IMG/VR virus record: IMGVR_UViG_3300006145_000006
Span: 2,480-66,479 of that record
Length of the DNA stretch: 64,000 nt
From: a virus
Lineage: Duplodnaviria > Heunggongvirae > Uroviricota > Caudoviricetes
Reading direction: 5' to 3' (one strand)
Part shown: piece by piece, positions 1 through 64,000 of the stretch
Layout of the letters: every line of letters begins with the position of its first letter
Position numbering within the stretch: the first letter of the stretch is position 1
Position numbers and translations under genes: made by a program
Notes under the pieces: generated by a model
The model's input: the letters and a program-made list of their open reading frames with translations, nothing else
The model's database searches: none
Told to the model about the DNA's origin: nothing

Positions 1-253
1 GTCGAAATCTCGCGGCCGGTAGGAGGCCGTGTGTTGCGTTGTGTGAAAACAAAAGGAGCCGCCGAAGCGACTCCAATTGTTCCGATATAAGAATCGGTGG
101 GGAACTATCTAGGAAGTTCCCAAACTAAGAAAGTTCATAGGCCCACGAACAATCTCGATAGACAACATATGTACTTGGTACATTCGCTGTATAGCTCGAA
201 AGGTGGGCAATATAGCGGTGTTCGTCCCGCAGTCTTATTATAGCATTATCTAT

Positions 254-712
254 CTACACTTGTAAAGCCCTTTTTATGCGTTTTGTAAGATTTTTCATGT
301 CGACAGGGTCAACATGGTCGATATACTTTCCCAGTCGGATTTTACTAATGCATCTAATGTCTTCACATTGGGCGGCGGAGTCATACTTGAGCTTGTATTT
401 ACTTTTGTAGAGAACATAGTGCCAATCATATTGAAGCAGTTTCTTTGCTTTGTCCGCCCACTTAACATTTTTAGACAATGGGATCACCACTATATTCCCA
501 CTTCGACCATTAATTTGGTCAATCGATACAACGACACAAGGCCTAGGTTCAAGTCGGCTCTTTTCATGGCCTATATTTTGGCCGAGGAAACAAGCATATA
601 TGTCGCCGCGTTTAACTTTTGTTGGCGGGATCGGTGTCATTATGAACCTGTCTTGTAATTTAATCGAATATGCGAGCCAACGGGCAAGATTTTCAACAAC
701 ATTAACTGGCAC
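254..712 (-). CDS. MazF/PemK-family endoribonuclease toxin (GTG start at 710-712)
   Basis: 152 aa. N-terminus VKRGDIY...RPCVVVS matches the MazF/EndoA motif (VKRGDVYFADL...VRPVLVI). No MazE-like small ORF lies in the 115-nt gap upstream. Confidence 0.7.
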   Translation of the reverse strand: MPVNVVENLARWLAYSIKLQDRFIMTPIPPTKVKRGDIYACFLGQNIGHEKSRLEPRPCVVVSIDQINGRSGNIVVIPLSKNVKWADKAKKLLQYDWHYVLYKSKYKLKYDSAAQCEDIRCISKIRLGKYIDHVDPVDMKNLTKRIKRALQV

Positions 713-827
713 ACTAGCATCTTCTCTCTATATCGTATGTTTTGGTGATGGTTTTGTTACCACATATACCCACACTTGTTGCACCTGAATTGTGCTCTGC
801 TCTCTGGGGCAAAGCCGCCGATTATAT

Positions 828-1274
828 TCAATCTGGATATTGCAACGGAATAAAACCGTACTTGCATATCCTGAATTCTAGCTTCATTGCACTTTCATGC
901 GATATTCCAGTAATCTGTTCTATCATCTCCATAGCAGTACTGTGGTCGTGCTTGAGGGAAAAAGGCAAAACGGAAGACAAATCAAATTTTACTCCGTAAA
1001 TAATGCACTCTCCAGGTTCGACTTGCTCTTTGCTTTCAGTGTCTGGTGTCTCCGTGTCATACGCCGACATACCGAATCTAAACGACCGCCGTTCTCTTTC
1101 CTCACGCTCTATATCGTCCAAAACGGCGGCGGTAAAGGCGTGGTCGATCCAGTCTGTTCCGGTGGGCTGAAACAGTGGCTTACCGAAGAAGTCATTCATA
1201 TGGCCCATACTGATCTCCTCCAAGGATTGGTTGTGGTTATCATAACACACATCATGTAGATTTGCAATTACCAA
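828..1274 (-). CDS. hypothetical protein upstream of (co-oriented with) the MazF-like gene; possible partner/antitoxin
   Basis: 148-aa acidic ORF with no recognisable domain. Position only. Confidence 0.35.
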   Translation of the reverse strand: MVIANLHDVCYDNHNQSLEEISMGHMNDFFGKPLFQPTGTDWIDHAFTAAVLDDIEREERERRSFRFGMSAYDTETPDTESKEQVEPGECIIYGVKFDLSSVLPFSLKHDHSTAMEMIEQITGISHESAMKLEFRICKYGFIPLQYPD

Positions 1275-4200
1275 CCAAGCTCTCCGCCATTGGGACTCTT
1301 ACGTCTATTTTTGCCAATAACACTCAAAATGCGTCTGCACAGGTCTCGCAATTGGCAGGCGCATTCTCTGTATTAACTCCGGCGCAAATCGCCAACTATG
1401 CTTCACTCCAAAAACTAACAGAACAACAATTACTGGAAATTTTAGATTTGGCAACTTTGAGCAAAGAACAAAAAGACCAGATTATGAACATGTATTTAGC
1501 TGCCACGGCAACGAACACATATACCGGTGCTGCCGGCGGGGCAACTGTTGCTACTGGTGGTCTTGCGGCTGGGCTCAAAGGGCTGACCGCAGTAATTGCG
1601 GCAAATCCGTGGGGCTTTGTCATTACGGCTCTCGCGACCATAATTACCCTATCTATCTCTTGGCAGAAGGCGCAGGAAAAGGCCTTTCAAGAAGCAATCG
1701 ACAATGCTAAAAAGCTTCAGAACGAGTATGAAGCAACTGTTGATACGCTTAAAGATAATATGGAGGCTGTTCAATCTCTAAGTACAGAGTTTTCCAAACT
1801 TTCTGTCGGCGTTGACGATAAGGGAAATAATATTTCACTGACAAACGAGCAATATGACAGGTATCTTGAAATTGTCAACAAGCTAGTTGGGATCAACCCA
1901 AGCCTCGTAAAAGGTTGGGACGACGAAAACCAGGCGATTATAGACAAGAACTCTGCTATTGCAAGTACGATTGAGCTTCTCAAACAGCAAAGGCAGCTCG
2001 AACTGCAAAAGGTAACCACCGCCGACAACAACTGGGACATTCTTGAGGGGTTGTCGAATCAATACTCCAAAGAGATGGATGCCGTCGAAGACGAAGTCAA
2101 CAAAATACGTAATGCTTTTGTCGGCAACATCGAGTTTAATAAGGGTTACAAGGACAACCATGTATTTGGAAACAAAGATTCATGGGCGGCCCTGTTCGAC
2201 CAAATAGCCGAGGCGTATGGCTTAGATCCCGCTAAGGTCGTTGGCTTTGACAGCAAAACAATGCAAAGCGGCTGGGCGGCTTTGTATAAGGCTCTGTTCG
2301 GTGTAGACATGGCAAAACAGGCGAACTTCACCGAGCAGGAGCTAAGGAAGCTCGCAAGCTTTGATTATACTAAACTGTTTGGTATACTCGATAACGACAT
2401 CTACTCTCAGTTTGAGAATGCCACAAACAGAGCCAGGCTTGCCGTCTCTCAGTTAGATAATGCGGCCAATGCGTATCAATCTCAGCTCCAGAGAATTGCA
2501 CAGGCTTCAACCGGTTGGGATAAGCTAAGCGATGGGTCTCAGTCATTTATCAACACATGGATCACGACCATGAAGATTGGTGAGAAAGAGACTGAGTCCA
2601 GCGCTCAGGCAATGACAGACAACCTACAGACCATGATAACCCTGCTGTCCAGCGGGACGGAAGACGGGAATCTACTGCAAAGCAAAATTGATTCGCTATT
2701 CGCTCTCGACTTCAGTAAAATGAATGCGAATCAAGTTGAGCAATGGTATGATGTTGCGGAAAATGCAATTGGCGACATTCAAGAAATTCTCAGCCACTAT
2801 GGTAAGTCTTTATCAGATGACGATATTGCAGCTATCCGGGCTTCCATTGGCCTTGACCTCAACTTTGAGATTAATGGTCAGCCTGCAACTCCGGCGACGC
2901 TTGTTGATGCCGTCAAGGCCAAGTTCAAAGAGCGTGGCTGGAATGAGGATGATGTCAACGGCCTCAATCTCGGAGAGCTGAAGGCGTTCTTTACAGCAGA
3001 TCTTACTGTATATTCGTCTGCCGCAGATGCAAAAGAGGGGTTGTTCCCCCCGCAGACCGTTGATAACGTCAACTCCCTCAAGACCGCCCTCGCCGGGCTA
3101 TCCGATGAAACGACAGTTTTACGGGATGCGATGGCGAAGCTGGACGAGGGGTCTGCGGCCTTTGACAAGTGGATCGGCTCTGACGATAACCTGAAATCCC
3201 TGCTGGATAAGTTCCCCGATCTGCGGGATGAGCTGGAGGCATATAACAACGCCCTGGCCGCCGGGGAGGACCCGCAGAAGGCCTTTATTACCCTCCAGCG
3301 GGCGATGAACGCCGCGCTACAGGACTTCAACACCGACGCGATCTATGATGGCATCAACGATGTTGTCTCGGCCTGCGACACCTATGGAGCCTCTTCCAAC
3401 CAGGTTTTACAGGCCGTGCAGAACCTGGACCGCTTCATCCCGGGGCTGGTCGATAAGCTGTACACCGAGGAGAACGGACTACTCACCGTTGCTTCGGGGG
3501 CGAATTTCAGCGCCGCAGCGATCTATAACGCAGCCAAGGAAACAATCGAGCTGGAGAAGGTCGTCGGTAAGGCAAAGTTTGACGTGTTTGTGGCAGAGGT
3601 GGACAACGTTTCCGACGCCCTCATGAGAATGGGCGGCACAGCAGCCATTGCCGTCGGTGGGCTGAACCCCTACAAGTCGCTCCAAGAAGCAAAAGATCAA
3701 TACATCAAGGATCTCGACTCTCTTCTTGCATCTCTGAACGGAGCATATCGCCGCATCAACAGTAACAACAAAAAGAGTAAGAGCGAGAAAGAGGTCTATG
3801 TCCCGGATGTAGATCCGCTGTATCAGTATCTGCAAGCCGTTGAGGATATCAACGACGAGCTCGACGGGCTGGACATCGACGAGAAGCTTCTGGACGAGGA
3901 CGATTTTGAGGGCAAAAATCGTCTCATTGGAGACCGCATTGAGAAGCTGGAGGAGCTGAAAACCGCCCTCCACGAGCTGAACAATGCCAGAGATGTGGAG
4001 ATCCACACCGCTGTCGGGAAGCTGAATGGCTACGGTGACTTCCAGGCCACCTATGATGCGGAGAGCGGGCAAGCGCTCATCAACAACATGGACGCTCTCA
4101 AGCACTTGACCGGAGATACGGCGAAAGCCGCCGAGGAGCTTATTTCTACCATTGAGAACGGAAGCAAGGCGGCTATCTCTACATCCAAGGAATATATGGA

Positions 4201-6094
4201 GGCACTAGTCGAGCAAAACGCCATGCTGAAAGAGCAGAGGGAGCTGCAAGGGGGAGCAAGCGATGACCGCATCGAGCGGCACAGCAACGCCATCAGCCTG
4301 CTCAAAAACCAGCAGAGCGTTTATGAGGGCAACCTTGACTATCAGGCCGCCGTCCAGTCGCTCAAGGAGCAGAAATCTCACTGGGTAGAGATCCAGAATA
4401 TCGCACACCAGATGGCGGAGGATATCAGAGCCGCCCACCCCGGCATCACCAACGATGACCCCCTACTGAAGAAGTGGATCGATACTTGGTGGGAGGCCAA
4501 CGGTGAGATCAAGACCGCCAACGAGAGGTTTGTGGAGGACAGTCTTGCCCGGCTGGACAGCTTCATCCAGCAGGCGGACAACTTTAACTGGTGGGACCAC
4601 ATCGACACCACCAAGGTGGATATGCTGGAAAAGAAGCTGGCGACCATCCACCAGCTCTACGCAGACGGCATTATTCCAGACGCCGCCACCTACAAGAAGC
4701 TGGTTGACGAGACGGCCAAGGAGATCTATGACGAAAAGCTCAACGCCATTGAGAGGGTCATTGACTACACCAAGAAGCTGATCGAGGAGGAAGTTCGGCT
4801 TCGCAAGGAGGAGCTGGAGGAGCAGGTCGACGACTATAAGAAAATCGTTGACCTGAAGAAGGAGTCCCTCCGGGTAAGCAAGGACGAGGCGGACTACCAG
4901 AGGTCGGTTGCGGAGAAAACGAAGGCCATCGCCAAGCTCCAGCAACAGATCAACACTTTGTCTCTGTCCGACGACCGTCGAGATATCGCAGAGCGCAAAA
5001 AGCTGGAGGAGGAGCTGGCGGAGCTGCAAGGCGAGCTGGCGGATACTCAGGCTGACCACACTCTGGAGGCGCAGGAAAAGGCTCTGGACGACAGCTATAA
5101 TGCCTTTGAGCAGGAGAAGAACGACGAGATCAAGAAGCTGGAGGCCACCATCGACACCGAAGGCAAGCTCTATGCCCTGGCGATCAATCGCATTGACAGA
5201 GACTGGAACACCCTGTATGACGACCTGATGCAGATGAACTCCCTATATTGGGACGGAATCGCAGGCGAGGCCGGGATCAAGGGTGCATGGGATACAGCCA
5301 AGCAAGCTGCCGAGGGTTATAAGGGCACCTTGGAGACCATCCAGGGCATCGAGAAGGAACGGGCAGCCGTATCCGGCACGGGGACTTCGGTGGGAAGCTC
5401 TGTTGTTTCCGATAAGAGCGCCGCCTATCTCACCGGGGACATCGACAAACAGAAGAAACTCCAAGCTATCGGTGCGGAGATGCAGACCAATAGCCAGATG
5501 TGGCACACGGCTTACAACGCCAACAACAAGGGGCAGATGGAGGCTCTGCAAAAGGCTAACCAGAGGCTTGCCAAACAAGTCAAGGATTTGACGGGGCAGG
5601 AACCTGTGTTTGACTCCAGGGACGGGTATTGGAAGCTCGCCAACGGTGAACACTTCTATGAGGTGTATCATGGCGGCACAAAGGCCGTAGGCTCCAACGA
5701 GCCGTGGAATCTCAAGTCTGATGAGATCATGGCCAAGTTGCAACGAGAAGAGGCTGTCATCCCGAAAGATCAGGTACGGCCTACGCTCAAGTTCCTTGAA
5801 TGGGGTAACTCCATGGCAAGCAAAGCCCGAGGACTGTTCTCCGGGGGCGGGCTTATCGCCTCCGCTATGGGCAACGCCGTCAAGGGCGCTCCTCTCTCCC
5901 CCGCTGCCGGGGCTATTGTGAACAACAACGCCCCCAGTTTTGCTCCCAACATCAACGTTGAGGTCAAGTATGACGGCTCTGCCAGCCCTGCGGACGCCAA
6001 GCGCTTTGGGGAGAACATTACCGCCGGCATCAACGAGGCATTCCGCCGTAAGGGCTTTGGTACTGGGGCCAACCCGCTGGGGGTTACCATCTAA
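1262..6094 (+). CDS. phage tail tape measure protein (TMP); start codon uncertain (TTG, no clear SD)
   Basis: 1610 aa with long coiled-coil stretches. N-terminal Gly/Ala-rich TM segments (AAGGATVATGGLAAGLKGL...ITALATIITLSI). Lies immediately upstream of the tail tip protein. Sharp GC shift near 3.0 kb inside the gene. Confidence 0.8.
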   Translation: MQLPTKLSAIGTLTSIFANNTQNASAQVSQLAGAFSVLTPAQIANYASLQKLTEQQLLEILDLATLSKEQKDQIMNMYLAATATNTYTGAAGGATVATGGLAAGLKGLTAVIAANPWGFVITALATIITLSISWQKAQEKAFQEAIDNAKKLQNEYEATVDTLKDNMEAVQSLSTEFSKLSVGVDDKGNNISLTNEQYDRYLEIVNKLVGINPSLVKGWDDENQAIIDKNSAIASTIELLKQQRQLELQKVTTADNNWDILEGLSNQYSKEMDAVEDEVNKIRNAFVGNIEFNKGYKDNHVFGNKDSWAALFDQIAEAYGLDPAKVVGFDSKTMQSGWAALYKALFGVDMAKQANFTEQELRKLASFDYTKLFGILDNDIYSQFENATNRARLAVSQLDNAANAYQSQLQRIAQASTGWDKLSDGSQSFINTWITTMKIGEKETESSAQAMTDNLQTMITLLSSGTEDGNLLQSKIDSLFALDFSKMNANQVEQWYDVAENAIGDIQEILSHYGKSLSDDDIAAIRASIGLDLNFEINGQPATPATLVDAVKAKFKERGWNEDDVNGLNLGELKAFFTADLTVYSSAADAKEGLFPPQTVDNVNSLKTALAGLSDETTVLRDAMAKLDEGSAAFDKWIGSDDNLKSLLDKFPDLRDELEAYNNALAAGEDPQKAFITLQRAMNAALQDFNTDAIYDGINDVVSACDTYGASSNQVLQAVQNLDRFIPGLVDKLYTEENGLLTVASGANFSAAAIYNAAKETIELEKVVGKAKFDVFVAEVDNVSDALMRMGGTAAIAVGGLNPYKSLQEAKDQYIKDLDSLLASLNGAYRRINSNNKKSKSEKEVYVPDVDPLYQYLQAVEDINDELDGLDIDEKLLDEDDFEGKNRLIGDRIEKLEELKTALHELNNARDVEIHTAVGKLNGYGDFQATYDAESGQALINNMDALKHLTGDTAKAAEELISTIENGSKAAISTSKEYMEALVEQNAMLKEQRELQGGASDDRIERHSNAISLLKNQQSVYEGNLDYQAAVQSLKEQKSHWVEIQNIAHQMAEDIRAAHPGITNDDPLLKKWIDTWWEANGEIKTANERFVEDSLARLDSFIQQADNFNWWDHIDTTKVDMLEKKLATIHQLYADGIIPDAATYKKLVDETAKEIYDEKLNAIERVIDYTKKLIEEEVRLRKEELEEQVDDYKKIVDLKKESLRVSKDEADYQRSVAEKTKAIAKLQQQINTLSLSDDRRDIAERKKLEEELAELQGELADTQADHTLEAQEKALDDSYNAFEQEKNDEIKKLEATIDTEGKLYALAINRIDRDWNTLYDDLMQMNSLYWDGIAGEAGIKGAWDTAKQAAEGYKGTLETIQGIEKERAAVSGTGTSVGSSVVSDKSAAYLTGDIDKQKKLQAIGAEMQTNSQMWHTAYNANNKGQMEALQKANQRLAKQVKDLTGQEPVFDSRDGYWKLANGEHFYEVYHGGTKAVGSNEPWNLKSDEIMAKLQREEAVIPKDQVRPTLKFLEWGNSMASKARGLFSGGGLIASAMGNAVKGAPLSPAAGAIVNNNAPSFAPNINVEVKYDGSASPADAKRFGENITAGINEAFRRKGFGTGANPLGVTI

Positions 6095-6096
6095 CA

Positions 6097-6135
6097 AATC
6101 TCCCCTCCGGACGTCCGGCGGGGAGATTTCTCATA
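6097..6135. terminator. GC-rich hairpin after the TMP (TCTCCCCTCCGGACG/CGTCCGGCGGGGAGA), bidirectional terminator candidate
   Basis: Near-perfect inverted repeat directly after the TMP stop, followed by TTTCTCAT. Confidence 0.45.
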
Positions 6136-6189
6136 AAACCGTCATTTTATTGACAACGAGGGATAGCCTGGGCAACGCCGGGGGTCCGC

Positions 6190-6264
6190 TTACTTGCGGA
6201 CGACCACACGGCGCTTCACGGTCGTTTTGACCGCTACTTTGACAGTGACATGCACCTTCGCCAT
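6190..6264 (-). CDS. tiny 24-aa highly basic peptide (MAKVHVTVKVAVKTTVKRRVVVRK)
   Basis: ATG preceded by a perfect SD (AAAGGAGGTG) at 6-nt spacing. Antisense in the TMP-Tal intergenic gap, ending at the shared hairpin. Confidence 0.35.
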   Translation of the reverse strand: MAKVHVTVKVAVKTTVKRRVVVRK

Positions 6265-6494
6265 AGCAAACACCTCCTTTCGGTCATACCACCCTTCCGT
6301 AAAAGCGGTCCGTCTGGTGTTGCAGACGGGGTGGGATGGTCGAGAGCCAAATGCTCTATGGTCAAAGACCGACCGACAAGAAGATAATCAAAGCGCCCAG
6401 GCTATCCGGTTCCATTTTACCATAGTTCGATATAAAGTCAAGCTCATGGTCGTAGCCATAGCCCCGGAGGTCGAAGGACTTCCGGGGTTTTACT

Positions 6495-9400
6495 ATGCCC
6501 ATGAACAATAACGATCTGGAGGTGAACGGTTTGGTCATTGACCTTTCTCAGTTTGATTTTAAGAAGAAGCCCACGCTGATCCTGCGCAACCCGGATGGGA
6601 CTGCCGTTGGCGTGTTGGGTACGGCCTACAACGTTAAGCTCGACCCGCACTACAACGAGGTGTCCGCGCTGGAATTTGACCTGTCGGCCTACGACGCGGT
6701 CATGCGGACGCCGCACTATGACCAGGTCATCGGGCTACGGATCGTTGACCTCAAGGGAATCGGGCAGTTTGTACTGAACAACCCGAAAACCATCAACGCC
6801 GGGGCGTGGGAAAGCAAGCACTGCACGGCGTATTCTCTGGAGCGGGAGTTTGTCCGCAAGGACGTTTATCTGGAGAAGAATGTCTACAACTTCTGGAACC
6901 CGGTATCCCCGGAGGGGACCGTGCTGGGAATCATCATGGAGAAGTTTCCCAACTGGTCTGTGGGCAAGGTAGACAGCGACCTCATTGGGAAATACCGTTC
7001 TCTGGACGACACGGACGGCAACGCTTACAACGTGATGAAGTCCACCCTTCAGGAGGCCTACGGCTGTATCTTCGACTTTGACACCTACAAGCGCAAGGTA
7101 AACGTGGTATCCGCCGCCAGCGATCCCGCTTCCCTACCCATGTTATTCTCCCTGGACAACCTCATTAAGCAGCTTGAAATCGAGGAGGATGACGAGAACA
7201 TCGCTACCTGTCTAGGAGTTTACGGAGCTGACGGGCTGAGCATCGTAGACGTGAATCCTATGGGCGGCGCAAAGCTTTACAACTTTGACTACTTCATGAA
7301 CGAGACCAACTTCGCCACAGAGGCCATTGAGAAGTACCAAGCATGGAAAGCTCACTTCAGGGCGATGCAGGAGCCGTTCTATCACCTCACGGTGGAGCAG
7401 GCGCTCAAGGAGTCTCAGGTGGCGGCGGAGGGCGCGCGGCTCACAGACCTGCAAGGGGAGCTGAAGGCGCTGGAGGGCGTTCAGGCCACTTGGGTGGAGC
7501 TGCTGGCCAGCCATGACTACTCCGGCAAGACACTGGAGGACGGTACGCCTGCCGACGAAAAGGGCGTTCAGAAGGAACTGGACAGGGTCAACGGACTGAT
7601 CCGAGATAAGAAACAGGAGATCGACACCCGGCAGGCCGTGGTGGACAGTGCGAAGGCCAAGGCCGACCAGCTCCAATCGGAACGGCAGCACATAGTGGAT
7701 AGCTGCCAATTTGATATGTTTTTCTCCGAGGAGGAAATCCTCCAGCTTGACCACTATATCATGGAAAACCGCATTGATGAGAGTTCCTTTGTTGCATCCG
7801 ATGTCAAGAACTACAATACTAAGGACACCAGCCTAATCATTAGCAACGCCACCGCCGCCCTGTATGGAAGCTATAGCGACAAGGGCACGATTTCCTTTGC
7901 TGAGTTGCCCGCTATTTCCCAAGCTGATGTGAACGCCGTCTATTATATTGCCTCCGGGGAGAAGCACCACTGGGATTCTGTGCTGACCCGTGCTATCACG
8001 CCGTCTCTCAAGAAAGAGGCGACCGCCATTGTCAACAAGACGGCAGATACTCAAGGCCATGAGTTGAGCGCGGAGTTTACTTCCTTTGTGAAGACGGCGC
8101 GGGACATCTATGTGGAGAACGCCGACGGCGAGGTGGTGGATGACTCCCCTGCCTCGATCCGCTATCTGGCGAAGGGTATTCTCACCGTGGGGCAACGCAC
8201 AGAGAGCCTGACTACGGAGACCTACTTTCTGACCACGGCGGACTTTGTGGACGGCGCGTGGGTTGTGTATCCCGCCGGGGTGAGCGTGGCCGTGCAGGGC
8301 ACAGGCCGGAGCAAGAAATACAAGGTGTTGCCTGCTGATTTCGTCCTGGCAGAGGAATCGGCCATCACAACCATTCAGCGGGACAACAGCACCATCTATT
8401 CTCTGTCCGGCGGGCGGTTCAGTCTTTCCGCCGGGGACACAGAGCTGGATGCCGATGTGGTACGGGCATCCGTGGAGATCATGAAGGATAAGACTTTTAC
8501 CCTGAGCGCATACCTGAACGGCGGTACGCTGGGCGAAACCGCCTTCCCAAGCGGGACGGTAGTCCTGACAGGCGACAGCAGCTCCGCTACCGCAGAGAGT
8601 GCTAAGCTAACCATGAATATCAAAGAGGCGCGCTTCTACTTCACCCAGAACCTGACCGAGTGGGAGCGGCGGAGCGTAGCCTGGGACTTGTTCCAGTATG
8701 GGCAGGAGGTTTTGGAGAAGGTTTCTCAGCCCAGCTACAGCTTCACGGTGGACTCCGCCGACTTCCTGGTGATGGACGAATTTGAGGCGTTCAAGAACGC
8801 CCTGTCCCTGGGCAAGCGGGTCTATCTCAAGCTGGACGACGGGCGTGTACTCACTCCCCTGCTCCTTGGCTTCTCCCACACCTTCGACGAGGAAAGCGGC
8901 CTGACGCTGGAGTTCTCCAACAAGTTCACCAGCAATGATGAGAACGACCGCCTGGTTGGCCTCCTGGAGCAAAGCGTGAGCATGGGCAAGAAGCTGGAAC
9001 TGAACCGGGAAATCAACTCCTTTACCCAGAGCCACGCCAACACGGCCATCCACGACTTTATGAATGGCGCGCTAGACGTTGCCAAAAACTCCATCCTGTC
9101 CACCACTGGGCAGGCCATTTCCTGGGACGAGAACGGCCTGCGGCTGCGGAAGTGGAACAGCGGCCGCACAGGGTATGAGGACGAGCAGATCTGGATGAAG
9201 GACAACCTGATCGTCTTTACCGAGGACGCATGGCAGCACGCCAAGATGGCCATCGGGCATATCCATGACGAGGAGCTTGGCGACCTGTGGGGCGTGATCG
9301 CGGACAGCATTGTGGGCAAGCTGCTGGCAGGTGAAAACCTCATTATCATGGGGACAGACGCCACGGGCAAGAAAACCCTGTTCCGGGTGGACGGCAGCGG

Positions 9401-10211
9401 GATGTACGCCTACAACAGCCGCTTCTGGATGGAGAGCCCCAACGGCGGGGCGTTTGCTATCGACCCGTCCTTTGGGTTGGGTCTTGGGCAGGGCAACCCG
9501 TTCACGGTTGGCTCTGACGGCACCATCGTGCCCAAGTGCATTGACGCGGCGACCGGGGAGCTGAAGTTGGACAAGGAAGGTTTCCCTGTGGGGATGAACT
9601 TCTGGGCTGGGATGGATGGGCAGGTTTATGTGCGAGGCAATATCTACGCCACCGACGGTGTGTTTAACGGCATAGTGAAAGCGAAGGACTTCCAGCTCCC
9701 CAGCGGAGACAGCATGGTGTCCATCCTGAACAACGACAAGAAGATCAAGTCTGATTGGCTTGACCTGATGGGGATCAACGTAAAAGACGAGAATGGCAAT
9801 ACCGTTATGACCATAGACGGCACAAACGGTATCACCATTCAAAAGGGTTCTATTAAGTGGAGTGATGTTTCAGGGCGGCCGAGTATCCCTAGACTGCCAG
9901 GGTACATTCAAAGCACCTACATTGATGCGACCAAGGTGGAGAGCTTTCACATTAAAGGTAACAAAGTCGAGGCAGTAATTCCAAAAGCAAGCAACGGGGA
10001 TGATGATACCGGGTTTATACTTACCGGTACATACGGGCAGAACGATTATCGCTATCTCCGTATTTATTCTTTTGCGGGAGACGAGGCTCTCACTGTGTTC
10101 ACATCTCCGGCGAGGACAACTGCAAGTTGGAGTTTTCCTATCACCAGATTTCATGGGCTTCTTGATTTCAGCAATGCTACGACGTACGGACTGCACTTAA
10201 CTTTGGCATAA
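6495..10211 (+). CDS. tail tip / tail-associated (Tal-like, phage minor structural protein N-terminal family) protein
   Basis: 1238 aa directly after the TMP. N-terminus (ILRNPDGTAVGVLG...RIVDLKGIGQFVLNNP) resembles the Tal/prophage-tail N-domain. The last ~110 codons have distinctly lower GC. Confidence 0.7.
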   Translation: MPMNNNDLEVNGLVIDLSQFDFKKKPTLILRNPDGTAVGVLGTAYNVKLDPHYNEVSALEFDLSAYDAVMRTPHYDQVIGLRIVDLKGIGQFVLNNPKTINAGAWESKHCTAYSLEREFVRKDVYLEKNVYNFWNPVSPEGTVLGIIMEKFPNWSVGKVDSDLIGKYRSLDDTDGNAYNVMKSTLQEAYGCIFDFDTYKRKVNVVSAASDPASLPMLFSLDNLIKQLEIEEDDENIATCLGVYGADGLSIVDVNPMGGAKLYNFDYFMNETNFATEAIEKYQAWKAHFRAMQEPFYHLTVEQALKESQVAAEGARLTDLQGELKALEGVQATWVELLASHDYSGKTLEDGTPADEKGVQKELDRVNGLIRDKKQEIDTRQAVVDSAKAKADQLQSERQHIVDSCQFDMFFSEEEILQLDHYIMENRIDESSFVASDVKNYNTKDTSLIISNATAALYGSYSDKGTISFAELPAISQADVNAVYYIASGEKHHWDSVLTRAITPSLKKEATAIVNKTADTQGHELSAEFTSFVKTARDIYVENADGEVVDDSPASIRYLAKGILTVGQRTESLTTETYFLTTADFVDGAWVVYPAGVSVAVQGTGRSKKYKVLPADFVLAEESAITTIQRDNSTIYSLSGGRFSLSAGDTELDADVVRASVEIMKDKTFTLSAYLNGGTLGETAFPSGTVVLTGDSSSATAESAKLTMNIKEARFYFTQNLTEWERRSVAWDLFQYGQEVLEKVSQPSYSFTVDSADFLVMDEFEAFKNALSLGKRVYLKLDDGRVLTPLLLGFSHTFDEESGLTLEFSNKFTSNDENDRLVGLLEQSVSMGKKLELNREINSFTQSHANTAIHDFMNGALDVAKNSILSTTGQAISWDENGLRLRKWNSGRTGYEDEQIWMKDNLIVFTEDAWQHAKMAIGHIHDEELGDLWGVIADSIVGKLLAGENLIIMGTDATGKKTLFRVDGSGMYAYNSRFWMESPNGGAFAIDPSFGLGLGQGNPFTVGSDGTIVPKCIDAATGELKLDKEGFPVGMNFWAGMDGQVYVRGNIYATDGVFNGIVKAKDFQLPSGDSMVSILNNDKKIKSDWLDLMGINVKDENGNTVMTIDGTNGITIQKGSIKWSDVSGRPSIPRLPGYIQSTYIDATKVESFHIKGNKVEAVIPKASNGDDDTGFILTGTYGQNDYRYLRIYSFAGDEALTVFTSPARTTASWSFPITRFHGLLDFSNATTYGLHLTLA

Positions 10212-10214
10212 ATG

Positions 10215-10883
10215 TTAGTAGCGGCAGTCAAACCATCCTAAATAGCAACCAGGTGTCATCCCCCATTCTGTCAATTCTTTAGCTGTATCATTGTAAAACC
10301 ACAAAGTCGTATAACCATATTCGTCTTTTAATTCTGCCCCAAGGCGGTATAGAAAGCCAGCTTCCTTTGCTTGGTCTATTTCATTTTTGAGGCCTTCATC
10401 GCTGATATTCTCTTTACTAATGCAGGCAAATGAAACACCACTTATTCCATTGGATTCGCCGGTCCATCTCACCTTGTATTCCCACATGGACTTGAACTCC
10501 TGATAGGCGGCTTGCTTTTCATCGCTCCAGGTGGAGGTATCATGTGCTGAGTCCCGCTTTTCCTGTTCCACAAACTCCTCCGTCTCCACAACCACAGCCC
10601 CATCCCAATCGATGGTCACCCCGGCCAGCTCACCAATCCGGCGGACGGGAAGGTAGGTCGTGCCGCCGCCCTTCTCGTCGGTGTAGGTGATGCTGGCAGG
10701 AGCCACGCAACCGTTGGGGAGGGTGTAGTCCTCGCCCGCTTCGGAGATGACCTGGCCGTTGAACTTAATGGCGGAGAGGTTGAATGAGACGTTGCCGGAG
10801 GCGGCGAGGGCGGCAACGGATGCCGAGAAAACCAGAGCAGAGGCCAGCACGCCGGTAATGAGACCGGAGAGATACTTTTTCAT
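10215..10883 (-). CDS. secreted protein with copper-amine-oxidase N-terminal-like (stalk) domain; signal peptide MKKYLSGLITGVLASALVFSASVAALAA
   Basis: Internal ATG at 10883 preceded by a GGAGTG SD. Signal peptide present. Motif YLPVRRIGELAGVTIDWDG is typical of the Cu_amine_oxidN1 domains of Clostridial surface proteins. Antisense to the tail genes. Confidence 0.6.
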   Translation of the reverse strand: MKKYLSGLITGVLASALVFSASVAALAASGNVSFNLSAIKFNGQVISEAGEDYTLPNGCVAPASITYTDEKGGGTTYLPVRRIGELAGVTIDWDGAVVVETEEFVEQEKRDSAHDTSTWSDEKQAAYQEFKSMWEYKVRWTGESNGISGVSFACISKENISDEGLKNEIDQAKEAGFLYRLGAELKDEYGYTTLWFYNDTAKELTEWGMTPGCYLGWFDCRY

Positions 10884-10968
10884 AGAAATGCACTCCTTTG
10901 GAAGATTAAATGTAGATAAAGACCTTTTGAGGCTATTCACGCAATAACATTTTAGAAGGAGAATAGTA

Positions 10969-11199
10969 ATGGTATTCAAACGCAACGAACAGCTCGTATA
11001 TAAGCAAAGGATTCCGCCCCTTGGCGGAGATTACTACCATCCATATACTCTTTCAGAGGACAAGATGATGGATGCAGCGGATAAAATCGTTAAATTTCTG
11101 TTGAAGGAAGGTGTTTCAATCAGGGACGCTCTATGGATCCTCGATGTGGCCAAGGAACGTGTCTTAGATTTTCCCTTCGATGAAGTCAATGCCATCTGA
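10969..11199 (+). CDS. hypothetical small protein
   Basis: 76 aa; AAGGAGA SD 6 nt upstream of the ATG. Confidence 0.45.
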   Translation: MVFKRNEQLVYKQRIPPLGGDYYHPYTLSEDKMMDAADKIVKFLLKEGVSIRDALWILDVAKERVLDFPFDEVNAI

Positions 11200-11439
11200 A
11201 CTAAACGTAAAGGTGCGTTTAACATGTTCGTGGCTTTCCACGACGATTGGCATATTGTCGGTTAAATAGCCTTTGCCGTTGATGTAACACAGCGCTCGGT
11301 TGTAGTCTGATATCTTAAGTCCAGTGCTACCCATCATCGTGGAATCGTCCGTTTCCACTGAGAGTGTTCCATCGTTCTCTTCTAACAGCGAATGGAGACA
11401 CGTAAGAATTTTGCGAGCATCTTTTGCAATTGTAAGCAT
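11164..11439 (-). CDS. hypothetical small protein (start at MLTIAKD, SD AAAGGAGA)
   Basis: Converges on and overlaps the preceding + ORF by 36 nt. Start chosen from the SD; no domain recognised. Confidence 0.4.
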   Translation of the reverse strand: MLTIAKDARKILTCLHSLLEENDGTLSVETDDSTMMGSTGLKISDYNRALCYINGKGYLTDNMPIVVESHEHVKRTFTFSSDGIDFIEGKI

Positions 11440-11484
11440 TTGAAGTTCTCCTTTACTTTTCATTTGTATGAATCGAGGTATCGC

Positions 11485-11760
11485 ATGAAAGTTATCAACA
11501 TCCCCCGCAACTGGGGAAAGACAACTGAGTTGATCCGTCAGTCAGCCCAAACGGGCTATCCCATTGTCACGCCGACAGGGCAGGCGTTGATTTATCGCAG
11601 GAAGGCCGAGGAGATGGGGTTGCCTGTCCCGGTTATTCTGACGGCAGAGGAGCTGAAAAAGAGCGATTACAAGAGGGTCTATGTTGACGAGGCAGGGTAT
11701 TTGCTGGAGCAGCTCCTTGGGGTCGAGGTCGAGGCGTTTACCATCAGCGGGGATGGTTAA
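11485..11760 (+). CDS. hypothetical protein, first gene of the rSAM cassette (starts MKVINIPRNWGKTTE)
   Basis: Internal ATG with a GAGGT SD. Contains a P-loop-like GKTTE element. Co-oriented immediately upstream of the radical SAM gene. Confidence 0.45.
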   Translation: MKVINIPRNWGKTTELIRQSAQTGYPIVTPTGQALIYRRKAEEMGLPVPVILTAEELKKSDYKRVYVDEAGYLLEQLLGVEVEAFTISGDG

Positions 11761-11980
11761 GGTGGTGAAAGAATTTGTTCAATCATTATTCTGAGTGGCC
11801 TTCGGAGCCCAAGTTGGAGATGGTGGAGGAGAGTTTTGCGTGCCCGCAGGAACGCCCTCTTTGGATTGCCCTAGGTATTGTATCTGTACTTTTAATTCTG
11901 ACTGCTGTTGTGTTTGGGTAATATTTGGGACGGTTGTATTATACCACACTTTCCCGAAAATGGCAAGGAGGTGACGCGCG

Positions 11981-13132
11981 GTGGCTCTGCCAAAAATCAC
12001 CTCGGCGTTCTTAAATTTGACCAACGCCTGCTGTCTGGCCTGCAAGTATTGCTTTGTGCATCAAAGTCCAGAGCATATGACATTGCAGGTCGCCAAGGAC
12101 GCGGCGGATTTTTTAGCCGCAAACGCAAAAGCACAGGGAGAAATTCCATCGATTAATTTCTTCGGCGGAGAGCCGATGCTTCGATATGAACAGGTGATCG
12201 TGCCGCTGACCCTTTACATCCGGGATACCTATGGGGATCATTTTAACCTTAGCATGACGAGCAACGGAATGTTATTTACGGAAGACCGTCTGTCCTTTAT
12301 GAGGAAGCATGGGGTCTCTCTTCTTTTCTCCATGGATGGCGGACGCGAGGTGCAAGACATGAACCGCCCAAGGGTTGATGGAGGTTCCAGTTTTGAGACG
12401 CTGGAGAAAACCATACCCTTGATTTTGCAATATTACCCGGAGGTCATGTTCCGCGCGACGGTGAACGAAGAAACGCAGGATAAGCTTTTTGACAGCATTC
12501 TGTTTGCAGAACGCCACGGGTTCAAAACCTTTTTTGTGATGCCGGACTGTTTTGCCGTTTGGAAAACCACACACGGACTTGACAGAGAAATGCGGAAGTA
12601 TTCCGATCACTACATCGACTGTTTGCGAGGTAGCGTTACACCCATTTACTTCTCGCAGTTGGAAAAATACTTCTCAAGAATCAGGCAATATAACCGTACC
12701 GTTATCAACAACTCCATGCGAGACTTCGATGGGTGCAAAGCCTGCGGAAAGTGCGGGCTCGGGTCAAACAAGTTTGCCGGCATCAACATCAACGGAGATG
12801 TTACCTCATGTCAAGAGTTCTTCTCTCGCACGGACGACAAGTTCTTGATCGGCAACATCTATACCGGGATCAACGACAATCTCCGGGCGCAGCTTATTGA
12901 GGAATTTGATTCCTCACCTGTCTATGGGAACAATTGCGAGGCTTGCCCGCTCAACAGGATTTGTGTTGGTGGTTGTGTTGCAAACAACTATATGATTACA
13001 GGAGACATACACCACGTTCCTGATATTTATTGCCATTGGGAGCGGCTTCTCTTCGGAGAGGCCGTTTATATTATGCAGGTTCTGGGTGAGGAGCGAAACG
13101 AGGCGTTTGCTCAAAGATGGTGCATGGCATGA
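11981..13132 (+). CDS. radical SAM / SPASM-domain peptide-modifying enzyme (ScfB/anSME-like maturase)
   Basis: GTG start with an AAGGAGGTG SD. Canonical CxxxCxxC (NACCLACKYCF). C-terminal SPASM cysteines (CKACGKCG...CEACPLNRICVGGCVANN). Confidence 0.85.
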   Translation: MALPKITSAFLNLTNACCLACKYCFVHQSPEHMTLQVAKDAADFLAANAKAQGEIPSINFFGGEPMLRYEQVIVPLTLYIRDTYGDHFNLSMTSNGMLFTEDRLSFMRKHGVSLLFSMDGGREVQDMNRPRVDGGSSFETLEKTIPLILQYYPEVMFRATVNEETQDKLFDSILFAERHGFKTFFVMPDCFAVWKTTHGLDREMRKYSDHYIDCLRGSVTPIYFSQLEKYFSRIRQYNRTVINNSMRDFDGCKACGKCGLGSNKFAGININGDVTSCQEFFSRTDDKFLIGNIYTGINDNLRAQLIEEFDSSPVYGNNCEACPLNRICVGGCVANNYMITGDIHHVPDIYCHWERLLFGEAVYIMQVLGEERNEAFAQRWCMA

Positions 13133-14004
13133 TGGATGAACTAATCAAAATCCCATCCTTCCTATCTGCCGACGATGATGCAGGAACACAAGCCACCGCA
13201 TGCTCTTTTTGTAGTGAGGTTGCCTGTGAAACAAGTGCAGAGCTTGGATGTAGCGGTTGCGAAGGAGACTGCGAGCACACGAGCCAAGGATGCACCTCAA
13301 CCTGCGAGAATGCATGCCAAACCAGTTGCCAAACCGGGTGTCAGTCCGCTTGCGAGACAAGCACGCAAGGCTCACCCCCTTCTTCTACGGTTTCTTTTTC
13401 GGTCAACGCGACGGGTGCGACCACGCTTCGTGTATCATGGAATAGTGTTGCTGGGGCGACGGACTATCAAATTGCATACAGGCCATCAGCATCAGGTTCA
13501 TCTTCCACGGTATACAAATCTGTTTCTGGAACTGCGTACACAATTTCTGGTCTCCAACCAGAAACGGAATATACGGTCAATGTTCGAGCTCACAATTCTT
13601 ATGGTTATGGGTCATTTAATTCCACAGGGAAAACGGCCACCACCTTGTCCGCAAGGCCGAAATACTGGTCATGGACAAATGGGCTGGTTGCATCCAAGCC
13701 GGCAATTGGTGCGTTATCCCCTGGGGACGATATCCCAGAGTACCTATCCGCCTCTGGGTGGACGTTGTTCGTGCAGAACATTAAGGACGTATATCAGTAT
13801 CGCATAGGTACGAGCTATTCTGGTAGTTTGAGCGATGGCGGCAACGGCACGACAAAGCTGTCTGCCGCTATGGTAAATCAGGCTATTACGGCCATTGGGA
13901 CAATGACCTCGACGTATCTGCCGGGGCAAACGGCATCCGGCACAACAAAACTCTCGGCCAGCCTGTTGAACGGACTGGCTGATTCTTTGAACGGCATTCC
14001 TTAA
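13117..14004 (+). CDS. SCIFF-like Cys-rich repeat (CxxxC x ~10) fused to a fibronectin type III domain protein; candidate rSAM substrate
   Basis: N-terminal ~25-aa leader-like segment. Core is CSFCSEVACETSAELGCSGCEGDCEHTSQGCTSTCENACQTSCQTGCQSACETS (compare SCIFF CQTSCQSACKTSC). An Fn3-like domain follows (VSWNSVAGATDYQIAYRP...EYTVNVRAHN) plus a C-terminal domain. Overlaps the rSAM stop. Confidence 0.7.
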   Translation: MVHGMMDELIKIPSFLSADDDAGTQATACSFCSEVACETSAELGCSGCEGDCEHTSQGCTSTCENACQTSCQTGCQSACETSTQGSPPSSTVSFSVNATGATTLRVSWNSVAGATDYQIAYRPSASGSSSTVYKSVSGTAYTISGLQPETEYTVNVRAHNSYGYGSFNSTGKTATTLSARPKYWSWTNGLVASKPAIGALSPGDDIPEYLSASGWTLFVQNIKDVYQYRIGTSYSGSLSDGGNGTTKLSAAMVNQAITAIGTMTSTYLPGQTASGTTKLSASLLNGLADSLNGIP

Positions 14005-14053
14005 GACACGATATCGCGTAAAAAATTTTTGCTTAGTATGCGTTCTAAAAATC

Positions 14054-14082
14054 TTGCCACATTCTCCCCTTTATTGTATAAT
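14054..14082 (+). promoter_or_regulatory. sigma70-like promoter TTGCCA-17nt-TATAAT
   Basis: Near-consensus -35/-10 hexamers with a 17-nt spacer, ~10 nt upstream of the SD/start of the following gene. Confidence 0.55.
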
Positions 14083-14093
14083 AATCGGGAAAG

Positions 14094-15035
14094 GTGGCGA
14101 TAACTGTGAGGTTATCTGAAGTGTACTTTATATGTAAAAACGCGTTAAACAATTGGGTTAGACCAGAATTCAAGGAGCACGTGCGCAACGGGACTTCTAC
14201 TGATTATTCCATTCAAAACATTGAAGCATTGAGGGGGATGATTGATCCCTTACGGGAAGTAGACTGTCTTCAGGAAACGATTGCCGCCATTGGGGAAGAT
14301 TTCCACGATTTAGATAAGCCACCATATCATGAATATTTCAACAGCGCCACAAAAATACACGGAGACGGTCTAATCCGTCACTTGATGTCCCAAATAGCCA
14401 CTATTTGTGATTTATACGAAAGCATGGGGTTGTCTATTGAAGATAATCGAACGGGGTTTGATGTAAAGTTGCCTGCCAGCATTTCGCTGGAGGAAATCAG
14501 CCGGTGTACGCACGACCTCGACCTTCTACTTAACAAGTGCCCAATTTTCTCTGGTATTGACAGCACCGTCTCATTTGAGCGCACCGATGTTGGATCTGTC
14601 TGGCTTACCTTTGTTGTTGTTGGAACGGCGGCTGTTGGTTTCTTGGGGGCTCTCGCCCATTTGATTGACAAAGCTATTATTGTCCGTTCCCATCATCTCA
14701 CCGTAAAAGAGCATGAGATTCGTGTTCGGGAGTTGGAGCTTAGTGCGGAGGCAGCAGAATCTCTCACAAAAGCATATACAGAGATGAATGAAAAGCTGCT
14801 TGAGAAAACTGTACAGGAGTTAGCACAAGAACATGATGTTACAAGCCCTGAAGATCAAGAACGAGTCCGTGCGGCTATTAAGACGTTGAGCGATTGGATG
14901 GATAAGGGGCTTCAAATCTATCCGTCCTTAAGCGCTCCGCAAGAGGTAAAGGCTGTGTTTCCTCCGTTGGAACGTCAGTCGCTCAAGGAGTCTGAAATCA
15001 AAATGCTGACATCTTCCGCCCAGGAAGAGTCTTAA
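14094..15035 (+). CDS. moron-encoded membrane protein with central TM helix and C-terminal coiled coil (probable start GTG 14106 with AAGGTGG SD)
   Basis: 313 aa. TM segment VWLTFVVVGTAAVGFLGALAHLI. Has its own promoter and terminator. No known domain. Confidence 0.6.
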   Translation: MAITVRLSEVYFICKNALNNWVRPEFKEHVRNGTSTDYSIQNIEALRGMIDPLREVDCLQETIAAIGEDFHDLDKPPYHEYFNSATKIHGDGLIRHLMSQIATICDLYESMGLSIEDNRTGFDVKLPASISLEEISRCTHDLDLLLNKCPIFSGIDSTVSFERTDVGSVWLTFVVVGTAAVGFLGALAHLIDKAIIVRSHHLTVKEHEIRVRELELSAEAAESLTKAYTEMNEKLLEKTVQELAQEHDVTSPEDQERVRAAIKTLSDWMDKGLQIYPSLSAPQEVKAVFPPLERQSLKESEIKMLTSSAQEES

Positions 15036-15064
15036 CAGACGAATCAAAATTGAACATATCATTG

Positions 15065-15107
15065 AATCCCTGCTTGATCCGAATGGATCAAGCAGGGATT
15101 GTTTTAT
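15065..15107 (+). terminator. rho-independent terminator (16-bp perfect stem AATCCCTGCTTGATCC + GTTTTAT)
   Basis: Perfect inverted repeat with a 4-nt loop followed by a T-run. Confidence 0.7.
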
Positions 15108-15146
15108 CCTGCGGTGAATATTTCAAGACGATAAAAGGGGTATTTT

Positions 15147-15323
15147 ATGGACTTTTCTAATTTGAAGAACGTCTTGTCCGCGATCCAACAGGGGCTAGAT
15201 GGCATTGAAGTCAAGGGGCAGAGCGCCCGCAATTTGGTTGGCGTGATGCAGATGACACAATTTGCTGTCCAGGAGATCGAGAAGCTGGAGCTGACCGACA
15301 CAGAGCAAAAGGACGAGGAATAA
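15147..15323 (+). CDS. small 58-aa coiled-coil protein (not in ORF track)
   Basis: ATG with an AAAGGGG SD at 7 nt. Ends 20 nt before the Dit-like gene. Confidence 0.4.
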   Translation: MDFSNLKNVLSAIQQGLDGIEVKGQSARNLVGVMQMTQFAVQEIEKLELTDTEQKDEE

Positions 15324-15343
15324 TCGCATAAGGAGGTGAGCAA

Positions 15344-16180
15344 ATGGCATTCACAGCATACGAGTTCACCTTTAATGGGCGCTCCTGCCGGGAGTTTGGT
15401 CTCATCCTGTGCGACTTCAACGGATCTGACCGTGAGGGCGGAACACACACAGCGGGCGGAAAGCCACAGGTGGAGACGGTGTTCCGGCAATACCGTTCTT
15501 TGCTGAGAGGGATGGAGGACGAAGAAAAGCTCTCGTTCCCGCTATCCTTTTGGCTTTGTCCGGATAGGATGGAGCGGCGGCAATTTCTGGACCGCTTTGA
15601 GATCGAAGCAATCTCCTCCTGGCTCACCGGGCATCGCGACTGGGGGTGGCTGACTATTGTGCAGGACGACCTGTCACATGTGCGGTATCGCTGTATGATC
15701 ACCGAGCTAAAGGAGGTCTCCAGCGGATGGGACACCTACGGCTTTACATGCACGGTGCAGTGCGACTCCCATTATGCCTATATGCTCCCGCAGGAATACA
15801 AGTATCACTGTGTTGACACGCTGAATCTCGACTTCTTCAATCGGAGTTCTATGAACGACCCCTACTTCCCTGCTTTGGCCATTGAGCCGCTGGGAAGCGG
15901 GGGCGTTTCCATTGTGAATCAGTCCCTTGACGGGACCGGTCCGGCCTGGGGTGATCTGGCCTATGTGAGCGGGGCAAAACTTGATCCCCTTCCCTCTTTG
16001 GCTCAGCTCAGGATCGAGCTTGATGAGAATGGAGTGCTAGCAAACTCCGAGGGGTTGAACCTGTACCCATACTATAACTTCGAGAGATTGGGGCTTGCTC
16101 GGGGCAAAAACAGGCTGGTCGTAACGGGAAAATGTAATTTGACGATCCGGTGCGAATTTCCGGTGGATGTGGGGGTGTAA
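15344..16180 (+). CDS. siphovirus tail component, Dit-like (distal tail protein family N-terminus)
   Basis: N-terminus FTFNGRSCREFGLILCDFNG matches the Sipho_tail family hallmark (FNGxxSxxFGLxv). 278 aa. Confidence 0.55.
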   Translation: MAFTAYEFTFNGRSCREFGLILCDFNGSDREGGTHTAGGKPQVETVFRQYRSLLRGMEDEEKLSFPLSFWLCPDRMERRQFLDRFEIEAISSWLTGHRDWGWLTIVQDDLSHVRYRCMITELKEVSSGWDTYGFTCTVQCDSHYAYMLPQEYKYHCVDTLNLDFFNRSSMNDPYFPALAIEPLGSGGVSIVNQSLDGTGPAWGDLAYVSGAKLDPLPSLAQLRIELDENGVLANSEGLNLYPYYNFERLGLARGKNRLVVTGKCNLTIRCEFPVDVGV

Positions 16181-16185
16181 GCAAA

Positions 16186-16560
16186 ATGGCACGTTGTTAT
16201 TGTTTGGAAAATAACGGGAGCTTTAGTATGGTTGCCGGAGAGGGTGGAGCAATCACCTTCCACATGGTAGATGGACAAAGCAAGATCCCGCTTGATATCA
16301 CTGGATATAACGCTGAGTTCACGGCGGTGGATTGTACCAATCAAGATACGGTACAAATCTCCAAAAAGCCCAGTGAGATCAAGGTGATAGATGACCTCGT
16401 CATTGTCCGATTAGAACCAAACGACACAAGCAAGCTCCTGCCGGGCAAATATCTATACCAGCTTGAAATTTGGAGTAATGACGCGGGCCCGGAGGTCGTT
16501 TCAGAAGGATCTATCTTCATCAGAAGAAATTATAAGGGGGTGAGTCCTGTTGAGTATTAA
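16186..16560 (+). CDS. hypothetical tail-associated small protein
   Basis: ATG 6 nt after the Dit stop; 124 aa, beta-rich. Confidence 0.45.
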   Translation: MARCYCLENNGSFSMVAGEGGAITFHMVDGQSKIPLDITGYNAEFTAVDCTNQDTVQISKKPSEIKVIDDLVIVRLEPNDTSKLLPGKYLYQLEIWSNDAGPEVVSEGSIFIRRNYKGVSPVEY

Positions 16561-17701
16561 CTTTACTGGGCGTGAGGGTTGCCCACATGTAGGCGCCAGC
16601 GCATCCGGTCTGGTGCTTGAAAAAGTTCTGGGCGCCCTTGATGAATCAAGAGAGAACCTACAAAATGCGCAAGAGATCAAGGATGAGACTCTGAAAATCA
16701 AAGAGGATGCCGAAGCCGCCGAAACTGGCGCATTGGCGGCTAAAAATACCGCAGAACGTGCGGTTCAAGATGCGCAGGCCGCCAAATCCGACGCTCAAGA
16801 CGCAAAGGGCGGTGCAGAGGACGCACTTGAGAAAGCCTTGGAAGCGCAAGGAAATGCAGAAGCCGCAAGAGATGGTGCGCTGGCGGCGAAAGGCGATGCC
16901 ATTGAAGCCAGAGATGAAGCCCGTAACGCCAGAGATACTGCAAAGCAGTACAGCGGAAAGCCCGCCAAAGCCATTGATGGCACGTGGTGGATCTGGAACG
17001 CCGAGACGGGAGAATATGAGGACAGCGGAGCATCCTCCGTATTGTCTATTCAGCACAGCTACCCCAGTATTGTTGCAATGGATGCTGATTTTGACAACAC
17101 CAATAGGAATGACATGGCTATCATCTCTTCCTCCGTTGAGAAAGAGGACACCGCGAAGCTATACATCAACAACGGCACGGAATGGGTTTACCTATGTGAT
17201 CTGTCCGGCGTGCAGGGCGCGAAGGGTGACGCGGCCACGGTAACGGTAGGGACGGTGACCGCCGGAGATGCTGGGTCTGATCCATTGGTCACAAATGCAG
17301 GAACCCCCGCCGCCGCGGTACTTAACTTCGTGATTCCCAAGGGAGATAAGGGTGACAAAGGGGATCCCGGCGTCGGAATCAGCAGTATTACTCTTACATC
17401 TGGAAACCACACTCCAGGAACGGAAGACACCTACACGGTGCGGCTTACTGATGGAAAGGAATTTAGTTTCCAGGTCTATAACGGCACAAACGGAAGTGGC
17501 GCGGGCGATTTGATGGCAGACGGTTCTGTGTCCATGACAGGTGACTTAAACGCCGGCGGGCACAAGGTGACAAATTTAGCGGCCCCAGAGGCCGATGTCG
17601 ACGCTGTGCGAAAGGCTGATTTGGACAGTCTGATCATCACCAGCGCAACCCAGCCGTCCAGTCAGTCCACAAACGGGATTTGGTACAAGGTTCTATCGTA
17701 A
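16550..17701 (+). CDS. tail fiber protein with collagen-like GDKGDKGDPG repeat and Ala/Glu-rich coiled-coil N-region
   Basis: TTG start with an AAGGGGG SD. Collagen triplet repeat; typical phage fiber composition. Confidence 0.7.
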   Translation: MSINFTGREGCPHVGASASGLVLEKVLGALDESRENLQNAQEIKDETLKIKEDAEAAETGALAAKNTAERAVQDAQAAKSDAQDAKGGAEDALEKALEAQGNAEAARDGALAAKGDAIEARDEARNARDTAKQYSGKPAKAIDGTWWIWNAETGEYEDSGASSVLSIQHSYPSIVAMDADFDNTNRNDMAIISSSVEKEDTAKLYINNGTEWVYLCDLSGVQGAKGDAATVTVGTVTAGDAGSDPLVTNAGTPAAAVLNFVIPKGDKGDKGDPGVGISSITLTSGNHTPGTEDTYTVRLTDGKEFSFQVYNGTNGSGAGDLMADGSVSMTGDLNAGGHKVTNLAAPEADVDAVRKADLDSLIITSATQPSSQSTNGIWYKVLS

Positions 17702-17716
17702 TCGAGGTGACAAAAC

Positions 17717-18280
17717 GTGTATGTAATCAAAATGGCGAATGACAAGAGCCTGGTCAACACCATAAAATCAACGATTTATCGGGGTGAGCTGAATGCGAAT
17801 CGCATTCTATTTCTGCTCCCGAACGAGTGGGATGAGCATTTGATGGCCGACTATGGTGTGCGTCTGGACTATATCACTCCAGACGGCGTGGGCAACTCAG
17901 AAATGCTGTGTGCTGAGCAGGACAGCTATAAGGGGTATCTCCAGTTCTATGTTCCGGTCGGTTGCCCAATGACTGATCAGGGCGGAGCCGTAGAGCTTTG
18001 GCTCTCTATTCTTGACCGAGATGGTACGGTAGTCATCAAGACCGGGAGCAATTATCTGTTCGTCGAGGAGCGCAAGACGGTCTCAGACTATTACCCCGCC
18101 GAAAAACGGGAGCTTTTGGACGCCTTGGCTGCTGATGTGGAGACCTTGAAACGCACAAAGGCAGATAATTTGGTTTATAACGCAGAGGACAATTTCCTTC
18201 AGCTATCAGCCGAGGGGGAACCGATTGGAGATAAAGTTATGATGTCTGATGACGGCGCAACGTCCGAAGATGCAGAGTAA
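17717..18280 (+). CDS. hypothetical protein between fiber genes (fiber assembly/chaperone candidate)
   Basis: GTG start with a GAGGTGA SD; 187 aa. Confidence 0.45.
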   Translation: MYVIKMANDKSLVNTIKSTIYRGELNANRILFLLPNEWDEHLMADYGVRLDYITPDGVGNSEMLCAEQDSYKGYLQFYVPVGCPMTDQGGAVELWLSILDRDGTVVIKTGSNYLFVEERKTVSDYYPAEKRELLDALAADVETLKRTKADNLVYNAEDNFLQLSAEGEPIGDKVMMSDDGATSEDAE

Positions 18281-18294
18281 AGCGAGGTGATAAA

Positions 18295-19386
18295 ATGGCT
18301 GTTTTACGTGTTCAGGAAAATATCAAGAAAGAAGACGGAACTTATGATACAGTACATAAGGAAACTGAGGCCAGCTTGGTTTTGTTTGATGATAATGAAA
18401 CATTCCAGCAAAAATATGATTCTGGGGAGTTGACTGGGACAGACGGCTCTAGTGGCAAGTCCGCCTACCAGCAAGCGGTTGAGGGTGGCTATACTGGGAC
18501 GGAGTCGGAATTTAACGCCATACTGGCGAGCGGACCGTGGTTGCCGACAGCAGGAGGAAATATGTCTGGGAAAATTTCTCTTCCAAGTGGAAAACCTGGT
18601 CTTAGCGGTGGGCTTTCCAATATTACGTTTGGAACAGGCCCAGACGGTGAAGACATTTTTATTGAAACATATCACGGTGGCGGGACTGTTGATATCGATG
18701 GTAAAGTTGAAGCAAAATCGATACAGCTCAAGGATGAAAACGTTGTAACTTCTTCCAGCCCAAGTAGCATATTGACAACCAAAAAGTATGTGGATGAAAA
18801 TAGAGGACTCCCAATTTTGGGTGGAGATATGCAAGGTATGATTGATATGACCAATCATGCTATCACCGGGTTACCTAGCCCCACAGCCCCTAGTGATGCA
18901 GTAAACTATCACCAACTGGTTTTGGGACAGCTTAGATGTACTCCTTTATTATTAGAGTTTTATATGGAAGAGGAGTATAGTCAAGCAAAGACACTTGCTT
19001 TCAGAGATGTAGTTTATGGAACTCTTAATAATCTAGGCTACTCCTATGATAGTAAACATGCTATTATTCTAGATATTTTTTATGGTAATACAGGCTTTTT
19101 GCTTTTTGGCAACCAAGGCATTAGGTGGAAAAGTATTCGTATATATGCTCCTAATTATGCAACTATATTTTCAGAGTGGAGTGTAGGAGGTAGTGCTTTA
19201 ACTGCTGAATATAACTCAAGCTCTACTGGCGGATTAAAACAGAAAACTTTTGTAGGTAAATATCAAGCTCCGTACTTATATGTAGACATTTCTGACTTTA
19301 ACTATGCGGCAGCTGGATTAAAAATAAGTGGTAAAATGCCTGTATTTTATGGTTCAGAATATACAGATTGGAGTGCATCCTTGTGA
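18295..19386 (+). CDS. tail fiber / receptor-binding protein (mosaic: AT-rich C-terminal third)
   Basis: Phage fiber motifs GKSAYQQAVEGGYTGTESEFNAILAS, LPTAGGNMSGKISLP and TTKKYVDE. GC drops sharply after ~18.9 kb. Confidence 0.7.
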   Translation: MAVLRVQENIKKEDGTYDTVHKETEASLVLFDDNETFQQKYDSGELTGTDGSSGKSAYQQAVEGGYTGTESEFNAILASGPWLPTAGGNMSGKISLPSGKPGLSGGLSNITFGTGPDGEDIFIETYHGGGTVDIDGKVEAKSIQLKDENVVTSSSPSSILTTKKYVDENRGLPILGGDMQGMIDMTNHAITGLPSPTAPSDAVNYHQLVLGQLRCTPLLLEFYMEEEYSQAKTLAFRDVVYGTLNNLGYSYDSKHAIILDIFYGNTGFLLFGNQGIRWKSIRIYAPNYATIFSEWSVGGSALTAEYNSSSTGGLKQKTFVGKYQAPYLYVDISDFNYAAAGLKISGKMPVFYGSEYTDWSASL

Positions 19387-20138
19387 TCAAATTAGGAGCT
19401 GTTTTACTTATTCGTGATGAGAATGAATACCTCCCTGAGTGGCTAAAGTGGCACGCGGCCCAGGGGGTAGAGCATTTCTATATCTATGATGACAGCAGGG
19501 AGTCCTCTGTACCGGACGTGCTGGGGGAGTACGCTACCATGTGTACGGTGCGGGACGCGACGCGGTATCAGTATCACCTTCAATTTGAGGCATACATCGA
19601 TGCGTTGCGACGATTCGGTCACGAGACTGAGTGGATGGCGTTTATCGATACCGACGAATTCCTACGTAGCGTAAATGGAATGGCTATTACCAGCATTTTG
19701 GATGACACGCCAGATAACGCGGCAGCGGTATTGTGCCCGTGGGTAGTTTACAACGCCAACGGGCATGTGACTCAAACAAGCGGAGCGGTGCGGGAACGAT
19801 TTACACAAACTGTCGATTGGCCACTAAAGAACCCCTGCTGGAAGAGCATTGTGCGACCCACGCTGGTTCAGGCAATGTCGGCACACATCCCTATCAGGAT
19901 GTCGAGTGGGGCGATTATAGTAGACACTAATGGCGTAGAGGTCGAAGATAGATACACACTGCCATCGGACAAGCTAGTAATTGACCACTACTATACTAAA
20001 AGCTATGAAGAGTGGGTAGAGCGTTTAGCTAAGGGAAGTTGTGACCCTTACAGTGCTAGAGAAATGGAGTGGTTTACCCAGCTCAATCCCGACTTGGAGG
20101 ATGAGGTGGCAACCTATGAGGAAGGTGTTAACGTTTGA
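19383..20138 (+). CDS. glycosyltransferase, GT92/DUF23-like (GT-A fold)
   Basis: HFYIYDD and FIDTDEF motifs. GTG start with a GGAGTG SD (the ORF track begins at 19368). Confidence 0.6.
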   Translation: MIKLGAVLLIRDENEYLPEWLKWHAAQGVEHFYIYDDSRESSVPDVLGEYATMCTVRDATRYQYHLQFEAYIDALRRFGHETEWMAFIDTDEFLRSVNGMAITSILDDTPDNAAAVLCPWVVYNANGHVTQTSGAVRERFTQTVDWPLKNPCWKSIVRPTLVQAMSAHIPIRMSSGAIIVDTNGVEVEDRYTLPSDKLVIDHYYTKSYEEWVERLAKGSCDPYSAREMEWFTQLNPDLEDEVATYEEGVNV

Positions 20139-20307
20139 AAGACCATGTTTGGGAACACAACAACCGATACCGACTTGTTAAAGTAGATGGGCAGCAAGAT
20201 CAGTACGACCTTATTCCTGTTCCTGAAACGGTGTACCAGGTTGGGCACCTATTAATAAGGCGATGCCGACGCAGATTTTGAGTTGTAGCAAAAAGATGCA
20301 TAAGGAC

Positions 20308-20343
20308 ACAGAAAGCGACACATCTGAACAGATGTGTCGCTTT
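20308..20343 (+). terminator. 16-bp perfect hairpin (GAAAGCGACACATCTG-aac-CAGATGTGTCGCTTTC) abutting the lysin SD
   Basis: Perfect inverted repeat followed by ACATTTTGGAGGTG. Terminator or translational control element. Confidence 0.45.
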
Positions 20344-20362
20344 CACATTTTGGAGGTGAACA

Positions 20363-21229
20363 ATGAATCATAAAGATCTTACAGTCAAGCGTTTGCTGGA
20401 CACCGCATCGGATGAGGTGGGCTATCTGGAAAAGAAGTCCGCCGCCAATCTGGACGATAAGACCGCCAACGCCGGGAACAAGAACTACACCAAGTATGCC
20501 AGCGACCTGGATGCCATCAAGGGGTTCTACAACGGGCGCAAGCAGGGGAGCTCTTGGTGCGACGTGTTTGTGGACTGGTGCTTTGTGCAAGCCTTTGGGG
20601 TGGAGGTGGCCCTGAAGCTCCTGTGTCAGGTCATGGGCGGCTGCGGGGCGGGGGTAAAGTACTCCGCCCAGTATTTCAAGGCGAAAGGACAGTTTATTTT
20701 CAAAGACCCAAGCCCCGGCGACCAGATTTTCTTTGTGCGGCGGGACAAGGCGGGCAACATCGCCGCATGGCTTCACACGGGCATTGTAGAGAAGGTAGCG
20801 GGCGGGTATGTCTACACCATTGAAGGCAACACCGGCGGCACGTCCGGGGTGGTGAGCAACGGCGGCGGGGTGTGTCGCAAGAGGTACACGCTGAACAGCT
20901 CCAGCATAGGGGGGTATGGCCGCCCGGACTGGAGCTTGGTGCCGCAGGAGATAACCGCGCCACCCAGACAAGACAAAATGGAGGATGATGACATGATGGA
21001 TGTGACCAAGTTCGAGGAGCTTTTTAACGAGATGCGTCACGAGCTTCAGGACAATGACAGCGGCAAGTGGAGCGAAGAAGCTCGGCGGTGGGCGATTTCC
21101 TCTGGTCTAGTGGCCGGGAACGGCACTCAAATCAGCGGGGAGCCCAACTACATGTGGGAAGATATTCTCACCAGAGAGCAGCTTGTGACAGTGCTCTACC
21201 GCTTTGCAAAGTTGATTGGACAAGCATAA
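20363..21229 (+). CDS. endolysin: N-terminal CHAP peptidase + C-terminal SLH-like wall-binding domain
   Basis: CHAP motifs (NYTKYA...GSSWCDVFVDWCF...HTGIV...YTIEGNT). SD GGAGGTG. Confidence 0.8.
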   Translation: MNHKDLTVKRLLDTASDEVGYLEKKSAANLDDKTANAGNKNYTKYASDLDAIKGFYNGRKQGSSWCDVFVDWCFVQAFGVEVALKLLCQVMGGCGAGVKYSAQYFKAKGQFIFKDPSPGDQIFFVRRDKAGNIAAWLHTGIVEKVAGGYVYTIEGNTGGTSGVVSNGGGVCRKRYTLNSSSIGGYGRPDWSLVPQEITAPPRQDKMEDDDMMDVTKFEELFNEMRHELQDNDSGKWSEEARRWAISSGLVAGNGTQISGEPNYMWEDILTREQLVTVLYRFAKLIGQA

Positions 21230-21528
21230 TGCAAAATAACAAGAAAGAGTATTCAAAGAAGCTGATTTCCGATATCCGGTGGCTACTTTGGATCGTGACG
21301 GTAGGCGGTATTTTCCTTGCCGCCTTTTGTATTCGTGAGGGGTATGTGGGATCCTTACCCTGGCTATCTGCCATGGTTGGACTTCCTTGGTCGGCGCACG
21401 GCGTGGTTTGTGCCTTTTATCTTAACATGGCTAAGTCCGACCACAAAGAGGGTGGAATTACATTTGAGACCGCAAAAGCGGCTGGATTTTCAGAGACGAT
21501 TTCCTCTGACGACAGCCCGATGATTTAG
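21229..21528 (+). CDS. holin-like small membrane protein (2 TM), ATG overlapping the lysin stop (TAATG)
   Basis: 100 aa with two hydrophobic helices (WLLWIVTVGGIFLAAFCI; WLSAMVGLPWSAHGVVCAFYL). Confidence 0.55.
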   Translation: MQNNKKEYSKKLISDIRWLLWIVTVGGIFLAAFCIREGYVGSLPWLSAMVGLPWSAHGVVCAFYLNMAKSDHKEGGITFETAKAAGFSETISSDDSPMI

Positions 21529-21545
21529 CATAAGGAGAATACAAT

Positions 21546-21890
21546 ATGAGTGAATTTCTGAGCATTGTGATCAAGTGTGTTGGTGTGATCGCGGTTGCCG
21601 TTGTCACCTACGTGGTCGTTCCTGCCATCAAGGAATGGCGCAACAACAAGCTGACTGCCTCCCAGCAAAACCAGCTTACCTTCTGGGTGGAGACTGGCGT
21701 TCTGTGGGCAAAGCAGTGGCTCCAGAGTGAGACAGGGGAGCAGAAAAAGGCGCAGGTTATGGATTGGGTACGGTTTAAGGTCAACGAGCTTGGCCTACCC
21801 TTCTCTGACGAAGATATCGATAAGTGCATCGAGGCAGTCTACAGCACCGTGAAGGATGTTGTGGATGTGACTACCGGAAATGTCGCCTAA
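21546..21890 (+). CDS. phage holin family protein (1 N-terminal TM + charged C-terminus)
   Basis: SD TAAGGAGAA. TM segment VIKCVGVIAVAVVTYVVVPAI. Confidence 0.6.
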   Translation: MSEFLSIVIKCVGVIAVAVVTYVVVPAIKEWRNNKLTASQQNQLTFWVETGVLWAKQWLQSETGEQKKAQVMDWVRFKVNELGLPFSDEDIDKCIEAVYSTVKDVVDVTTGNVA

Positions 21891-21908
21891 TTAGGAGGTT
21901 GCCCCGTT

Positions 21909-22352
21909 ATGGAACCGATGGAAGTAATCACACGCGCACTAAGCGTACTTGCAAAGATAGGCACTGTCCTCGGAGCCCTGTCTGTCTTTATTGAAATCAC
22001 GCCCATCAAGGTAAACCCAATATCGTGGTTCTTTCGCAAGATAGGGCGTGCGTTTAACGCAGAGTTGATCCAGCGTATTACGGCACTGGAGAGCGAGGTC
22101 ACAACGATGAAAAGAGACGAAGACGAAAGGGACGCAAAGGAAAGCCGCAAGGAGATCCTCAAATTCGGTGATGAGTTGCTACACGGTATGAGGCACAGCA
22201 AAGAAAACTTTGATCGGATCTTGATGTGTATTACCGAGTACGCACAATATTGCGACTCTCACAAGGCGTTCAAAAACAACGTAACCGAGGAAACGACAAG
22301 GCATATTCTGAGTACTTATGAGAAGTGTATGGAAGAGCACAGCTTTTTATAA
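21909..22352 (+). CDS. membrane-anchored protein of the lysis cassette (function unknown)
   Basis: SD AGGAGGT; N-terminal TM; 147 aa. Confidence 0.5.
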   Translation: MEPMEVITRALSVLAKIGTVLGALSVFIEITPIKVNPISWFFRKIGRAFNAELIQRITALESEVTTMKRDEDERDAKESRKEILKFGDELLHGMRHSKENFDRILMCITEYAQYCDSHKAFKNNVTEETTRHILSTYEKCMEEHSFL

Positions 22353-22374
22353 GCTCTGAGCAACAGGCACAGAA

Positions 22375-22413
22375 GAGGAAGTTGGCCCATAAGGGCCAAC
22401 TTCCTCTTTTTTT
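22375..22413 (+). terminator. rho-independent terminator ending the late operon (GAGGAAGTTGGCCC-ataa-GGGCCAACTTCCTC + T7)
   Basis: 14-bp perfect stem followed by TTTTTTT. Confidence 0.8.
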
Positions 22414-22441
22414 ACAAAAACAGCTGAGTCAAAAGCTTCTG

Positions 22442-22726
22442 TCAAAACGGCCGTGGGGTCCCGTCCTCCATGATACCAACAGAATTACACTTCTTGGATG
22501 TAAGTACAAACGCGGGCATTTGATGGGTCCCGTCCTCCATCGTAAAACTGCGCCCGTGCGAAGGCAGTTTCCAAATCGGCACTCCTTCGCCGTCAACAAT
22601 GTCGGGGTATAGCTCAGATGCCTTTGCCCGAATCAGACCGATATCTGAACTTCGCCCGGTTGCTTCATAAATCTCAACGATTTGATCTTCTGTAAAATAT
22701 GTGTGGCGTTCCTTTATGTCGATCAT
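22442..22726 (-). CDS. hypothetical protein between lysis module and attP (lysogenic-conversion position); internal MEDGT repeat
   Basis: Start MIDIKE with a GGAGGT SD. Contains two 16-bp direct repeats (GGGTCCCGTCCTCCAT) 61 bp apart. Confidence 0.45.
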   Translation of the reverse strand: MIDIKERHTYFTEDQIVEIYEATGRSSDIGLIRAKASELYPDIVDGEGVPIWKLPSHGRSFTMEDGTHQMPAFVLTSKKCNSVGIMEDGTPRPF

Positions 22727-23220
22727 AGACACTACCTCCACAATCGTTTATAGCCTTTCTATATTGCTTTGCATTATAACATAATTTTGTTAAAATCACA
22801 AGTATGCATATGGGGGTTGTGTTGGTGGCAATACCAACTTAGCTCTTATTTTTACGTTTTTTTACCCGATAATCAGTTGTTCCGTTGTGAGGTAAGGTGG
22901 TTTTTAGACCTGGATAAATCTTCTTCCTTCTTAGCCATAACTATCCCCTCTGTTGAATTACATCAGCGCATAGTGCCCCTATGCGTTCATGTGATTTAAC
23001 AGATTGTACCACAACTTTCTGGTAACGGCAAGGATGGGACAAAACTTCCTAACCAAATTGTAGCAGTCAGGCCCGCTGTCCTTAGAGATTCAGTCATTTA
23101 GCTAGCATGAGTTTCCTAACCGTTTGCTAACCAAAGCATGAATTTTTACATTTTGGACGAACCACTTGCACCGCAAGAACTTCCCAATTCAAAACCCCGA
23201 AAGCGTTGAAAATAAAAGGA

Positions 23221-23250
23221 TTGACAGTACACATGGCATCATGATATAAT
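23221..23250 (+). promoter_or_regulatory. sigma70-like promoter TTGACA-18nt-TATAAT reading into the att core
   Basis: Consensus hexamers; a short transcript would end at the terminator 23338-23369. Confidence 0.4.
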
Positions 23251-23301
23251 ACCACACAACACAGGGTAGCATCTATGAGGTTAGACTCTGACTCTGTTTG
23301 T

Positions 23302-23329
23302 GAGGGTTCGAATCCTTCTCCCGCTGCCA
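23302..23329 (+). other. attP core candidate: tRNA 3'-end-like segment (T-arm GAGGGTTCGAATCCTTC + acceptor 3' strand + GCCA), not a complete tRNA
   Basis: T-loop/acceptor/CCA signature without a matching 5' acceptor strand. Flanked on both sides by TTCCTAACC repeats and adjacent to xis-int. Confidence 0.5.
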
Positions 23330-23337
23330 ACGGAAAA

Positions 23338-23369
23338 CCACCTTTTTCTTCGGAGAAGGGTGGTTTTTT
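23338..23369. terminator. hairpin + T6 terminator between the att core and the convergent int gene
   Basis: 10-bp stem (2 G-U) followed by TTTTTT. Also plausible as the int terminator on the - strand. Confidence 0.5.
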
Positions 23370-23421
23370 GTATCTTTTGGCGCGGATTAAGCTTTTCTGC
23401 CGAGAGCTTCCTAACCATTTC

Positions 23422-24588
23422 CTAACCGTTTGCTATGCTTTTGTCTGGAGAGCCCAACACGGAGTCCAAAATTTGAGCGGGGACAATTTTTGCCTCGGCC
23501 AGCAAACCGCCGTAGTATTCATCTGTAGTGGCGTAGCTTTCATGGCCCAACCAGTTTTGGACTGACTGCATGGTGGCTCCGTTGGAGAGAAGCAGAACGG
23601 CGTTGGTGTGCCTGAGATCATGGAAGCGGATCACACGCAAGCTGTTTTTTCGCAGGAACTTTGGGAAGTTCCAGGAGATATAGCCCGGGGTAATGAGGTT
23701 TCCGATCTTGTCCACACAAACAAAGTTTTCCCATTTGGTATTATAGCTCTCACCGCACAAAAGGCGTTGTTCCATCTGCGCTATCTTCCAATGTCGAAGA
23801 ACTCTACACTGTTCATCGGTCAGAGGGAATATCCGTTCCCCAGCCTTGGACTTTGGATGATCCCGGTAACTGTACTGACTGGAAGTCCCTTCCTGCACAA
23901 TGACGCCGGTGATCGACATGGTCTTCCTGGCGAAGTCAATATCCTTCCAGCGTAGTCCTGTGGCCTCACCACGACGCAAGCCAAACCAACAGGCCAGATA
24001 GACGGGGCGTTCCAGTTTTGTACCCACAGTGGCACTCAAAAGCGCCTGGGATTCCTCGGCGGTATAAAAGCTACCTTGAAATTTTTTGACTTTTGGGAGG
24101 ATGACTCGCTCGGCCGGATTACTTGCCACCACACCTAAACGAACAGCGTCCTTCAGAGCGGAATAGATAGCGGCTTGGTAGTGGCTGATAGTATTGGCTG
24201 ATACTCCGTCCTTTGTCTGCTTGTAGCGGTAGAAGCTCTCAATTTCGGCTACTCCGCAGTCTTGAAGGGCAATGCCACATTCGTCAAAATAGGGGGAAAT
24301 GACATTATCTATCATTTTCCTGTAGCTTCGGTACGTACTATCCTCAATACTGGGCTTCTTTCTTTCCAGCCAATCCTTCAGAAATGCAGCAAAAGACATT
24401 TCCTTGTAGTTTGGACATATTTTCTGCTTCCATTCAGCTAAAGTTTGCTCTTTTACCGCTTCTCCCGCTCGTTTTCCGTATTTGATTGGTAAGTCCGTGG
24501 GAATCCACTTCTGCTTCCTCTTGGTGCCTTGTTTCCAATTCAAGACAACATATACGGTATCGTTTTTCATTTGCAGGCTTGCTGTCAA
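23422..24588 (-). CDS. int: tyrosine integrase (phage integrase family)
   Basis: C-terminal catalytic R...HDLRHT...LGHESYATTDEYY signature. N-terminal SAM-like DNA-binding domain. Confidence 0.9.
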   Translation of the reverse strand: MTASLQMKNDTVYVVLNWKQGTKRKQKWIPTDLPIKYGKRAGEAVKEQTLAEWKQKICPNYKEMSFAAFLKDWLERKKPSIEDSTYRSYRKMIDNVISPYFDECGIALQDCGVAEIESFYRYKQTKDGVSANTISHYQAAIYSALKDAVRLGVVASNPAERVILPKVKKFQGSFYTAEESQALLSATVGTKLERPVYLACWFGLRRGEATGLRWKDIDFARKTMSITGVIVQEGTSSQYSYRDHPKSKAGERIFPLTDEQCRVLRHWKIAQMEQRLLCGESYNTKWENFVCVDKIGNLITPGYISWNFPKFLRKNSLRVIRFHDLRHTNAVLLLSNGATMQSVQNWLGHESYATTDEYYGGLLAEAKIVPAQILDSVLGSPDKSIANG

Positions 24589-24836
24589 AGCACATACACT
24601 CCTTCCTCGTGACAGCTTGGATTAGCCTGACTGCTACATGGTCCATTATGACATATGCCAGCAGACTTTTCAACATATTCCATCAACGCAGCTTTGGGAA
24701 TGCGGATAGCATTCCCAACCCTAAAATACCTGATTTTATTATTTCCAATCAATTTGTAGGCTGTGCTTCTTCCTATTTTTAGTATCTCCTGTAAATTGTT
24801 TATTGTTAAAATGTCTGGGATATTATTTGTGTTCAA
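24585..24836 (-). CDS. xis: excisionase/HTH_17-family DNA-binding protein
   Basis: LTINNLQEILKIGRSTAYKLIGNNKIRYFRVGNAIRIPKAAL is a winged-helix Xis/MerR-like fold. TTG start with an AGGAGG SD. Overlaps int by 4 nt. Confidence 0.7.
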   Translation of the reverse strand: MNTNNIPDILTINNLQEILKIGRSTAYKLIGNNKIRYFRVGNAIRIPKAALMEYVEKSAGICHNGPCSSQANPSCHEEGVYVL

Positions 24837-24857
24837 TGCTATCCTCCTGTGTTAGCA

Positions 24858-24887
24858 AATAGGGCGGCCGTAATTGGCCGCCCTATT
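24858..24887 (-). terminator. 12-bp perfect hairpin (AATAGGGCGGCC-gtaatt-GGCCGCCCTATT) then UUUGCU on the - strand; separates the nucleotide operon from xis-int
   Basis: Perfect inverted repeat; modest U-tract in the - orientation. Confidence 0.4.
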
Positions 24888-24921
24888 CATCATTGTAAAT
24901 TGATGCGAGAGAACTCCCCTA

Positions 24922-25122
24922 TTAAATAGAAAAGGTATCTTCAAACATTTCGCTCATGGTTTCAGCATAGAAGTAATCCACTTCTTCGTTTGTTGCACAA
25001 TCCATGCACACAAATTCCTCTTCGATATAATATGCTTTATCGTAATCGTACAATTCCGTTCCGCAACGAGAACACCTTCCATATTCGTCATCAGAATGGA
25101 TGTTATTGTACCCATATAACAT
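24922..25122 (-). CDS. small zinc-ribbon protein downstream of nrdD
   Basis: 66 aa with CSRCG...CMDC. Confidence 0.45.
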   Translation of the reverse strand: MLYGYNNIHSDDEYGRCSRCGTELYDYDKAYYIEEEFVCMDCATNEEVDYFYAETMSEMFEDTFSI

Positions 25123-27299
25123 TATAAGTGAAGCACCCGCTCCTTAATTTCCTGTACACGGCCTTGGTTCCAGTCGTTTGTGCCGATATATCCACAGGTT
25201 CTTCGCGCCACGTTCATCTTATCCTTGTCCCGGTTGCCGCAGTTGGGGCACTGCCACACCAGCTTGCCGTTATCGTCTTCCACGGCTTCGATCTCACCGT
25301 CCCAGCCACAGATCTGGCAGTAGTCGCTCTTTGTATTGAGCTCGGCGTACATGATGTTGTCGTAGATAAACCGGATGACGCTAAGGACGGCCTGGATATT
25401 GTCCTGCATATTCGGGACCTCTATATAACTGATGGCCCCGCCGGGACTGAGCGCCTGGAACTGCGCCTCAAACGCCAGCTTGGAGAATGCGTCTATCTCC
25501 TCTGTCACATGGACGTGGTAGGAATTGGTGATGTAGTTCTTGTCGGTCACGCCCTCGATAACGCCGAACCGCTTCTTGAGGCACTTGGCAAACTTGTAGG
25601 TGGTGGACTCGATAGGCGTTCCATAGAGGCTATAGTCAATATTTTCTGCCGACTTCCACCGGGCGCACTTATCGTTCATGTACTGCATGACCGCAAGCGC
25701 AAATTCCTTGCCACGCTCCGATGTATGGCTCTCCCCCGTCATGGCCTTGACACACTCATACAGCCCGGCATAGCCCAGGGAAATGGTGGAGTACCCGCCG
25801 TAGAGCAGCCTATCAATAGGCTCTCCTTTTTGCAAGCGGGCCAACGCCCCGTGCTGCCAGTGGATAGGAGACACATCGGACAAAGTTCCCTTCAGTCGCT
25901 CGTGGCGGATGCGCAACGCCCGGTGACACAGCTCCAGTCGCTCGTCAAAGATACGCCAGAAGGTATCGAAGTCCCCGTGAGCAGAGAGGCCAACGTCGGG
26001 GAGGTTGATGGTGACCACACCCTGGTTAAAGCGACCGTAGTACTTGTGCTCGCCCGGAACGCAGTTTCCAGCGTTGGCAATGTTGCCCACACCGGTCTCG
26101 GTAAAGCGGTCGGGGGTGAGGAAGGAGCGGCAACCCATGCATGTGTAAACATCGCCTTTCAGATCCCTCATGACCTTTGCAGAGATGTAGTCGGGGACCA
26201 TTCGCTTGGCGGTACACTTGGCCGCCAGCTCCGTCAGGTAGAAATACGGTGCCCCGTCGTTTACGTTGTCATCATCCAACACATAGATGAGTTTTGGGAA
26301 GGCCGGCGTCACCCACGCGCTGGTCTCATTTTTTACGCCCTTGATGCGCTGACTCAAGACCTCCTCGATAATAATGGCAAGGTCTCTCTTTTCTTGCTCG
26401 TTCTTGGCTTCGCCAAGGTTCATATACACGGTGATAAAGGGAGCCTGACCGTTGGTGGTCATCAAAGTGACCACCTGATATTGGATGGTCTGTACCCCGC
26501 GCTTGACCTCCGCTCTCAAGCGGCGTTCCACAGTGGCATCTCTGATATCCCCATAATCCACGTCATATGTTCCGTGCGCAAGATTGAGTTCGCAATCAAC
26601 CTCCTGACGGATCTTCTGGCGAGACACATTGACAAACGGGGCCAAGTGAGTCAAAGAGATGGACTGCCCGCCGTACTGGTTGGAGGCCACCTGGGCGATG
26701 ATCTGAGTGGCGATGTTGCAGGCGGTGGAGAAGCTGTGGGGCCGCTCGATCATGGTGCCGGTGATAACGGTGCCGTTTTGGAGCATGTCCTCCAAATTGA
26801 CAAGACAACAGTTGATCGTGTGGTGGATGAAGTAATCTCCGTCGTGGAAGTGGATGACACCCTGCTCATGCGCCTGCCGGATGTCATCTGGGAGCAGGGA
26901 CTTTTCTGTGATGTATCTGGAGACCTCTCCGGCTACATAGTCACGCTGTGTAGAGGCGATCACCGGGTTTTTGTTTGAGTTCTCCTTGTTCGCTTCTTCG
27001 CTCTTCCCGTCCACGATTGTCATGACCCTCTGGATCAGCGCATCCTCCTCGCGGTAGTTTGTTCGCGTCTGGCGGTAGCGGATATATACCTTGGCAAGCT
27101 CATAGGCATCATGAGCCAGCAGCTCGTTCTCCACCATATCCTGGATATCCTCCACAGACACGGCATAACCCAACGATGCGCACTTGGTCTCAATGCTGTC
27201 GGCAATTTGCAGGATGATTTCCTCTGACACTCTGTTGTCCTGGTCAACATCAGAGCACGCCCCCCGGACAGCCGCGATGATTTTGTCCTTGCGGAACAC
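25122..27299 (-). CDS. nrdD: anaerobic ribonucleoside-triphosphate reductase (class III RNR) NrdD
   Basis: C-terminal glycyl-radical motif RRTCGYIG and Zn ribbon CQICG...CPNCG; 725 aa. Confidence 0.9.
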   Translation of the reverse strand: MFRKDKIIAAVRGACSDVDQDNRVSEEIILQIADSIETKCASLGYAVSVEDIQDMVENELLAHDAYELAKVYIRYRQTRTNYREEDALIQRVMTIVDGKSEEANKENSNKNPVIASTQRDYVAGEVSRYITEKSLLPDDIRQAHEQGVIHFHDGDYFIHHTINCCLVNLEDMLQNGTVITGTMIERPHSFSTACNIATQIIAQVASNQYGGQSISLTHLAPFVNVSRQKIRQEVDCELNLAHGTYDVDYGDIRDATVERRLRAEVKRGVQTIQYQVVTLMTTNGQAPFITVYMNLGEAKNEQEKRDLAIIIEEVLSQRIKGVKNETSAWVTPAFPKLIYVLDDDNVNDGAPYFYLTELAAKCTAKRMVPDYISAKVMRDLKGDVYTCMGCRSFLTPDRFTETGVGNIANAGNCVPGEHKYYGRFNQGVVTINLPDVGLSAHGDFDTFWRIFDERLELCHRALRIRHERLKGTLSDVSPIHWQHGALARLQKGEPIDRLLYGGYSTISLGYAGLYECVKAMTGESHTSERGKEFALAVMQYMNDKCARWKSAENIDYSLYGTPIESTTYKFAKCLKKRFGVIEGVTDKNYITNSYHVHVTEEIDAFSKLAFEAQFQALSPGGAISYIEVPNMQDNIQAVLSVIRFIYDNIMYAELNTKSDYCQICGWDGEIEAVEDDNGKLVWQCPNCGNRDKDKMNVARRTCGYIGTNDWNQGRVQEIKERVLHL

Positions 27300-27432
27300 G
27301 GCCTCCGAGCCATCTCGCTTGATAATATTGATAGGTCACACCTCCATTCCTTTGCTGAGTTTCTGGATGTATTCATATACATCCTGCCAATTCTTGGCTC
27401 TGACCGCACCTATCTTCCGTTCATCCAACGTC

Positions 27433-27753
27433 CTAATACCTATATTGCATGGTATCAGGGTGCGCCGCTGTCACTACATACACATCGTGCCCCTCGTCAA
27501 TCAGACGTTTCAAATACTCTCGCGCACCACTCTTTGGTCGCACCTTCGCCCACACATCATAGTCTGATAGGACCGCTCTGATTTCGAGCGGCGTCAGCTC
27601 CGGGAACAGATGGTCAAAATTCCACTTCGTAACATCTCCTACAAATACATTCCTCCCACATTTCTCGTTGAGAGCTTCGATCCAAGCAGGAAGGAGGTCC
27701 TCCATCACATCGTCCATGTCAACCAGAACAGTAAGCTTTACGGAGTCTGGCAT
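27433..27753 (-). CDS. 5'(3')-deoxyribonucleotidase-like HAD phosphatase
   Basis: VLVDMDDVMEDL (DxDxV nucleophile motif), NT5C-like. Confidence 0.6.
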   Translation of the reverse strand: MPDSVKLTVLVDMDDVMEDLLPAWIEALNEKCGRNVFVGDVTKWNFDHLFPELTPLEIRAVLSDYDVWAKVRPKSGAREYLKRLIDEGHDVYVVTAAHPDTMQYRY

Positions 27754-28310
27754 ACTATCGCCTCCTCAAACTTAACCTCGCGTCCTCCTGTCAACTCAAC
27801 AGCCAGGTCGATGATATGCCTTCGCAGGTCTTCCACTGTCCCGTCATTGATAAGAGCGTAGTCGTAGTCGTATGTATCAAGCGCTGTCTCCGACGGGTGT
27901 GCCTGCTGCTCCGGGCTGAGTGGGCTGTCGAAGTTTGTACGGAACACACGAACGTGGGTGGTATCAAAGCTGCGTTTCATAGCGTCAACCTCATTCGGGA
28001 AACGGGTATCGGCAATGATCACATATTCCCACTCGTCCGGGAACAGCCCCAGAACACTTTTAATGAAGTCAACCCAGAAATCCGGCTGTTTGGCTCGCAC
28101 AACATCAGTTCCCACATACTGGAGGATCTGACGGCCAATATCATCCTTTTCGCCGTTCCACTCAAAGAACGTCTTACACATAAACTTGAGCAGGTCCGCA
28201 TAGTGTACGACCTTGACGCTGTGACCGTCGCCCTCCAAGACATCGCGCAGCATCTCGGCCACTGTGTCCTTCCCGTGCCTCGCCTTCCCGGATACCGCTA
28301 TGACCTTCAT
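27738..28310 (-). CDS. deoxynucleoside monophosphate kinase (T4 gp1-like)
   Basis: P-loop VSGKARHGKDT matches the phage dNMP kinase GxxxSGKDT motif. Confidence 0.65.
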   Translation of the reverse strand: MKVIAVSGKARHGKDTVAEMLRDVLEGDGHSVKVVHYADLLKFMCKTFFEWNGEKDDIGRQILQYVGTDVVRAKQPDFWVDFIKSVLGLFPDEWEYVIIADTRFPNEVDAMKRSFDTTHVRVFRTNFDSPLSPEQQAHPSETALDTYDYDYALINDGTVEDLRRHIIDLAVELTGGREVKFEEAIVCQTP

Positions 28311-28975
28311 ACATTGACCCCCTCAAGAGCGCCTTGTTGTGTCAGGCCGTCTACGACATCCTGGAACAGAAGCGGGCACTCGCTATAAAATTGTTTGAGT
28401 AGCATAGCCGCTACCTCTCGCATCTGCGGATGCGCGGCATTGGCACACCGCAGCTTAAAGAAGTGCCTCCACTCCCTGATGTTGGCCGTCATGACCACCT
28501 CGGTCTTGAGGCTGTTGGGCAAGACTGCCCGGGCCTCCTGTGGAGTGCATCCGCTTCCAAGCATATCGAAGTAGTGACGCTCGGCGTCTGAACACGCTTG
28601 AAGCCAGTGTGTGTAAGCCGGAGACTCGTCGGCCTTATCTAAGTAGCACGGCTCTATGACCGTGATTTCGTTTCCAAAGCCGTCCTTGGAGTAGTTGCAG
28701 TACCGGGTGCTCTCCTGGCAGTAGCTCGCCAGGCGGTGGCGGACAATTTCGTGGCTGACACCGCGGTCACATACGAACTTTGCCGTGACGTTGAAGTGTT
28801 CCAGAACCGCCTCGTGGCCTCGCTTAATGATATTGGAAAGAAGCCTCTCGGCACTGCCGTCCGCTATCTTGTCCTCGGACTTGTAGCAGACACGTCCACA
28901 CTGCTCCAGGTGGCGCATCACGTCTTGTCCGTTGAACGGCGAGATGATCGTTGTGCTCGGCTTGATGACCTTCAT
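28307..28975 (-). CDS. thyX: flavin-dependent thymidylate synthase ThyX (start MKVIKP, SD AAGGAGAAG)
   Basis: ThyX signature RHRLASYCQESTRY (RHRxxSxxxxSxRY). Confidence 0.8.
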   Translation of the reverse strand: MKVIKPSTTIISPFNGQDVMRHLEQCGRVCYKSEDKIADGSAERLLSNIIKRGHEAVLEHFNVTAKFVCDRGVSHEIVRHRLASYCQESTRYCNYSKDGFGNEITVIEPCYLDKADESPAYTHWLQACSDAERHYFDMLGSGCTPQEARAVLPNSLKTEVVMTANIREWRHFFKLRCANAAHPQMREVAAMLLKQFYSECPLLFQDVVDGLTQQGALEGVNV

Positions 28976-28985
28976 ATACTTCTCC

Positions 28986-29531
28986 TTAGTAACAAAATAC
29001 ATGACCGCCAATGCGATCGTATGTGGTTCGATTCCGAAACCCATTAGGACTGAAGAACATAACATCAACGTCAAGGATAGGCTCGCTCTCGTTCAGGACC
29101 ATCTCAATCGCTTCGTACTCCTCTTTGGTCGGTTTGGCAACAGACAGGTTCTTCGCCGTGGTGAACTGGTTTTTCTGAAAAATGACATCGCGTACCGTGT
29201 TCGGGAACTCGTCAGACAAGATGCGGTTAAAAATGACTTCTACGACTGCCCGCTTACCGGTCATCGATTGATTGCCTGCCTCAAGCAAGGTAATGCCGGC
29301 GATGAGATCGATCTCCTCCTGCGTGATGGTACTTGCGATATCCTTATAGTAAGGAGAGCACCCATCATCCCGCTCTATGTAAACTGTTTCAATTTTGGGC
29401 GTTGGAATCAGCCTTTCTATGTAAATAGGTTCAGGCTTCTGTACTTTAAAAGCTATACAAACAGCCATCGATACAGCCAATGCGAAGACGGCAAAACGCC
29501 ACAAAAATATTTTTATTTCGAGCCCTCCCAT
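28986..29531 (-). CDS. membrane-anchored SleB/CwlJ-like cell wall hydrolase (Hydrolase_2 family)
   Basis: N-terminal TM. Motif LIAGITLLEAGNQSMTGKRAVVEVIFNRI...FPNTVRDVIFQKNQFT. Confidence 0.65.
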   Translation of the reverse strand: MGGLEIKIFLWRFAVFALAVSMAVCIAFKVQKPEPIYIERLIPTPKIETVYIERDDGCSPYYKDIASTITQEEIDLIAGITLLEAGNQSMTGKRAVVEVIFNRILSDEFPNTVRDVIFQKNQFTTAKNLSVAKPTKEEYEAIEMVLNESEPILDVDVMFFSPNGFRNRTTYDRIGGHVFCY

Positions 29532-29800
29532 CGAACCGCATCCAGCAAGTTCTTACCAGGCTTGAATACTGGCTTATTTTGTGGAGGAATTTTTACAACT
29601 GTGTTGTCTTTTGGGTTCCTTCCAATGCGAGCAGCTCTCTGCTTAACTGCGAATTCGCCGAATCCAACAAACTTTACGTTTTCCCCTTTGCTGAGCATTT
29701 CATATAGGGTGTCGGAACAGGCATCCATATACATCTGAATTTTGTTTTTCGGTAAGCCGTGTTTATTGCTGACTTCTTGAATAAATTCCGCTTTATTAAT
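29513..29800 (-). CDS. hup: HU/IHF-family DNA-binding protein; apparent ATT start codon
   Basis: ...KAEFIQEVSNKHGLPKNKIQ...GFGEFAVKQRAARIGRNPKDNTVVKIPPQNKPVFKPGK matches the HU arm. The N-terminus extends beyond the ATG of the ORF track. The only in-frame initiator downstream of the SD (GAAAGGAG) is ATT. Confidence 0.6.
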   Translation of the reverse strand: MNKAEFIQEVSNKHGLPKNKIQMYMDACSDTLYEMLSKGENVKFVGFGEFAVKQRAARIGRNPKDNTVVKIPPQNKPVFKPGKNLLDAVRWEGSK

Positions 29801-29877
29801 ACCTTATGACTCCTTTCGAGAGTTTTTTCACGATGTATTGTTTATAATCAGCATATCAATTCATCGGAGGGATAGAT

Positions 29878-30132
29878 ATGCCGCGTTGGCCAAAATCAAC
29901 AGGGGACTTTGATACAAAGATCGATTTGATTGACGCAAAGATTCAACGTCATCAAGAGCAAATCGACAAACTGGAAGAGGAGCGTTCCGAACTCATCTCC
30001 CAGAAACGTGACTTCGAGATGCAAGAGCTCTATGACTTCATGCAAAGCTCTGGCATGACGGCAAGGGGAATCCTTGACGTGGTGGAACCCGCCGTTGCCG
30101 CCATGAGCCAAGAGCAGCCAGAAGAAGTTTGA
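29878..30132 (+). CDS. small coiled-coil protein on the opposite strand to the surrounding operon
   Basis: SD GGAGGG; 84 aa; followed by its own terminator. Confidence 0.5.
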   Translation: MPRWPKSTGDFDTKIDLIDAKIQRHQEQIDKLEEERSELISQKRDFEMQELYDFMQSSGMTARGILDVVEPAVAAMSQEQPEEV

Positions 30133-30137
30133 TGGAT

Positions 30138-30166
30138 AACCCGCCTATTTTGGCGGGTTATTTTTA
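30138..30166. terminator. bidirectional rho-independent terminator (AACCCGCC-tatttt-GGCGGGTT + ATTTTTATT)
   Basis: 8-bp GC stem plus T-run, between convergent genes. Confidence 0.65.
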
Positions 30167-30194
30167 TTGGGTAATGCCTCATCAAATCAGTATT

Positions 30195-30569
30195 TTATGG
30201 TGTTAGTAGTGGGGCAACAGTTTTTGGACTTACAAAGGCCAGAAGGACATCGAGAGGTAGATACCCTCTAAACTTATCTCTCAAATCGTCAGCCGTCCTC
30301 TTGTCCCGCAGATACAGTCCTTTAACACCGTCGCACTCACTCTCAACAAAGAAGTCGGAGTAATATTCAAGCATGGCGTATGTCCTATCCCTATCCAAAA
30401 GCAGAATGCAGTGTTTACCCCCCTCTGCGTTTTGGTTCAACACATCCGCAACTCTTTCCCCATACCACTGCAAATCAATATAGGAGATAAACCGACGTGC
30501 CGGATTTGATTGTAATACCTCAATGAAAGCGTTTGCCGCCAAATCTTCTATCTCTAAATATCTCGCCAC
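30195..30569 (-). CDS. hypothetical protein
   Basis: 124-aa ORF in the operon; no recognisable domain. Confidence 0.45.
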   Translation of the reverse strand: MARYLEIEDLAANAFIEVLQSNPARRFISYIDLQWYGERVADVLNQNAEGGKHCILLLDRDRTYAMLEYYSDFFVESECDGVKGLYLRDKRTADDLRDKFRGYLPLDVLLAFVSPKTVAPLLTP

Positions 30570-30602
30570 ACTGCTACACCTCCTCCTTATAAAATGTTGC
30601 TT

Positions 30603-31265
30603 TTACTGGGTTCCTTCCTTCTCAATCTCGTCTAACCTCTCACGGCACACATCGAAATAGCCAGGGTCAATTTCCCAGCCTATGTAGTGGCGCCCTGTCT
30701 TGGCGGCAGCGACAGCCGTTGTACCGCTCCCCATGAAGGGGTCACAAATCACCTGCCCAGGCTCGCTGAATTGCTCCAGCAGCATTTGAACCAGTTCGGT
30801 CGGTTTCTGTGTGGGGTGATACCGCTTGTCTTTGCTGTCTCGAATGAACCCTTGTTGTCTGAATACAATCCGTTTTACAGGCTTTTTGAACGTGGTATAA
30901 ATCAGCTCTCCGTCTGCAAACGGGTTTTGAAAGGCCGTATCGCCTTTCTTGTCCCAGAATATCCAACAGTTAGACGGAGGGAGATTATTGGAGAAGTAGT
31001 TCCCACCAAAAACGATTAAGTTCTTGGCGACTCGGAACATCTCCTTGAACAATTCGGGAGGCGGGGCTTTGGAGTCCCAGCCGCCATCATAACGACGATT
31101 TTTGGCAGCACCAAATCCATTAGTCCCCTTGTCTGCCCTTTTTCCATACGGGGGGTCAGTCAAAATTAAGTCGATGGATTTGTCAGGTAACGTCTTCAGC
31201 CCAGCCATGGCATCTCCATTGTAAATCACGTCAAGCGCCATGTTGTTTTTGTTCTCTGTTGTCAT
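30603..31265 (-). CDS. DNA amino-methyltransferase (beta-class N6A/N4C, DPPY motif), orphan
   Basis: TDPPYG motif IV near the N-terminus and C-terminal FMGSGTT (motif I). Confidence 0.8.
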   Translation of the reverse strand: MTTENKNNMALDVIYNGDAMAGLKTLPDKSIDLILTDPPYGKRADKGTNGFGAAKNRRYDGGWDSKAPPPELFKEMFRVAKNLIVFGGNYFSNNLPPSNCWIFWDKKGDTAFQNPFADGELIYTTFKKPVKRIVFRQQGFIRDSKDKRYHPTQKPTELVQMLLEQFSEPGQVICDPFMGSGTTAVAAAKTGRHYIGWEIDPGYFDVCRERLDEIEKEGTQ

Positions 31266-31304
31266 GTTTTCTCCTCATAGAATGCCGCTTTACTGGGTTT
31301 AGAT

Positions 31305-31535
31305 TTATGAATACCACTTATATGTATCTTGGAACACTTGCACCCCTTCAGAGTATCCTAAAGATTCCAGCAAATCAGCCATGGCATTGTCCATTGCGAT
31401 GTGAACAAATTCGATATCATTTGAGTTATCGTCTGAACCTTTTCTCTGAATATAACGCATTTGTTCAGCGAATTCTGCTGGGGTTTTAATGGTATTTTCC
31501 ATTACCGGGTCTCCCGAAGGATGAGGGGAGGGCAT
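31305..31535 (-). CDS. hypothetical small protein
   Basis: ORF in the operon; likely internal start MENTIK. Confidence 0.4.
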   Translation of the reverse strand: MPSPHPSGDPVMENTIKTPAEFAEQMRYIQRKGSDDNSNDIEFVHIAMDNAMADLLESLGYSEGVQVFQDTYKWYS

Positions 31536-32449
31536 TAGCCCTCTCCCCCGCCAATGGTCACAAACGGATTAACAGAGTTGCCCATGACCTGGGGCCACTC
31601 CCCGTTCCATTTATCAACCATCTGGAGCTTGGTATATTCGGGGCTATTGGCGAGCTGTTCCTGGATCATCTGGATAGAATAGGCTTCCGCCTCGGCCTCA
31701 ATTCGAACAACATCAGCCTCTGCGTTCGCCCGAACAATGGCAGTCTCAGCATTAATTTCCGCAACCTGCTTATCCTTCTCGGCCTGAACCTTGGCAGTCT
31801 GCGCCTCGATATTAGCAAGCTCAAGTTCCTGCTGGGCAGTGACCTTCTTCTGAATGGCAGCAGCAGTCTCGGTGTCCACCGAAATGTCTGTGAAGTTTAC
31901 AGTGTCAATGATAATGCCATAATGGTCAAACTTCTCACGTAGATAAATATCCAGCTCAGCGTTGATGGCGGTACGCTTATCGCCAAAGATGTCAGTTACA
32001 GGGTAATTGGCGGAAACTTCTTGAGTCCAAGCGATGACCTTGGGCTTGATAAAGGTGTCCTTAATCTCTTCTCCGGACTTGCCCTTAAAGGTCGTAAAGG
32101 TTGTAGCAACTCGGTCAGGATCAAAGCGGTAGGAGAACTCCAGATTTACTCGAACGGTTTTACCATCAGAGGTAGGAATGCTGAAGCTCTCATCGTTCTT
32201 TGAATCGCCCTTGTCATCGGAGGTCAGGTAAGACTGCTCAATACCGACAGAGTATGTAGTAACCTTTTTCGTAGGAGATACCACGTGCCAGCCCTGCGAG
32301 AGGACCTCGCCATCAACGCCACCGTTCATGTTGTATACCACGCCAACATAACCGGCAGGGATCCGCTTTGTACACATCAGCAGCAGAATCAGACCAAGCA
32401 CAATACAAACCGCAAAAACAATGCCGCCGATAAAACCCTTCTTTTTCAT
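31535..32449 (-). CDS. SPFH/band-7 (prohibitin/HflKC-like) membrane protein
   Basis: N-terminal TM + SPFH core (PAGYVGVV...RVNLEFSYRFD...) + Ala/Glu-rich coiled-coil tail. Confidence 0.8.
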   Translation of the reverse strand: MKKKGFIGGIVFAVCIVLGLILLLMCTKRIPAGYVGVVYNMNGGVDGEVLSQGWHVVSPTKKVTTYSVGIEQSYLTSDDKGDSKNDESFSIPTSDGKTVRVNLEFSYRFDPDRVATTFTTFKGKSGEEIKDTFIKPKVIAWTQEVSANYPVTDIFGDKRTAINAELDIYLREKFDHYGIIIDTVNFTDISVDTETAAAIQKKVTAQQELELANIEAQTAKVQAEKDKQVAEINAETAIVRANAEADVVRIEAEAEAYSIQMIQEQLANSPEYTKLQMVDKWNGEWPQVMGNSVNPFVTIGGGEG

Positions 32450-32609
32450 TACACATTCTCCTTTTTATCATCAGAATTATTGGTTGAATCTTCTTCGTTC
32501 ATAGCGTCCTTCGCATCCGTGAGCAACCGAGCAACAAACTTACCCAGCGGGACAAAAACAAAGGAACAGCATAACCATAGGAGTGCGGCTCCTAAGATTA
32601 CCAAGATAA
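32450..32609 (-). CDS. 53-aa membrane peptide immediately upstream of the SPFH gene (not in ORF track)
   Basis: MPAFFILVILGAALLWLCCSFVFVPLGKF... Its stop abuts the SPFH start codon. Confidence 0.45.
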
Positions 32610-32639
32610 AAAACGCCGGCATTTACATTCTCCTTATAT

Positions 32640-32999
32640 TTAGATTTCATCATAAAACGGGTCGTTCGTCTCATCGTAATAGTCTGGTGCCTCCGTGGCG
32701 TTATACCAACAGAACTCAACAAGTCTGACTTTGTTCATATCTACGTCCGGGATAATCTTGGCCCATGTTGCGTGATATTTTTCCTGTTCTTTTTCTGACA
32801 GTGCTCTTGTCTTTCCATATTCGCCGTCCGCATCCCGATCACATTCAAGGACAAAATCAATAAACCCTTTTGTGGTAGGAGCAATTTGAAACTTACCGGG
32901 TTCGCCCCAGCTAAACAAATCCTGATACTTCTCTTCAAATGTTTCAAGGTCACCGTCCATCGGATACCGTAGGACTTTTTCTCTAATGTATGTACTCAT
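32640..32999 (-). CDS. hypothetical protein (start MSTYIRE, SD GGAGG)
   Basis: Start chosen from the SD; no domain. Confidence 0.45.
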   Translation of the reverse strand: MSTYIREKVLRYPMDGDLETFEEKYQDLFSWGEPGKFQIAPTTKGFIDFVLECDRDADGEYGKTRALSEKEQEKYHATWAKIIPDVDMNKVRLVEFCWYNATEAPDYYDETNDPFYDEI

Positions 33000-33132
33000 G
33001 TTGCCTCCAAAATGTTTTCTGGTTTGATTTCGTCCGAAGTCCGATTTTTCGGTCACTTTTTATGACGAAACTACTTGATAATTCTGTGAATCTAGCAGGA
33101 TTTTACCTGATAAAATGCTGGTTTTATTGGGT

Positions 33133-33420
33133 TCACAACGTGCCGTATGTCCGCTCAATCGCATTCTTGATGTCTTCAAGAACGTCAACTGTGTCGCGAA
33201 ACTCCCCATTTTCGTCTCTAACAGATATTCCATATTTCTCTATCTCCGACAAGACACTATCGTGTTTTGCCTGGCCCAATTTATCTATGAGGCCCTTTAC
33301 GCCGCCACCTCTCATGTCTTCGGTCTTCTGGTTACAGACCTCATCACATGGCTTGTCTACTCTGGTACACCATCCGCACGGCGCATAATACCGACATAGT
33401 TCTTTAGCTACCATACACAC
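33133..33420 (-). CDS. hypothetical small Cys-containing protein
   Basis: ORF in a co-oriented early gene string. Confidence 0.4.
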   Translation of the reverse strand: MCMVAKELCRYYAPCGWCTRVDKPCDEVCNQKTEDMRGGGVKGLIDKLGQAKHDSVLSEIEKYGISVRDENGEFRDTVDVLEDIKNAIERTYGTL

Positions 33421-33429
33421 CTCATAAAA

Positions 33430-33822
33430 CTATTCTTTTACTGACTCTGCGCATTTCTTGAAAATCTCAAGTATCTGCTCACTGGTCAGATTTTCGGTCA
33501 TATAGCTGTCTCTGAACGGGTACTTGTACCACCGAATTTCGAAGCCGGTAGGCTTGTAAAGGAAGTTTGGAGCTTCACACTCGACCTCATTATCTTCATC
33601 GCCCCACCAATACGGCCTAATGGAAAACACATCATTCTCATACCCACCGCGGTCATTTTCACTGGCGCAGTCTGTGTATCCGTAGCAGTCTGACTTGGTG
33701 GCCTCTAATAGGCCTTGCCACTCCGCCGAGTCAACTAGCTCTCTGTCCGGGAACTCATACTCGCCACGACTATATCCAAAGAGCAGATTACCAAGCTCTA
33801 TATCAGGATGTTTCAGCATCAA
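33430..33822 (-). CDS. hypothetical protein
   Basis: 130-aa ORF in the early string. Confidence 0.4.
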   Translation of the reverse strand: MMLKHPDIELGNLLFGYSRGEYEFPDRELVDSAEWQGLLEATKSDCYGYTDCASENDRGGYENDVFSIRPYWWGDEDNEVECEAPNFLYKPTGFEIRWYKYPFRDSYMTENLTSEQILEIFKKCAESVKE

Positions 33823-34015
33823 CCCATGTCACCTCGTCTTCTGCTGGAGCAGCGTGTGCGCCATCCTTATACCCTTCTTCATACCCGCGTTCATGTTCTA
33901 CAGTTTTGAGGTCTTCAAGAAGTTCTTCGAAATGCCGCCTGGCATCCGGCCCCATATACTCCTCAATCAAATTGGCAAACGCTCGGTTTCCTCTATCACC
34001 TATCAGCACTTCCAT
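33803..34015 (-). CDS. hypothetical small protein
   Basis: 70 aa. Confidence 0.35.
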   Translation of the reverse strand: MEVLIGDRGNRAFANLIEEYMGPDARRHFEELLEDLKTVEHERGYEEGYKDGAHAAPAEDEVTWVDAETS

Positions 34016-34077
34016 CTTTTCTTTTCCGTACTTAGGCTCTATGTATAGCGTCTCGGCTATTGTGGGTCACCTCTCTT

Positions 34078-34377
34078 TTAGTAGAATGGGTGGATCTCGA
34101 CTTCTACTCGCTCGAAATCTCTCGCCGTATTCTTAACAACAGCGATGCATTCTCCATTGCACTTTGCTTCTACGACCTGCCGAAGAAAACGGCATGCACC
34201 GCCCGCAGTTAATGCTCCAGCAAGGGGCGCGACAATCTCCAAGAGGTCAGCACAGTCATCCAGCGATAGGGGATAGTTCTGCACTACCTTTTCAATTCTT
34301 CTGGCCGCCTCGGGAGCAAATTCAAATTCCGTCATTTTGCACCTCATTGCCGCCGACTTCTGTATCATTGCTGTCAC
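34078..34377 (-). CDS. hypothetical small protein
   Basis: 99 aa. Confidence 0.4.
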   Translation of the reverse strand: MTAMIQKSAAMRCKMTEFEFAPEAARRIEKVVQNYPLSLDDCADLLEIVAPLAGALTAGGACRFLRQVVEAKCNGECIAVVKNTARDFERVEVEIHPFY

Positions 34378-34660
34378 TGTGTCGCTTCATCTTGGAATCA
34401 AACAGAGATGAAAACAAATCACCGAAGTCCATTTTTTCATACTCCTCAATTTCTTTGATGGCCTTATCATATTCGGCCATTCTGCCTTTAAAATAGTCTG
34501 TTTTCAATACAGCTTTCCGTGATTCTTGAAGCTCTTCATTTGTGAGAATCCCTTTGTTCAGCAAAACATTCTGAAGCGCATCAACAAATGCCATCGCTGT
34601 GACAACGCCTCGCTGAAACTCAATAAATTCTTTTGAAGCCTGTATACTGCTGTCGAGCAT
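34322..34660 (-). CDS. hypothetical small protein
   Basis: 112 aa. Confidence 0.4.
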   Translation of the reverse strand: MLDSSIQASKEFIEFQRGVVTAMAFVDALQNVLLNKGILTNEELQESRKAVLKTDYFKGRMAEYDKAIKEIEEYEKMDFGDLFSSLFDSKMKRHSDSNDTEVGGNEVQNDGI

Positions 34661-34687
34661 CGTGTCACTCCTTACAAAATTAGGATT

Positions 34688-34870
34688 CTACTGGCCCGGC
34701 TGTTTAAGCACTATCGCTTCGCCGTTTAAATACTTCCGTAGCCACATACCGCAGGAGACACACAACTCCTTCTGGTCAAGGTCTCCCCGGCCACCGACCG
34801 ATACATGAACAGCAGATCCGGGCGGGTTAATTGGCTCACGACATCTATCACAGATTTTGATTGTTGCCAT
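34688..34870 (-). CDS. small zinc-ribbon protein
   Basis: CDRC...CVSCG. Confidence 0.4.
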   Translation of the reverse strand: MATIKICDRCREPINPPGSAVHVSVGGRGDLDQKELCVSCGMWLRKYLNGEAIVLKQPGQ

Positions 34871-35269
34871 ACCTGTTCCCCTTCCTCATCCATCATGGTC
34901 CATGATAGCTTCCATCACAATCTCAAGCTGCCGATTGGTTTCTTGGATAATTGCGGCGTACACTTTAGCCAAGTCAACTGGGGTAATCGCCTGCCCCATC
35001 CATTCTTGGATCATGCCTTCCATATCTTCAATACTGATGTTAATGACTGCTCCATCTCCTTCCGTCTACTGGTTCAAATCGGTGTTGGTCAAGCCAATAT
35101 GAGGGGCACCTTCCGAATAGCGCATACCTGAACCAGTCACCTTGGCGGTCGGCGTGCCCACATCCGGCCCCTAAGCTGCGGCCATACAAGCAGGTGGAGC
35201 AATTTTCAGGGACTTGCTTCTTCTCAAAAACCTCCATAAACACCTCATAGAATTAATATTTCATCGGGT

Positions 35270-36028
35270 TCAGTAATCAGGACAGGGATAGCTGTTATCG
35301 AAAAACCGCAACTCCTCTTCGTCAATGATGACCGGAGTCTTGTTGTAGTAGCACTGAACAAGCAGTTGCTCCACGTCGTTGAGGTATCCAAGCTGCGCCT
35401 TGCAGTCAATCGGGCTCCCATCAAACATTAGGCTGGTGATATGATATGGGACGTTGTCTCCATAACCGCCATACAGCCGGAACGAAATTTCTTTGTCCCC
35501 GGTGGGGTTTGCATCCTTGTCAAAGGCAACCTTGGCCCAGTGTTCATCTGTCGGATCGTAGTATGCAAGGAATTCGTCACCGCTGTGGTGGTCGTCGTAG
35601 TCCATCTCTGAAATGGCATACTTCCGATATGCCTCAAAAATCTCAGACAGCCTGATAGACTCTCGCTTGGTCACGAACAGGCTCTCCAGCATCTCTGTGG
35701 TCTTATTTGCCACATCGTCTCCTGCGTAAGAATTGATGATTTCACGCATCCTCTTCACCATAATGGCGTTATAGCTGGAAAAATCCAAGACACCGACAGC
35801 ATCACTAATCTGTTTCTCAACCTTCTCCTGGATTTCTCGCTTGATTTTGTAGCTGTCTATGGCATCTTTGATTGCAGAAAGCAGAGACTTTTCCACGGTC
35901 TCTTCGATAGCCTTCTGAACCACACCGTCTTCATCGAGTTGCCGGAGCTTTTCCCCAACGATAGCGTCTACGTCAATGTTCAATCTGTTACCTCCATTAA
36001 AACAGTCCCCACTCGGCGAACCTCTCAA
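35270..36028 (-). CDS. hypothetical protein
   Basis: 252-aa ORF downstream of the MetK-like gene. Confidence 0.45.
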   Translation of the reverse strand: MRGSPSGDCFNGGNRLNIDVDAIVGEKLRQLDEDGVVQKAIEETVEKSLLSAIKDAIDSYKIKREIQEKVEKQISDAVGVLDFSSYNAIMVKRMREIINSYAGDDVANKTTEMLESLFVTKRESIRLSEIFEAYRKYAISEMDYDDHHSGDEFLAYYDPTDEHWAKVAFDKDANPTGDKEISFRLYGGYGDNVPYHITSLMFDGSPIDCKAQLGYLNDVEQLLVQCYYNKTPVIIDEEELRFFDNSYPCPDY

Positions 36029-36812
36029 AGCCGCCTACGGACTTGATGTAGTTTTGGGCGATCTCCACGATTTCGGAGTAGGGACGACCATCCACCGTGT
36101 CGTCGCCGATAGCGCAGCACAACTCCACCGGAGAGCCAGTCTCCTGTGCCTTCAGGAAGGCGTAGATATTGACCGACACATCGGCCTTGGAGAGATCCTT
36201 GCCATGGAGACCACCGCCGGTGACGGAGTCCGCCATGTCCGAGCCGAGTTTTCGGTTCGTAGCACCGGTGTCCACGTCCGTTCCTCCTGTCCAGTCGCCC
36301 AGCGGGTTGGCCGTCGCCCCAGGATACTCCGCCATGAGAGCGCCGCTGTCTGCGTTGCTCTGACAAATGATGAGGTGGTCGCCGTCAAGGATGTACTTGC
36401 CGTCCGCGGGGTACTTGGCATAGATGTTCCTGGCGATGTCGGACAGCCTATTCTGTTCCTCAGTCAGCGGCATCCCCTTGAAGATGCCGTTGTCACCGCA
36501 CTTGACTTTACCGAGCTGGTTGTCCGCAAGGTGCTTGTCCTGCGGGACAAGGACAATGTCCGGGATCGTGTGGTCTCCTGTAATTCTGCGAATTGCATCG
36601 TAAATATCGGAGCATTGCAAATCGGCAGAAGTCTCTGCAATCACATGACAGACACCGTGTCCGATCAAGACCTCAACGGCGATTTTCGGATCGTCCTCGC
36701 GCTGGTAGGCCAGGTCAACAATAGCGCCGGCAATCCTGTCTGCCACCTTATCAGGATGGCAGGGGTTTACTTTCTCAATCATACGATCAATCCTCCTGTC
36801 GGCAGCGCCCAC
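35997..36812 (-). CDS. compact S-adenosylmethionine synthetase (MetK)-like protein
   Basis: MetK motifs: CHPDKVADRIAGAIVD (GHPDKIADQISDAVLD), GDNGIFKG (GDQGLMFGYA), GGGLHGKDLSKADVS (GGGAFSGKDPSKVDRS). Only 271 aa. Overlaps the MTase by 34 nt. Confidence 0.65.
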   Translation of the reverse strand: MGAADRRIDRMIEKVNPCHPDKVADRIAGAIVDLAYQREDDPKIAVEVLIGHGVCHVIAETSADLQCSDIYDAIRRITGDHTIPDIVLVPQDKHLADNQLGKVKCGDNGIFKGMPLTEEQNRLSDIARNIYAKYPADGKYILDGDHLIICQSNADSGALMAEYPGATANPLGDWTGGTDVDTGATNRKLGSDMADSVTGGGLHGKDLSKADVSVNIYAFLKAQETGSPVELCCAIGDDTVDGRPYSEIVEIAQNYIKSVGGFERFAEWGLF

Positions 36813-38206
36813 CCGTCCTCCCGGACCTGGAACGCATCGCCAAGCTGAATTGTATTAGGGTAGTTCTCCATCGTGGTTTTGATGGCGTACTTGTCGATCT
36901 CCGTGGCGTAGTACTTGGTGACATTGGCTCCCAGCTTGTCCAGAGCGATATGGCCACAGCTCATTCCATCGTACATAGACAGCACCTCGATGGGGTCTGC
37001 GTCAATACCGGGCACATAGGACAGAATGTGGGAGATGACGTCACACGTCCACCCATTCCCCAGCATTTTGTAGGCTTGTGTGGGACTCACCGGGAAGATA
37101 TAGGTCTCCGGCACGGTCTGGAGCCGCATACACTCCAATACGGTCAGTTTGCGGATGATGTAGTAGCCATCGGCCAGCTTGATGGGATACTGCTTGTCCT
37201 TAATTGTGATAAGGCCGTCTTTCACCTCGTAAACAGGATGGGTCTTACCATCCCAGGACTCGCAAACCAACCGACTTTGGTGCCCACCGATGACAGCATT
37301 AGATTTCTCGTCACTGCGGATCTCCCAGCACTGGTTCCGCTCATGACCGCCTCTGCGAGCTGCACCACACGGCACGGCATAAAGCCCTGTCTTGGCCCCA
37401 ACGCCACCGCCCTGACCGCAGATGGTCACGCTCTTACCGTCAGGAGAGTACACACGATACTGCTGGCTGTCGAAATTCTTATTTGCTGAGTTATTCTCGA
37501 TAGTTCCAATACGGATCGGCTCAGCCACACAGGTCTTGCGGTCTACGGTGTTGCCCACCATGTTGCGGATACCGTCCTTATAATATGTAGCCCGGAGGCA
37601 TTGAGCTTTGCCGTCTGCGGTGACATTGACTGGCTCGGCCACCATGTTTCTCTGGTGCCGTTTTACGCAATCCTCCGGTGTAGCAAATCCGCATCTGGTA
37701 GATAGTGCATACGCTTTCCCGTCCTCAGTCGTTCCTACAGGCTCTGCCGCCATAAGTCTTGAATAAGACCGTTGCTTCTTGGGGTTAAACACTCCTGCGG
37801 TCTTGTAGTAGTGGGCATCTAAGGTGTATGCTTTCTCGTTCCAGGTTGTGCCGCTCTCCAGCACATCCCGAAGTAGTATACCTCTATCCTCCGGTTGCTC
37901 TACGCTGGGGATATTTGTCCAGTAAAGACGCTGGCGGTTTTGTGCGGACACCTTCGCCGAATTGATAAGGATGGGTTCTACTCCAAGTTCCTTGGTGATC
38001 TGCTCCCTGATTGCGGGAGCCATACTTTTGTTGTTCTCGTACAGAAAATAATCTGGCTGATACTTCTCCTTGGCGATTCGATAGTTCTTGAACAACTCCC
38101 AGCCGATGCCGGATGGTTCAGTTTCACGATCTTTGGTCTGTGCTATCGACCAATGTGTGCAGGGGCTTCCACCCATTAACAGCTTGATTATATGTATTCC
38201 TCCCAC
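36779..38206 (-). CDS. DNA (cytosine-5)-methyltransferase with circularly permuted motif order (IV-X then I-III)
   Basis: N-terminus LLMGGSPCTHWS (PC motif IV), then ENN (VI), variable region, LECMRLQTVPETY...YKMLGNGWTCDVISHIL (IX/X). The extreme C-terminus is VLSMYDGMSCGHIALDKLG...YYATEIDKYA...NYPNT (motifs I-III). GTG start with no SD. Confidence 0.75.
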   Translation of the reverse strand: MGGIHIIKLLMGGSPCTHWSIAQTKDRETEPSGIGWELFKNYRIAKEKYQPDYFLYENNKSMAPAIREQITKELGVEPILINSAKVSAQNRQRLYWTNIPSVEQPEDRGILLRDVLESGTTWNEKAYTLDAHYYKTAGVFNPKKQRSYSRLMAAEPVGTTEDGKAYALSTRCGFATPEDCVKRHQRNMVAEPVNVTADGKAQCLRATYYKDGIRNMVGNTVDRKTCVAEPIRIGTIENNSANKNFDSQQYRVYSPDGKSVTICGQGGGVGAKTGLYAVPCGAARRGGHERNQCWEIRSDEKSNAVIGGHQSRLVCESWDGKTHPVYEVKDGLITIKDKQYPIKLADGYYIIRKLTVLECMRLQTVPETYIFPVSPTQAYKMLGNGWTCDVISHILSYVPGIDADPIEVLSMYDGMSCGHIALDKLGANVTKYYATEIDKYAIKTTMENYPNTIQLGDAFQVREDGWALPTGGLIV

Positions 38207-38288
38207 GTCTGGGAGGTGTCCGGACTTTAATGGCCAACCTCACTGTCAAATTTGTAAAGTCAATAAAATAAGAATTTTATGTTGAATT

Positions 38289-38510
38289 TTGGCGAAAAGC
38301 GTGTATACTAAATATTACCTCCATGGTTCTATCTTAGAGCTGGGAGGCGATCGTGTGTCTATTGTACCCGTACTAGCAGATTATGCGACACTTATCATGT
38401 TTGGTGGTGTTGTTATTCCGTGGGCTATAAAGAAAGTCGTCATATGGATTTCTCAGATTGTGGACGAAAGTCGCAAGAAGAAAAATCCAGGCGATGGCTC
38501 TCCTGAATAG
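38289..38510 (+). CDS. small membrane protein (opposite strand; weak signals)
   Basis: TTG start; one TM helix. Confidence 0.3.
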   Translation: MAKSVYTKYYLHGSILELGGDRVSIVPVLADYATLIMFGGVVIPWAIKKVVIWISQIVDESRKKKNPGDGSPE

Positions 38511-38624
38511 TACACGGGAGGAAAGGAGGCTGGTCCGGCTTATCGACGAACGGCGCCTTCACATGGAGGGAGAGCTTTCCAGCTCGGGTGGCCTGCCGAT
38601 AAAATGCGGCAGGCCACTTTTTAT

Positions 38625-38891
38625 TCACTTCCAGAATTCCCACCTTGTCAGTGCCTCAACTGCAAGGCGAGCATATTCTGCTACCTCTGGTGAGAAGATA
38701 TCCTCGTCGATTCCCTTTTTATAGTAGACAATGGCAGCTCGTATATCAGGTACGTTCTTGGCTCTCTCCCTGACCTCTGGATAAAAGTCGCACCGCGAAC
38801 AATTCCCACCGCATCGACACTCATCCACTTCCTTCGTCGCTAAGCAACGAAAAGTATTACCATAAACAGTCCACGACTTGCATCTATCCAT
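38625..38891 (-). CDS. hypothetical Cys-rich small protein
   Basis: CRCGGNCSRC. Confidence 0.4.
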   Translation of the reverse strand: MDRCKSWTVYGNTFRCLATKEVDECRCGGNCSRCDFYPEVRERAKNVPDIRAAIVYYKKGIDEDIFSPEVAEYARLAVEALTRWEFWK

Positions 38892-38909
38892 TCAAATATC
38901 CCCTCCTAT

Positions 38910-39596
38910 TTACCATGCCAATAATGCATTTCGAACTTTGTCCGGCAATCGATACTCAAGTTCATATTCCGCAATGGAACTACGGATATAATTTCTTTTT
39001 GCGGTTTCATGAGCAATTGCCGCTTCCTCAGCACTATCAAAAGTACCCAAATAATTGCGGTTAAACTCAACTACATATTTGTTTGAAGTTCTTGTTCTAT
39101 GGACACCGCACGGAAGATCAGCGTCAACGGACCTCTCCTTGCTCATAAAAATCATGTTAAATCGTTGGGGAATGAGGATACATTTTTCGGGAGAGTACAC
39201 TTTGTTCCCTTTCACAAGTATGTCTTTGTCAATATGGAGCCTGCCTTCGCATGGATACCAATTATCGTTATACCATCTTGCAAATGCTTGATAATTGAAC
39301 CACTCTTTACAGACCGTGCAGATGTGATAATATGTGCGGTATCTATCTCGTTCTCTTGGACTATAACAACGGTCAAGGATGCTATCCCAGGTGTCATAGG
39401 CGTCTGTGAGTTTTCCGTCCACTCGCGTCTTATAAGGGCCTTCTCCTAAATATCCAACACCACGCACCGTGATATCATATGGGTTTCTTACAGACCCCCG
39501 TTTAAAATTTTGATATGTGGTGCGAACAACCACGCCATGTTCATCGAGAAAACGAACATCTATATCTCTATTGCCACGAAAGCCTACAATCTTCAT
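38910..39596 (-). CDS. HNH homing endonuclease with AP2-type DNA-binding domain (start MKIVGFRG)
   Basis: HNH_3-like H-N-H region (RLHIDKD...NL) and AP2 (KYVVEFNRNYLGTFDSAEEAAIAHETAKRNYI). Confidence 0.65.
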   Translation of the reverse strand: MKIVGFRGNRDIDVRFLDEHGVVVRTTYQNFKRGSVRNPYDITVRGVGYLGEGPYKTRVDGKLTDAYDTWDSILDRCYSPRERDRYRTYYHICTVCKEWFNYQAFARWYNDNWYPCEGRLHIDKDILVKGNKVYSPEKCILIPQRFNMIFMSKERSVDADLPCGVHRTRTSNKYVVEFNRNYLGTFDSAEEAAIAHETAKRNYIRSSIAEYELEYRLPDKVRNALLAW

Positions 39597-39643
39597 CTCC
39601 GTTCCTTTACTATTCTTGTTCGTCTCTCCAATCGCATCTTTGC

Positions 39644-40042
39644 TCATCGAGTACTTTCGTCCACCTTTTTCAAGTCTCCGGTCCAGAACAACCACTTCGG
39701 CACGGTCGGATCCTCTGCCAAACACACAAGTCCAGAGTTTCCCTTTCGAGCCTTGTCATACTCTACGGTAAATGTGCGACCAGCATTGCTCTCACAGAAC
39801 TCTCGGTATTCTAGCCGTCTGTCCTGCCAGCCCGGGTGCCCCTTGATTCTCTCTATATCGAGCTGAACCTTATCTTCGGCCTGAAGCGTTGGCTGTGAGT
39901 CTTGAGCCTCCTTGAGCTTGATAACCGTTTGAACGTCCTCTTTGGACATTCCATTCTTGCGAAGGCGTGAGGATAAATCTCTGCGTTGCTGTCTGTTCAA
40001 TCTCGATCCTCCGATACCTGAAAGTTCTTCACATGGCTCCAA
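39644..40042 (-). CDS. hypothetical protein
   Basis: 132-aa ORF. Confidence 0.4.
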   Translation of the reverse strand: MEPCEELSGIGGSRLNRQQRRDLSSRLRKNGMSKEDVQTVIKLKEAQDSQPTLQAEDKVQLDIERIKGHPGWQDRRLEYREFCESNAGRTFTVEYDKARKGNSGLVCLAEDPTVPKWLFWTGDLKKVDESTR

Positions 40043-40224
40043 AAATGGTCAATCCAATCATAGCCGAGCATGACGATGCCGACCCATGCGCCGGCGGCAC
40101 ACAGGCCGCCCCAGATGGTTTCCGCAGGAGTCAGTGCAGTAGTATTGCAACCAAAGTAGATAGTCTCGACAACATTGACCACCAGGGCCACCAGCAGGAT
40201 AATTAAAGCCCTATACTTCTTCAT
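39997..40224 (-). CDS. small membrane protein (2 TM)
   Basis: SD GGAGGT; 75 aa. Confidence 0.5.
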   Translation of the reverse strand: MKKYRALIILLVALVVNVVETIYFGCNTTALTPAETIWGGLCAAGAWVGIVMLGYDWIDHFWSHVKNFQVSEDRD

Positions 40225-40270
40225 GTTGTACCTCCATCAGTCTATAAAACATCTCTTTCATCAGGTTTAA

Positions 40271-40708
40271 TCAATAGTCCTTTGGTGCCTCGAAAGTTAC
40301 ATGTACGGGCATCTTATAAAACTGAGTAGACTGCTGTGCCATACACTGCAAAAATGCAGCGGCGGTATCCTTCTTAAACTTTTTCGTGTCGAGCTGCCGA
40401 ATAATTTCCGTTTCAAACTCAGTCGAGTGCTCCTCAATGTACTTGGTGATACAATCACGGACAGTATCCTTTACGGTTTTGTTTGCAAGCCACTGCAAAT
40501 ACGGAGTCTCATAACTATATCCATGGCCTGGTTTTCCTTCACTATTTACCTTCTGGTTAATGACATTATCTACGCACTCTTTAACGATTGTGGACGGATT
40601 ACCAAGAGCCTGAACAATTCCAGCTCTGACAATTTCCTCAACAGATTCTTTGATTAAATCCTGATCGATGTTCAAATTCAAACCAACTAAATTCTTACCT
40701 TCGTTCAT
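40271..40708 (-). CDS. hypothetical protein
   Basis: 145-aa ORF. Confidence 0.45.
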   Translation of the reverse strand: MNEGKNLVGLNLNIDQDLIKESVEEIVRAGIVQALGNPSTIVKECVDNVINQKVNSEGKPGHGYSYETPYLQWLANKTVKDTVRDCITKYIEEHSTEFETEIIRQLDTKKFKKDTAAAFLQCMAQQSTQFYKMPVHVTFEAPKDY

Positions 40709-40741
40709 ATATTACACTCCAATCTCAATAAAAGAATAATT

Positions 40742-41218
40742 TTACTGGGTAACCTCCGCCTGATCCGGACTACGGAACACGACTATCATACTGGGGAATG
40801 GTGCCGCATCCCCCGCCTCGCCGTTGGTTTCAAACCGCAGACGGCCACGAAGAAATCGAATTTCAACGCCAGGCTTCTTGTATATGTAGTCATGAAAGCT
40901 GGCTCGGTCAGTTCGGGCCGGGATAAGGAGCACCACGGTGGTTCCGTTCTTGCGAGACTCATCGTAGCATTTCTTGGTCCACACGCCAGTTTCCTTGTTG
41001 CCATACGGAGGATTGCAAAACACGGTCTCTCCACCCCAGTTGTGGGAAAGCCCATCAGTCTGGGCCGTATAGTACCTGTCGCATTTATGGTTTGTATCGC
41101 TTGCGGCAGCGTCAAGCGTGAAATGGAATTCATTGTCTAACTGGTTATATAGGCTCTGCGGAGTCTCCCAGTCGTTCTTGTCGCTGCTGAACATTACTCT
41201 TGCCGTCAAATTATTCAT
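40742..41218 (-). CDS. phage Dam-like DNA N6-adenine methyltransferase (NPPY)
   Basis: WETPQSLYNQLDNEFHFTLDAAAS...FCNPPYG matches the phage N-6-adenine MTase family. Confidence 0.75.
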   Translation of the reverse strand: MNNLTARVMFSSDKNDWETPQSLYNQLDNEFHFTLDAAASDTNHKCDRYYTAQTDGLSHNWGGETVFCNPPYGNKETGVWTKKCYDESRKNGTTVVLLIPARTDRASFHDYIYKKPGVEIRFLRGRLRFETNGEAGDAAPFPSMIVVFRSPDQAEVTQ

Positions 41219-41235
41219 TTGTCCTTATTACCATC

Positions 41236-41550
41236 CTATGTGAATTCATGTCCTGTGAACTCATATCCCTCTGCGTCTTTCCAGTAGTCATCCCGATATC
41301 GGCCATCCTCATACAAGAAATGGGATATGGCCGAGCCTGCACTGCAATCATCGAGATCTCCGGTTTCTGGCAACTCTTTATTAAAGTCCAAGACTCTGCT
41401 CTTGAAGCCCGCCCAGTCGTAACACGTACCATACTCGTCAACAATCTTGCAGTCAGGGATGTCCTCATAGGCCTGTTTCATCAGAGCAACGCTATTAATT
41501 CGTTTGTGACCTTGAAAGAGCGGTAGCCACCCGCCGGATGTCTTTGCCAC
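41236..41550 (-). CDS. hypothetical protein
   Basis: 104-aa ORF. Confidence 0.4.
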   Translation of the reverse strand: MAKTSGGWLPLFQGHKRINSVALMKQAYEDIPDCKIVDEYGTCYDWAGFKSRVLDFNKELPETGDLDDCSAGSAISHFLYEDGRYRDDYWKDAEGYEFTGHEFT

Positions 41551-41658
41551 ATGGACTTCATAACCGAATTCTGGGGGAATCCGTCAGACGCACTTCCTCG
41601 TCCGAGAACCACTTCATCTTTCCGGCCCTATCTTGAAACAGAAAGTAGAAATTCGTTC

Positions 41659-42306
41659 CTATGTCACACCGCCTCCAAGCGCTTTCTTATATCCATTATT
41701 GACCCACCACAAGATTCTTCGCCAACGCTTCTCATTAAAAAACTGTTGTTTGCGATACCATTCAGACACATCATACTGCCTTTTTGAGCTATTACATTGT
41801 ACACATGCTGGAACACAATTCTCTATACCATCGCTTCCAAACGCATCGACGTGATCTCTGTGTAGCCTTTGTCCAAACATCTTAATATGCTCTATTTCTG
41901 ATATGCCGCAATACGCACATGACCTATCAAATTCATCTAATACCATTTGATATTGTTTTTCAGAAATGTGATGATCATGATGATTCTTATAGTACTCTCT
42001 CAGCCTGTCTGGGTTATCTCTTCTCCACTGAGTCATATATCCAGACCCGTTACGCTTCCTGTAATATGGACGCCTACGCTCCACAATACGATCGCGATTT
42101 ATATGCTGATATCTCTTATCCATTGCTTTCTTTTCTGCTGGGTGACTATGCACCCATTCTATTGTTTTCCCTCTCAAACATCGCTTGCATTGTGAAGTAA
42201 ATCCGAGTTCTGGTTTTTGTTTATTCTTGTAGTAAAAATTTTCATATGTGTTTGGATATGCGTTTCCGCAATTAGAACACCTTTTTAGCTCTGCGCCCGA
42301 ATCCAT
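41659..42306 (-). CDS. HNH endonuclease (Zn-finger rich)
   Basis: HRDHVDAFGSDGIENCVPACVQCNSSK HNH motif plus several CxxC pairs. Confidence 0.7.
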   Translation of the reverse strand: MDSGAELKRCSNCGNAYPNTYENFYYKNKQKPELGFTSQCKRCLRGKTIEWVHSHPAEKKAMDKRYQHINRDRIVERRRPYYRKRNGSGYMTQWRRDNPDRLREYYKNHHDHHISEKQYQMVLDEFDRSCAYCGISEIEHIKMFGQRLHRDHVDAFGSDGIENCVPACVQCNSSKRQYDVSEWYRKQQFFNEKRWRRILWWVNNGYKKALGGGVT

Positions 42307-42334
42307 GATTAGAAATCCTCATTTGCCGCTCGTT

Positions 42335-42823
42335 TTATAGGGTGCACATCCTTCTCTTGAAGTCCATATACTCCTGATCATCTACCTGGGCCAAGTCGAG
42401 TCTCTCCATCACATTACCCTTTTCGCTGATTCGGATATAGAGATTGCCGCACTTACTGAGATAACAGGTTTGGGTGGTTGCCGGAACATTGTAATCGCAA
42501 TCAGACGGCACCCAGATATGCTCCGATGTTCCATTGTCGTATGTAATATCAACCGAGGTAATGTCCGCATATATAGTGATCCTATCGAATGGGGACGTGG
42601 GATCATCGTAAAACGGTGTCTCCTGTGGGACATTTGCGGACGAAAACAGCTCAAGGAAAAACTCATCGCACTCTGTATAGTCCGTAATGCAGTTACACCC
42701 AAGGCTGGATACCGACTCGCGAATCCCAACGCAGTCAAAATCGCCAATGTCCTTGCGGTCGAACTCCCACACTTCGCAGTTTTCCATTCCAAGCGCGATC
42801 TTCGTTACTTCAGCCATCTTCAC
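42335..42823 (-). CDS. hypothetical protein
   Basis: 162-aa ORF. Confidence 0.45.
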   Translation of the reverse strand: MKMAEVTKIALGMENCEVWEFDRKDIGDFDCVGIRESVSSLGCNCITDYTECDEFFLELFSSANVPQETPFYDDPTSPFDRITIYADITSVDITYDNGTSEHIWVPSDCDYNVPATTQTCYLSKCGNLYIRISEKGNVMERLDLAQVDDQEYMDFKRRMCTL

Positions 42824-43106
42824 TTACCTCCTGAAATTTCTGAGGAGCATCCCACTCCCAATAATCACCCGTGGCCAATTCCTTTGCAGCGAACCTGTTG
42901 CAACGAAAACAGGGTCTTGATTGGTTAAAGTCATCGTAGAATTTACAGTGCTGACAGTCGCCGCTGACCTGGCGGAACAGCTCCGCAATCATGGCAACCG
43001 CTTCTTTAATGTCGTCTGGCAGCGTGATTGGCACTTCCCAGATATTTGCCTCTGCCCATTCAGCCCACTGGAGTAAGTCGGCCTTGAGCGTTTCGATGTC
43101 CTTCAA
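42810..43106 (-). CDS. hypothetical small protein
   Basis: 98 aa. Confidence 0.4.
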   Translation of the reverse strand: MKDIETLKADLLQWAEWAEANIWEVPITLPDDIKEAVAMIAELFRQVSGDCQHCKFYDDFNQSRPCFRCNRFAAKELATGDYWEWDAPQKFQEVSEDG

Positions 43107-43420
43107 CCTCGCATTACCTCCGACTTTCTCTGTTGCAATTTATCTGCCTGCGCCCAATACCGGTTAGGCAGATGCAAGACGGTTATGAGCTTGTCTTCCC
43201 GGAACAGATATAGCATTCTGTTATAAGCCCTCATATTGGTTGGTCGATAATTCAACAGGAATACGCCGTTCATGTATTGACAGAGCTTCCCGGTGGCTTC
43301 CTTATGGGAGACCCCATAGTTCAGTGCCTTCTGCGCTTGTTTCTCAACGCTCTTTTTGTTTAGACCGAGTCGTTGCCTGATGCGCTTTGTTCCATGCTTT
43401 GTAACATATGCTTCACCCAC
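43103..43420 (-). CDS. hypothetical small basic protein
   Basis: 105 aa. Confidence 0.4.
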   Translation of the reverse strand: MGEAYVTKHGTKRIRQRLGLNKKSVEKQAQKALNYGVSHKEATGKLCQYMNGVFLLNYRPTNMRAYNRMLYLFREDKLITVLHLPNRYWAQADKLQQRKSEVMRG

Positions 43421-43642
43421 AGCCGCTCACCTCCATTCACCGTAAAATCGTAGTTTTATTGGGTTTGGTCTTTATAATTAAGACCATGCCTCCACTCGAA
43501 ATCTGTGCACCTATTCCAATAATTCTTTGTGCTCATTGTTCTCCTGCAAATGTCTCCATCATATGTGCATGAGTGCCCATCCACATGAACATGGCCAAAG
43601 AACTGGCAGTGCTCACATTTAATGTTACTGTCCTTGCTCTTA

Positions 43643-44110
43643 TCAATAGCTCTCATTGAAACCTCTCCATATCATCCAATGGTCTTGTACTGGCTGACAC
43701 TTTTGGAATAGGGAGCCAAGTGTCAATCCGTTGTGTTTGGCAAGGTCTGTCGTTACCGCAGATACGTTCTTATCTGTGGACGCACCAAGCTCTTCTGCCA
43801 TATAATCTAAGAGACTACAATACGACCTATCTGGACGCACTGGCTTCCCTGGATTGAAGTCCCACGCCAACAGCTTGTGCCCGTTGATGGTATACTCGGC
43901 ATTTGGGTCACCTAAATTAGATCCTTCCGAATGTATCCACCAGCCCCAGGTGCCGACCCAATCGGCGTCATCGATGTTACAGATAACATCAAAGTCCTTG
44001 TCGCTAAGCTCCCACACCTCATACCGCAGAGAGGAATATGTTCGTTTTGCTGTAGAGCAGAGTCGCCTGAGTGCGTTTTTTAAACCTTCTCCGCCAAGAA
44101 TCTCTTTCAT
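43643..44110 (-). CDS. hypothetical protein
   Basis: 155 aa. Confidence 0.4.
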   Translation of the reverse strand: MKEILGGEGLKNALRRLCSTAKRTYSSLRYEVWELSDKDFDVICNIDDADWVGTWGWWIHSEGSNLGDPNAEYTINGHKLLAWDFNPGKPVRPDRSYCSLLDYMAEELGASTDKNVSAVTTDLAKHNGLTLGSLFQKCQPVQDHWMIWRGFNESY

Positions 44111-44151
44111 GTCCCGCCTCCAAAGTCAATAAAACTAGGGTTTTATCTGGT

Positions 44152-44544
44152 CTAACAGTTCTCCCAGCAGTAGTCCACAAACTGGTCCCAGTTCATGGCG
44201 AGCTGCTCATAGACATCGATTTTCACCATTTTGTCTCGCTCCTCATGGTACGGCCACGGGGCGAGCTGAATCTCCCACTCACACTTGCTCCAGAAGCGGT
44301 ACATCATCTCACGGTTGATCTCAGCAGCAAAGTCCCGCTTCTCTGTGAATCGCTTCTTGGTCTTTTTAAGGAAGTCCTTCATACCGGACAGCACATTGTA
44401 AGGCTCGATTTTGTTGGAAGCGTAGTTGCGGTAGTACACATACCAGCACAGTTCCTTTTGTGATTGGTCACACCACCATTTCGTAGCGGTACAGATACCA
44501 GTAACCGCTCTTATTCTTTTGAACGTCGCTCGCATAGATGACAT
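44152..44544 (-). CDS. hypothetical protein
   Basis: 130 aa. Confidence 0.4.
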   Translation of the reverse strand: MSSMRATFKRIRAVTGICTATKWWCDQSQKELCWYVYYRNYASNKIEPYNVLSGMKDFLKKTKKRFTEKRDFAAEINREMMYRFWSKCEWEIQLAPWPYHEERDKMVKIDVYEQLAMNWDQFVDYCWENC

Positions 44545-47500
44545 CGTTTTCTTTCACAGGTTGTCGGTCATACAGGTTTGAGCGGAGTGTCAGACGGGAA
44601 CGTTTCCCGGATCCGATAGACCTTGTAAATAGAGCGTATGCCCACACGCCGCCATTATCTTTGCTCTTGAGCGGCACACAATCCTCTATATACAGCTTCC
44701 TTCGGTCCTCCTCCCTGTTGGTCGTCAGCTCTATGTAGCCCAGGATTTCCTTCTGGTTCTGCATTTTCACCTTGTAGCTGGCATCAGGGAGATTCAAACT
44801 CTTTACCTCATCCTCCAGGGCATGAAGCAGACCGTCCATGTCGGTGATGGTGTAGGACTTTACCTCATTCCCCTTTGCATTCTTATCGGTAGCATACTCC
44901 CGGAGGATTTCCTCCACTCTTGAGCCGGCCACATTTTCCTTCTTGATGGTCTTGGCCTTTCCCTGCTTGAACATGTCAAACAGACTGAGGATCCTGGATA
45001 ACTCCACACAGTTCCCAAACGACGCAAAGTAATCAATCAGGATGAGCGGCTTGACCTTGGCAGCCTTAATACTCATGGCATCAAGATCCCGAAGGGCATC
45101 CACGAAATAGGTGCGGTGGTTCTGCCCAGCCTTGTGAAGCTGGTCGCACACCGCCTTGCCGTAGCCTTTAATCGATGAAGTTCCCTTCGAGATGACCCCG
45201 GCATCCTTGTCATAGGTATAGTCAGACATGGAAAACTCGAACCGCGGTGGTGTGATTTGAATACCATAAACCTTAGCAAGCTCCGTACCGCCCGTGATAT
45301 CAGAGTCGTTCTTTGCGTGGTTCAGGTATGTCGTAATAAACTCATACGGATAGTAACATCTGAGCCAAGCGCATATATACCCAATAAGGCAGTAGGCTAT
45401 TGAGTGGTTATACCCAAACTGGTAGCTGGCACTGTCCTCAAGGATCTGGATAAATTCCTTGGCTTCCTGCTCTGCGACCTCTCTTGGCTGGCTTGATTTG
45501 TCGCAATATCCATTCAAGATATCGGGAAGTGCCCTCTCCAGGCGGTCTTTGTCTTTACGTCCAATTGCCCGACGTACATTGTCCGCCTCCGACCCGGACA
45601 ATCCACAAATTTGTTGAAGGAACTTGATGGTGTCCTCCTGGTAGATCAGGTATCCGTTGTTGTCCTTCAATAGTTCATCGATCAGAGGAGATGGGTTGTG
45701 GTGCGGAAGGCGGGCAATGAGGTCATTTCGATAGGAGGTTCCGGATGGGCGGATGCAGGCCGTTACCAAAGACATGTCGAAGATGGACTTTGTCCCGAAG
45801 TCCTTGAGCAGCTTAAAAGCAAAATCGCCTTCCATTTGGAAAATTCCCACCGGGGATCGCATCATGTCTTGCCAGACCTTCTGGTCATCAAATTCTATCT
45901 CATGGGTCTTTGGGTATGGGATGCCGGCAAGCTCGCAGGTGTCCCGAATGATCCCAATGTTGTTCAGTACCAGCAGGTCAAACTTGACCAGAGATACCTC
46001 ATGGATCTCTTCCATGTCGATGTTGATGACCAGCTCCCCGTCCTTCCAAAAGCAGCCATAGTTATCCGGGAGCGTGACCGGGCTGACAACCATCCCGGCG
46101 GCATGAACGCTTTGTGAGACTTTGGTGCCAAGGATCCCATCGTAGTAATAGAAAATGTCCTCATGATCCCGCCTCGCCTGCTCTTGGTCAGAGGCAAATT
46201 CCTTTTTCACACGCTCGCAGACCTTGACGCTGTATGGGTTTGCAGGATCAATTTTGTCTGCTCTTGGATTACCGTGCTCTCTTTCCCAGCGGTTACGAAG
46301 CCCCATGCAGATGACCTCAATGGCGTTGGTGTCAGCGGCCGTCCCCCATGTCGGGGCGCGGGCAGTATAATCCTGGCCAAATCGTTTAATGAGATATTTG
46401 AAAATCTTTGGGCGGTCAGTATCAATGACATCTACGTCAATGTCTCCGACCTCTTTCCGGTCCTCGTTTGCAAACCGGGAGAACACTGTCCCCCACCGCT
46501 CCGGGTCGAGGTCAATAATGTCTGTGACATAGGCCACGCGGGAACCGCCAACAGAACCGCGGGCCGGGCCTATAGGAATGTTGTTATCCCAACACCAGCT
46601 AATGAGTTCCGACATACACAGGATGTAACCGGACATATCAATCTTCTCGAAAACCCGCAGCTCCTCTGGAAGGGCGGCTTCAAATCCCGCCCGCTCGCTT
46701 TCTGGGATGATTTGTTTGTCCAACTTCTCCTGGAGCTTTTTGTATGTGACCTCGGTTAGTTTTGCACGGTCAGCCTCGCTACTGCCGTATAGCTTTGGAT
46801 ACTTGAGCGACATATCAAGATCAAAGTCCTCTACGGAGTCTGCAAGCACATTTGTGTTCTGGATTGCCTCCATCCACAGCTCCTCTGGGATAGCGTCCTG
46901 CTGGCGGAAGGCATCTACCAGCTCGTCGTAGCTTTTATAGGTCAGGTCAAAGCTGTCCTCGTCGCCGTAGGACTGCTTTTTTGCGTCCATCAGAATACTG
47001 CGGCACTCAGCTTTATAGCTGTTCAGACTGTGGGTGTCTGTCCCGGCGATGAGCGGCTTGCCATACTTTTCAGACAGCACAGCCAGGTAACGATTAAAAG
47101 CGATTTGGTCTGGATGGTTATGCGGCTGAATCTCAAGGTAGTCGTACCGCATGACCAGTTTCTCATACCACGGGTCATCCAAAGGCAGTTTGTTGAGCGG
47201 TGAGGCAAGACAGGCACTGGTTGTGATCACATGGTCTGACAGCGCAAGAAATTCCTCAAAGGAGATACGGTTTTTGTAGTACATGTGCTCCTCATCGGTA
47301 GAGGTCGAAATGGCCTGGTTGATCTCCCGCACTCCCTGCTCGTCCTTTGCGATTAGGATGGTGTGGTAGTTGTCCCGCACCTTCTTAGGTTCTCCCGTTT
47401 CCGGGTCTGGCTGAAGGAGAGATTTTGTCAGGTAGCACTCCACTCCGAATAGGAAGCGAATTCCCTTTTTGTCACAGTACATCTTCTTGCGGACCCACTG

Positions 47501-47662
47501 CTTAGTGTTGCCATGCTCGGTACAGGCGATTGCCTTTTGTCCTAACTCTACGGCTCTATCCACATATCGCTCAAAATCTGTGCAACTATCCAATAGGGAA
47601 ATGTCACTATGGACATGGATCGCAACGTAGTTATCCGGCGTCTGATTTTTTGATTTTCCCAT
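44468..47662 (-). CDS. DNA polymerase III alpha subunit (DnaE/PolC-like, PHP domain); likely start M59 of the ORF
   Basis: PHP motif VAIHVHSDISLLDSC...ACTEHGN; Pol III alpha core. Start chosen at MGKSKNQ (SD GAGGAAG) to avoid a 200-nt overlap with the primase. Confidence 0.85.
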   Translation of the reverse strand: MGKSKNQTPDNYVAIHVHSDISLLDSCTDFERYVDRAVELGQKAIACTEHGNTKQWVRKKMYCDKKGIRFLFGVECYLTKSLLQPDPETGEPKKVRDNYHTILIAKDEQGVREINQAISTSTDEEHMYYKNRISFEEFLALSDHVITTSACLASPLNKLPLDDPWYEKLVMRYDYLEIQPHNHPDQIAFNRYLAVLSEKYGKPLIAGTDTHSLNSYKAECRSILMDAKKQSYGDEDSFDLTYKSYDELVDAFRQQDAIPEELWMEAIQNTNVLADSVEDFDLDMSLKYPKLYGSSEADRAKLTEVTYKKLQEKLDKQIIPESERAGFEAALPEELRVFEKIDMSGYILCMSELISWCWDNNIPIGPARGSVGGSRVAYVTDIIDLDPERWGTVFSRFANEDRKEVGDIDVDVIDTDRPKIFKYLIKRFGQDYTARAPTWGTAADTNAIEVICMGLRNRWEREHGNPRADKIDPANPYSVKVCERVKKEFASDQEQARRDHEDIFYYYDGILGTKVSQSVHAAGMVVSPVTLPDNYGCFWKDGELVINIDMEEIHEVSLVKFDLLVLNNIGIIRDTCELAGIPYPKTHEIEFDDQKVWQDMMRSPVGIFQMEGDFAFKLLKDFGTKSIFDMSLVTACIRPSGTSYRNDLIARLPHHNPSPLIDELLKDNNGYLIYQEDTIKFLQQICGLSGSEADNVRRAIGRKDKDRLERALPDILNGYCDKSSQPREVAEQEAKEFIQILEDSASYQFGYNHSIAYCLIGYICAWLRCYYPYEFITTYLNHAKNDSDITGGTELAKVYGIQITPPRFEFSMSDYTYDKDAGVISKGTSSIKGYGKAVCDQLHKAGQNHRTYFVDALRDLDAMSIKAAKVKPLILIDYFASFGNCVELSRILSLFDMFKQGKAKTIKKENVAGSRVEEILREYATDKNAKGNEVKSYTITDMDGLLHALEDEVKSLNLPDASYKVKMQNQKEILGYIELTTNREEDRRKLYIEDCVPLKSKDNGGVWAYALFTRSIGSGKRSRLTLRSNLYDRQPVKENDVIYASDVQKNKSGYWYLYRYEMVV

Positions 47663-49526
47663 ACACTTCCTCGTCCGCGGCACGCTCCTCGGCAAGCTGT
47701 CTTGGCAGCGCCAGCGGGTTGTCGCTGTAGTCGTTTCTGTCCCAGGAGAATTTCCTGTCATATTCCGCCATATCACAGAAGAAACGGCGTGATAAGGAGT
47801 CGTAATATAGCCCCTCGTCAATGTTCTGCCGCCCAAACATACGGTCCTTGATGATCGTGGCGATCACATCGTACTTGAGAAGTCTCTGGCGACGCTCTGA
47901 AAACCGTGCGCTGTTATCCCGTTCCTCATCCGTGATACGGCGAAGGCCGATGGTGCGGTGAGCGAGATTAACGATGTTGCTGGTTCCTGCGATGTCGTAG
48001 ATCCCGACGTTCGTGCTGGCATCCATCTTCCGCGGATGGCAGACCAGGACCACCGCCGCCTGATATTTCTTTGCGAACTCAATGAGCCGCTTAATGGTGA
48101 TGGTCTGGCTCCTCAGCTCCTCCTCGGTCTGTTCGGTGTCGATGCACATGAAGTTGTCAAGGATGAGGCATCGCACTCCATATTTCCTTACAGCATCCGT
48201 CATGGACTCTATGAGGCCGTCAAGGGTGTTATCATAGTCATCCCGGTAGATATACCACTGCCCCTTGTAAGTTGTATTGATTGCCCCAATGGTAGCGGAG
48301 GAGATTTTCTTATAGGGGTTTCCTTTACGGGAGATAGCATCTTCGATGTTCCTCGGGCCGGCGAATATGTAGTTGAACCAGCTTTTCTCAACGCCGTTAG
48401 GGAGTTCACCTGAAAACAGCCATGACCGGATCCCGTTGTCAATGGCATTACACATGAGCTGCGTCAGAAGGCTGCTCTTCCCTGCCCCTGGCTGGCCGCT
48501 GATAATAGTAAGCGTCCCAAAGAAAAGGCGCATCAGCTCTCCGTCCAGGTTTTTCAGCCCAAAGGTCACACCGTCCACGTCTTCATACTCCGTTGGGCTG
48601 ACCTCCGATAGGTCGATGACAGACGGAACAGGGGTGTCCGCAGCGTTGGCGATGATCTCAGCAACCTTTTCTCTCCCGTAGTAAAATAAGGTTTCGTTGA
48701 CATCCTTGATTGACACTTTCTTGCCATCCTCAGCCTCGTAAAGTTCAGGGCAACTTGCGATCTTACACCGCCAGGAGCCAAGACGCGGGACTACCTCCTT
48801 GACAAATTTGTTGCCTGCCTGGTCATTATCCGGTGTCAAGATGATCTCGTTGAACTGCTCCAGAAAGTCCCAGCATTCTTCGATCCAGTGGGTGTTGCCG
48901 TCCCCTAGCGGGATGCTGACCGCGTTTTGGATACCGGACTCGATGAGTGCGGCACAGTCCAGTTCGCCACAGCAAATCACAAGGGGTTGGAGCGGGTTGA
49001 TGCGATTCATGTTAAACAGCAGCGGCGTAGTATCCGCTCCTTGCTGGCACCAAACCTTGTTTTCTCCCTTCCTCACCCTGCGACTTGGCCTGTACTTCAC
49101 CATAGTCAACACGTCGTTCAGGTCGTAATAGTTGAAAACTAGGTTCCCTTCCTTATCCTGTCGGATATCCAGGTAGTCAGCGGTATCTTGGCTGATTTTC
49201 CTTGCCTTCATGTATTTGTACGCCTTTGATTTGTCTTCACACTCTACAGGCTTTGGGTAGCGGTACTGTCTGCGGGTCTGCACCCGATGTTCCCCAAAGC
49301 TGTGCTGGATCCCAGCCGTTTCAAAGAGCTTCTCTGTAGCCTCGATGAAGGTTGCGTTGCGGCCTTTCATGTAGGCGTCAATAAAATCGGCATTTGCTTG
49401 GCATCCAAAACAGTGGCATTCATAGGTTTTGGGGTTATAAATGAATGACGGTGTATCTTCCTCATGGAAGGGGCAAAGGCAACGCTGGCGGGTCTCATCG
49501 TAATCCTCCACCCCAAGGAACTCCAT
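47631..49526 (-). CDS. bifunctional primase-helicase (DnaG-like CHC2 zinc finger/toprim + DnaB-like helicase)
   Basis: CPFHEEDTPSF...CHCFGC zinc finger; Walker A GQPGAGKSSLL in the C-terminal half. Confidence 0.85.
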   Translation of the reverse strand: MEFLGVEDYDETRQRCLCPFHEEDTPSFIYNPKTYECHCFGCQANADFIDAYMKGRNATFIEATEKLFETAGIQHSFGEHRVQTRRQYRYPKPVECEDKSKAYKYMKARKISQDTADYLDIRQDKEGNLVFNYYDLNDVLTMVKYRPSRRVRKGENKVWCQQGADTTPLLFNMNRINPLQPLVICCGELDCAALIESGIQNAVSIPLGDGNTHWIEECWDFLEQFNEIILTPDNDQAGNKFVKEVVPRLGSWRCKIASCPELYEAEDGKKVSIKDVNETLFYYGREKVAEIIANAADTPVPSVIDLSEVSPTEYEDVDGVTFGLKNLDGELMRLFFGTLTIISGQPGAGKSSLLTQLMCNAIDNGIRSWLFSGELPNGVEKSWFNYIFAGPRNIEDAISRKGNPYKKISSATIGAINTTYKGQWYIYRDDYDNTLDGLIESMTDAVRKYGVRCLILDNFMCIDTEQTEEELRSQTITIKRLIEFAKKYQAAVVLVCHPRKMDASTNVGIYDIAGTSNIVNLAHRTIGLRRITDEERDNSARFSERRQRLLKYDVIATIIKDRMFGRQNIDEGLYYDSLSRRFFCDMAEYDRKFSWDRNDYSDNPLALPRQLAEERAADEEVYGKIKKSDAG

Positions 49527-49609
49527 GATATAGCGAAAGTTTTCGTCCCCGAGTTTCTCCTTTGCCTGTTTGATTTTCTCTTGCTCAATTAGTATATCTT
49601 GTCACCGCC

Positions 49610-50167
49610 TCAATGCTCCGGCCAAAGTCCGTGAATAAGACAGTATGCCTTATACTCTAAGGCCGGCAGGTAGATTTCGTTGATCCATTTTTCGTCATAT
49701 TCGATAGGGTGGGTGCTAAGCCGCCCCGTGTCTATTGGAGCATAGAAATTGCGGTAGTCTGCGTCGGTCAGCCCGTAGGCGTCGATTTGGGCTCCAGCAA
49801 TCCCAGATACGAATTGCTGGACCCAAACCTGCTCCCTATATTTTTTCGGAACCTTAAATCCTTTTTCGTATTTGTAGGTCTTCACTTCATGGATCATGTT
49901 CGGTGTGTTGCCGTCCAAGTTCACTCGGAGGCGGAGCGGCTCAATTAGGATTTGTCTGTCCTTCTCCAGCCCCGGGATATGAAGTGCGTCTAAAATACGA
50001 TGTTCAAAATATGTACCGGCAAGCATGGCGGTGTTTGTGAAGTCGTTTTTCGCAATGCCCAGCTTGACCAGCCACCAGTTTTCAAAGGATTTCGTGTTGA
50101 TGTTTCCGATGATATATGGCGTATCCGATGCACCAAACCAACCGCTGCGGTCCTTTGACGCAATCAA
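49610..50167 (-). CDS. YqaJ/lambda-Exo-like recombination exonuclease (PD-(D/E)xK) candidate
   Basis: N-terminus SGWFGASDTPYIIGN resembles the YqaJ motif. Upstream SSAP partner. Confidence 0.5.
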   Translation of the reverse strand: MIASKDRSGWFGASDTPYIIGNINTKSFENWWLVKLGIAKNDFTNTAMLAGTYFEHRILDALHIPGLEKDRQILIEPLRLRVNLDGNTPNMIHEVKTYKYEKGFKVPKKYREQVWVQQFVSGIAGAQIDAYGLTDADYRNFYAPIDTGRLSTHPIEYDEKWINEIYLPALEYKAYCLIHGLWPEH

Positions 50168-50802
50168 ATTGCGGTCAGCTTCTTCTCAAAACGGTCAATC
50201 AGATCGAAATAGGTGAAGACCATCTTGACTTCATCCTCTGTCATCTCCAGCTTCTGGGCAAGGTCAGCGGTAGACAGCTTTCCCTTGCCCTTCTTGAGAG
50301 CCTGTGTGTACTCCTCCTGGAGCCGCTGCTTAACGGCGAAGATATTGTGTTTGGACAGATCCTCGGTCCCGTCGTCAAGCTCAAAATCCCTGCTCCAGAG
50401 GTCAAACCCGAGGCCTGTGCGGATTGCGACACCTTTTACGAAAGCACGGGTCTGCGCATTCCATACACGCTGCTGTGTGAGAGAGTTGTCCTTGACGGGA
50501 TTGGAACCGTTCATAAGCGGTGTCCGCATAGTAAACACATCATCGTCAATGGTAATCTTAACCGCCACCTCGTAGCAGCAGTTCTTATTCCCCTTGCTAT
50601 CAGTAAACTCTCGGTCGGACTTCCAAAGGCTGCTACCATCATTCGGATTCTGAAGAGGCTCAAAGTACACTCTCTCAGCACCGTTCTCGTGAAGCAAATC
50701 AACGCACTTTGCCCAATTCAGATACTCCAGCTTATCGTCACGAGTGTCCAGATACTTAGACACATCGATTTTCCTCATTTCGTCCCAGCTTTTCAGTGCC
50801 AT
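50164..50802 (-). CDS. Rad52/Sak-like single-strand annealing protein candidate
   Basis: YLDTRDDKLEYLNWAKCVDLLHENGAERVYFEP resembles the DUF1071/Sak N-terminal core. Positioned between SSB and Exo. Confidence 0.45.
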   Translation of the reverse strand: MALKSWDEMRKIDVSKYLDTRDDKLEYLNWAKCVDLLHENGAERVYFEPLQNPNDGSSLWKSDREFTDSKGNKNCCYEVAVKITIDDDVFTMRTPLMNGSNPVKDNSLTQQRVWNAQTRAFVKGVAIRTGLGFDLWSRDFELDDGTEDLSKHNIFAVKQRLQEEYTQALKKGKGKLSTADLAQKLEMTEDEVKMVFTYFDLIDRFEKKLTAI

Positions 50803-50814
50803 ACTTGATCCTCC

Positions 50815-51264
50815 TTAAAACGGCAAATCGCCCTCAACGTCCAGTTCTTCCATATCGTCGGGCTTCTTAGCCTTTGAGGTTTTCTTCGCGGCAGATGCTT
50901 TCTTAGATACGGGCTCATCCTCTTCGTCATCGTTGCTCTTCGTCTGAGAGTCTCCAAAATAGACGCTTTCGGCAACCACCTCTGTAGCAATACGCTTATT
51001 GCCTTCCTTGTCGGTGTAGTTTCTCACCTGAAGCCGCCCTTCCACGATGGCCATACGTCCCTTAGTGAAGTACTTAGAGACGAACTCGGCGGTGTTGCGC
51101 CACGCCTGAATGTTGATGAAGTCGGTTTCCTTTTCTCCGGTCTCTTTGTTCTTAAAATCCCTATCAACCGCCAGTGTGAAATTTGCAACAGCCGCGCCGC
51201 TTGGGGTGTTCCGCAGCTCAGGGTCACGCACCAGGCGCCCCATCAAGACAATTTTATTAAGCAA
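50815..51264 (-). CDS. ssb: single-stranded DNA-binding protein SSB
   Basis: OB-fold N-domain (IVLMGRLVRDPELR...) and acidic C-terminal tail ending DLPF. Confidence 0.85.
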   Translation of the reverse strand: MLNKIVLMGRLVRDPELRNTPSGAAVANFTLAVDRDFKNKETGEKETDFINIQAWRNTAEFVSKYFTKGRMAIVEGRLQVRNYTDKEGNKRIATEVVAESVYFGDSQTKSNDDEEDEPVSKKASAAKKTSKAKKPDDMEELDVEGDLPF

Positions 51265-51515
51265 TTCGTTTCCTCCCGTTATGTATTTTGAATACTTAAA
51301 CCTACATTTTAGTACTCTACATACTGTCCAAACCTATAAATTACATATACTGGACCATACTTTTGTACAATTTGTGTGTCTCTGTTGTATTCTTTGGCGG
51401 CAGAAAACGCCGCCTTCTTGCTGTTATATTTCGTGCTACTGTACAGACATCCGTCAAACCCTAATTGCCAATAATTAATACTTGCCAAGCATCTTTACCA
51501 GATAGAACTCCAATT

Positions 51516-51794
51516 TTACAGGCTCCATAGGAGATTCCAAAGTTCGGACGAAGTTTTCCATGGACTGCTCGGATAGTCGTTGAGAAACTGACGGTATAAA
51601 TCTCTGTACACCTTGCCGGCATTAACTACCTCATCCCATCGCTTATCTTTTTCCTGATTCAGTTTCTCTCGCCGGAGTCGTTCCTCCTCCGCTCGTTTCT
51701 TCTCCTCGCACTCAAGCACACAATGCGCCATAGCTTTAGGCGTATCGTACTCGGTGCCACACAGGGGGCACACATACTTCATCTTTTCTTCCAT
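51516..51794 (-). CDS. small zinc-ribbon/coiled-coil protein
   Basis: CPLCG...CVLEC. Confidence 0.4.
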   Translation of the reverse strand: MEEKMKYVCPLCGTEYDTPKAMAHCVLECEEKKRAEEERLRREKLNQEKDKRWDEVVNAGKVYRDLYRQFLNDYPSSPWKTSSELWNLLWSL

Positions 51795-51847
51795 GCACTT
51801 ACCTACCTTTCTTTTATATTTTGCGTTTTGGATATGCTCTTGCGAGC

Positions 51848-51922
51848 TGGTGGGCCTTGTCGGACTCGAACCGACAACTACACGCTTATGAGGCGTGCCT
51901 TCCGCCGTTGAATTAAAGGCCC
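51848..51922 (-). tRNA. tRNA-Met (anticodon CAT)
   Basis: Manual fold: 7-bp acceptor stem GGGCCTT/AAGGCCC; anticodon stem CACGC/GCGTG with loop CTCATAA; T-arm GTCGG-TTCGAGT-CCGAC; 3' ACCA. Confidence 0.8.
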
Positions 51923-51983
51923 ATATACTCTGTGTGGTATTTCAAATACCAAACACAAATATTATTGTGTAAAGAAAAGCCAC

Positions 51984-52916
51984 TTATGTGGCTTTTCTCG
52001 TCTCCCGAAGAAGACAATACGCAGTAAATGTTTTCTTCCATCCCTGCATTTGATATGTGTCATAGGTTCTTCTTTTAAATCTCAATGCATCCAAAAATTG
52101 CTCATCTTCAAAAGTCTCCCACGGTTCATAAAGATGATATAGCATTCCGGCAATCTGCGTTAAGTGAATCGCAATTTTGCGTTCTACTCCTGTCATCTGC
52201 TCATATTTCCTCGCGACATTGGAAACAGACACAGTTAGTTTGCGGGGGTCAACTTGATGCTCTGTTGTCGCACTAAAACAGTCCGTTGATTTAATCAACC
52301 ATTCCCCCGACAACTTATATATCTGTCTTCCGCTCCCTCTATTGGGAATAACCTCTGAATCTGTATCGCAATACTTTTTTAGAACTCTCCATAGCGGATC
52401 AGGAACATGAGTACCGCACAATGCATGTTTGTCAAAATCGATATCACTTTCTTTGAGTCGAGCCATATCCGGCGTTTTATACCCCATCCACGCAAGACAC
52501 AGGCACGGGGCAGCTATGTTAATGGTTTTATCTCCAAGTGCCGTGACAATGATAGACTCTAACTCGCCTGGGGTCAGCGGAGCATCCAAGATTTCCTGCA
52601 TTTCTTTACTATTGAAAAGTTCATCCCGCTGCAAGGGTTGCTCCATATATGGCTCGAAAATCTTTCTCCATCCAATATAATCATATAGGTGCGACATAAT
52701 GGTTTCATACTGGGCAGGATAGGTTTTTTTAATCGTTGCCCCAGCAATGGCGGCCTGTTCTTGCGTCAAATTGCATACATCATTTTTCGTAACGTCTTCA
52801 ACCAGTCGAAAACTCCTCACTAATGTAATAGCATCCTCTTTTTCAATCCCACAGGACACTAACATCTGAACGTATCTGGTTTTCCAGAAAGGATCAAATA
52901 TAAATTGTATCTCCAT
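51984..52916 (-). CDS. hypothetical protein
   Basis: 310-aa ORF. Confidence 0.45.
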   Translation of the reverse strand: MEIQFIFDPFWKTRYVQMLVSCGIEKEDAITLVRSFRLVEDVTKNDVCNLTQEQAAIAGATIKKTYPAQYETIMSHLYDYIGWRKIFEPYMEQPLQRDELFNSKEMQEILDAPLTPGELESIIVTALGDKTINIAAPCLCLAWMGYKTPDMARLKESDIDFDKHALCGTHVPDPLWRVLKKYCDTDSEVIPNRGSGRQIYKLSGEWLIKSTDCFSATTEHQVDPRKLTVSVSNVARKYEQMTGVERKIAIHLTQIAGMLYHLYEPWETFEDEQFLDALRFKRRTYDTYQMQGWKKTFTAYCLLRETRKAT

Positions 52917-52972
52917 AAGGCAAGCCCCTTTCCAGGTTCTGTCTTATATAATAACACGCCCTATCAGGATTG

Positions 52973-53227
52973 TCAATACCATTCGCAAATTTTAATGAAC
53001 TTTTTTTCGTCCTCCTCAAGTGTCATATCGCCACCCAGCACAATCGGGTGCGGAATTGCGGGGTCATCCTCGTCATAGAAGCAGAAACGGTATCTATCTC
53101 CTCCGTTGTATGTAACCATCATATGCGGCCTATAACTAAAGGTCCTGAGCCGCAAGATTCTGAGCAGCGGCTCACACTCGTTGATTGGCCCTGTCAGCGT
53201 AAACTCCCCTAACCCCTTAATAATCAT
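52973..53227 (-). CDS. hypothetical small protein
   Basis: 84 aa. Confidence 0.4.
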   Translation of the reverse strand: MIIKGLGEFTLTGPINECEPLLRILRLRTFSYRPHMMVTYNGGDRYRFCFYDEDDPAIPHPIVLGGDMTLEEDEKKFIKICEWY

Positions 53228-53317
53228 TTTGCATCACTCCTAGACTTTCATCTTCGCATCGGGGATTATCGAACTTTCGTTCTATAATATAACACCGCCG
53301 TTCCGGTTTGTCAAGCC

Positions 53318-53518
53318 CTAACCATCCGGAAAAACTTCGCCGATTGTTTTCCCCATCGCCCTACAAATCGCATAAGCAACCGGAACCGTTGGGATACGGT
53401 AGCCCTGCTCAATCTTCCATAGATGCCCCTTACTCACACCACTTAGATGAGACAATTCCGATAACGACATATTCAGTTGGTATCTGAGCTGCGCCAGGTT
53501 GTTCTTCATCAGAACCAC
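53318..53518 (-). CDS. XRE-family HTH transcriptional regulator (Cro/CI-like)
   Basis: LSELSHLSGVSKGHLWKIEQG helix-turn-helix. Confidence 0.7.
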   Translation of the reverse strand: MVLMKNNLAQLRYQLNMSLSELSHLSGVSKGHLWKIEQGYRIPTVPVAYAICRAMGKTIGEVFPDG

Positions 53519-53543
53519 TCCTGGGGTAGTATTCTCGATCCAA

Positions 53544-53750
53544 CTAAATATTAACAGTATTGGTGTATCCTATGGGACACGCTTGTTGACACAGCTTGAC
53601 AAAATCAGTCATGCCGATATGGTCTACATATGGGCCATAACCCATACATCTTTCGCAAAATTCGTTATCCTGGCTCATCACAATGTTGGCTCGGTCGTAC
53701 TCGTCCGGGCAACAAGTCTCAAGGAAACATTTCAAACACAGCTCCGCCAA
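53544..53750 (-). CDS. Cys-rich small protein
   Basis: 68 aa with 9 Cys. Confidence 0.4.
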   Translation of the reverse strand: MAELCLKCFLETCCPDEYDRANIVMSQDNEFCERCMGYGPYVDHIGMTDFVKLCQQACPIGYTNTVNI

Positions 53751-53784
53751 CCTGCACCTCCATCAAATCAGTCTTTTATCGGGT

Positions 53785-54138
53785 TCATCTAATCCGAAGG
53801 CCGTGTGCCCGCACCATGACTTCATCATTGTCTCCGATGTAAACAGCTTTTTGAATGTCGTCCGCATTTAAAGCGAGACCGCTATACCCAGCAAAGTCTC
53901 CAGTAGCAACGGTGCATTCCAAATAGTCCCCCATTTCGCACTCAACAACCTTATAATCTTGAATGCGGTCACCAGTTCCAATCATCCTACTCTGAATGTT
54001 GGAAGGTAGTAGATCCAAAGTAACAACAATGATATCGTCTGGAGATGTGTGTCCAATCACATTGTCGTCTTCATCATATATAGGATATTCAGCGTTTACC
54101 TTAAAGGCCCTTCCTCGAAGGGTGGAGTATTCTATCAT
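53785..54138 (-). CDS. hypothetical protein
   Basis: 117 aa. Confidence 0.4.
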   Translation of the reverse strand: MIEYSTLRGRAFKVNAEYPIYDEDDNVIGHTSPDDIIVVTLDLLPSNIQSRMIGTGDRIQDYKVVECEMGDYLECTVATGDFAGYSGLALNADDIQKAVYIGDNDEVMVRAHGLRIR

Positions 54139-54153
54139 AGCCAGATCCTCCTT

Positions 54154-54630
54154 TTATTCAGAATCTAATTCCGCAAGCGCTTCCTTGTATCTTTCCATCA
54201 GCGAATCAGGAAGGCTATACAAGCAACGCTCTTGCATCATATTGTGGAGCAAATCAGCTCTTTTAACGGCGGCTGCAATTTTGTTTCGCTTGACACGATC
54301 TATGTACTCCATATACGGCTCCCCATCTATCCGGGTAATGGCTTCAACCGCATCTAAAACTTCCTGCGAAAAGAACTCTGTATCCTCCAGTCCTTCCAGT
54401 GTCCAGTCCGTGTCCTCCACCACATCGTGGAGCAACGCAACCACTACCTCACTCTCGTTATGAAATTGCTCCGCCAGGTGGGCGGGATGGAAGATATAAG
54501 GGACGCCGTCCTTATCCTTTTGATCTCTGTGCGCTTCATACGCAATAATCATAGCGTGATTCACCATCGATGTGTAGACCATTTTATCACCTCTTACGTC
54601 TCGTTGTATTTCGGATCCTTCTTCAACCAC
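54154..54630 (-). CDS. HD-domain small alarmone hydrolase (SpoT/Mesh1-like (p)ppGpp/ppApp hydrolase)
   Basis: AYEAHRDQKDKDGVPYIFHPAHLA...LLHDVVEDT matches the RelA/SpoT HD hydrolase motifs. Only ~150 aa, so stand-alone. Confidence 0.7.
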   Translation of the reverse strand: MVEEGSEIQRDVRGDKMVYTSMVNHAMIIAYEAHRDQKDKDGVPYIFHPAHLAEQFHNESEVVVALLHDVVEDTDWTLEGLEDTEFFSQEVLDAVEAITRIDGEPYMEYIDRVKRNKIAAAVKRADLLHNMMQERCLYSLPDSLMERYKEALAELDSE

Positions 54631-55436
54631 CAGCCAATCCGCTCATGTTCCGGGCGGTCGCTGCGCCATCGCTCCCAGATTTCCTGAAGGTCCTCCATGT
54701 AATGGTACAGCATTTCCACCCTCGGCCTCACCAGGCGGTCATCGTGGTAGTGGGCAAAGAGCCAGACCTTCCAACTACAAGTATCCTTTACGACATCAAG
54801 CCATTTCTCCATGCTCTTGTCCACCTGCGACTGGTCAATGCCTCCAAGGAACAAATCGGTCGGCTCCCATGGCAGTGGGCAGGTGTGGGTCAGGATGAAA
54901 TCATACTCGTGGCCTTTACAGCGCTCCATGATGTTCGCCATCTCTCCCGGCGTAAGCTGTTCTTCTGGGAACCATCCAGCGTGTTTCGCTATGTAGCCGG
55001 CGTCCATGACCTCGGTGCAGTCGGCACGTGCCAGCCGATACCATTTGTCCACCGAATAGGCACCACCAATGGTCAGTACAGAGTGTCCGCCAACAATGTA
55101 TTTCTCTCCGTCTTTAAAGTAGCTGACGTTGGGGAACTCAGGTTCGCGCCAAACCTCGCCAGCGACATCAGAGTCCGACACCAGCTCCATTCCCGGAATC
55201 AGTTCCGGCCGTTGCTCGTGGTTTCCTCTCACGGCGTAGAAGTGGAAGCCTGTGTTCATCAGATTTCGCTTCTTGTTTCTATCTGTCTTGTTGAGGAAGA
55301 AATTGACCCCAAAATCTCCAAGGACAATGATTCCAGTTTCCTCCGGCGGATATTGCTTGGTATCAATGTTGTCGAACCGACTCATGTTACCGTGAGTATC
55401 CCCTGTCACAAGCCAATGTTTAATCATTTGGGCCAC
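54594..55436 (-). CDS. calcineurin-like metallophosphoesterase
   Basis: GDTHG...GDFG...RGNHE metallophosphatase motifs. Confidence 0.75.
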   Translation of the reverse strand: MAQMIKHWLVTGDTHGNMSRFDNIDTKQYPPEETGIIVLGDFGVNFFLNKTDRNKKRNLMNTGFHFYAVRGNHEQRPELIPGMELVSDSDVAGEVWREPEFPNVSYFKDGEKYIVGGHSVLTIGGAYSVDKWYRLARADCTEVMDAGYIAKHAGWFPEEQLTPGEMANIMERCKGHEYDFILTHTCPLPWEPTDLFLGGIDQSQVDKSMEKWLDVVKDTCSWKVWLFAHYHDDRLVRPRVEMLYHYMEDLQEIWERWRSDRPEHERIGWWLKKDPKYNET

Positions 55437-55483
55437 CTCCTCGCCCTATATTCTCGCACAGCATGCGTCCCATAAAGTAGACT

Positions 55484-55720
55484 TTATCCAACTCCGTCAA
55501 CTTCCTTGAGCTTGTCCATCAACTCATCAAACAGGTCCCCGGCCTCTTCTAATGTGCCAACTGCACGTTCCATATCGTCATACCGATCAGAGCTTTGCAT
55601 ATTCTCCGGCATGTTTTCCATTGCCTCTTCTTCATCATCCCTGACGGTGGAGACTTCCTCCTGCAAATCCGAAAGAGCTTCGCACACCTTTATCAAAGTC
55701 GCCCTGCGAGTCTTGTTCAT
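55484..55720 (-). CDS. small acidic protein
   Basis: 78 aa, highly acidic (anti-DNA-binding/mimic-like composition). Confidence 0.35.
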   Translation of the reverse strand: MNKTRRATLIKVCEALSDLQEEVSTVRDDEEEAMENMPENMQSSDRYDDMERAVGTLEEAGDLFDELMDKLKEVDGVG

Positions 55721-56006
55721 TTACGTTCCTCCAGTATACCTATTTTTATATCTCTCGTCAAATTAGACTTTTATGTTGATAGCTCTTCGATGATCCCTTG
55801 ATAAAAGTCTGCTATCTGACAAATCTCAAGGTCGTGGCTTCGGAGAGACTCCCGTGCCCCCATGTCTTCCACCTCATCGATATACTCCTGCAAACACTGA
55901 ATGATAAAAGCTCGTCGATCCTCTGCTCTTATTCCGTCAAGATCCCAAGACTCCACAATATCACCTCCAAAATTATATTTTTTGAAGTCACTATAAAATA
56001 CGGGTT

Positions 56007-56306
56007 TTATTGGGTCTCACACTCTAAGCCCATCTTCGCCCCGCAGTTGGGGCAGTAAGGCCACTCATGGTGAGTTCTCCATCCGCCGCTTTCATCTTTC
56101 ATGGGCGGGTACCGCTTGCACTCGCTGCAAACGAGCTTCCCCGCATACTTGATCCACCGCCCATGCCGCACCAGCTCCACGTCGGCGGCTGGTATGCTAT
56201 AGATAGAAATGTCATCTGTGCAGTAGCCGCAATTCTCACCATTCGAAATAATTTGGGCTGATTCAATCATTGTTGCAACTGCGTCACGCTCAATATACTC
56301 AGTCAT
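56007..56306 (-). CDS. zinc-ribbon protein
   Basis: CGYC...CSEC...CPNCG. Confidence 0.4.
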   Translation of the reverse strand: MTEYIERDAVATMIESAQIISNGENCGYCTDDISIYSIPAADVELVRHGRWIKYAGKLVCSECKRYPPMKDESGGWRTHHEWPYCPNCGAKMGLECETQ

Positions 56307-56544
56307 CTCTACTCACCTCATAAAAGACATGTTTTATCTGGTTTTAGCCGCCTGCACTGCGTCCATCCCATCCATTCTAGCATGACAAAACGGACACTCT
56401 TTCATAGCTATTCTTACTGTCTCTCCACATCTAGAGCAAACATAATATGCCTCCCAATGACCATGTTTCATCCGAACTTTCTCTGCTCCTTCGTTGTAGT
56501 TTTTGCATTTCATTTTATCACCACCAAACTACCATTTTATTAAG

Positions 56545-56847
56545 TTAATTCCAGTGAATCTCGTCTTTTTTCCACATGAACAGTTTCTTGCCAGAAGAAA
56601 GGCTGCGGAGAGCTGTATGAATCATCGGCCCAGATGACCAAGGCTCCACATCCACAACTTCCGCATAGGTCTTGGTGAGTGGGACTCCGCACTCTTCCCC
56701 AACATCGACCTCATAAATGTTCCCCATTACATCCTCATTCCCAATCCCTGTTGTCATCTTCCATGAGCCAATAATTTTGTTCTTGTGCTTACCCAAAAAC
56801 TCTAACGCAGACGGGCTAAGCCCAATATATTGTGTAAACCGAGCCAT
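56545..56847 (-). CDS. hypothetical protein
   Basis: 100 aa. Confidence 0.4.
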   Translation of the reverse strand: MARFTQYIGLSPSALEFLGKHKNKIIGSWKMTTGIGNEDVMGNIYEVDVGEECGVPLTKTYAEVVDVEPWSSGPMIHTALRSLSSGKKLFMWKKDEIHWN

Positions 56848-56961
56848 ATCAATTTCTCCTTTTCAACCTGATAAAATGTAGATTTGCTTTTTGAAAAATC
56901 ATATGCTATAATGTAAATATCCCCATTGCCCATATGCACAGAAAAGAAAGGAGTGTTTATA

Positions 56962-57156
56962 ATGGCAGATGACAGAGAGCGCATGGATCACATTGAGGTT
57001 TTTGGCCCAAACACCCCGTATAGCGTAATACACGACCGGCCGCACAAAGGGCTTGATCCACACGCCCATTCAATCGGAGATGATAAAGTTCACGGGGAGG
57101 GGCGTCCGTTAACACCAGATGAACAAGCGGCATATGATAGCTTCAAGAATGATTAA
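56962..57156 (+). CDS. small His/Asp-rich protein on the opposite strand (start MADDRE, SD AAAGGAGTG)
   Basis: Own SD and own terminator; unknown function. Confidence 0.45.
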   Translation: MADDRERMDHIEVFGPNTPYSVIHDRPHKGLDPHAHSIGDDKVHGEGRPLTPDEQAAYDSFKND

Positions 57157-57163
57157 CACCTTT

Positions 57164-57198
57164 GGGAGGCGCAAGCAACAGCGCCTCCCTTTTATTTT
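57164..57198 (+). terminator. rho-independent terminator (GGGAGGCGC-aagcaaca-GCGCCTCCC + TTTTATTTT)
   Basis: 9-bp GC stem plus T-run. Confidence 0.7.
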
Positions 57199-57224
57199 AA
57201 GCCAATAGAACGTGAATTCTGTAC

Positions 57225-57554
57225 TCACCTTAAAAAGTTAATGCAGTCCCGCTCGATGCCACGGCGGCACCCAGATCCAAGTTCATATGTAGACCACGGA
57301 ACCCAGGGAGAGACATATTCCTCTGTCACGTCTCCGGTGATATCATATACCCGACACCCTATCTGCGTGGCAAAGTGGTTGTTCACTGGGTCGTAAACTA
57401 TCGCTCCGCCGAATCTCAGCTCCAATACCTTCGCAAACCAGTAACAACACCCGCTCGTGAACGTCTCGGCGACCTCTTGCCGTCGTCCTCCAAGCGTGAA
57501 GCAGGAAATGAAGTCAAGGACGTCGTCACACTCCAAACGCTGCCACCTGGCCAA
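57225..57554 (-). CDS. hypothetical protein
   Basis: 109 aa. Confidence 0.4.
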   Translation of the reverse strand: MARWQRLECDDVLDFISCFTLGGRRQEVAETFTSGCCYWFAKVLELRFGGAIVYDPVNNHFATQIGCRVYDITGDVTEEYVSPWVPWSTYELGSGCRRGIERDCINFLR

Positions 57555-57688
57555 TCAAATTGCGCTCCTCAGCCAATGCCATGCTAATGCGGCTGCGGAA
57601 CTCAGGGTCATTTTCCACCTTGTCCTTATAGTACGGATTCTTGCCCGCCAGGATATTCTCAAATGCGTTGGCAATCATCCGGCATTCC

Positions 57689-58747
57689 TCAAGAGTCTTC
57701 TTTGTCATGTGTCAAGCCTTCTTTCTTTTCAAATTCCTCGATTGCCTCAATACCAAGGTTAATAAAGAGGTCGATTTGTGCGAAGGTTTCCTCCTCGCCG
57801 ATATAGCGCGCCGTAGTAGATGTACTGGAGTGATTTGCCCACCTAGATGTCACCCCAGGAGGCAGTGTCCTTCTAAACAATTCGTCCGATACGTCACGCC
57901 CCGGCAACGCACCACATCCTGCGGTAATTGCTGTTTTTCTCAGGGTATGTGCAGTGATTCGATGTCCCTCGGTATCATAAAGGCCAAGCTTTTGCGCCTT
58001 CTGTTTGATGATCTCACAGATGCTATCCGGGGACAGGCCCACCGGGATATCAGAATGACGGCGTTCCCTAATCCACAATTTCCTCTGGCGGTCATAGGGC
58101 CAGTCGATGGTGGATCCATCAGTGAAGACAACGTGGATCTGATGGCGTCTGTAGTCCTCTGCGGCCGGCTCAATGCCTCTGTTGCGGTAGGCCTGTACGC
58201 GACTAGCAATTTCAAACCTTGCACTTTCGTAATCGTCACAGCGGTCTTTTTCGTCGTGGAAATAACTTTTGCGATTTCCCCTGGGCATAAAAACATAAGA
58301 GTTAAGCTCCTTTGGGGCTCCAACCCTCTGCAAATATAGGTGGGTCATACGTATAAGTGCTTCATTGCTGGTAATTCGGATGAACTTTCCCGTCTTCTGT
58401 TCCTGAAACCACCACGATGTTTTCACCATGAAATCCTCATTGAGAATGTTTTTCCACTTCAACAGAGACAAGTCGATGGCCCGGAACTTTGTGTTTAACC
58501 CAGTCACGAAGAGGAGAGCATCCCTCCACTCGCCGCAGTTCAAGAAGTCTGTCAGCATCAGATTAACTTCTTCCACAGACCGAAAAGAGTTTGCGGCCTT
58601 CTTGCCTTCTTGCTCCTGTTGAACCGTCTCTTCGCGGTCGTCCCATTTATGGACTTTCTTATTTCTAAACCGGGGTGTGCCCATACTAGGCAACAGGATG
58701 ATGTTGTTGCGCTGTTCCAGGACCGTTGCTTGCGGCATTCTCTCCAC
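57689..58747 (-). CDS. second tyrosine recombinase (phage integrase family) inside the early region
   Basis: C-terminal HTLRKTAITAG...ANHSSTSTTARYI (HxxR...Y). Confidence 0.75.
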   Translation of the reverse strand: MERMPQATVLEQRNNIILLPSMGTPRFRNKKVHKWDDREETVQQEQEGKKAANSFRSVEEVNLMLTDFLNCGEWRDALLFVTGLNTKFRAIDLSLLKWKNILNEDFMVKTSWWFQEQKTGKFIRITSNEALIRMTHLYLQRVGAPKELNSYVFMPRGNRKSYFHDEKDRCDDYESARFEIASRVQAYRNRGIEPAAEDYRRHQIHVVFTDGSTIDWPYDRQRKLWIRERRHSDIPVGLSPDSICEIIKQKAQKLGLYDTEGHRITAHTLRKTAITAGCGALPGRDVSDELFRRTLPPGVTSRWANHSSTSTTARYIGEEETFAQIDLFINLGIEAIEEFEKKEGLTHDKEDS

Positions 58748-58751
58748 CTCC

Positions 58752-59141
58752 TTAACCTACTTTTTCCATCTCGTCTCTTTCAAATCCGGGCAACACGAGC
58801 TGCACCCCCAGGCTGATGAGCATAGCCCGCTCGGCAGCGGCCATATCCTCTTTATTCAGCCGGCCAACTCGACCCTTCAGGCGCCGCTTGTCGATTGTCC
58901 TTACCTGTTCCATTAGAACTACAGAATCACAAGGCAAATTCCCTGCGCCGGCACGCAAAAAAACATGGGTCGGCAGAGGTGCCTTATTCTGCCTGGATGT
59001 GATCGACGCCGCAATTACCGTCGGGCTGTAGCGGTTGCCCACGTTGTTCTGAATGATGAGGACGGGACGCTCCCCGCCCTGCTCACTGCCGACCGGTGCG
59101 CCCAGGTCGGCGTAATAGATCTCGCCTCTCCTAATATCCAT
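58752..59141 (-). CDS. EndoA/MazF-like endoribonuclease toxin (start MDIRRGEIYY, SD AGGAGG)
   Basis: ~60% identity over the core to B. subtilis EndoA (IRRGEIYYADLGAPVGSEQGGERPVLIIQNNVGNRYSPTVIAASITS...LPTHV). No MazE/EndoAI-like ORF in the 138-nt upstream gap. Confidence 0.85.
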   Translation of the reverse strand: MDIRRGEIYYADLGAPVGSEQGGERPVLIIQNNVGNRYSPTVIAASITSRQNKAPLPTHVFLRAGAGNLPCDSVVLMEQVRTIDKRRLKGRVGRLNKEDMAAAERAMLISLGVQLVLPGFERDEMEKVG

Positions 59142-59279
59142 TTCGTCCTCCTGGCCGCACATACCACGCGGGCTTCTATTTATATTTAGTTGGTATGTAC
59201 CCCGCCGGGGGACTCGCTTTGTGTTAATCAGAGTTGGGTGCTGTCCTCCTTTTCTTTTGATTCAATATGTATGCATTCT

Positions 59280-59549
59280 TTATTGTGGCTCTTTCATTTT
59301 TCCATGCCATACCGGAGCACAGCGCTGATGTCCGCCCCGGTTATAACATCCTGTAAAAGAGCAAAAGTTACATGTATCTATGTTCTGACCGCCGCATTGC
59401 ATGATGGTCTCCAAATCGTCCAGCATCTGCGCAATCATATCGTCCTTGCTGTCAAACTCCAGCACAACAGGGTCAGGAAAAGCTCCGCAGGTATCAGGGG
59501 CTTCATCGCAGAACCATCTCCGGTCACATTCTCCGCATCTGCCTTTCAT
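59280..59549 (-). CDS. Cys-rich (double zinc-ribbon-like) small protein upstream of the EndoA-like gene
   Basis: CGECDRRWFCDEAPDTC ... CNFCSFTGCYNRGGHQRC. Confidence 0.45.
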   Translation of the reverse strand: MKGRCGECDRRWFCDEAPDTCGAFPDPVVLEFDSKDDMIAQMLDDLETIMQCGGQNIDTCNFCSFTGCYNRGGHQRCAPVWHGKMKEPQ

Positions 59550-59575
59550 ACAGCCCTCCTTATAAAATGTGTCTT

Positions 59576-60040
59576 TTATTTGGCGTTACGGAAGTGTAAC
59601 TTTTTCGCATGTTCAAAATCCTTCATCCCAAATCCATAGCATTCATCGCATTGGACAAGGTGATCGGCCAATTCCCCCATGTCTGCCTCATCGTCGAAGA
59701 TAATATAATTATCAACTTCTGGGTGCTCATTGAGCCATGCTCGAATTTCCTCACCGCGACAGGCGTTCAATCGTGGGGTTCTACCTATAATTTGAATACC
59801 ATGTCTTAGCCCGCCGTTCATAAGACATTCTGCGTAGTTATCTCCAAATCTCCATGTGCTGGTTACCACAATGTCGTATTGAAATTTTTCACAGAATTCA
59901 GACACCCATTGAACAGCCTGAAAATTATTTACCTTATTATCCATCGGGTATCCATAGTTACACCTGGCTCCACTTTTGTCCCACATGACCGTATTGACCA
60001 CACCATCATAGTCAAGAAAGAGCACATTCACTGCGACCAC
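59576..60040 (-). CDS. HAD-superfamily phosphatase
   Basis: LFLDYDGVVN (DxDGV motif I) and IIFDDEAD (motif IV). Confidence 0.6.
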   Translation of the reverse strand: MVAVNVLFLDYDGVVNTVMWDKSGARCNYGYPMDNKVNNFQAVQWVSEFCEKFQYDIVVTSTWRFGDNYAECLMNGGLRHGIQIIGRTPRLNACRGEEIRAWLNEHPEVDNYIIFDDEADMGELADHLVQCDECYGFGMKDFEHAKKLHFRNAK

Positions 60041-60473
60041 CCTCCTCCGTGTAAAAGAATCATTTTATAGTAATTCATATCTTTTCACAAAATCTGAAAT
60101 CCCGCTCACAAAGGAATCAAGCAAGCCAGATGCCTCTTTCCCCATAGGATCGCAGTATTCAATGGCATTCTGCCTTTTTTTGATATCTTCGATAAGCCAC
60201 TCAAGTTGCCTTTTGTTCCAACTTTGAGCCGCCATTACATTTTCCTCGGGAGGCCACACTTCATCACTCATCGTCTTCGTCCTCGTCGTCTTCCGTCACG
60301 ATTTCACCGTTGTAATACCCCTCGCCAATCATCTCCAGGATGTGTTCCTGGCTGCACTCGTCAAGATCCTCCCAACGAATCTCCTCACCGTCGAGCGTCA
60401 AGTCCCACTTGACATGCCACCAACCGGTCTTTGTCATATACGGCCTCCTGATAAAAGTATTATTTTACTGGGT

Positions 60474-61121
60474 TTACCCTTCCCCAGCGTGCTCACCATA
60501 TATTTGCTTCCGAACTTCTTCTGCTCTACGCCCAGCTTCATGCACATCATCGTACTTGCCAAAACAAGTATTTTTCCCATCAACCTGTAACTGAACACAC
60601 CACTTACCATCTATCCATGACACGTTCCGGTAGCCCGACTTACCGTTCCGGTTAGGCCCTTTCCTGTTGCGGCTGTTTTCGCTCACGGAGGCGAGCCTCA
60701 GATTACATTTTCTGTTGTCAAGCTGGTTGTGATTGATGTGATCCACATGAATACTTCTATCACCATCAACATTCATAATGACTCGTTGTAGAGTTAGTTT
60801 CTTCATTTTTCGATGTCCCGAAGGCCCATACCAATAGCAGGACATTACATAGTAGTTTTGCAAGTAATCAATCCACTGCACACACCAACGGGCATTCAGT
60901 TTTTTCAACCGGGGGATATCCTCGGCATCAACTATCGTCTCTACAGTAGTGCCATCCCTACGGCAGATGTAAATTGTCGCTATGTCACCATCAATACGAA
61001 ACTCATTAAACCCCTTCATCTTGCCCAATAGCATATTCCTTTCCGCAACCAGGACAGTAATACGGATAGTCTGCCTTATCGCACTCCTCATACCATTCCC
61101 ATCCGCACAATCGACAAGCAT
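60474..61121 (-). CDS. HNH homing endonuclease with AP2 domain (true start probably internal, MLLGKMKG)
   Basis: HVDHINHNQLDNRKCNLR (HNH_3) plus SGYRNVSWIDGKWCVQLQVDGKNTCFGKYDDVHEAGRRAEE (AP2). Confidence 0.7.
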   Translation of the reverse strand: MLVDCADGNGMRSAIRQTIRITVLVAERNMLLGKMKGFNEFRIDGDIATIYICRRDGTTVETIVDAEDIPRLKKLNARWCVQWIDYLQNYYVMSCYWYGPSGHRKMKKLTLQRVIMNVDGDRSIHVDHINHNQLDNRKCNLRLASVSENSRNRKGPNRNGKSGYRNVSWIDGKWCVQLQVDGKNTCFGKYDDVHEAGRRAEEVRKQIYGEHAGEG

Positions 61122-61197
61122 GTCTACGCAATTCTACCGGGTTATCTCCAACCGTTACCGCATCTGCCCACGGGAAATTCGTTTTGCGTTCCATCAA
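61006..61197 (-). CDS. small zinc-ribbon protein
   Basis: CRLCG...CPGCG. Confidence 0.35.
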   Translation of the reverse strand: MMERKTNFPWADAVTVGDNPVELRRHACRLCGWEWYEECDKADYPYYCPGCGKEYAIGQDEGV

Positions 61198-61442
61198 ATC
61201 TCACCTCGGTAAACCGTGAAGTCGTAGCTATCATCAGTCACCTCTTCAACCATAAGTTGATAGGTGGAGTCATTGCCATATTTGTCCCAAGCAATTCTCT
61301 CTGCTTCCTCCTTGCTATCAGCCAGTACTACGCCGCAGCGTTTCCCAATGTGCTCCCCCGTCCTGTGGTGGCACACAGTCATGCAAAAGAAAAATACCTT
61401 CTTGTCCACGATAAAGCCTCCGTCTATGTTTAATCCTTGCAC
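61194..61442 (-). CDS. hypothetical small protein
   Basis: 82 aa. Confidence 0.4.
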   Translation of the reverse strand: MQGLNIDGGFIVDKKVFFFCMTVCHHRTGEHIGKRCGVVLADSKEEAERIAWDKYGNDSTYQLMVEEVTDDSYDFTVYRGEI

Positions 61443-61639
61443 AACGCCAGGAAGTCATCCTTCACTTTTGCTTTAATCTCCTCTACCACATCATGATCCG
61501 CAAGCTCATGCGTCCACACGGGCCGTCCAAGCACGCCTTCAATATAATTCTGGAGATCTCCCATATCGCACATCAGCACGCCAGTATAAGCAGACACAAT
61601 CAGCTTCTCATCTTTTGTCACCGTAAAGCCTCCATCCGT

Positions 61640-62002
61640 TCAATCGGCATCGTCTATGTCCTCATCTGGATCTCGATAATCAAACATATCCTCCGCATTT
61701 TTGGTAGTTTTCAGCTCCGGGTTCAGCTCGATGTATTCAAGCACAGCCTCCTGCACCCGCTCCAATAGCGTGTCGCTGACGGCCTGTGCCACATCAGCCC
61801 CTGCTTTCCTCATCAGATAGCGGGCTGCCGGGTTGCAGGTTTCCTTTCCGTATCCCACACCGACATGATCACCGTCGTTCCAGTTTCGATAGGCAATCCG
61901 GCTGACGGCCCGTATAATCTCTCCTGCCACGGTGTCCGCATTGCCTCTAGTAGGTACAAGCTCCGCAAAAAGAATATCAATTTTCTGTTCCGTTGTGTTC
62001 AC
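61640..62002 (-). CDS. hypothetical protein
   Basis: 120 aa. Confidence 0.4.
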   Translation of the reverse strand: MNTTEQKIDILFAELVPTRGNADTVAGEIIRAVSRIAYRNWNDGDHVGVGYGKETCNPAARYLMRKAGADVAQAVSDTLLERVQEAVLEYIELNPELKTTKNAEDMFDYRDPDEDIDDAD

Positions 62003-62017
62003 CGTAAAACCTCCATT

Positions 62018-62506
62018 TTATTGTGCTCGACGATTCCACATTTCCTGTACAGTGGATTTCTGCTGAGCCCAGCCAGGATCAATGCTTGCCATACAATCAC
62101 AGCAAAGAACGCCGTACCTATCCCCAGCAAGATGTTCATATCGGAAGTACACAACCTCTGTTCCACCGCAAAATGGGCAAGGCTTTAACTCAAGGTCACT
62201 TCCAGTCTGTGGCTTATACAAATCTCTTGTATCCATCGTACTATGTGGAACATAAAGGTCATCTTCCAGCTTGGCCGGCTCTAGGTAATCTGGATGCTTA
62301 CACTCACACTTTGCGTGCCGCTCGACTTGATCAAACATACAGACACTAATGAGTGAACCATCGTCGTTATACCATTGGTGACAATCGCCGCATTTCATGT
62401 TATCACCTACCCTATAAAATCTCACTTTTATCTGGTTATGCGGGTGTGGATTTGCACCACACATGGTTGCCATCAGCATGGGCGGCAGCAACCGCTTTTT
62501 GCTCAT
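62018..62506 (-). CDS. zinc-finger protein
   Basis: Multiple CxxC pairs (CGDCHQW...CPFCGG...CCDC). Confidence 0.4.
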   Translation of the reverse strand: MSKKRLLPPMLMATMCGANPHPHNQIKVRFYRVGDNMKCGDCHQWYNDDGSLISVCMFDQVERHAKCECKHPDYLEPAKLEDDLYVPHSTMDTRDLYKPQTGSDLELKPCPFCGGTEVVYFRYEHLAGDRYGVLCCDCMASIDPGWAQQKSTVQEMWNRRAQ

Positions 62507-62573
62507 AACGAGGTCTCCAGCCCCGGCCCATTTAACACGTCTACCTATTCCGTCACCGCATATCTCTCTTCGA

Positions 62574-62906
62574 TCAGTCCCAAAAGCCGGGGCACCGTTT
62601 CGCTCCGGGCGGGACAGTTTTCAGCACAGCGTTCTGCCCGCGTGAGTTCAGATAGTACATCCCCTTGGGATAGTACTCCTTCGTCCACCCATCGATCTTG
62701 ATGGAGCCGTCACTCCAATAGCTATAGTGCGGAGCGACCATATCGCTGCCGGTGTACCAACAATCCATCTCCCGAGCTTCCTTCGTCCACTGGGCGACCT
62801 GGCTCCTCGTCATTTCTTGCCACATCTCATGGGCACGCTGATTGTCCGCCCTGACGGCAGGGGCATATAGAATGTCGCAAATTGCATTGAGCAAAAATCC
62901 CATCAA
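62574..62906 (-). CDS. hypothetical protein
   Basis: 110 aa. Confidence 0.35.
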   Translation of the reverse strand: MMGFLLNAICDILYAPAVRADNQRAHEMWQEMTRSQVAQWTKEAREMDCWYTGSDMVAPHYSYWSDGSIKIDGWTKEYYPKGMYYLNSRGQNAVLKTVPPGAKRCPGFWD

Positions 62907-63238
62907 ATGTCCTCCAGCACTTTCATCATTTTTTCAGGCAAATCCACTTCGGCAACCAAAACACCATGCGCTGCTACATACACATTCATAACCGGCTGAG
63001 CCATGATCCCCTCATAGCTCTTCAGAAAGTTTGTCAACAGATAACACTTTCCATCATCATCTTCATTGTACGCCTGAATATGTATTACATCATTTTGTGT
63101 CGCCTGACTAAGCTGCCCGAGGGTCATTCTGCTATTCATCACTGTACCTCCATTGTCTCGATTTCCCAACTCCATGACCAATCCGGCGCACACCGCTCTC
63201 CATACCAACCAAGATAGACGGAATTGTCCGCCTCCCAT
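62903..63238 (-). CDS. hypothetical protein
   Basis: 111 aa. Confidence 0.35.
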   Translation of the reverse strand: MGGGQFRLSWLVWRAVCAGLVMELGNRDNGGTVMNSRMTLGQLSQATQNDVIHIQAYNEDDDGKCYLLTNFLKSYEGIMAQPVMNVYVAAHGVLVAEVDLPEKMMKVLEDI

Positions 63239-63432
63239 GTCAGATCGTCATCCCACGGGCAGCCGCCCCATTCCTTATCGAGCCGCTCCTTAGTGTCGCT
63301 GGCCAACTCTCTCATTTCGTTTCTGGCTACCTCAATATCGCTGTGAACGCTCAGGACTTCGTAGCCCTCATCATTCTGCGTGCTCCAACGATGAGTCAAG
63401 ATATGTACTGTCATACCAATTCCCTTCCGCAC
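63139..63432 (-). CDS. hypothetical protein
   Basis: 97 aa, Trp-rich. Confidence 0.35.
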   Translation of the reverse strand: MRKGIGMTVHILTHRWSTQNDEGYEVLSVHSDIEVARNEMRELASDTKERLDKEWGGCPWDDDLTWEADNSVYLGWYGERCAPDWSWSWEIETMEVQ

Positions 63433-63614
63433 ATCGGGCAGTATTTAATGTTTACGATGTCTTGTGTGACCATTTCTCCACTACCAAGATGAAAGCATCT
63501 TGCTCGAAGTATTTCTTTATACAACGCCAATTCCAATCCAGAATAGTCTGCCGTGTCATTTAGACTCACAAACCCTCCGCTTGAATCTTCCCTGCAATAT
63601 TTGCACTCTTTCAC
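63411..63614 (-). CDS. small zinc-ribbon protein
   Basis: CKYC...CPMCG. Confidence 0.35.
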   Translation of the reverse strand: MKECKYCREDSSGGFVSLNDTADYSGLELALYKEILRARCFHLGSGEMVTQDIVNIKYCPMCGRELV

Positions 63615-63646
63615 ATTGTCCTCCTCAACCTGATAAAACAGGACTT

Positions 63647-63964
63647 TTATGGTCTGTAATCAGTATCCATCCCAAGATGCCACTTGTCCTTCTCTCCGTT
63701 GTAGAAGTGCTCGGACAGGTCGCAGAGAGACTTCTTTCCGGAAAGCAACGCATGGTAGTCAGCAATAACCATCTCATCCGTATAGCCGGCGTACTGGTTA
63801 CTACCAATGTGTAGCCGGAACGGATGACCTCCCTTAATCCAAGCGCCATCGGTTCTTTGTGCCATTGGGTAGGCTGCGATTACTAATGACGAGCTTGGCT
63901 CTGCCCAGCTCTCAAGCTGGACGTGTACTCCGTCTGGAAGGCGACCATTATCAATAACTCTCAC
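63647..63964 (-). CDS. hypothetical protein
   Basis: 105 aa. Confidence 0.35.
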   Translation of the reverse strand: MRVIDNGRLPDGVHVQLESWAEPSSSLVIAAYPMAQRTDGAWIKGGHPFRLHIGSNQYAGYTDEMVIADYHALLSGKKSLCDLSEHFYNGEKDKWHLGMDTDYRP

Positions 63965-64000
63965 CGTATCAACTCACCCCTCAAAAGCCTATAAAACCAT

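Follow-up and report, generated by a model that had tools for sequence, protein, structure and literature searches.

To our knowledge, thioether formation by radical SAM enzymes has been described almost exclusively for small secreted peptides (RiPPs) and a single enzyme subunit, QhpC. In the PapB/freyrasin system, the chemistry requires a carboxylate acceptor C-terminal to the cysteine (PMC12373016). CteB, an ScfB enzyme acting in the SCIFF system, holds the substrate cysteine on an open-site auxiliary cluster, and ScfB-type enzymes possess a leader-binding domain, the RRE (PMC8326336). QhpD links cysteines to Asp and Glu residues of a protein subunit through several thioethers (PMC8326336).

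The locus considered here lies in a 64,000-nucleotide stretch (the window) of a Caudoviricetes virus, IMG/VR record IMGVR_UViG_3300006145_000006. An initial annotation had proposed that an ScfB-type maturase is encoded there next to a SCIFF-like cysteine-repeat protein within a tail module, and that such a pair had not been described. In agreement with the latter, the openly searchable full-text literature yielded no paper in which a radical SAM enzyme of a phage is paired with a structural protein bearing Cys repeats. The features of the locus are the following.

11981 to 13132, plus strand: radical SAM/SPASM maturase gene, 383 aa, without an RRE domain (ORF; Pfam, NCBIfam and PDB matches)
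12029 to 12052, plus strand: CX3CX2C motif (C17, C21, C24) for the SAM-binding [4Fe-4S] cluster (motif search)
12734 to 13033, plus strand: SPASM region, eight conserved cysteines for two auxiliary clusters (motif search, TIGR04085)
13117 to 14004, plus strand: putative substrate gene, 295-aa ORF (ORF; homologue starts)
13135 to 13164, plus strand: N-terminal motif D-E-L-I-K-I-P-S-F-L, a candidate docking or recognition element (conserved as DxxIxIPxxL in substrate alignment A1)
13201 to 13353, plus strand: Cys ladder C29-C79, 12 Cys, predicted modification site (sequence, spacing, family comparison)
13375 to 13647, plus strand: fibronectin type III (Fn3) domain, residues 87-167 (PF00041)
13648 to 14001, plus strand: C-terminal domain of about 118 aa, residues 178-295, phage-specific (conserved in substrate alignment A1)

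The enzyme and its putative substrate

The enzyme gene opens with a GTG codon about 10 nt downstream of a ribosome-binding site, AAGGAGGTGA. The assignment of its 383-aa product to the radical SAM/SPASM enzymes is borne out: Pfam Radical_SAM (PF04055) scores 52.2 bits against a cut-off of 29.5, Fer4_12 also matches, and the NCBIfam SPASM domain (TIGR04085) reaches 48.8 against a cut-off of 27. The CX3CX2C motif is invariant among 22 homologues (enzyme alignment A2). The cysteines of the SPASM region (C252, C258, C277, C319, C322, C328, C332 and C351), invariant or nearly so in the same alignment, form the motifs CX13GX4C (C258-C277) and CX2CX5CX3C (C319-C332), with C252 and C351 besides, and align with the SPASM cysteines of CteB.

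Among the NCBIfam families the best match is PapB (NF047865), with 179.5 bits over profile positions 2-328 of 330 and a trusted cut-off of 340. It is followed by the nif11 maturase model (137 bits, under cut-off), ScfB (TIGR03974; 134.3 bits, equivalog cut-off 425) and QhpD (TIGR03906; 126.1 bits, cut-off 453); the neighbours of the enzyme gene are phage tail genes, with no qhp operon. Three of these four families, PapB, ScfB and QhpD, are characterised as thioether-forming, and their scores of 126-180 bits compare with about 78-92 bits for the anSME, RumMC and YhhB models (anSME, TIGR03942, 79.4 bits against a cut-off of 349; sactisynthase RumMC, 78 bits). The CXXX-repeat maturase model (TIGR04115) yields 93.2 bits against a cut-off of 350, and the CefB Cys-every-fifth model (NF038107) 68 against 600. 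The closest PDB structure is the ranthipeptide synthase CteB (5WGG, 5e-29). An N-terminal RRE is absent from the enzyme: the alignment begins at CteB residue 99, likewise at position 99 of the TIGR03974 profile, and the cluster motif is reached already at residue 17. Judged by sequence, the nearest characterised relatives of the enzyme are thioether-forming maturases, namely PapB and then ScfB/CteB and QhpD. With a score far below the ScfB cut-off, a higher one for PapB and no RRE, the ScfB-type identity given in the initial annotation does not hold; the anSME that it had named as the competing assignment scores lower than both PapB and ScfB.

The start of the substrate gene is probably ATG 13129 or ATG 13132, because homologues open with MDELIK or MIDELIK; ATG 13129 gives an ATGA overlap with the enzyme stop codon (13130-13132). 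The overlapping downstream gene had been credited with about 12 cysteines, an Fn3 domain and a further C-terminal domain, and each of these was found. The protein has four parts, i.e., the DELIKIPSFL motif, 12 Cys in the 51 residues 29-79, the Fn3 domain and the 118-aa C-terminal domain. Full-length homologues are only 16 in a search of 5.8 billion proteins, and the Cys tract is kept in homologues of the protein. Neither a signal peptide nor a transmembrane segment was detected in the 295 aa. The Fn3 domain (PF00041; E=4.6e-12, 46.4 bits, cut-off 25) is modelled by AlphaFold as seven strands with a pLDDT of about 90, and PDB Fn3 structures match it. The C-terminal domain is modelled as three helices and a small beta hairpin (pLDDT 82); a PDB fold search with this model gave no match. 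An HMM built from the domain matches the C-terminus of gp52 of Bacillus phage Basilisk (1e-17), which is encoded by the last gene of the virion module, with no adjoining radical SAM enzyme in the annotated region, and which was proposed, speculatively, to be tail-associated (PMC6145125). The domain is carried by 1490 cluster representatives, always at the C-terminus, and Cys tracts occur in only 18 of the 143 top members of its family.

The ladder is made mostly of C-[E/Q]-x-x units and ends with CETSTQG; the AlphaFold pLDDT is below 50 across residues 1-83. Given a background Cys content of 1.45% (16 large ORFs of the window), the probability of at least 12 Cys in 51 aa is 8e-12, and that of at least six gaps of exactly four, with the ladder cysteines placed at random, is 4e-4. 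The strict four-residue spacing claimed for the ladder applies to the last six cysteines (C59-C79) and to C48-C52, the first cysteines being irregular. Across 21 substrates, the Cys-Cys spacing is 4 in 243 cases and 3 in 126 cases, the residue following Cys is Q in 43% and E in 40%, and the tracts end with C[EQ]xxxQ. About half of the +1 residues being Gln and not Glu is a counterpoint to PapB-like chemistry.

The resemblance of the tract to a SCIFF core was not recovered by profile searches. No NCBIfam peptide model matches the 295-aa protein at E<=0.01 or its first 86 residues at E<=1, and membership of SCIFF (TIGR03973) or CXXX-repeat families was rejected for the window tract and those of six relatives, with no NCBIfam match even at E<=1. 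The SCIFF partner is a peptide of about 45 aa encoded upstream, whereas here the partner has 295 aa and is encoded downstream. The anSME target C/S-x-P/A-x-R is also missing, there being no CxPxR or CxAxR in the tract sequence. Since the enzyme stays below every curated family cut-off and the tract matches neither SCIFF nor another peptide model, the pair represents a new family and not ScfB/SCIFF. The N-terminus described as leader-like carries a DxxIxIPxxL motif that many relatives also have, with 2-4 copies in some; such an N-terminus is not universal, as the tract begins at residue 3-4 in some relatives and sits after a 140-aa domain in others. This makes a classical leader-dependent RiPP logic doubtful. 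For the leaderless protein P0155, whose contigs are short, the upstream frame shows nothing but an out-of-frame Cys tract.

Recurrence and genomic setting of the pair

The comparative check suggested in the initial annotation was made on 47 distinct enzymes (at least 36% identity; viral and GTDB contigs). In 41 cases an ORF on the same strand, with a density of 12 or more Cys per 60 aa, starts between -133 and +76 nt from the enzyme stop. The addition of one locus with a 4-Cys tract (L098) and another with the tract just upstream (L044) brings the recurrence of the pair to about 43 of the 47. Two of the enzymes without an adjoining tract sit at contig ends, and an adjoining Cys protein is absent for L102 and for L108, which has two tandem enzymes. 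Tracts range from 4 to over 50 Cys. The enzyme family comprises at least 479 clusters (90% identity) at E<=1e-30 and occurs on over 100 viral contigs; the phages and prophages with the pair have hosts of the Oscillospiraceae, Peptoniphilaceae and Clostridiaceae. Prophages are present in the cultured strains Lawsonibacter faecis NSJ-52, Ezakiella peruensis M6.X2 and Peptoniphilus indolicus ATCC 29427, so the family is directly testable.

In L001-L004, the enzyme-then-substrate order and the overlap are kept although the substrates are just 30-46% identical. The tract is joined to unrelated cargos of virion type, namely Fn3 with the C-terminal domain, this C-terminal domain by itself (194 aa), Hoc-like Ig repeats (matching phrog_10993 at 1e-84) and a 540-aa domain, and the enzymes cluster by cargo type in a neighbour-joining tree without support values. 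L006 keeps synteny with L168 on either side, yet it is devoid of the enzyme as well as of the leader and Cys tract, and its gene for the Fn3 and C-terminal domains has its own RBS. Similarly, no radical SAM gene lies in the 4 kb upstream of P0141, a homologue without the cysteines. Because the adjacency is conserved and often overlapping, the enzyme tree follows cargo type and the two elements are absent jointly, the downstream protein is very probably the substrate of the enzyme. No protease or exporter was seen beside the pair in any locus examined. A homology of the 295-aa protein to the Cys-rich ORF after the Phass-1 enzyme was discarded (BLASTP E=0.16, not significant).

The window carries a tape measure gene (1262-6094), a gene for a 1238-aa minor tail/Tal-like protein (6495-10211), and genes for a DUF6558 tail protein (15344-16180) and a fibre-like protein (16550-17701). 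A 20-kb megablast query found no counterpart among 50,697 phage records. A location between tail genes had been reported for the pair, and this is correct as regards its flanks, the Tal-like and the DUF6558 and fibre genes; the surroundings are nonetheless a mosaic stretch that includes opposite-strand and moron-like genes. In other phages, the pair directly follows Dit and Tal (L002), is preceded by baseplate and tail-fibre genes and followed by the endolysin (L043), or has the major head protein on one side and a tail protein on the other (L027). As a counterpoint to a virion role, the pair in such a mosaic stretch could be an accessory gene.

Two neighbours were considered as further components and rejected. 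The 122-aa ORF at 11392-11760, a candidate stand-alone recognition partner, has a phrog_1828 match only and is absent from every other pair locus examined; the cassette start of 11485 given earlier takes in this unrelated ORF and is not retained. The 313-aa gene downstream of the pair is present in L003, L168 and L169 but not in the pair-bearing L001 and L004, and it comes with a promoter-like site and a strong terminator of its own. The window phage also encodes NrdD, which, together with strictly anaerobic hosts, fits an oxygen-sensitive enzyme.

Proposed mechanism and alternatives

We lean towards the reading that a leader-independent maturase puts multiple thioether staples into virion-associated proteins. 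The domain anatomy, the conserved pairing, the enzyme tree tracking cargo type, the joint absence and the setting in structural modules are observed, and from there we infer a modification of the tract by the enzyme, the thioether nature of the links, the residues joined and a place of the protein in the virion. The pair would form a translationally coupled phage module in which the RRE-less enzyme acts on the N-terminal Cys ladder of the next protein. By analogy with PapB, CteB/ScfB and QhpD, SAM would be cleaved reductively and the radical would take a side-chain hydrogen from an acceptor, most likely the Glu/Gln after nearly every Cys or a neighbouring Ser/Thr; the carbon radical would be joined to the sulfur of a Cys held on an auxiliary SPASM cluster. 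Repetition along the tract would produce a series of non-alpha thioether staples. Since relatives can do without the leader motif and no RRE is present in the enzyme, it is probably the repeated C-[Q/E]-x-x unit that is recognised. The result would be an N-terminal stalk or anchor held by covalent staples, resistant to reduction and proteases, on an Fn3 and C-terminal-domain protein of the tail or virion-surface apparatus. The staples, formed in the cytoplasm before lysis, may be the anaerobe's stand-in for disulfides.

A broader reading, to which we give somewhat less than even weight, is that of a portable 'thioether ladder': a leader-independent enzyme with a variable-length C-[Q/E]-x-x tract grafted onto tail, fibre and capsid-decoration proteins of phages of strictly anaerobic Firmicutes. 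The tract would be a poly-thioether rod or anchor in the role of disulfides or of an isopeptide chainmail, with the ELIxIPxxL repeat as docking peptide, and a covalent attachment of the tract to adjacent subunits of the virion might even occur.

Other reactions of the same enzyme-substrate pair, such as alpha-thioether (sactionine) formation, conversion of Cys to formylglycine or dehydroalanine, C-C or C-O links or epimerisation, are the most serious alternative, albeit an unlikely one. SPASM enzymes carry out all of these (PMC8326336), the enzyme reaches the trusted cut-off of no characterised family, and the anSME, sactisynthase and cyclophane-forming models match significantly, though more weakly. 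However, it is the best-scoring characterised families (126-180 bits, the others about 78-92) that form non-alpha thioethers, CteB is the best structural relative, the conserved Cys with the following Gln/Glu corresponds to ranthipeptide donor-acceptor logic, and the tract has no anSME motif. Much less probable is a RiPP precursor with a large follower, whose leader and Cys core would be modified and cleaved off as a diffusible SCIFF-like ranthipeptide (signal or toxin), leaving the Fn3 and C-terminal domains as a carrier. Such a reading might draw on the likeness to SCIFF cores noted in the initial annotation, on the conserved motif ahead of the core in many members and on the frequency of SCIFF-type peptides in Clostridia (PMC8326336); it is opposed by the lack of a protease or exporter in the loci examined, by tracts that may exceed 50 Cys, start leaderless at residue 3-4 or follow a 140-aa domain, by cargos that are typical virion proteins in structural modules and by the enzyme having no RRE.

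We also regard as improbable, though less so than a cleaved precursor, an accessory (moron) role outside the virion, for instance as a host-surface or adhesion factor freed at lysis or as an anti-defence or superinfection factor. The mosaic insert with its opposite-strand genes and a neighbour under its own promoter-like site and terminator would suit this role, and related phages do manage without enzyme and tract. Nevertheless, the protein lacks a signal peptide and a transmembrane segment, the position inside tail, fibre and head-tail modules is kept in three different phage architectures, and the cargos show homology to Hoc-like decoration proteins as well as to the Basilisk gp52 C-terminus. 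Hardly credible, finally, is a ladder that serves as a metal, Fe-S or disulfide domain beside an enzyme with an unrelated target. Metal binding is frequent for Cys-dense tracts, but the adjacency in about 43 of 47 relatives, the enzyme tree tracking cargo type and the joint loss of enzyme and tract all argue against it. Metallothionein motifs are CxC/CxxC, unlike the dominant CxxxC with Q/E at +1, which differs from ferredoxin motifs too, and disulfides are disfavoured in the cytoplasm of strict anaerobes.

If the stapling of virion-associated proteins is real, thioether chemistry would be extended to large folded virus proteins, and a maturase family working without a recognition domain on a simple repeat would be attractive for protein stapling and engineering. 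It would also show by what means gut phages keep their surface proteins stable or anchored in strict anaerobes, where disulfides are unavailable. Should the portable-module reading be true, it would provide the first example of a virus particle modified post-translationally by a radical SAM enzyme, and likewise the first protein-scale 'ranthi-protein' domain.

Comparison with known systems

The pair resembles the PapB/freyrasin and CteB (ScfB)/SCIFF systems in having a radical SAM/SPASM enzyme with two auxiliary clusters and closely spaced substrate cysteines with polar or acidic neighbours, and non-alpha thioethers would be expected here as well. In contrast to PapB and CteB, which bind leaders by an N-terminal RRE, the phage enzyme has no such domain. 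The SCIFF peptide is about 45 aa long and encoded upstream of its enzyme, whereas the phage substrate is a folded protein of 190-1000 aa with 4 to over 50 Cys, encoded downstream. Unlike both systems, the present pair is phage-borne and located in structural modules.

QhpD/QhpC is similar in that radical SAM/SPASM thioethers are made in a protein kept in a larger assembly, with no released peptide. QhpC, however, is a small subunit of a periplasmic enzyme and bears three links and a quinone cofactor, while here a repetitive tract of variable length is carried by phage proteins with no dehydrogenase context. By their NCBIfam family names, the CXXX-repeat (TIGR04115) and CefB (NF038107) enzymes are likewise radical SAM/SPASM maturases for periodic Cys repeats, and CXXX repeats share the period-4 Cys pattern of the phage tract; their targets are annotated as peptides, with no phage or structural context in NCBIfam, and the scores of our enzyme against them are weak. 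Hoc-like decoration proteins and Basilisk gp52 belong to the same groups as the cargo parts of the substrates, but gp52 has no adjoining radical SAM enzyme and most members of the C-terminal-domain family are without a Cys ladder. The HK97 capsid 'chainmail' consists of autocatalytic Lys-Asn isopeptides between capsid subunits. It is comparable as a post-translational covalent stabilisation of phage particle proteins; in the present pair, by contrast, the links would be thioethers made by a dedicated radical enzyme and would probably stay within one chain.

The radical SAM/SPASM enzyme

The system under study consists of two overlapping ORFs of the window:
11981-13132 (+), radical SAM/SPASM enzyme, 383 aa, with Pfam and NCBIfam matches
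13117-14004 (+), Cys-ladder/Fn3/CTD protein, 295 aa (CTD, C-terminal domain)

Both ORFs proposed by the initial annotation are present, although its left coordinate, 11485, also takes in an unrelated small ORF. The first product turned out to be a radical SAM/SPASM enzyme, as claimed, with 52.2 bits for Pfam Radical_SAM (cut-off 29.5), 48.8 bits for the SPASM domain TIGR04085 (cut-off 27) and the full set of Cys motifs. A motif search places the cluster motif CX3CX2C at C17/C21/C24, and the SPASM region carries CX13GX4C (C258-C277) and CX2CX5CX3C (C319-C332), together with C252 and C351. These cysteines are invariant or nearly so in an alignment of 22 homologues, and the cluster ligands of CteB (ScfB) align with them. 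The gene begins with GTG, preceded by a strong RBS.

NCBIfam family-specific models matching the enzyme (score in bits; cut-off)
PapB ranthipeptide maturase (top-ranked): 179.5; 340
nif11-type maturase: 137; 518.7
ScfB: 134; 425
QhpD: 126; 453
CcpM: 108; 500
CXXX-repeat maturase: 93; 350
anSME: 79; 349
RumMC sactisynthase: 78; 720

None of these models reaches its trusted cut-off. The proposed assignment to ScfB-type maturases (TIGR03974) did not hold, given 134 bits against 425 and the absence of an RRE, the N-terminal peptide-recognition domain. A better score as an anSME, which the initial annotation had regarded as evidence against its own reading, is not seen (79 bits vs. 179.5 for PapB). 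The closest solved structure is CteB (5WGG, 5e-29), and the alignment begins at CteB residue 99, i.e., past the RRE, which in CteB and PapB performs the docking of the leader peptide (PMC8326336, PMC12373016). Since the family scores are below the cut-offs and the alignment starts after the CteB RRE, the enzyme is, judged by its sequence, a separate RRE-less family nearest to the non-alpha-thioether synthases. The family comprises 479 clusters at E<=1e-30. One 531-aa homologue (P0080, 49% identity) has Hint/intein Pfam domains and is therefore a putative intein-interrupted version of the enzyme.

The cysteine-ladder protein and its pairing with the enzyme

The second ORF had been described as overlapping the enzyme stop and as carrying a Cys ladder, an Fn3 domain and a further C-terminal domain, all of which was recovered. 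The N-terminal motif DELIKIPSFL is followed by a tract with 12 Cys in residues 29 to 79, Fn3 (PF00041, E=4.6e-12) and a conserved CTD (residues 178-295). Both the Cys density of the tract (P=8e-12) and its period-4 spacing (P=4e-4) are far above chance. The strict four-residue spacing that had been reported applies to the last six Cys and one earlier pair only, but not to the remaining Cys. The real start is likely ATG 13129, where homologues also begin; it gives an ATGA overlap with the enzyme stop, which implies translational coupling. AlphaFold predicts Fn3 and CTD confidently and residues 1-83 with no confident structure, as one would expect of a segment that has yet to be modified. The tract has no match among the NCBIfam precursor models, SCIFF included, and the suggested SCIFF-like core is thus not sustained. 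A BFVD entry for a 200-aa gut-phage protein bears the label 'Six-cysteine peptide SCIFF', which shows only that automatic annotation brushes against such proteins.

Full-length homologues number only 16 among 5.8 billion proteins; their layout is identical, with Cys tracts that differ in length and sequence. The CTD is C-terminal in 1490 cluster representatives and has no match among solved structures. Its HMM matches gp52 of Bacillus phage Basilisk (E=1e-17), the product of the final gene of the virion module, which the authors describing that phage thought to be tail-associated (PMC6145125). Only 18 of the 143 best-matching CTD proteins have a Cys tract, and the ladder is therefore an optional addition to CTD proteins.

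In 21 substrates, successive Cys are most often spaced by 4 (243 cases) and next most often by 3 (126); in CxxxC units, Cys is followed by Q in 43% and by E in 40%. The tracts close with C[EQ]xxxQ and range among relatives from 4 to >50 Cys. The cargo fused to them may be Fn3 plus CTD, a CTD by itself (194 aa), Ig repeats of the Hoc-like kind (phrog_10993, 1e-84) or a 540-aa domain without assigned function, among others. Two very long substrates were observed: a 929-aa protein with 113 Cys and SleB-like peptidoglycan-binding repeats in Clostridium tepidiprofundi DSM 19306 (L104, 5196-7985), and a 1018-aa protein with a tract of 69 Cys from residue 4 in a Vallitalea MAG (L107, 5240-8296).

The motif [DE]-x-L-I-x-[IV]-P-x-x-L is present in many substrates. 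In P0175, P0199, P0218 and P0253, two to four tandem copies of ELIxIPxxL precede the tract, which suggests a short linear docking motif working through avidity. Certain members have a different N-terminus (MALKEDDIKDLGLEIGEE), in others a 140-aa domain precedes the tract, and some have no leader, the tract beginning at residue 3-4. The missing RRE and the variable or absent leader argue that the enzyme recognises the Cys repeat itself. Alternatively, the N-terminal motif may dock the protein onto the particle.

The same two-gene pair, for which the initial annotation had proposed looking in related phages, recurs widely. In four relatives (L001-L004) the order is again enzyme then Cys protein, mostly with overlapping stop and start, and the substrates are only 30-46% identical to the 295-aa protein. 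Among 47 distinct enzymes of >=36% identity from IMG/VR and GTDB contigs, 41 are followed by a same-strand ORF that begins between -133 and +76 nt of the enzyme stop and holds >=12 Cys in 60 aa. Elsewhere in this sample, L098 has a 4-Cys tract, L044 has the tract directly upstream, two enzymes lie at contig ends and L102 has no Cys ORF. The remaining member of the sample, from Clostridiaceae bacterium M8S5 (L108 2611-5170, CP118523.1), also departs from the pairing, with two tandem enzyme paralogues and no same-strand adjoining Cys-dense ORF of >=80 aa. In a neighbour-joining tree without support values, the enzymes cluster by cargo type. L006 matches L168, a contig with the pair, in synteny on both flanks, yet enzyme, leader and Cys tract are all missing from it, and a separate RBS precedes its Fn3-CTD gene. 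Likewise, no radical SAM gene is found in the 4 kb upstream of the Cys-less homologue P0141.

Some more distant enzymes (22-31% identity; L053, L055, L060, L075, L087) have a same-strand Cys-dense ORF upstream, which in L075 and L087 ends immediately before the enzyme. The theme may therefore extend past the studied clade, in reversed gene order. Phage Phass-1 (L007, OQ749652.1, 5944-7662), a TAG-recoded (code 15) gut phage, has a 28% identical radical SAM/SPASM gene that an in-frame TAG cuts into two annotated CDS. It is followed by an unannotated 174-aa ORF (7138-7662) with Cys clusters at either end (C-terminal CNTCNVGCDIQCRTCITCNSC), whose similarity to the window's Cys protein is not significant (E=0.16), and then by topoisomerase-like rather than tail genes.

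Genomic setting and hosts

The window is a temperate phage or prophage, with no DNA-level similarity to any isolated phage in INPHARED. The pair has these neighbours:
1262-6094, tape measure, upstream
6495-10211, Tal-like minor tail protein, 1238 aa, upstream
14094-15035 (+), 313-aa protein with a predicted membrane helix, next gene downstream
15344-16180, DUF6558 tail protein, downstream
16550-17701, collagen-like fibre protein, downstream
20363-21229, CHAP lysin, downstream
23422-24588, integrase, after the lysin

The location among phage tail genes is thus as originally stated, within a mosaic stretch that includes opposite-strand genes. One of these, between the Tal-like gene and the pair, encodes a 256-aa protein (10215-10985, -) with a hydrophobic N-terminal segment and a weak Cu_amine_oxidN1 match; L168 and L006 have an equally weakly matching counterpart in the equivalent position. 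The 313-aa protein has no Pfam, PHROG or NCBIfam match. Because its gene has its own near-consensus promoter-like site (14054-14082, 11/12 matches) and a strong terminator (15065-15100, 16-bp stem), it looks like a moron within the tail module; it occurs in L003, L168 and L169, and not in L004 or L006. A C5 methylase is encoded 3' of the lysin region. NrdD (anaerobic ribonucleotide reductase) and a DNA polymerase III alpha subunit are encoded at 25122-27299 (-) and 44468-47836 (-), and the former fits a strictly anaerobic host.

In L004, L168 and L169 the pair likewise precedes the DUF6558 tail protein. It lies immediately 3' of Dit and Tal in L002, between baseplate and tail-fibre genes upstream and an endolysin downstream in the myovirus-like L043, and flanked by the genes of the major head protein and of a tail protein in L027. 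In L002, a diversity-generating retroelement (reverse transcriptase and bAvd accessory protein; 3475-5227) precedes Dit, Tal and the pair at a distance of a few genes. The hosts of relatives are strict anaerobes and include Lawsonibacter faecis (60% identity) and other Oscillospiraceae, as well as Ezakiella, Peptoniphilus, Fenollaria, Clostridium tepidiprofundi, Fervidicella and Vallitalea. Cultured lysogens among them are L. faecis NSJ-52 (pair at about 278.6-280.5 kb of NZ_JACOPQ010000005.1), Ezakiella peruensis M6.X2 and Peptoniphilus indolicus ATCC 29427.

Proposed mechanism and relation to known systems

The initial observation is confirmed, and its interpretation is right in substance and wrong in family assignment. 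By analogy with PapB, CteB and QhpD (PMC8326336, PMC12373016), a SAM-derived radical would take a side-chain hydrogen from an acceptor residue, the foremost candidate being the conserved Glu or Gln following each Cys, with Ser or Thr at +2 and +3 as alternatives. The carbon radical would then join the Cys sulfur held on an open-site auxiliary cluster, and cycles repeated along the tract would yield a segment with multiple putative staples. We favour a role as a covalently stiffened stalk or anchor on a putative virion-surface protein, resistant to reduction and proteases. The stapling would take place in an anaerobe's cytoplasm, which does not allow disulfides.

Other readings have to be weighed against this one. 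The same enzyme may act on the same substrate by another chemistry, a minor but real possibility; the sub-cut-off scores speak for it and the resemblance to CteB speaks against it. An accessory role outside the virion seems unlikely; the moron-like neighbour would favour it, and the recurrent structural-gene setting speaks against it. It is improbable that a SCIFF-like peptide is released out of a large precursor: the ladder is reminiscent of one, and the leaderless or internal tracts, the virion-type cargos and the missing RRE speak otherwise. Least probable is a metal-binding or disulfide domain beside an unrelated enzyme, a view that the Cys-rich composition would permit and the repeated pairing would leave unexplained.

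The stapled-stalk reading implies a system that would operate in the manner of ranthipeptide or QhpD-type thioether formation. No description of such a phage enzyme/Cys-protein system was found in the full-text literature outside subscription journals, and enzyme and tract fall outside the ScfB/SCIFF, PapB, QhpD, anSME and CXXX-repeat families. In contrast to ranthipeptide and QhpD-type systems, the enzyme here has no RRE, the substrate is of protein scale and modular architecture with a tract of variable length, its gene lies downstream of the enzyme, and the whole appears to be leader-independent and resides in phage structural modules.

What the first reader, a model, noticed from the sequence alone, without database searches (positions are those of the whole stretch)
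23050..23440. Apparently intact attP (tRNA 3'-end-like core + repeated arm motifs) between lysis module and xis-int
A 28-nt segment ending in ...GGTTCGAATCCTTCTCCCGCTGCCA has a T-arm, a 3' acceptor strand and a discriminator-CCA. No complementary 5' acceptor strand exists upstream, so it is a tRNA 3' fragment, which is the classic core of tRNA-targeting integrases.

The segment is flanked on both sides by at least 4 copies of TTCCTAACC(G/A)TTTGCTA-like motifs, consistent with arm-type sites. The xis-int pair converges on it.

Phage genes lie on both sides: tail and lysis to the left, early genes to the right. The site is therefore unrecombined attP, which means this sequence is a non-integrated phage genome (or an episomal/phage-plasmid form) rather than a prophage integrated through this site.

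A consensus promoter (TTGACA-18-TATAAT) fires into the core, and a terminator follows it. This would generate a ~90-nt RNA with a tRNA-like 3' end.
Basis: partly seen in the sequence, partly recalled or inferred. Interest (0 to 1): 0.6.

Follow-up and report, generated by a model that had tools for sequence, protein, structure and literature searches.

The report
Phage attachment site targeting tRNA-Gln
This is the ordinary, unrecombined attachment site (attP) that a large temperate phage of gut Oscillospiraceae uses to insert into the host tRNA-Gln(CUG) gene; the only unusual feature is a perfect promoter that the phage carries in front of its tRNA fragment.

Summary
Window 23283-23330 is a 47-48 nt exact copy of the 3' part of the Oscillospiraceae tRNA-Gln(CUG) gene, running from the last 3 bp of the 5' anticodon-stem strand to CCA. 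No tRNA folds here.

Five direct TTCCTAACC-type repeats flank it (four exact; 0.39 expected in the whole window). Downstream lie a strong terminator, a catalytically complete three-domain tyrosine integrase and an HTH_17 Xis-like gene. Phage genes lie on both sides.

A relative whose Int is 69% identical is found integrated. There a host promoter and a complete tRNA-Gln are followed by the homologous phage terminator, arm repeats and int, which is an attL.

More distant family members sit at tRNA-Ser, Trp, Tyr, Pro or Leu genes. Where a fragment could be read (tRNA-Ser and tRNA-Trp sites), its identity starts at the anticodon stem-loop. This is the textbook anticodon-centred tDNA attP, like P22 at thrW and Islander class A, so it is a new member of a known kind.

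The odd residue is the only perfect TTGACA-N18-TATAAT in the 64 kb window, 32 nt upstream of the fragment, plus a 9-nt D-loop relic. Other attPs examined lack such a promoter. Its function is unknown; a remnant of a whole promoter-tRNA-terminator gene is my best guess.

The parts
23046..23054 (+). P-arm repeat P1 (TTCCTAACC), 237 bp left of the core block
   Evidence: Exact 9-mer. 4 copies in the window against 0.39 expected. Positions.
23113..23132 (+). P-arm tandem pair P2/P2b (TTCCTAACC gt TTGCTAACC), 11-bp register
   Evidence: The same 17-mer TTCCTAACCGTTTGCTA recurs in the P' arm.
23221..23250 (+). Sigma-70-type promoter TTGACA-18-(TG)-TATAAT reading into the tRNA fragment; predicted start about 23256-23258
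   Evidence: 12 of 12 match. It is the only perfect match in 64 kb on both strands. No promoter of 10/12 or better lies in front of the other phage-borne copies, apart from one distant 10/12 match in L001.
23263..23271 (+). AGGGTAGCA, identical to tRNA-Gln positions 15-23 (D-loop and 3' D-stem); a possible relic of a longer tRNA copy
   Evidence: Longest common substring of 9 nt; shuffle p about 0.0007 to 0.003.
23283..23330 (+). Core identity block: the 3' 47 nt of tRNA-Gln(CUG) plus 1 nt. Anticodon loop at 23286-23292, which is the probable strand-exchange region.
   Evidence: Exact match to 25 complete host genes of variant 3. Independent Logan contigs end at 23312 (ten left-side contigs) or begin at 23301 (three int-side contigs). 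For k=31 that brackets a repeat spanning 23283-23330.
23330..23371 (+). Intrinsic terminator supplied by the phage for the regenerated tRNA. It probably also ends int on the other strand.
   Evidence: 19-bp stem plus T-run. Fold z = -4.6. A homologous hairpin follows the tRNA in L036 and in the attL of L037.
23408..23438 (+). P'-arm tandem array: TTCCTAACC at 23408 and 23419, and degenerate TTGCTATGC at 23430, in 11-bp register. P'2 overlaps the int stop codon (23422-23424).
   Evidence: The array is conserved in the relative with 90% identical Int (L036) and in L160, whose Int is 54% identical.
23422..24588 (-). Tyrosine integrase (388 aa from TTG, 382 aa from ATG at 24570), with three domains
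   Evidence: PF00589, PF14659 and PF13102; phrog_1. R199, K240, H317, R320, H343 and Y353 are invariant in 27 homologues. The AF2 model (pLDDT 85.8) has an N-terminal beta-sheet plus helix. Foldseek hits Tn1549 Int and full-length lambda Int.
24585..24836 (-). Xis-like recombination directionality factor (HTH_17), overlapping the int start
   Evidence: PF12728, 49.5 bits. It is conserved upstream of int in L036, L037 and L160.

Best explanation
Window 23046-23438 is the unrecombined attP (P-O-P') of a large temperate phage of gut Oscillospiraceae, more than 64 kb long.

Proposed mechanism.
- The adjacent heterobivalent tyrosine integrase binds the TTCCTAACC arm repeats on both sides through its N-terminal domain. 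Its core-binding and catalytic domains engage the anticodon stem-loop of the 47-nt tRNA-Gln(CUG) copy.
- It exchanges strands with the host tRNA-Gln(CUG) gene (attB) in or next to the 7-nt anticodon loop.
- Integration would give an attL made of the host promoter, the host 5' part of the tRNA, the phage 3' part and the phage terminator, with int next to it. This regenerates an intact tRNA.
- It would also give an attR made of the phage P arm, the phage promoter, a scrambled 5' region and the displaced host 3' fragment.
- The HTH_17 protein would direct excision.

Because phage genes flank the site on both sides and both arms carry the same motif, the sequence represents the excised or replicating form, or an assembly of it.

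What is shown: sequence identity to the tRNA, repeat statistics, the gene set, an integrated relative, and the family-wide preference for the anticodon-loop position.

What is inferred: the exact crossover position, arm binding, and activity in this particular phage.

The strong promoter upstream of the fragment is not needed for any of this. My best guess, about 40%, is that it and the D-loop 9-mer are remains of a complete promoter-tRNA-terminator gene. That gene would have been phage-borne or captured from a host, and its 5' half has since decayed.
For: Target tRNA.
- Exact 47-nt identity to complete tRNA-Gln(CUG) genes of Oscillospiraceae.
- No foldable tRNA at this position.

Arm repeats.
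- TTCCTAACC occurs 4 times exactly against 0.39 expected, all in one orientation, on both sides of the core, in 11-bp tandem register.
- The array is conserved in the relative with 90% identical Int and in the one with 54%.

Recombination proteins.
- The Int has the complete RKHRHY set and an N-terminal beta-sheet plus helix domain. Its closest structures are Tn1549 Int and lambda Int.
- An HTH_17 Xis-like protein is encoded next to it.

Integrated relative.
- L037 reads: host gene, promoter, complete tRNA-Gln, homologous terminator, arm repeats, int.
- L117 is a related unoccupied site.

Position of the identity boundary.
- In relatives at the tRNA-Gln site the identity starts at the same nucleotide, plus or minus 1 (L160, L172, L173, L175).
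- In more distant family members whose fragments at tRNA-Ser and tRNA-Trp genes could be read, it starts at the anticodon stem-loop. Others sit beside complete tRNA-Tyr, Pro or Leu genes.

Context.
- Phage genes lie on both flanks.
- Logan unitig breaks bracket 23283-23330.
- Islander reports 3760 of 3919 islands with a 3' tDNA fragment and 2083 with an anticodon-centred attP (PMC4383910).
Against: - No lysogen of this exact phage was found, so neither attL nor attR was seen for it. Integration at tRNA-Gln is inferred from a relative with 69% identical Int and from sequence identity.
- The crossover point could not be mapped, because no polymorphism distinguishes the phage-derived and host-derived halves.
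- The N-terminal domain has no Pfam match; its arm-binding role rests on a predicted fold.
- The model does not explain the perfect promoter.
- A second tyrosine-recombinase-like ORF (57689-58747) exists, so another integration route is not excluded.
Confidence: 0.9

Rival explanations
1. The promoter-driven transcript is the functional product. On this view it is a 5'-truncated tRNA-Gln mimic (anticodon stem-loop, T-arm and CCA, about 73-115 nt) made from a strong phage promoter in both the excised and the integrated state. It would act as a decoy for a tRNA-directed nuclease or enzyme, or its transcription across the core would modulate recombination. The attP function would coexist with this role.
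For: - The promoter is 12 of 12 with an extended -10, and is unique in 64 kb.
- No comparable promoter lies in front of the other phage-borne copies. Only 3 of 24 partial copies reach 10/12: the window, a distant weak match in L001, and L051, a host gene with an internal duplication. None of 6 attP-type sites in the wider Int family reaches even 9/12.
- The region is identical in 10 independent assemblies apart from one SNP at 22976.
- A 4-bp anticodon stem and an intact T-arm could form, and a terminator follows.
Against: - The fold of the 73-nt RNA is unremarkable (z = -1.25) and is not a cloverleaf.
- The Rfam tRNA score is 16.2 bits, below threshold.
- There is no sequence variation with which to test structure.
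- Left-side relatives L172, L173 and L175, and L160, lack the promoter yet keep the attP. It is therefore dispensable for the site.
- There are no expression data.
Confidence: 0.1
2. The outward-facing promoter compensates for polar effects. After integration the phage terminator in attL would cut off genes downstream of tRNA-Gln, and the promoter at attR would restore their transcription.
For: The geometry fits: the promoter reads through the core towards host DNA at attR. Two host loci do have a tRNA gene directly downstream of tRNA-Gln (L123 tRNA-Ala, L141 a second tRNA-Gln).
Against: In 78 of 99 host loci, and in 19 of 23 loci of the matching variant, tRNA-Gln is followed directly by its own hairpin terminator. 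None of the variant-3 loci has a downstream tRNA on the same strand. The gene is therefore normally monocistronic.
Confidence: 0.07
3. The site is not a free attP. Instead it is the junction between two prophages integrated in tandem at the same tRNA gene, or it lies in a prophage that is integrated elsewhere.
For: Assemblies collapse identical tandem copies, so a same-phage dilysogen cannot be excluded. A second recombinase-like ORF exists at 57689-58747.
Against: - Both arms carry the same lineage-specific 9-mer, whereas the relative with 69% identical Int uses another motif.
- No host genes were detected among the ORFs examined on either flank, 23 kb to the left and 41 kb to the right.
- Left-side and right-side contigs co-occur in the same sample, SRR27730808.
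Confidence: 0.06
4. It is a real but unconventional phage tRNA gene: a D-armless tRNA-Gln.
For: ARAGORN in mitochondrial mode calls a 65-nt D-loop-type tRNA-Gln(ctg) at 23265-23329. A promoter and a terminator flank it.
Against: - The acceptor stem has 2 mismatches and 2 wobble pairs.
- The same mode gives 11 calls in a window with one true tRNA.
- Standard ARAGORN and Rfam reject it.
- The minimum-free-energy fold differs.
Confidence: 0.02

Closest known systems
Anticodon-centred tDNA attachment sites of tyrosine integrases (Islander class A; classic cases recalled from memory: P22 at thrW, HP1 at tRNA-Leu, pSAM2 at tRNA-Pro)
   Same: The identity block runs from the anticodon stem-loop to the 3' end of a tRNA gene (47 nt here). 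Int is encoded just downstream of, and convergent with, the fragment. The element supplies the 3' half so that the tRNA is regenerated. The preferred position within the tRNA is shared across the integrase family (PMC4383910).
   Different: The target is tRNA-Gln(CUG) of Oscillospiraceae and the phage is uncharacterised, with no relative in INPHARED. A consensus promoter and a D-loop relic lie upstream of the fragment.
Phage lambda attP architecture (arm-type sites P1, P2 and P'1-3, core C-O-C', Int plus Xis)
   Same: Repeated arm-type motifs lie on both sides of a core and differ in sequence from it. The Int has three domains with an N-terminal beta-sheet plus helix. Full-length lambda Int is a structural hit. 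An RDF gene lies next to int.
   Different: All arm copies are in one orientation and in 11-bp tandem arrays. The target is a tRNA gene rather than an intergenic site. The Xis is of the HTH_17 (MerR-like) type. No host-factor sites were identified.
Tn1549/Tn916-type integrases
   Same: Tn1549 Int is the closest solved structure (Foldseek E = 1.7e-11, TM about 0.63-0.74). It is also among the sequence hits in the PDB.
   Different: Sequence identity is only about 17%. Those enzymes serve conjugative transposons with relaxed target choice, whereas this one is a phage enzyme with a 47-nt tRNA-specific site.
tRNA-dependent lysogeny (Guerrero-Bustamante & Hatfull 2024, PMC10865867)
   Same: A tyrosine integrase targets an attB that overlaps a host tRNA gene.
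   Different: [quoted passage not shown] Here the core is 47 nt, the tRNA would be rebuilt exactly, and the only phage tRNA is tRNA-Met.

Membership tests
tDNA-targeting tyrosine-integrase attP (anticodon-centred class) | Adjacent tyrosine recombinase with the full catalytic set | tested here: met
   PF00589 at 68.6 bits. R199, K240, H317, R320, H343 and Y353 are invariant in 27 homologues.
tDNA-targeting tyrosine-integrase attP (anticodon-centred class) | Block of identity to the 3' part of a tRNA gene, beginning at the anticodon stem-loop and running to the 3' end | tested here: met
   23283-23329 is an exact match to variant-3 tRNA-Gln(CUG). The left boundary is the same in L160, L172, L173 and L175.
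tDNA-targeting tyrosine-integrase attP (anticodon-centred class) | Integrated copies show a regenerated tRNA next to int (attL) and a displaced fragment at the far end (attR) | tested here: inconclusive
   An attL was seen for the relative with 69% identical Int (L037), along with a related empty site (L117). No lysogen of this exact phage was found, and no attR was recovered.
tDNA-targeting tyrosine-integrase attP (anticodon-centred class) | Site-specific recombination between attP and attB actually occurs | not testable with these tools
   Needs junction PCR, read mapping or an in vitro assay.
Heterobivalent (lambda-type) integrase system | Arm-type repeats on both sides of the core, distinct from the core sequence | tested here: met
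   4 exact, 1 near and 1 degenerate copy of TTCCTAACC. Expected 0.39. Conserved in L036 and L160.
Heterobivalent (lambda-type) integrase system | N-terminal arm-binding domain | tested here: inconclusive
   The AF2 model shows strands 7-14 and 17-24 and helix 33-51, with pLDDT about 76-88. Full-length lambda Int aligns. There is no Pfam hit for residues 1-72, and no binding data.
Heterobivalent (lambda-type) integrase system | Recombination directionality factor encoded next to int | tested here: met
   HTH_17 protein at 24585-24836, 49.5 bits.
Functional tRNA gene | Cloverleaf with a paired acceptor stem that scores above the detection thresholds | tested here: not met
   ARAGORN finds none. 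Rfam gives 16.2 bits against 29. The minimum-free-energy fold is not a cloverleaf.
tRNA-dependent lysogeny | Short common core (about 10 bp) that fails to rebuild the tRNA, plus a phage tRNA of the same isotype | tested here: not met
   The core is 47 nt and identical to the host 3' half. The only phage tRNA is tRNA-Met.

The most novel reading that the evidence does not exclude
The attP is a living intermediate of att-site evolution. On this reading it is a complete promoter-tRNA-terminator gene, either phage-borne or captured from a host, whose 3' half is kept intact as the recombination site. Its promoter is kept perfect because it still makes a 5'-truncated tRNA-Gln-like RNA that has a function of its own, for example as a decoy for a tRNA-targeting defence or as transcriptional control of recombination.
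Probability: 0.1. Interest if true: 0.55.

Novelty: new member of a known kind. Interest (0 to 1): 0.22.

Why it matters
- It identifies the integration target, tRNA-Gln(CUG), and the likely host range for an uncharacterised large temperate phage. The hosts would be Oscillospiraceae that carry the ...CGACAGACTCTGACTCTGTTTGT... variant, such as Lawsonibacter, Intestinimonas and Pseudoflavonifractor. One protein of this phage is recorded on 42 contigs, so it occurs in many public sequencing runs.
- It delimits an Int/attP/attB set that could be used as an integration tool in these hard-to-engineer gut anaerobes.
- It shows that this tRNA is a hotspot used by several unrelated phage lineages, at two different positions within the gene.
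- Scientifically it is a textbook arrangement. Only the promoter and D-loop relic add a small clue to how tRNA-type attP sites arise.

Tried and rejected
Searches that found nothing useful.
- Known phages (INPHARED): no match to the att region and only a 62-nt hit elsewhere.
- IMG/VR relatives of the Int: at most 30% identity.
- The left-junction 20-mer TCTATGAGGTTAGACTCTGA: 0 hits in IMG/VR and 0 in the metagenome contigs. No attP or attR of close relatives could be retrieved that way.
- Exact look-up of the 382-aa Int found nothing. The 388-aa form is found only on 2-kb Logan contigs that break inside the core.

Leads that did not hold up.
- L088 looked like a related attL by BLAST, but it is an empty host site whose terminator merely resembles the phage one.
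- A D-armless tRNA: rejected, because the only support is a call in ARAGORN's mitochondrial mode and it has acceptor-stem mismatches.
- Compensation for polar effects: not supported, because host tRNA-Gln genes are monocistronic.
- Homology of the promoter region to host tRNA-Gln promoters: the best local alignment (L047) scores 21, against a shuffle maximum averaging 14.7 and peaking at 20. The similarity is confined to generic promoter features (A-tract, -35, extended -10), so capture is not demonstrated.
- ORF 23275-23565 (+): rejected as a gene. It runs through the terminator and is antisense to int.
- tRNA-dependent lysogeny: rejected.

Unexplained. GGTTAG, the reverse complement of the arm-motif core CTAACC, directly abuts the identity block at 23279-23284. 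I noted this but could not evaluate it.
Full report
**What is in the sequence.**
- Between the lysis genes and a leftward integrase lies a 1.1-kb non-coding stretch. The lysis genes are a CHAP endolysin (20363-21229) and a holin (21546-21890), both on the + strand. Two further unannotated ORFs and a small minus-strand gene (22442-22729) also lie on that side. The integrase is at 23422-24588 on the - strand.
- Standard ARAGORN finds no tRNA in this stretch. The only tRNA in the window is tRNA-Met at 51848-51922.
- The Rfam tRNA model reaches 16.2 bits at 23265-23326, against a gathering score of 29.
- TTCCTAACC occurs exactly four times in 64 kb, all on the + strand and all within 23046-23427. 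The expected number is 0.39, and 0 of 100 shuffles reach four.
- A one-mismatch copy follows at 23124. By my own reading of the sequence, a degenerate copy (TTGCTATGC) sits at 23430.
- The arms are therefore a single site at 23046, a tandem pair at 23113/23124 and a tandem array at 23408/23419/23430, in 11-bp register.
- The second P' copy overlaps the int stop codon.
- A 12-of-12 promoter with an extended -10 sits at 23221-23250, and a terminator with a 19-bp stem at 23330-23371.

**Identity of the tRNA-like segment.**
- Extraction of these loci shows the complete gene: AGCGGGATTGTGTAA(A/G/T)GGTAGCAC....GACTCTGACTC.GT.TGTGAGGGTTCGAATCCTTCTCCCGCTGCCA. This is tRNA-Gln with anticodon CUG.
- The organisms named are Oscillospiraceae and allied Clostridia, including Flavonifractor, Intestinimonas, Lawsonibacter, Pseudoflavonifractor, Oscillibacter and Vescimonas.
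- Three natural variants of the anticodon-stem and variable region exist. The window matches the third (...CGACAGACTCTGACTCTGTTTGT...; 25 complete genes) exactly from 23283 to the CCA at 23329, and usually one base further.
- The block is therefore 47-48 nt, not 28. It starts three base pairs before the anticodon loop (CTCTGAC, 23286-23292).

**Independent delimitation of the block.**
- The 94-aa protein encoded at 22442-22729 is found with 100% identity on 42 contigs.
- Ten Logan contigs from ten different runs are identical to the window from 22729 onward, apart from one SNP. All ten stop at 23312.
- The int-side Logan contigs all begin at 23301. These are two contigs carrying this exact Int and one carrying a 90% identical Int.
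- I recall, but did not check here, that Logan assemblies use k = 31. For that k, these break points are what a repeat spanning 23283-23330 would produce if it occurs in a second context in the same samples.
- The simplest second context is the host tRNA gene or the recombinant junctions. This does not prove integration.

**Evidence that the family integrates here.**
- The Int has homologues at 90%, 69%, 68% and lower identity.
- The 69% homologue lies on a 76-kb NCBI metagenome contig (L037), alongside homologues of the window's NrdD, ThyX, dUTPase and Xis genes.
- Downstream of its int, the sequence reads: arm repeats (GTCTAAAC twice, 11 bp apart), a terminator homologous to 23330-23371, a complete tRNA-Gln, a TTGACA/TATAAT promoter, and a GC-rich host gene. 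This is an attL.
- A MAG of a related species (L117) has 77% identity to that host flank and tRNA, with its own terminator and no phage.
- L160, an IMG/VR contig, has a 54% identical Int and a Xis. It shows an attP-like site with the same left boundary (T|GACTCTGAC...) and the P' array TTCCTAACCgTTTCCTAAC.
- Diverged homologues of the left-side gene (L172, L173, L175) carry other arm repeats, but the same boundary (A)GACTCTGAC.
- Family members at 31-46% identity, fetched from metagenomes, lie next to tRNA-Tyr, Ser(CGA), Trp, Pro or Leu genes. Where a fragment rather than a whole gene is present, it begins at the anticodon stem-loop.
- This matches the known rule that an integrase subfamily keeps its preferred position within the tRNA while changing tRNA. 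That rule is Williams 2002, cited within PMC4383910. Islander counts 2083 anticodon-centred sites among 3919 islands.

**The recombinase.**
- All catalytic residues are invariant in a 27-sequence alignment.
- The AlphaFold model (pLDDT 85.8) has an N-terminal unit of two long strands and a helix, followed by the SAM-like and catalytic domains.
- The best structural matches are Tn1549 Int and full-length lambda Int.
- Pfam does not recognise the first 72 residues, so arm binding is an inference.
- The upstream 83-aa HTH_17 protein is the expected Xis.

**State of the element.**
- Left of the site are a tape-measure protein, tail proteins, a radical-SAM protein, a glycosyltransferase and the lysis genes.
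- Right of the site are int, xis, NrdD, ThyX, a methyltransferase, HNH nucleases, a DNA polymerase and a primase-helicase.
- None of the ORFs examined across the 64 kb matched a host function.
- Both arms carry the same motif, which differs in the relative with 69% identical Int. A junction between two different prophages is therefore unlikely.
- A tandem dilysogen of the same phage cannot be excluded from an assembly.

**The unexplained part: the promoter.**
- The promoter at 23221 is the only perfect TTGACA-N16-18-TATAAT on either strand of the window.
- Of 116 complete host tRNA-Gln genes, 114 have a promoter matching at least 10 of 12 within 170 nt upstream.
- Of 24 partial copies, only 3 do: the window, a weak distant match in L001, and L051, which is a host gene with an internal duplication.
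- None of six attP-type sites of the wider Int family has even a 9-of-12 match.
- Between the -10 hexamer and the identity block, the 9-mer AGGGTAGCA equals tRNA positions 15-23 (shuffle p about 0.001-0.003).
- The predicted RNA does not fold as a tRNA (z = -1.25).
- The D-armless call from ARAGORN's mitochondrial mode is not credible.
- Host tRNA-Gln genes are monocistronic with their own terminators: 78 of 99 overall, 19 of 23 of the matching variant, and none of the latter with a downstream tRNA. A role in rescuing downstream host genes is therefore unlikely.
- Alignment to host promoters shows only generic promoter features.
- The unit promoter / scrambled 5' half / intact 3' half / terminator mirrors the layout of the host gene. 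My preferred reading is a decayed whole tRNA gene.
- A function for the transcript remains possible, but it is untested.

**Verdict.** The feature is a standard tRNA-targeting attP of a new phage, so interest is low. A modest curiosity remains in the promoter and the D-loop relic.

Noticed in passing
L051 (ONQJ01000070.1), around 423-468: A host tRNA-Gln gene carries an internal tandem duplication of about 24 nt (AGCGGACTCTGACTCCGTATGTGA, twice) spanning the anticodon stem-loop. It looks like a scar of integration or excision at the crossover region.
   Followed up: no
window 57689-58747 (-): A second tyrosine-recombinase-like ORF of 352 aa (PF00589 at 27.7 bits, just above the cut-off; phrog_216). 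It could be a dimer resolvase or a second integration system.
   Followed up: partly
window 22873-23031 (-): A minus-strand promoter-like site (23031-23003) is followed by a 25-nt-arm inverted repeat (22949-23003), an RBS and a 21-aa ORF (22873-22938). In L175 the same leader directly precedes the 101-aa homologue of the window's 94-aa protein. In the window about 200 bp, with a second promoter (22801-22773), seem to be inserted before that gene (22442-22729).
   Followed up: partly
window 254-712 (-): A MazF-like toxin ORF (phrog_1936, E = 1.9e-14) lies just upstream of the tape-measure gene, on the opposite strand.
   Followed up: no
window 11981-13132 and 19368-20138 (+): A radical-SAM protein and a GT92/GT2 glycosyltransferase are embedded in the tail and lysis module. 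Logan relatives show this module to be mosaic, with radical-SAM/fn3 and other cassettes in different contigs.
   Followed up: no
L001-L030 (IMG/VR) and L120, L138: The same tRNA-Gln(CUG) gene is used by several unrelated phage lineages with different left boundaries: GACTCTGAC, CTCTGAC, or only the T-arm (L006, L017, L019). One tRNA thus serves at least two crossover positions. Every phage copy brings its own terminator hairpin after the CCA.
   Followed up: partly
window 23279-23284: GGTTAG, the reverse complement of the arm-motif core CTAACC, directly abuts the tRNA identity block. It could be a chance 6-mer or part of the left core-type site.
   Followed up: no
L160 4607-5254 (+): In this IMG/VR contig a second, distantly related integrase fragment (27% identity) lies on the other side of the att site, convergent with the main int. 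It is possibly a composite or tandem element.
   Followed up: no

Follow-up and report, generated by a model that had tools for sequence, protein, structure and literature searches.

A compact MetK homologue adjoining a DNA methyltransferase gene in a phage genome, and its probable role in methyl-donor supply

Why should a phage carry, directly beside the gene of a DNA methyltransferase, a protein that resembles the S-adenosylmethionine (SAM) synthetase MetK and is so much shorter than the bacterial enzyme? The locus that raises this question lies in a 64,000-nucleotide stretch of caudoviral DNA, here termed the window. In it, an earlier note made from the sequence alone had described an open reading frame at 35997..36812 of the minus strand as a compact MetK-like protein of 271 residues, and had suggested that it sustains the SAM supply of three DNA methyltransferases encoded by the same phage. 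We used sequence profile searches, structure prediction and comparison of related loci to examine whether the protein is a MetK and what it is likely to do for the phage.

The MetK-like gene and its overlap with the C5 methyltransferase gene

The reported frame exists, but its start was misplaced. The 271-aa reading, from a GTG at 36812, is merely the mechanical longest ORF, and both this start and the ten-codon N-terminal extension that it would add (36783..36812, minus strand) are rejected because of the lengths of homologues, the gene calls in relatives and the position of the ribosome-binding site. Of the more than 120 closest homologues, nearly all have a length of 260-261 aa and start with MIEK or MFEK. 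The extension is missing from nearly all homologues and uncalled in relatives, 261 aa being the length given by gene callers on related contigs. A Shine-Dalgarno sequence, AGGAGG, can be read at 36792..36797 of the minus strand, inside the 3' end of the C5 methyltransferase gene and 9 nt 5' of an ATG at 36782-36780. The coding sequence thus spans 35997..36782 (minus strand), from this ATG to a TAA at 35997-35999, and encodes 261 aa. With the corrected start, the 34-nt overlap with the C5 methyltransferase gene that had been described earlier is not borne out; in its place there is a 4-nt ATGA stop/start overlap (36779..36782, minus strand), wherein the methyltransferase TGA (36781-36779) lies over the ATG of the MetK-like gene. 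The identical overlap is found in the related contigs L085 and L086, where a C5 methyltransferase gene is also located 5' of the MetK-like gene. This arrangement indicates that the MetK-like gene is translationally coupled to its upstream partner.

The partner, at 36779..38206 of the minus strand, encodes a 475-aa C5 cytosine DNA methyltransferase (PF00145, E = 5e-24) of the Dnmt3-like, circularly permuted type, the rearranged order of its motifs being evident from PDB alignments to Dnmt3A. Two further SAM consumers, namely a Dam-type N6-adenine DNA methyltransferase (40742..41218, minus strand; PF05869, E = 3e-28) and an N6/N4 DNA methyltransferase (30603..31265, minus strand; PF01555, E = 2e-26; phrog_67, E = 5e-51), bring the number of DNA methyltransferases in the window to the three that had been counted before. 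Downstream of the MetK-like gene lies a gene of unassigned function (35270..35980, minus strand; phrog_2600, E = 5e-29), with a probable TTG start about 17 nt past the MetK-like stop and a GGAGG 7 nt upstream of it; this neighbor is not kept in relatives, and L085 has other downstream genes. The C5 methyltransferase gene and the MetK-like gene together make up a GC-rich island. An integrase, a polymerase and a primase are also encoded in the window, and the integrase marks the phage, as judged from its gene content, as temperate. A megablast search of the INPHARED phages with window positions 30000-50000 returned no match, and hence the phage is not a catalogued genome. Promoters and terminators predicted between 34000 and 41500 did not outnumber those of shuffled sequence, so that no operon boundaries can be claimed there, and an Rfam scan of the whole window recovered one tRNA only, with no riboswitch or other RNA element that might control the MetK-like gene.

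That the frame is a chance ORF is ruled out by the more than 8000 protein clusters homologous to its product and by a dN/dS of ~0.09, calculated against an 84%-identical relative. This ratio, along with a uniform length of 260 aa that is deeply conserved, likewise leads us to reject a pseudogene or a decaying remnant of a host metK.

Fold and active-site residues of the compact protein

Homology to MetK is significant and extends across the whole protein, in agreement with the earlier reading of the gene as a compact MetK homologue. A Pfam search recovers the N-domain model (PF00438, S-AdoMet_synt_N) above its cut-off with E = 7e-11; profile-profile comparison with hhalign aligns the protein with residues 8-343 of E. 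coli MetK at 98.6% probability; and the family profile matches 45 solved methionine adenosyltransferases (MATs) in the PDB, with E-values to 9e-18, over two stretches corresponding to the N-domain and the P-loop region. The AF2 model of the single chain (pLDDT 96.2, pTM 0.93) displays three structurally similar beta-alpha-beta-beta-alpha-beta domains with one flat beta-sheet face. Among the three Pfam subdomains of MetK to which the earlier note had directed attention, only the first is recovered by the search, whereas the central domain (PF02772) gave no match and the C-domain (PF02773) only E = 0.22, under the cut-off. With 39.5 bits, the score fell far short of the 309.4-bit cut-off of the NCBIfam metK equivalog TIGR01034.

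The estimate that some 120 residues are missing is close to the difference of 123 between the 261 aa of this protein and the 384 aa of E. coli MetK. Compared with bacterial MetKs (E. coli, PDB 1fug and 1rg9; Thermus, 5h9u; C. jejuni, 4le5), to which it is only 22-27% identical, it is devoid of a loop of the N-domain (~12 aa), ~19 aa of the second helix of the central domain, a hairpin of the C-domain (~15 aa) and the C-terminal ~45 aa, which include the conserved YGHFGR. The motifs by which it was first recognized are present, in 261-aa numbering, as CHPDK (8-12), CGDNG (95-99) and GGGLHGKD (189-196), in place of the bacterial GHPDK, GAGDQG and GGGAFSGKD, the P-loop-like motif being one residue shorter. 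Taken from the alignments and the predicted model, the protein is a true MetK in compacted form, which has kept all three subdomains and lost only peripheral loops and helices and the C-terminal tail. The equivalog failure, the results for the central and C-domain models, the missing tail and the shorter P-loop-like motif count against its being active.

By alignment, H9, D11 and K12 correspond to H14, D16 and K17 of MetK; E37, E50, Q81 and D97 to E42, E55, Q98 and D118; W164 to F230, the adenine-stacking residue; D171 to D238; R177 and K178 to R244 and K245; and K195, K199 and D201 to K265, K269 and D271. The residues for binding ATP and methionine, the loss of which would have spoken against the earlier reading, are thus retained, the equivalents of E55, Q98, D118, F230 and D238 all being conserved. 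Across diverse representatives of the family, clustered at 50% identity, the positions of the MetK catalytic residues are 92-100% conserved. In the GHPDK motif of MetK, H14 is the acid catalyst and D16 a Mg2+ ligand; in its CHPDK counterpart the histidine and the lysine are each found in 79 of 83 representatives and the aspartate in 81 of 83, with a variable residue at the position of the MetK glycine. Methionine binding in MetK involves Q98 of the gating loop and the GAGDQG motif with D118; their counterparts are likewise conserved (Q81 in 96/101, D97 in 103/105 and G99 of the same motif in 101/106 representatives), and it is solely at residues 81-100, the counterpart of the gating loop, that the pLDDT of the AF2 model falls (87-89). 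The cluster that contacts the triphosphate (D238, R244, K245, K265, K269 and D271 of MetK) maps to DTGATNRK (171-178) and GGGLHGKDLSKAD (189-201), with each position 92-98% conserved. The remaining contact is ambiguous: K165 of MetK contacts the triphosphate from the central domain, and by topology its position, at the beginning of the first strand of the central-domain hairpin, is that of the near-invariant K129 (108/112), whereas MAFFT and hhalign pair K129 with K176 of the DDGK turn. This ambiguity also counts against an active MetK. Strong purifying selection and near-complete conservation of these residues in so deep a family lead one to expect a working enzyme rather than a mere binder.

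The divergence from canonical MetK, seen in the low identity, the missed equivalog cut-off, the shorter P-loop and the CGDNG that replaces GAGDQG near the methionine site, could alternatively reflect altered chemistry, with the protein producing a SAM analogue from another amino acid or nucleotide for non-methyl DNA modification, or acting only as a tripolyphosphatase or SAM-binding protein. Genes for an amidoligase, a gamma-glutamyl cyclotransferase and a nucleoside 2-deoxyribosyltransferase near the MetK-like gene in related phages hint at DNA hypermodification. We regard this as improbable, given that the methionine and adenine contacts are all kept, that its partners, which belong to three classes, are DNA methyltransferases of the ordinary SAM-dependent kind, and that no amidoligase or cyclotransferase genes adjoin the MetK-like gene in the window.

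The active sites of MetK are formed between two subunits, and the compact protein would accordingly be expected to assemble as a dimer. The same property could serve a regulatory mimic, which would form a heterodimer with the host MetK via the flat interface and inhibit or deregulate host SAM synthesis in place of any catalysis of its own. The interface-forming beta-sheet core is the part that the short form retains, and phages are known to encode proteins directed at MetK, such as the T3 SAM lyase. Yet a mimic would hardly account for the near-complete conservation of the metal-, triphosphate- and substrate-binding residues under strong purifying selection; the MetK sequences of the hosts of the family differ widely; and the co-occurring SAM consumers would starve if host MetK were inhibited. 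This makes such a role very unlikely.

Linkage to DNA methyltransferases across the family

The protein is a member of the short phage MetK family, PHROG 1569, whose annotation is unknown function: it matches the profile from end to end (phrog_1569, E = 2e-67, residues 11-271 of the 271-aa reading), falls in the length range of ~260-300 aa and occurs in a phage or prophage context. It shows 65-92% identity to 260-261-aa proteins of phages, prophages and metagenomes. Members of the family were counted in at least 575 viral contigs and in at least 426 bacterial species, for the most part in gut Bacillota prophages. A DNA methyltransferase gene is encoded on the same strand within 700 nt of the MetK-like gene in 66 of 80 viral loci, in 59 of 80 genomic loci and in 3/3 of the closest loci. 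In 54 of 70 IMG/VR loci the overlapping gene is a downstream one, coding for a ParB_N and N6_N4 DNA methyltransferase. Thus, the linkage seen in the window holds across the wider set of loci, though the class of the methyltransferase differs.

This synteny fits the purpose that had been suggested for the gene, and we consider it probable that the gene product actively synthesizes SAM for the three DNA methyltransferases of the phage, which is the best explanation of the locus. About 80% of family loci have a methyltransferase directly adjacent on the same strand; the ~20% with no adjacent one count against this reading. Under it, the protein would be a minimized bacterial-type methionine adenosyltransferase that converts ATP and L-methionine to SAM, PPi and Pi, with the active-site residues lining the flat beta-sheet face of a preserved three-domain fold, and with no losses other than loops at the periphery, a portion of one helix, a single hairpin and the C-terminal tail of ~45 residues. 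Co-translation with the C5 methyltransferase through the ATGA overlap would keep synthesis of the methyl donor in step with its consumption, SAM would be raised or sustained during phage DNA replication, and the three methyltransferases could then fully methylate new genomes and thereby protect them from restriction. In Bacillota, the host metK is subject to feedback by a SAM riboswitch (S-box); the MetK-like gene, which differs from bacterial metK in being phage-borne and free of a riboswitch in the Rfam scan, would act independently of this feedback.

A more far-reaching version of this proposal takes the 261-residue protein as approximately the minimal catalytic core of MetK and as a feedback-free SAM generator that partners physically with the coupled methyltransferase for local handover of SAM, the pair being a portable two-gene cassette for self-methylation that phages exchange as a whole. 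Such a cassette is suggested by the GC-rich island and by the interchangeable class of the methyltransferase, but we hold this version to be a long shot. Another use of the same activity would be in counter-defence, whereby SAM depleted by the host or by a defence system is restored, or SAM-dependent immune signalling is overridden. The earlier note raised this on general logic only, and several defence systems use SAM as a cofactor or substrate. As the family has no anti-defence annotation in PHROGs or in the searched literature, and as its syntenic neighbors are genes for methyltransferases and packaging, we give this idea scarcely any weight.

Published relatives and the possible role of the family in gut prophages

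Supply of the methyl donor for a phage methylase was proposed in 2014 for the SAM synthetase of the Streptococcus pyogenes prophage Φ1207.3, Orf29, whose neighbors are an HNH endonuclease, a ParB-methylase and a C5 methylase (PMC4260502). Its neighborhood is similar in type to that of the window gene, but Orf29, at 353 aa, gives strong matches to each of the three Pfam MetK domains, in contrast to the 261-aa protein with its match to the N-domain model only. A closer counterpart was described in 2021 in the Streptococcus agalactiae prophage 12/111phiA, as a MetK that, measured against the E. coli enzyme, has a '135-amino-acid truncation', and Javan-like prophages, among others those of S. constellatus and S. 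equi, were noted to carry truncated versions (PMC8223999). With proteins of Javan105, Javan191, Javan422 and Javan117 the window protein shares 65-73% identity, and by way of these and the published description the 12/111phiA MetK very probably belongs to the same family, although it comes from another host lineage and phage and its gene follows an endonuclease gene rather than a C5 methyltransferase gene. A third instance is provided by the gut phages of Ca. Heliusvirales (2024), in which a KEGG call of SAM synthetase, K00789, was made in 58.9% of genomes and listed as an 'auxiliary metabolic gene' (PMC11283538). Proteins of NatCom_38182, NatCom_991 and other phages of this group share 70-76% identity with the window protein, as well as PHROG 1569 and the linkage to methyltransferases. 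The gene order differs: in Heliusvirales the succession is HNH, terS, MetK-like and ParB-N6/N4 methyltransferase just before the packaging genes, whereas in the window the permuted C5 methyltransferase precedes the MetK-like gene within a module for replication and nucleotide metabolism.

The work on 12/111phiA bears on a different role, that of a lysogenic-conversion ('moron') enzyme, in which an active SAM synthetase is selected for raising SAM in the lysogen and altering host physiology, such as AI-2, polyamines, aggregation and biofilm, and not for methylation of phage DNA. When the truncated metK was deleted, flocculation and long chains were lost, and metK supplied on a plasmid restored them in part (PMC8223999). 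That the S. agalactiae phenotype responds to deletion and complementation speaks for our main reading; that the phenotypes concern host physiology in lysogens, as opposed to DNA methylation or enzymology, counts against SAM supply for methylation. The temperate nature of the window phage and the spread of the family in gut Bacillota prophages are also in keeping with such a role. Against it, the complementation was partial and, according to its authors, confounded by secondary mutations (PMC8223999); the gene sits in and is coupled to modules of replication, methylation and packaging of the lytic cycle and not a lysogeny or moron locus; and a function in host physiology leaves the tight same-strand adjacency to methyltransferases unexplained. 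We therefore judge a moron function unlikely, and favor SAM supply to the phage methyltransferases.

Beyond these reports, the searched literature consists of genome annotations and virome listings of 'auxiliary metabolic genes', and no enzymology or structure of short phage MATs was found in it. The truncated prophage MetK and the idea of methyl-donor supply are already published, and the window gene joins a very common annotated family of gut phages. The gene, its truncation and the proposed supply being on record, the remaining value lies in biochemistry and not in discovery. If the short form is active, it would show how far a universal SAM synthetase can be trimmed, which would be useful for enzyme engineering and for biocatalysis with SAM analogues. 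If the favored reading is true, it would explain how abundant gut prophages, including those of Ca. Heliusvirales, the Javan-like streptococcal prophages and their relatives, secure the methyl donor for self-protective methylation of their genomes. Given that members of the family occur in most human guts, SAM synthesis driven by phages could also affect the methylation, polyamine and quorum-signal metabolism of their hosts.

Gene start and junction with the C5 methyltransferase

At the MetK-like locus the longest minus-strand open reading frame (35997..36812) starts at a GTG and encodes 271 aa, and the earlier note had accepted this frame together with a 34-nt overlap with the C5 methyltransferase gene. 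Homologues fall into more than 8000 protein clusters; in the best 120 of these, however, nearly all members are 260-261 aa long with an N-terminus of the form MIEK or MFEK, 25 catalogued phages show the same length and N-terminus pattern, and independent gene callers give a 261-aa product on related metagenomic contigs. An ATG at 36782-36780 (minus strand) is preceded, with a 9-nt spacing, by AGGAGG (36797-36792, minus). The GTG start can therefore be rejected: the gene spans 35997-36782, its product is 261 aa long, and its ATG overlaps the TGA stop of the C5 methyltransferase (36781-36779, minus) by 4 nt as ATGA. This overlap, which recurs in the related loci L085 and L086, is by its sequence a classic translational-coupling junction. 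Comparison with an 84%-identical relative (dN 0.070, dS 0.77, ratio ~0.09) shows strong purifying selection on the MetK-like gene.

The best solved relatives of the C5 methyltransferase (36779-38206, minus) in PDB alignments are the catalytic domains of Dnmt3A, 3B and 3C. Its residues 8-106 correspond to Dnmt3A 85-188 (motifs IV-VIII), 337-396 to 228-286 (motifs IX-X) and 396-460 to 7-72 (motifs I-III), a circularly permuted, Dnmt3-like motif order; the enzyme also matches the plant 'domains rearranged' DRM2 contiguously. Its central insert of ~230 aa matches phrog_17284, of unknown function. As a length of 465-475 aa is kept in L085 and L086, the permutation is not an assembly artefact, and in novelty this protein may surpass the MetK-like gene itself. 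A GC-rich island at 36000-37800, at the site of the two genes (54-59% versus 42-49% in the flanks), suggests that the pair was acquired, or moves, as one cassette. The ~420 nt upstream of the C5 methyltransferase (38207-38624) are devoid of a sizeable minus-strand ORF and include a strong hairpin with a 13-bp stem (38586-38619), terminator-like on the plus strand; this region could delimit or regulate the cassette.

Subdomains and active site of a trimmed, probable SAM synthetase

Profile searches bore out the proposed kinship with MetK: the Pfam N-terminal domain scores above cut-off (E 7e-11), whereas the C-terminal domain is sub-threshold (E 0.22), and the central domain was not found in the Pfam scan. 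The NCBIfam metK equivalog gives 39.5 bits, below its cut-off of 309.4, and the protein falls end to end in phrog_1569 (E 2e-67), labelled 'unknown function'. In phmmer searches against PDB sequences it matched SAM synthetases exclusively, over two stretches corresponding to the N-domain and the P-loop region, and a profile of 30 family members sharpened these matches to E 9e-18. Profile-profile alignment with E. coli MetK (98.6% probability) spans MetK residues 8-343, and the AlphaFold2 model obtained from the family alignment is highly confident (pLDDT 96.2, pTM 0.93), indicating that all three MetK subdomains are retained in the predicted fold. Divergence and trimming, not domain loss, thus lie behind the weak central- and C-domain scores. 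The alignment places ~123 residues as missing, in agreement with the ~120 estimated earlier; among them are a loop of the N-domain (~12 aa), the central domain's second helix (~19 aa), a hairpin of the C-domain (~15 aa, kept by some family members) and the C-terminal tail with YGHFGR (~45 aa).

All three motifs named in the earlier note (CHPDK, GDNG and the GGGxxGKD type) are present, and the catalytic residues, on whose presence it had made the case depend, align at the positions listed below. With E. coli numbering checked on the fetched metK gene, window H9, D11, K12, E37, E50 and Q81 correspond to MetK H14, D16, K17, E42, E55 and Q98; D97 (CGDNG) to D118 (GAGDQG); W164, D171, R177, K178 and D182 to F230, D238, R244, K245 and D249; K195 and D196 (GGGLHGKD) to K265 and D266 (GGGAFSGKD); and K199 and D201 to K269 and D271. 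The functional roles assigned to these residues are taken from established MetK biochemistry. Each matched position is conserved in 92-100% of the 50%-identity cluster representatives that cover it. In the model, the near-invariant K129 (108/112) opens the central-domain hairpin's first strand, the place of K165 by topology, whereas automated alignments put it opposite K176. The sole lower-confidence region of the model (residues 81-100, pLDDT 87-89) is the counterpart of the MetK gating loop. An altered chemistry, or a role as a mimic that binds MetK, would fit this conservation, and the gene neighborhoods, less well than would the supply of SAM.

Some family members depart from this pattern. 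Four (P0135, P0142, P0175 and P0213) have lost the histidine or aspartate of HPDK (TPNK, HIDK, HVDK, NINK) and may be catalytically dead or repurposed. Five others (P0222, P0224, P0227, P0231 and P0247; 346-415 aa) carry a 60-100-aa insertion at the N-domain/central-domain boundary, and P0238 (407 aa) has one of ~90 aa in the central hairpin instead; the 346 positions of the PHROG 1569 profile reflect such longer relatives.

Family distribution and methyltransferase linkage

The family, though tight, is very large, with more than 8000 clusters at 90% identity; the 50%-identity library contains 222 of its clusters at E<=1e-30 and 1251 at E<=1e-3. Relatives are encoded on at least 575 IMG/VR contigs and in at least 426 species-representative genomes, overwhelmingly of gut Bacillota, including Oscillospiraceae, Lachnospiraceae, Enterococcus, Erysipelotrichaceae and Peptostreptococcaceae. 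Close homologues on seven contigs of 3.6-24 kb (L090, L095, L104, L108, L118, L139 and L160) sit in bins of Alistipes, Muribaculaceae, Succinivibrio, Bacteroidales, Treponema, Bacteroidaceae and Methanobrevibacter; most likely they are contigs of Bacillota phages that were mis-binned into these MAGs, rather than evidence of true hosts.

Annotated phages (Ca. Heliusvirales NatCom phages, Terrisporobacter TPDSL_ph1 and Gardnerella vB_Gva_AB1) share the gene order HNH, terS, MetK-like and then a DNA methyltransferase. In 70 IMG/VR loci an ORF follows downstream on the same strand, and 54 of these loci have a ParB_N + N6_N4 methyltransferase there, usually overlapping the MetK-like stop by 12-15 nt. 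Using four methyltransferase queries, we found a same-strand methyltransferase within 700 nt in 66/80 viral and 59/80 genomic loci and in all 3 closest relatives, counts that are lower bounds given the truncation of some loci and the four query types; in those three relatives it is an upstream C5 enzyme, as in the window. Thus, linkage to DNA methylation outlasts changes in methyltransferase class and position, and it is the strongest functional clue. Two Heliusvirales-type relatives, L002 (PP197246.1) and L003 (PV036450.1), encode an amidoligase, a gamma-glutamyl cyclotransferase and a nucleoside 2-deoxyribosyltransferase within a few kb of the MetK-like/methyltransferase pair, which may be a sign of additional chemistry that modifies DNA or nucleotides in their lineage.

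The window itself is a temperate phage or prophage, with an integrase at 23422-24588 (like all genes listed here, on the minus strand), and its 30000-50000 stretch has no nucleotide-level match in INPHARED. Besides the C5 enzyme, the other two of the three DNA methyltransferases reported earlier were located: a Dam-type enzyme (40742-41218) and an N6/N4 enzyme (30603-31265). An HNH/AP2 endonuclease (38910-39725), a PolIII-alpha-like polymerase (44468-47836) and a primase-helicase (47631-49526) are also encoded. NrdD, the anaerobic ribonucleotide reductase (25122-27299), a dNMP kinase (27738-28310) and ThyX (28307-29074) form a nucleotide-supply cluster (25122-29074); of the window ORFs scanned, none was recognised as an NrdG-like radical-SAM activase. 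Across the whole window, Rfam detected no riboswitch or other element close to the MetK-like gene, its lone match being a tRNA gene (51851-51922, minus).

Probable SAM supply for phage genome methylation

The window gene is of a known, already annotated kind. The 353-aa SAM synthetase of Φ1207.3, annotated in 2014, has all three Pfam domains and adjoins a ParB-methylase and a C5 methylase, and its authors suggested that it supplies the methyl donor (PMC4260502). Among Ca. Heliusvirales (2024), K00789 SAM synthetase occurs in 58.9% of genomes and C5 methyltransferase in 67% (PMC11283538), and our literature search found metK as an auxiliary metabolic gene in many virome surveys. Renard et al. 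(2021) described a prophage MetK truncated by 135 aa in Javan-like streptococcal prophages and constructed both deletion and complementation mutants (PMC8223999); identity between the window protein and its hypothetical counterparts in Javan prophages is 65-73%. Lysogenic conversion, in which the protein would change host physiology, draws some genetic support from that study; nevertheless, it leaves the methyltransferase synteny unexplained and fits the conservation less well than SAM supply, as does counter-defence through SAM replenishment.

For the short form, the literature searched yielded neither enzymology nor a structure. To the earlier accounts we add the corrected start with its ATGA coupling, the predicted survival of three subdomains and the catalytic set through trimming, and the quantified linkage across methyltransferase classes. 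We consider it fairly probable that the protein is an active, minimised SAM synthetase, presumably dimeric and independent of host S-box control, which would be translated together with a DNA methyltransferase and would keep up SAM while three enzymes methylate the replicating phage genomes, perhaps to an anti-restriction end.
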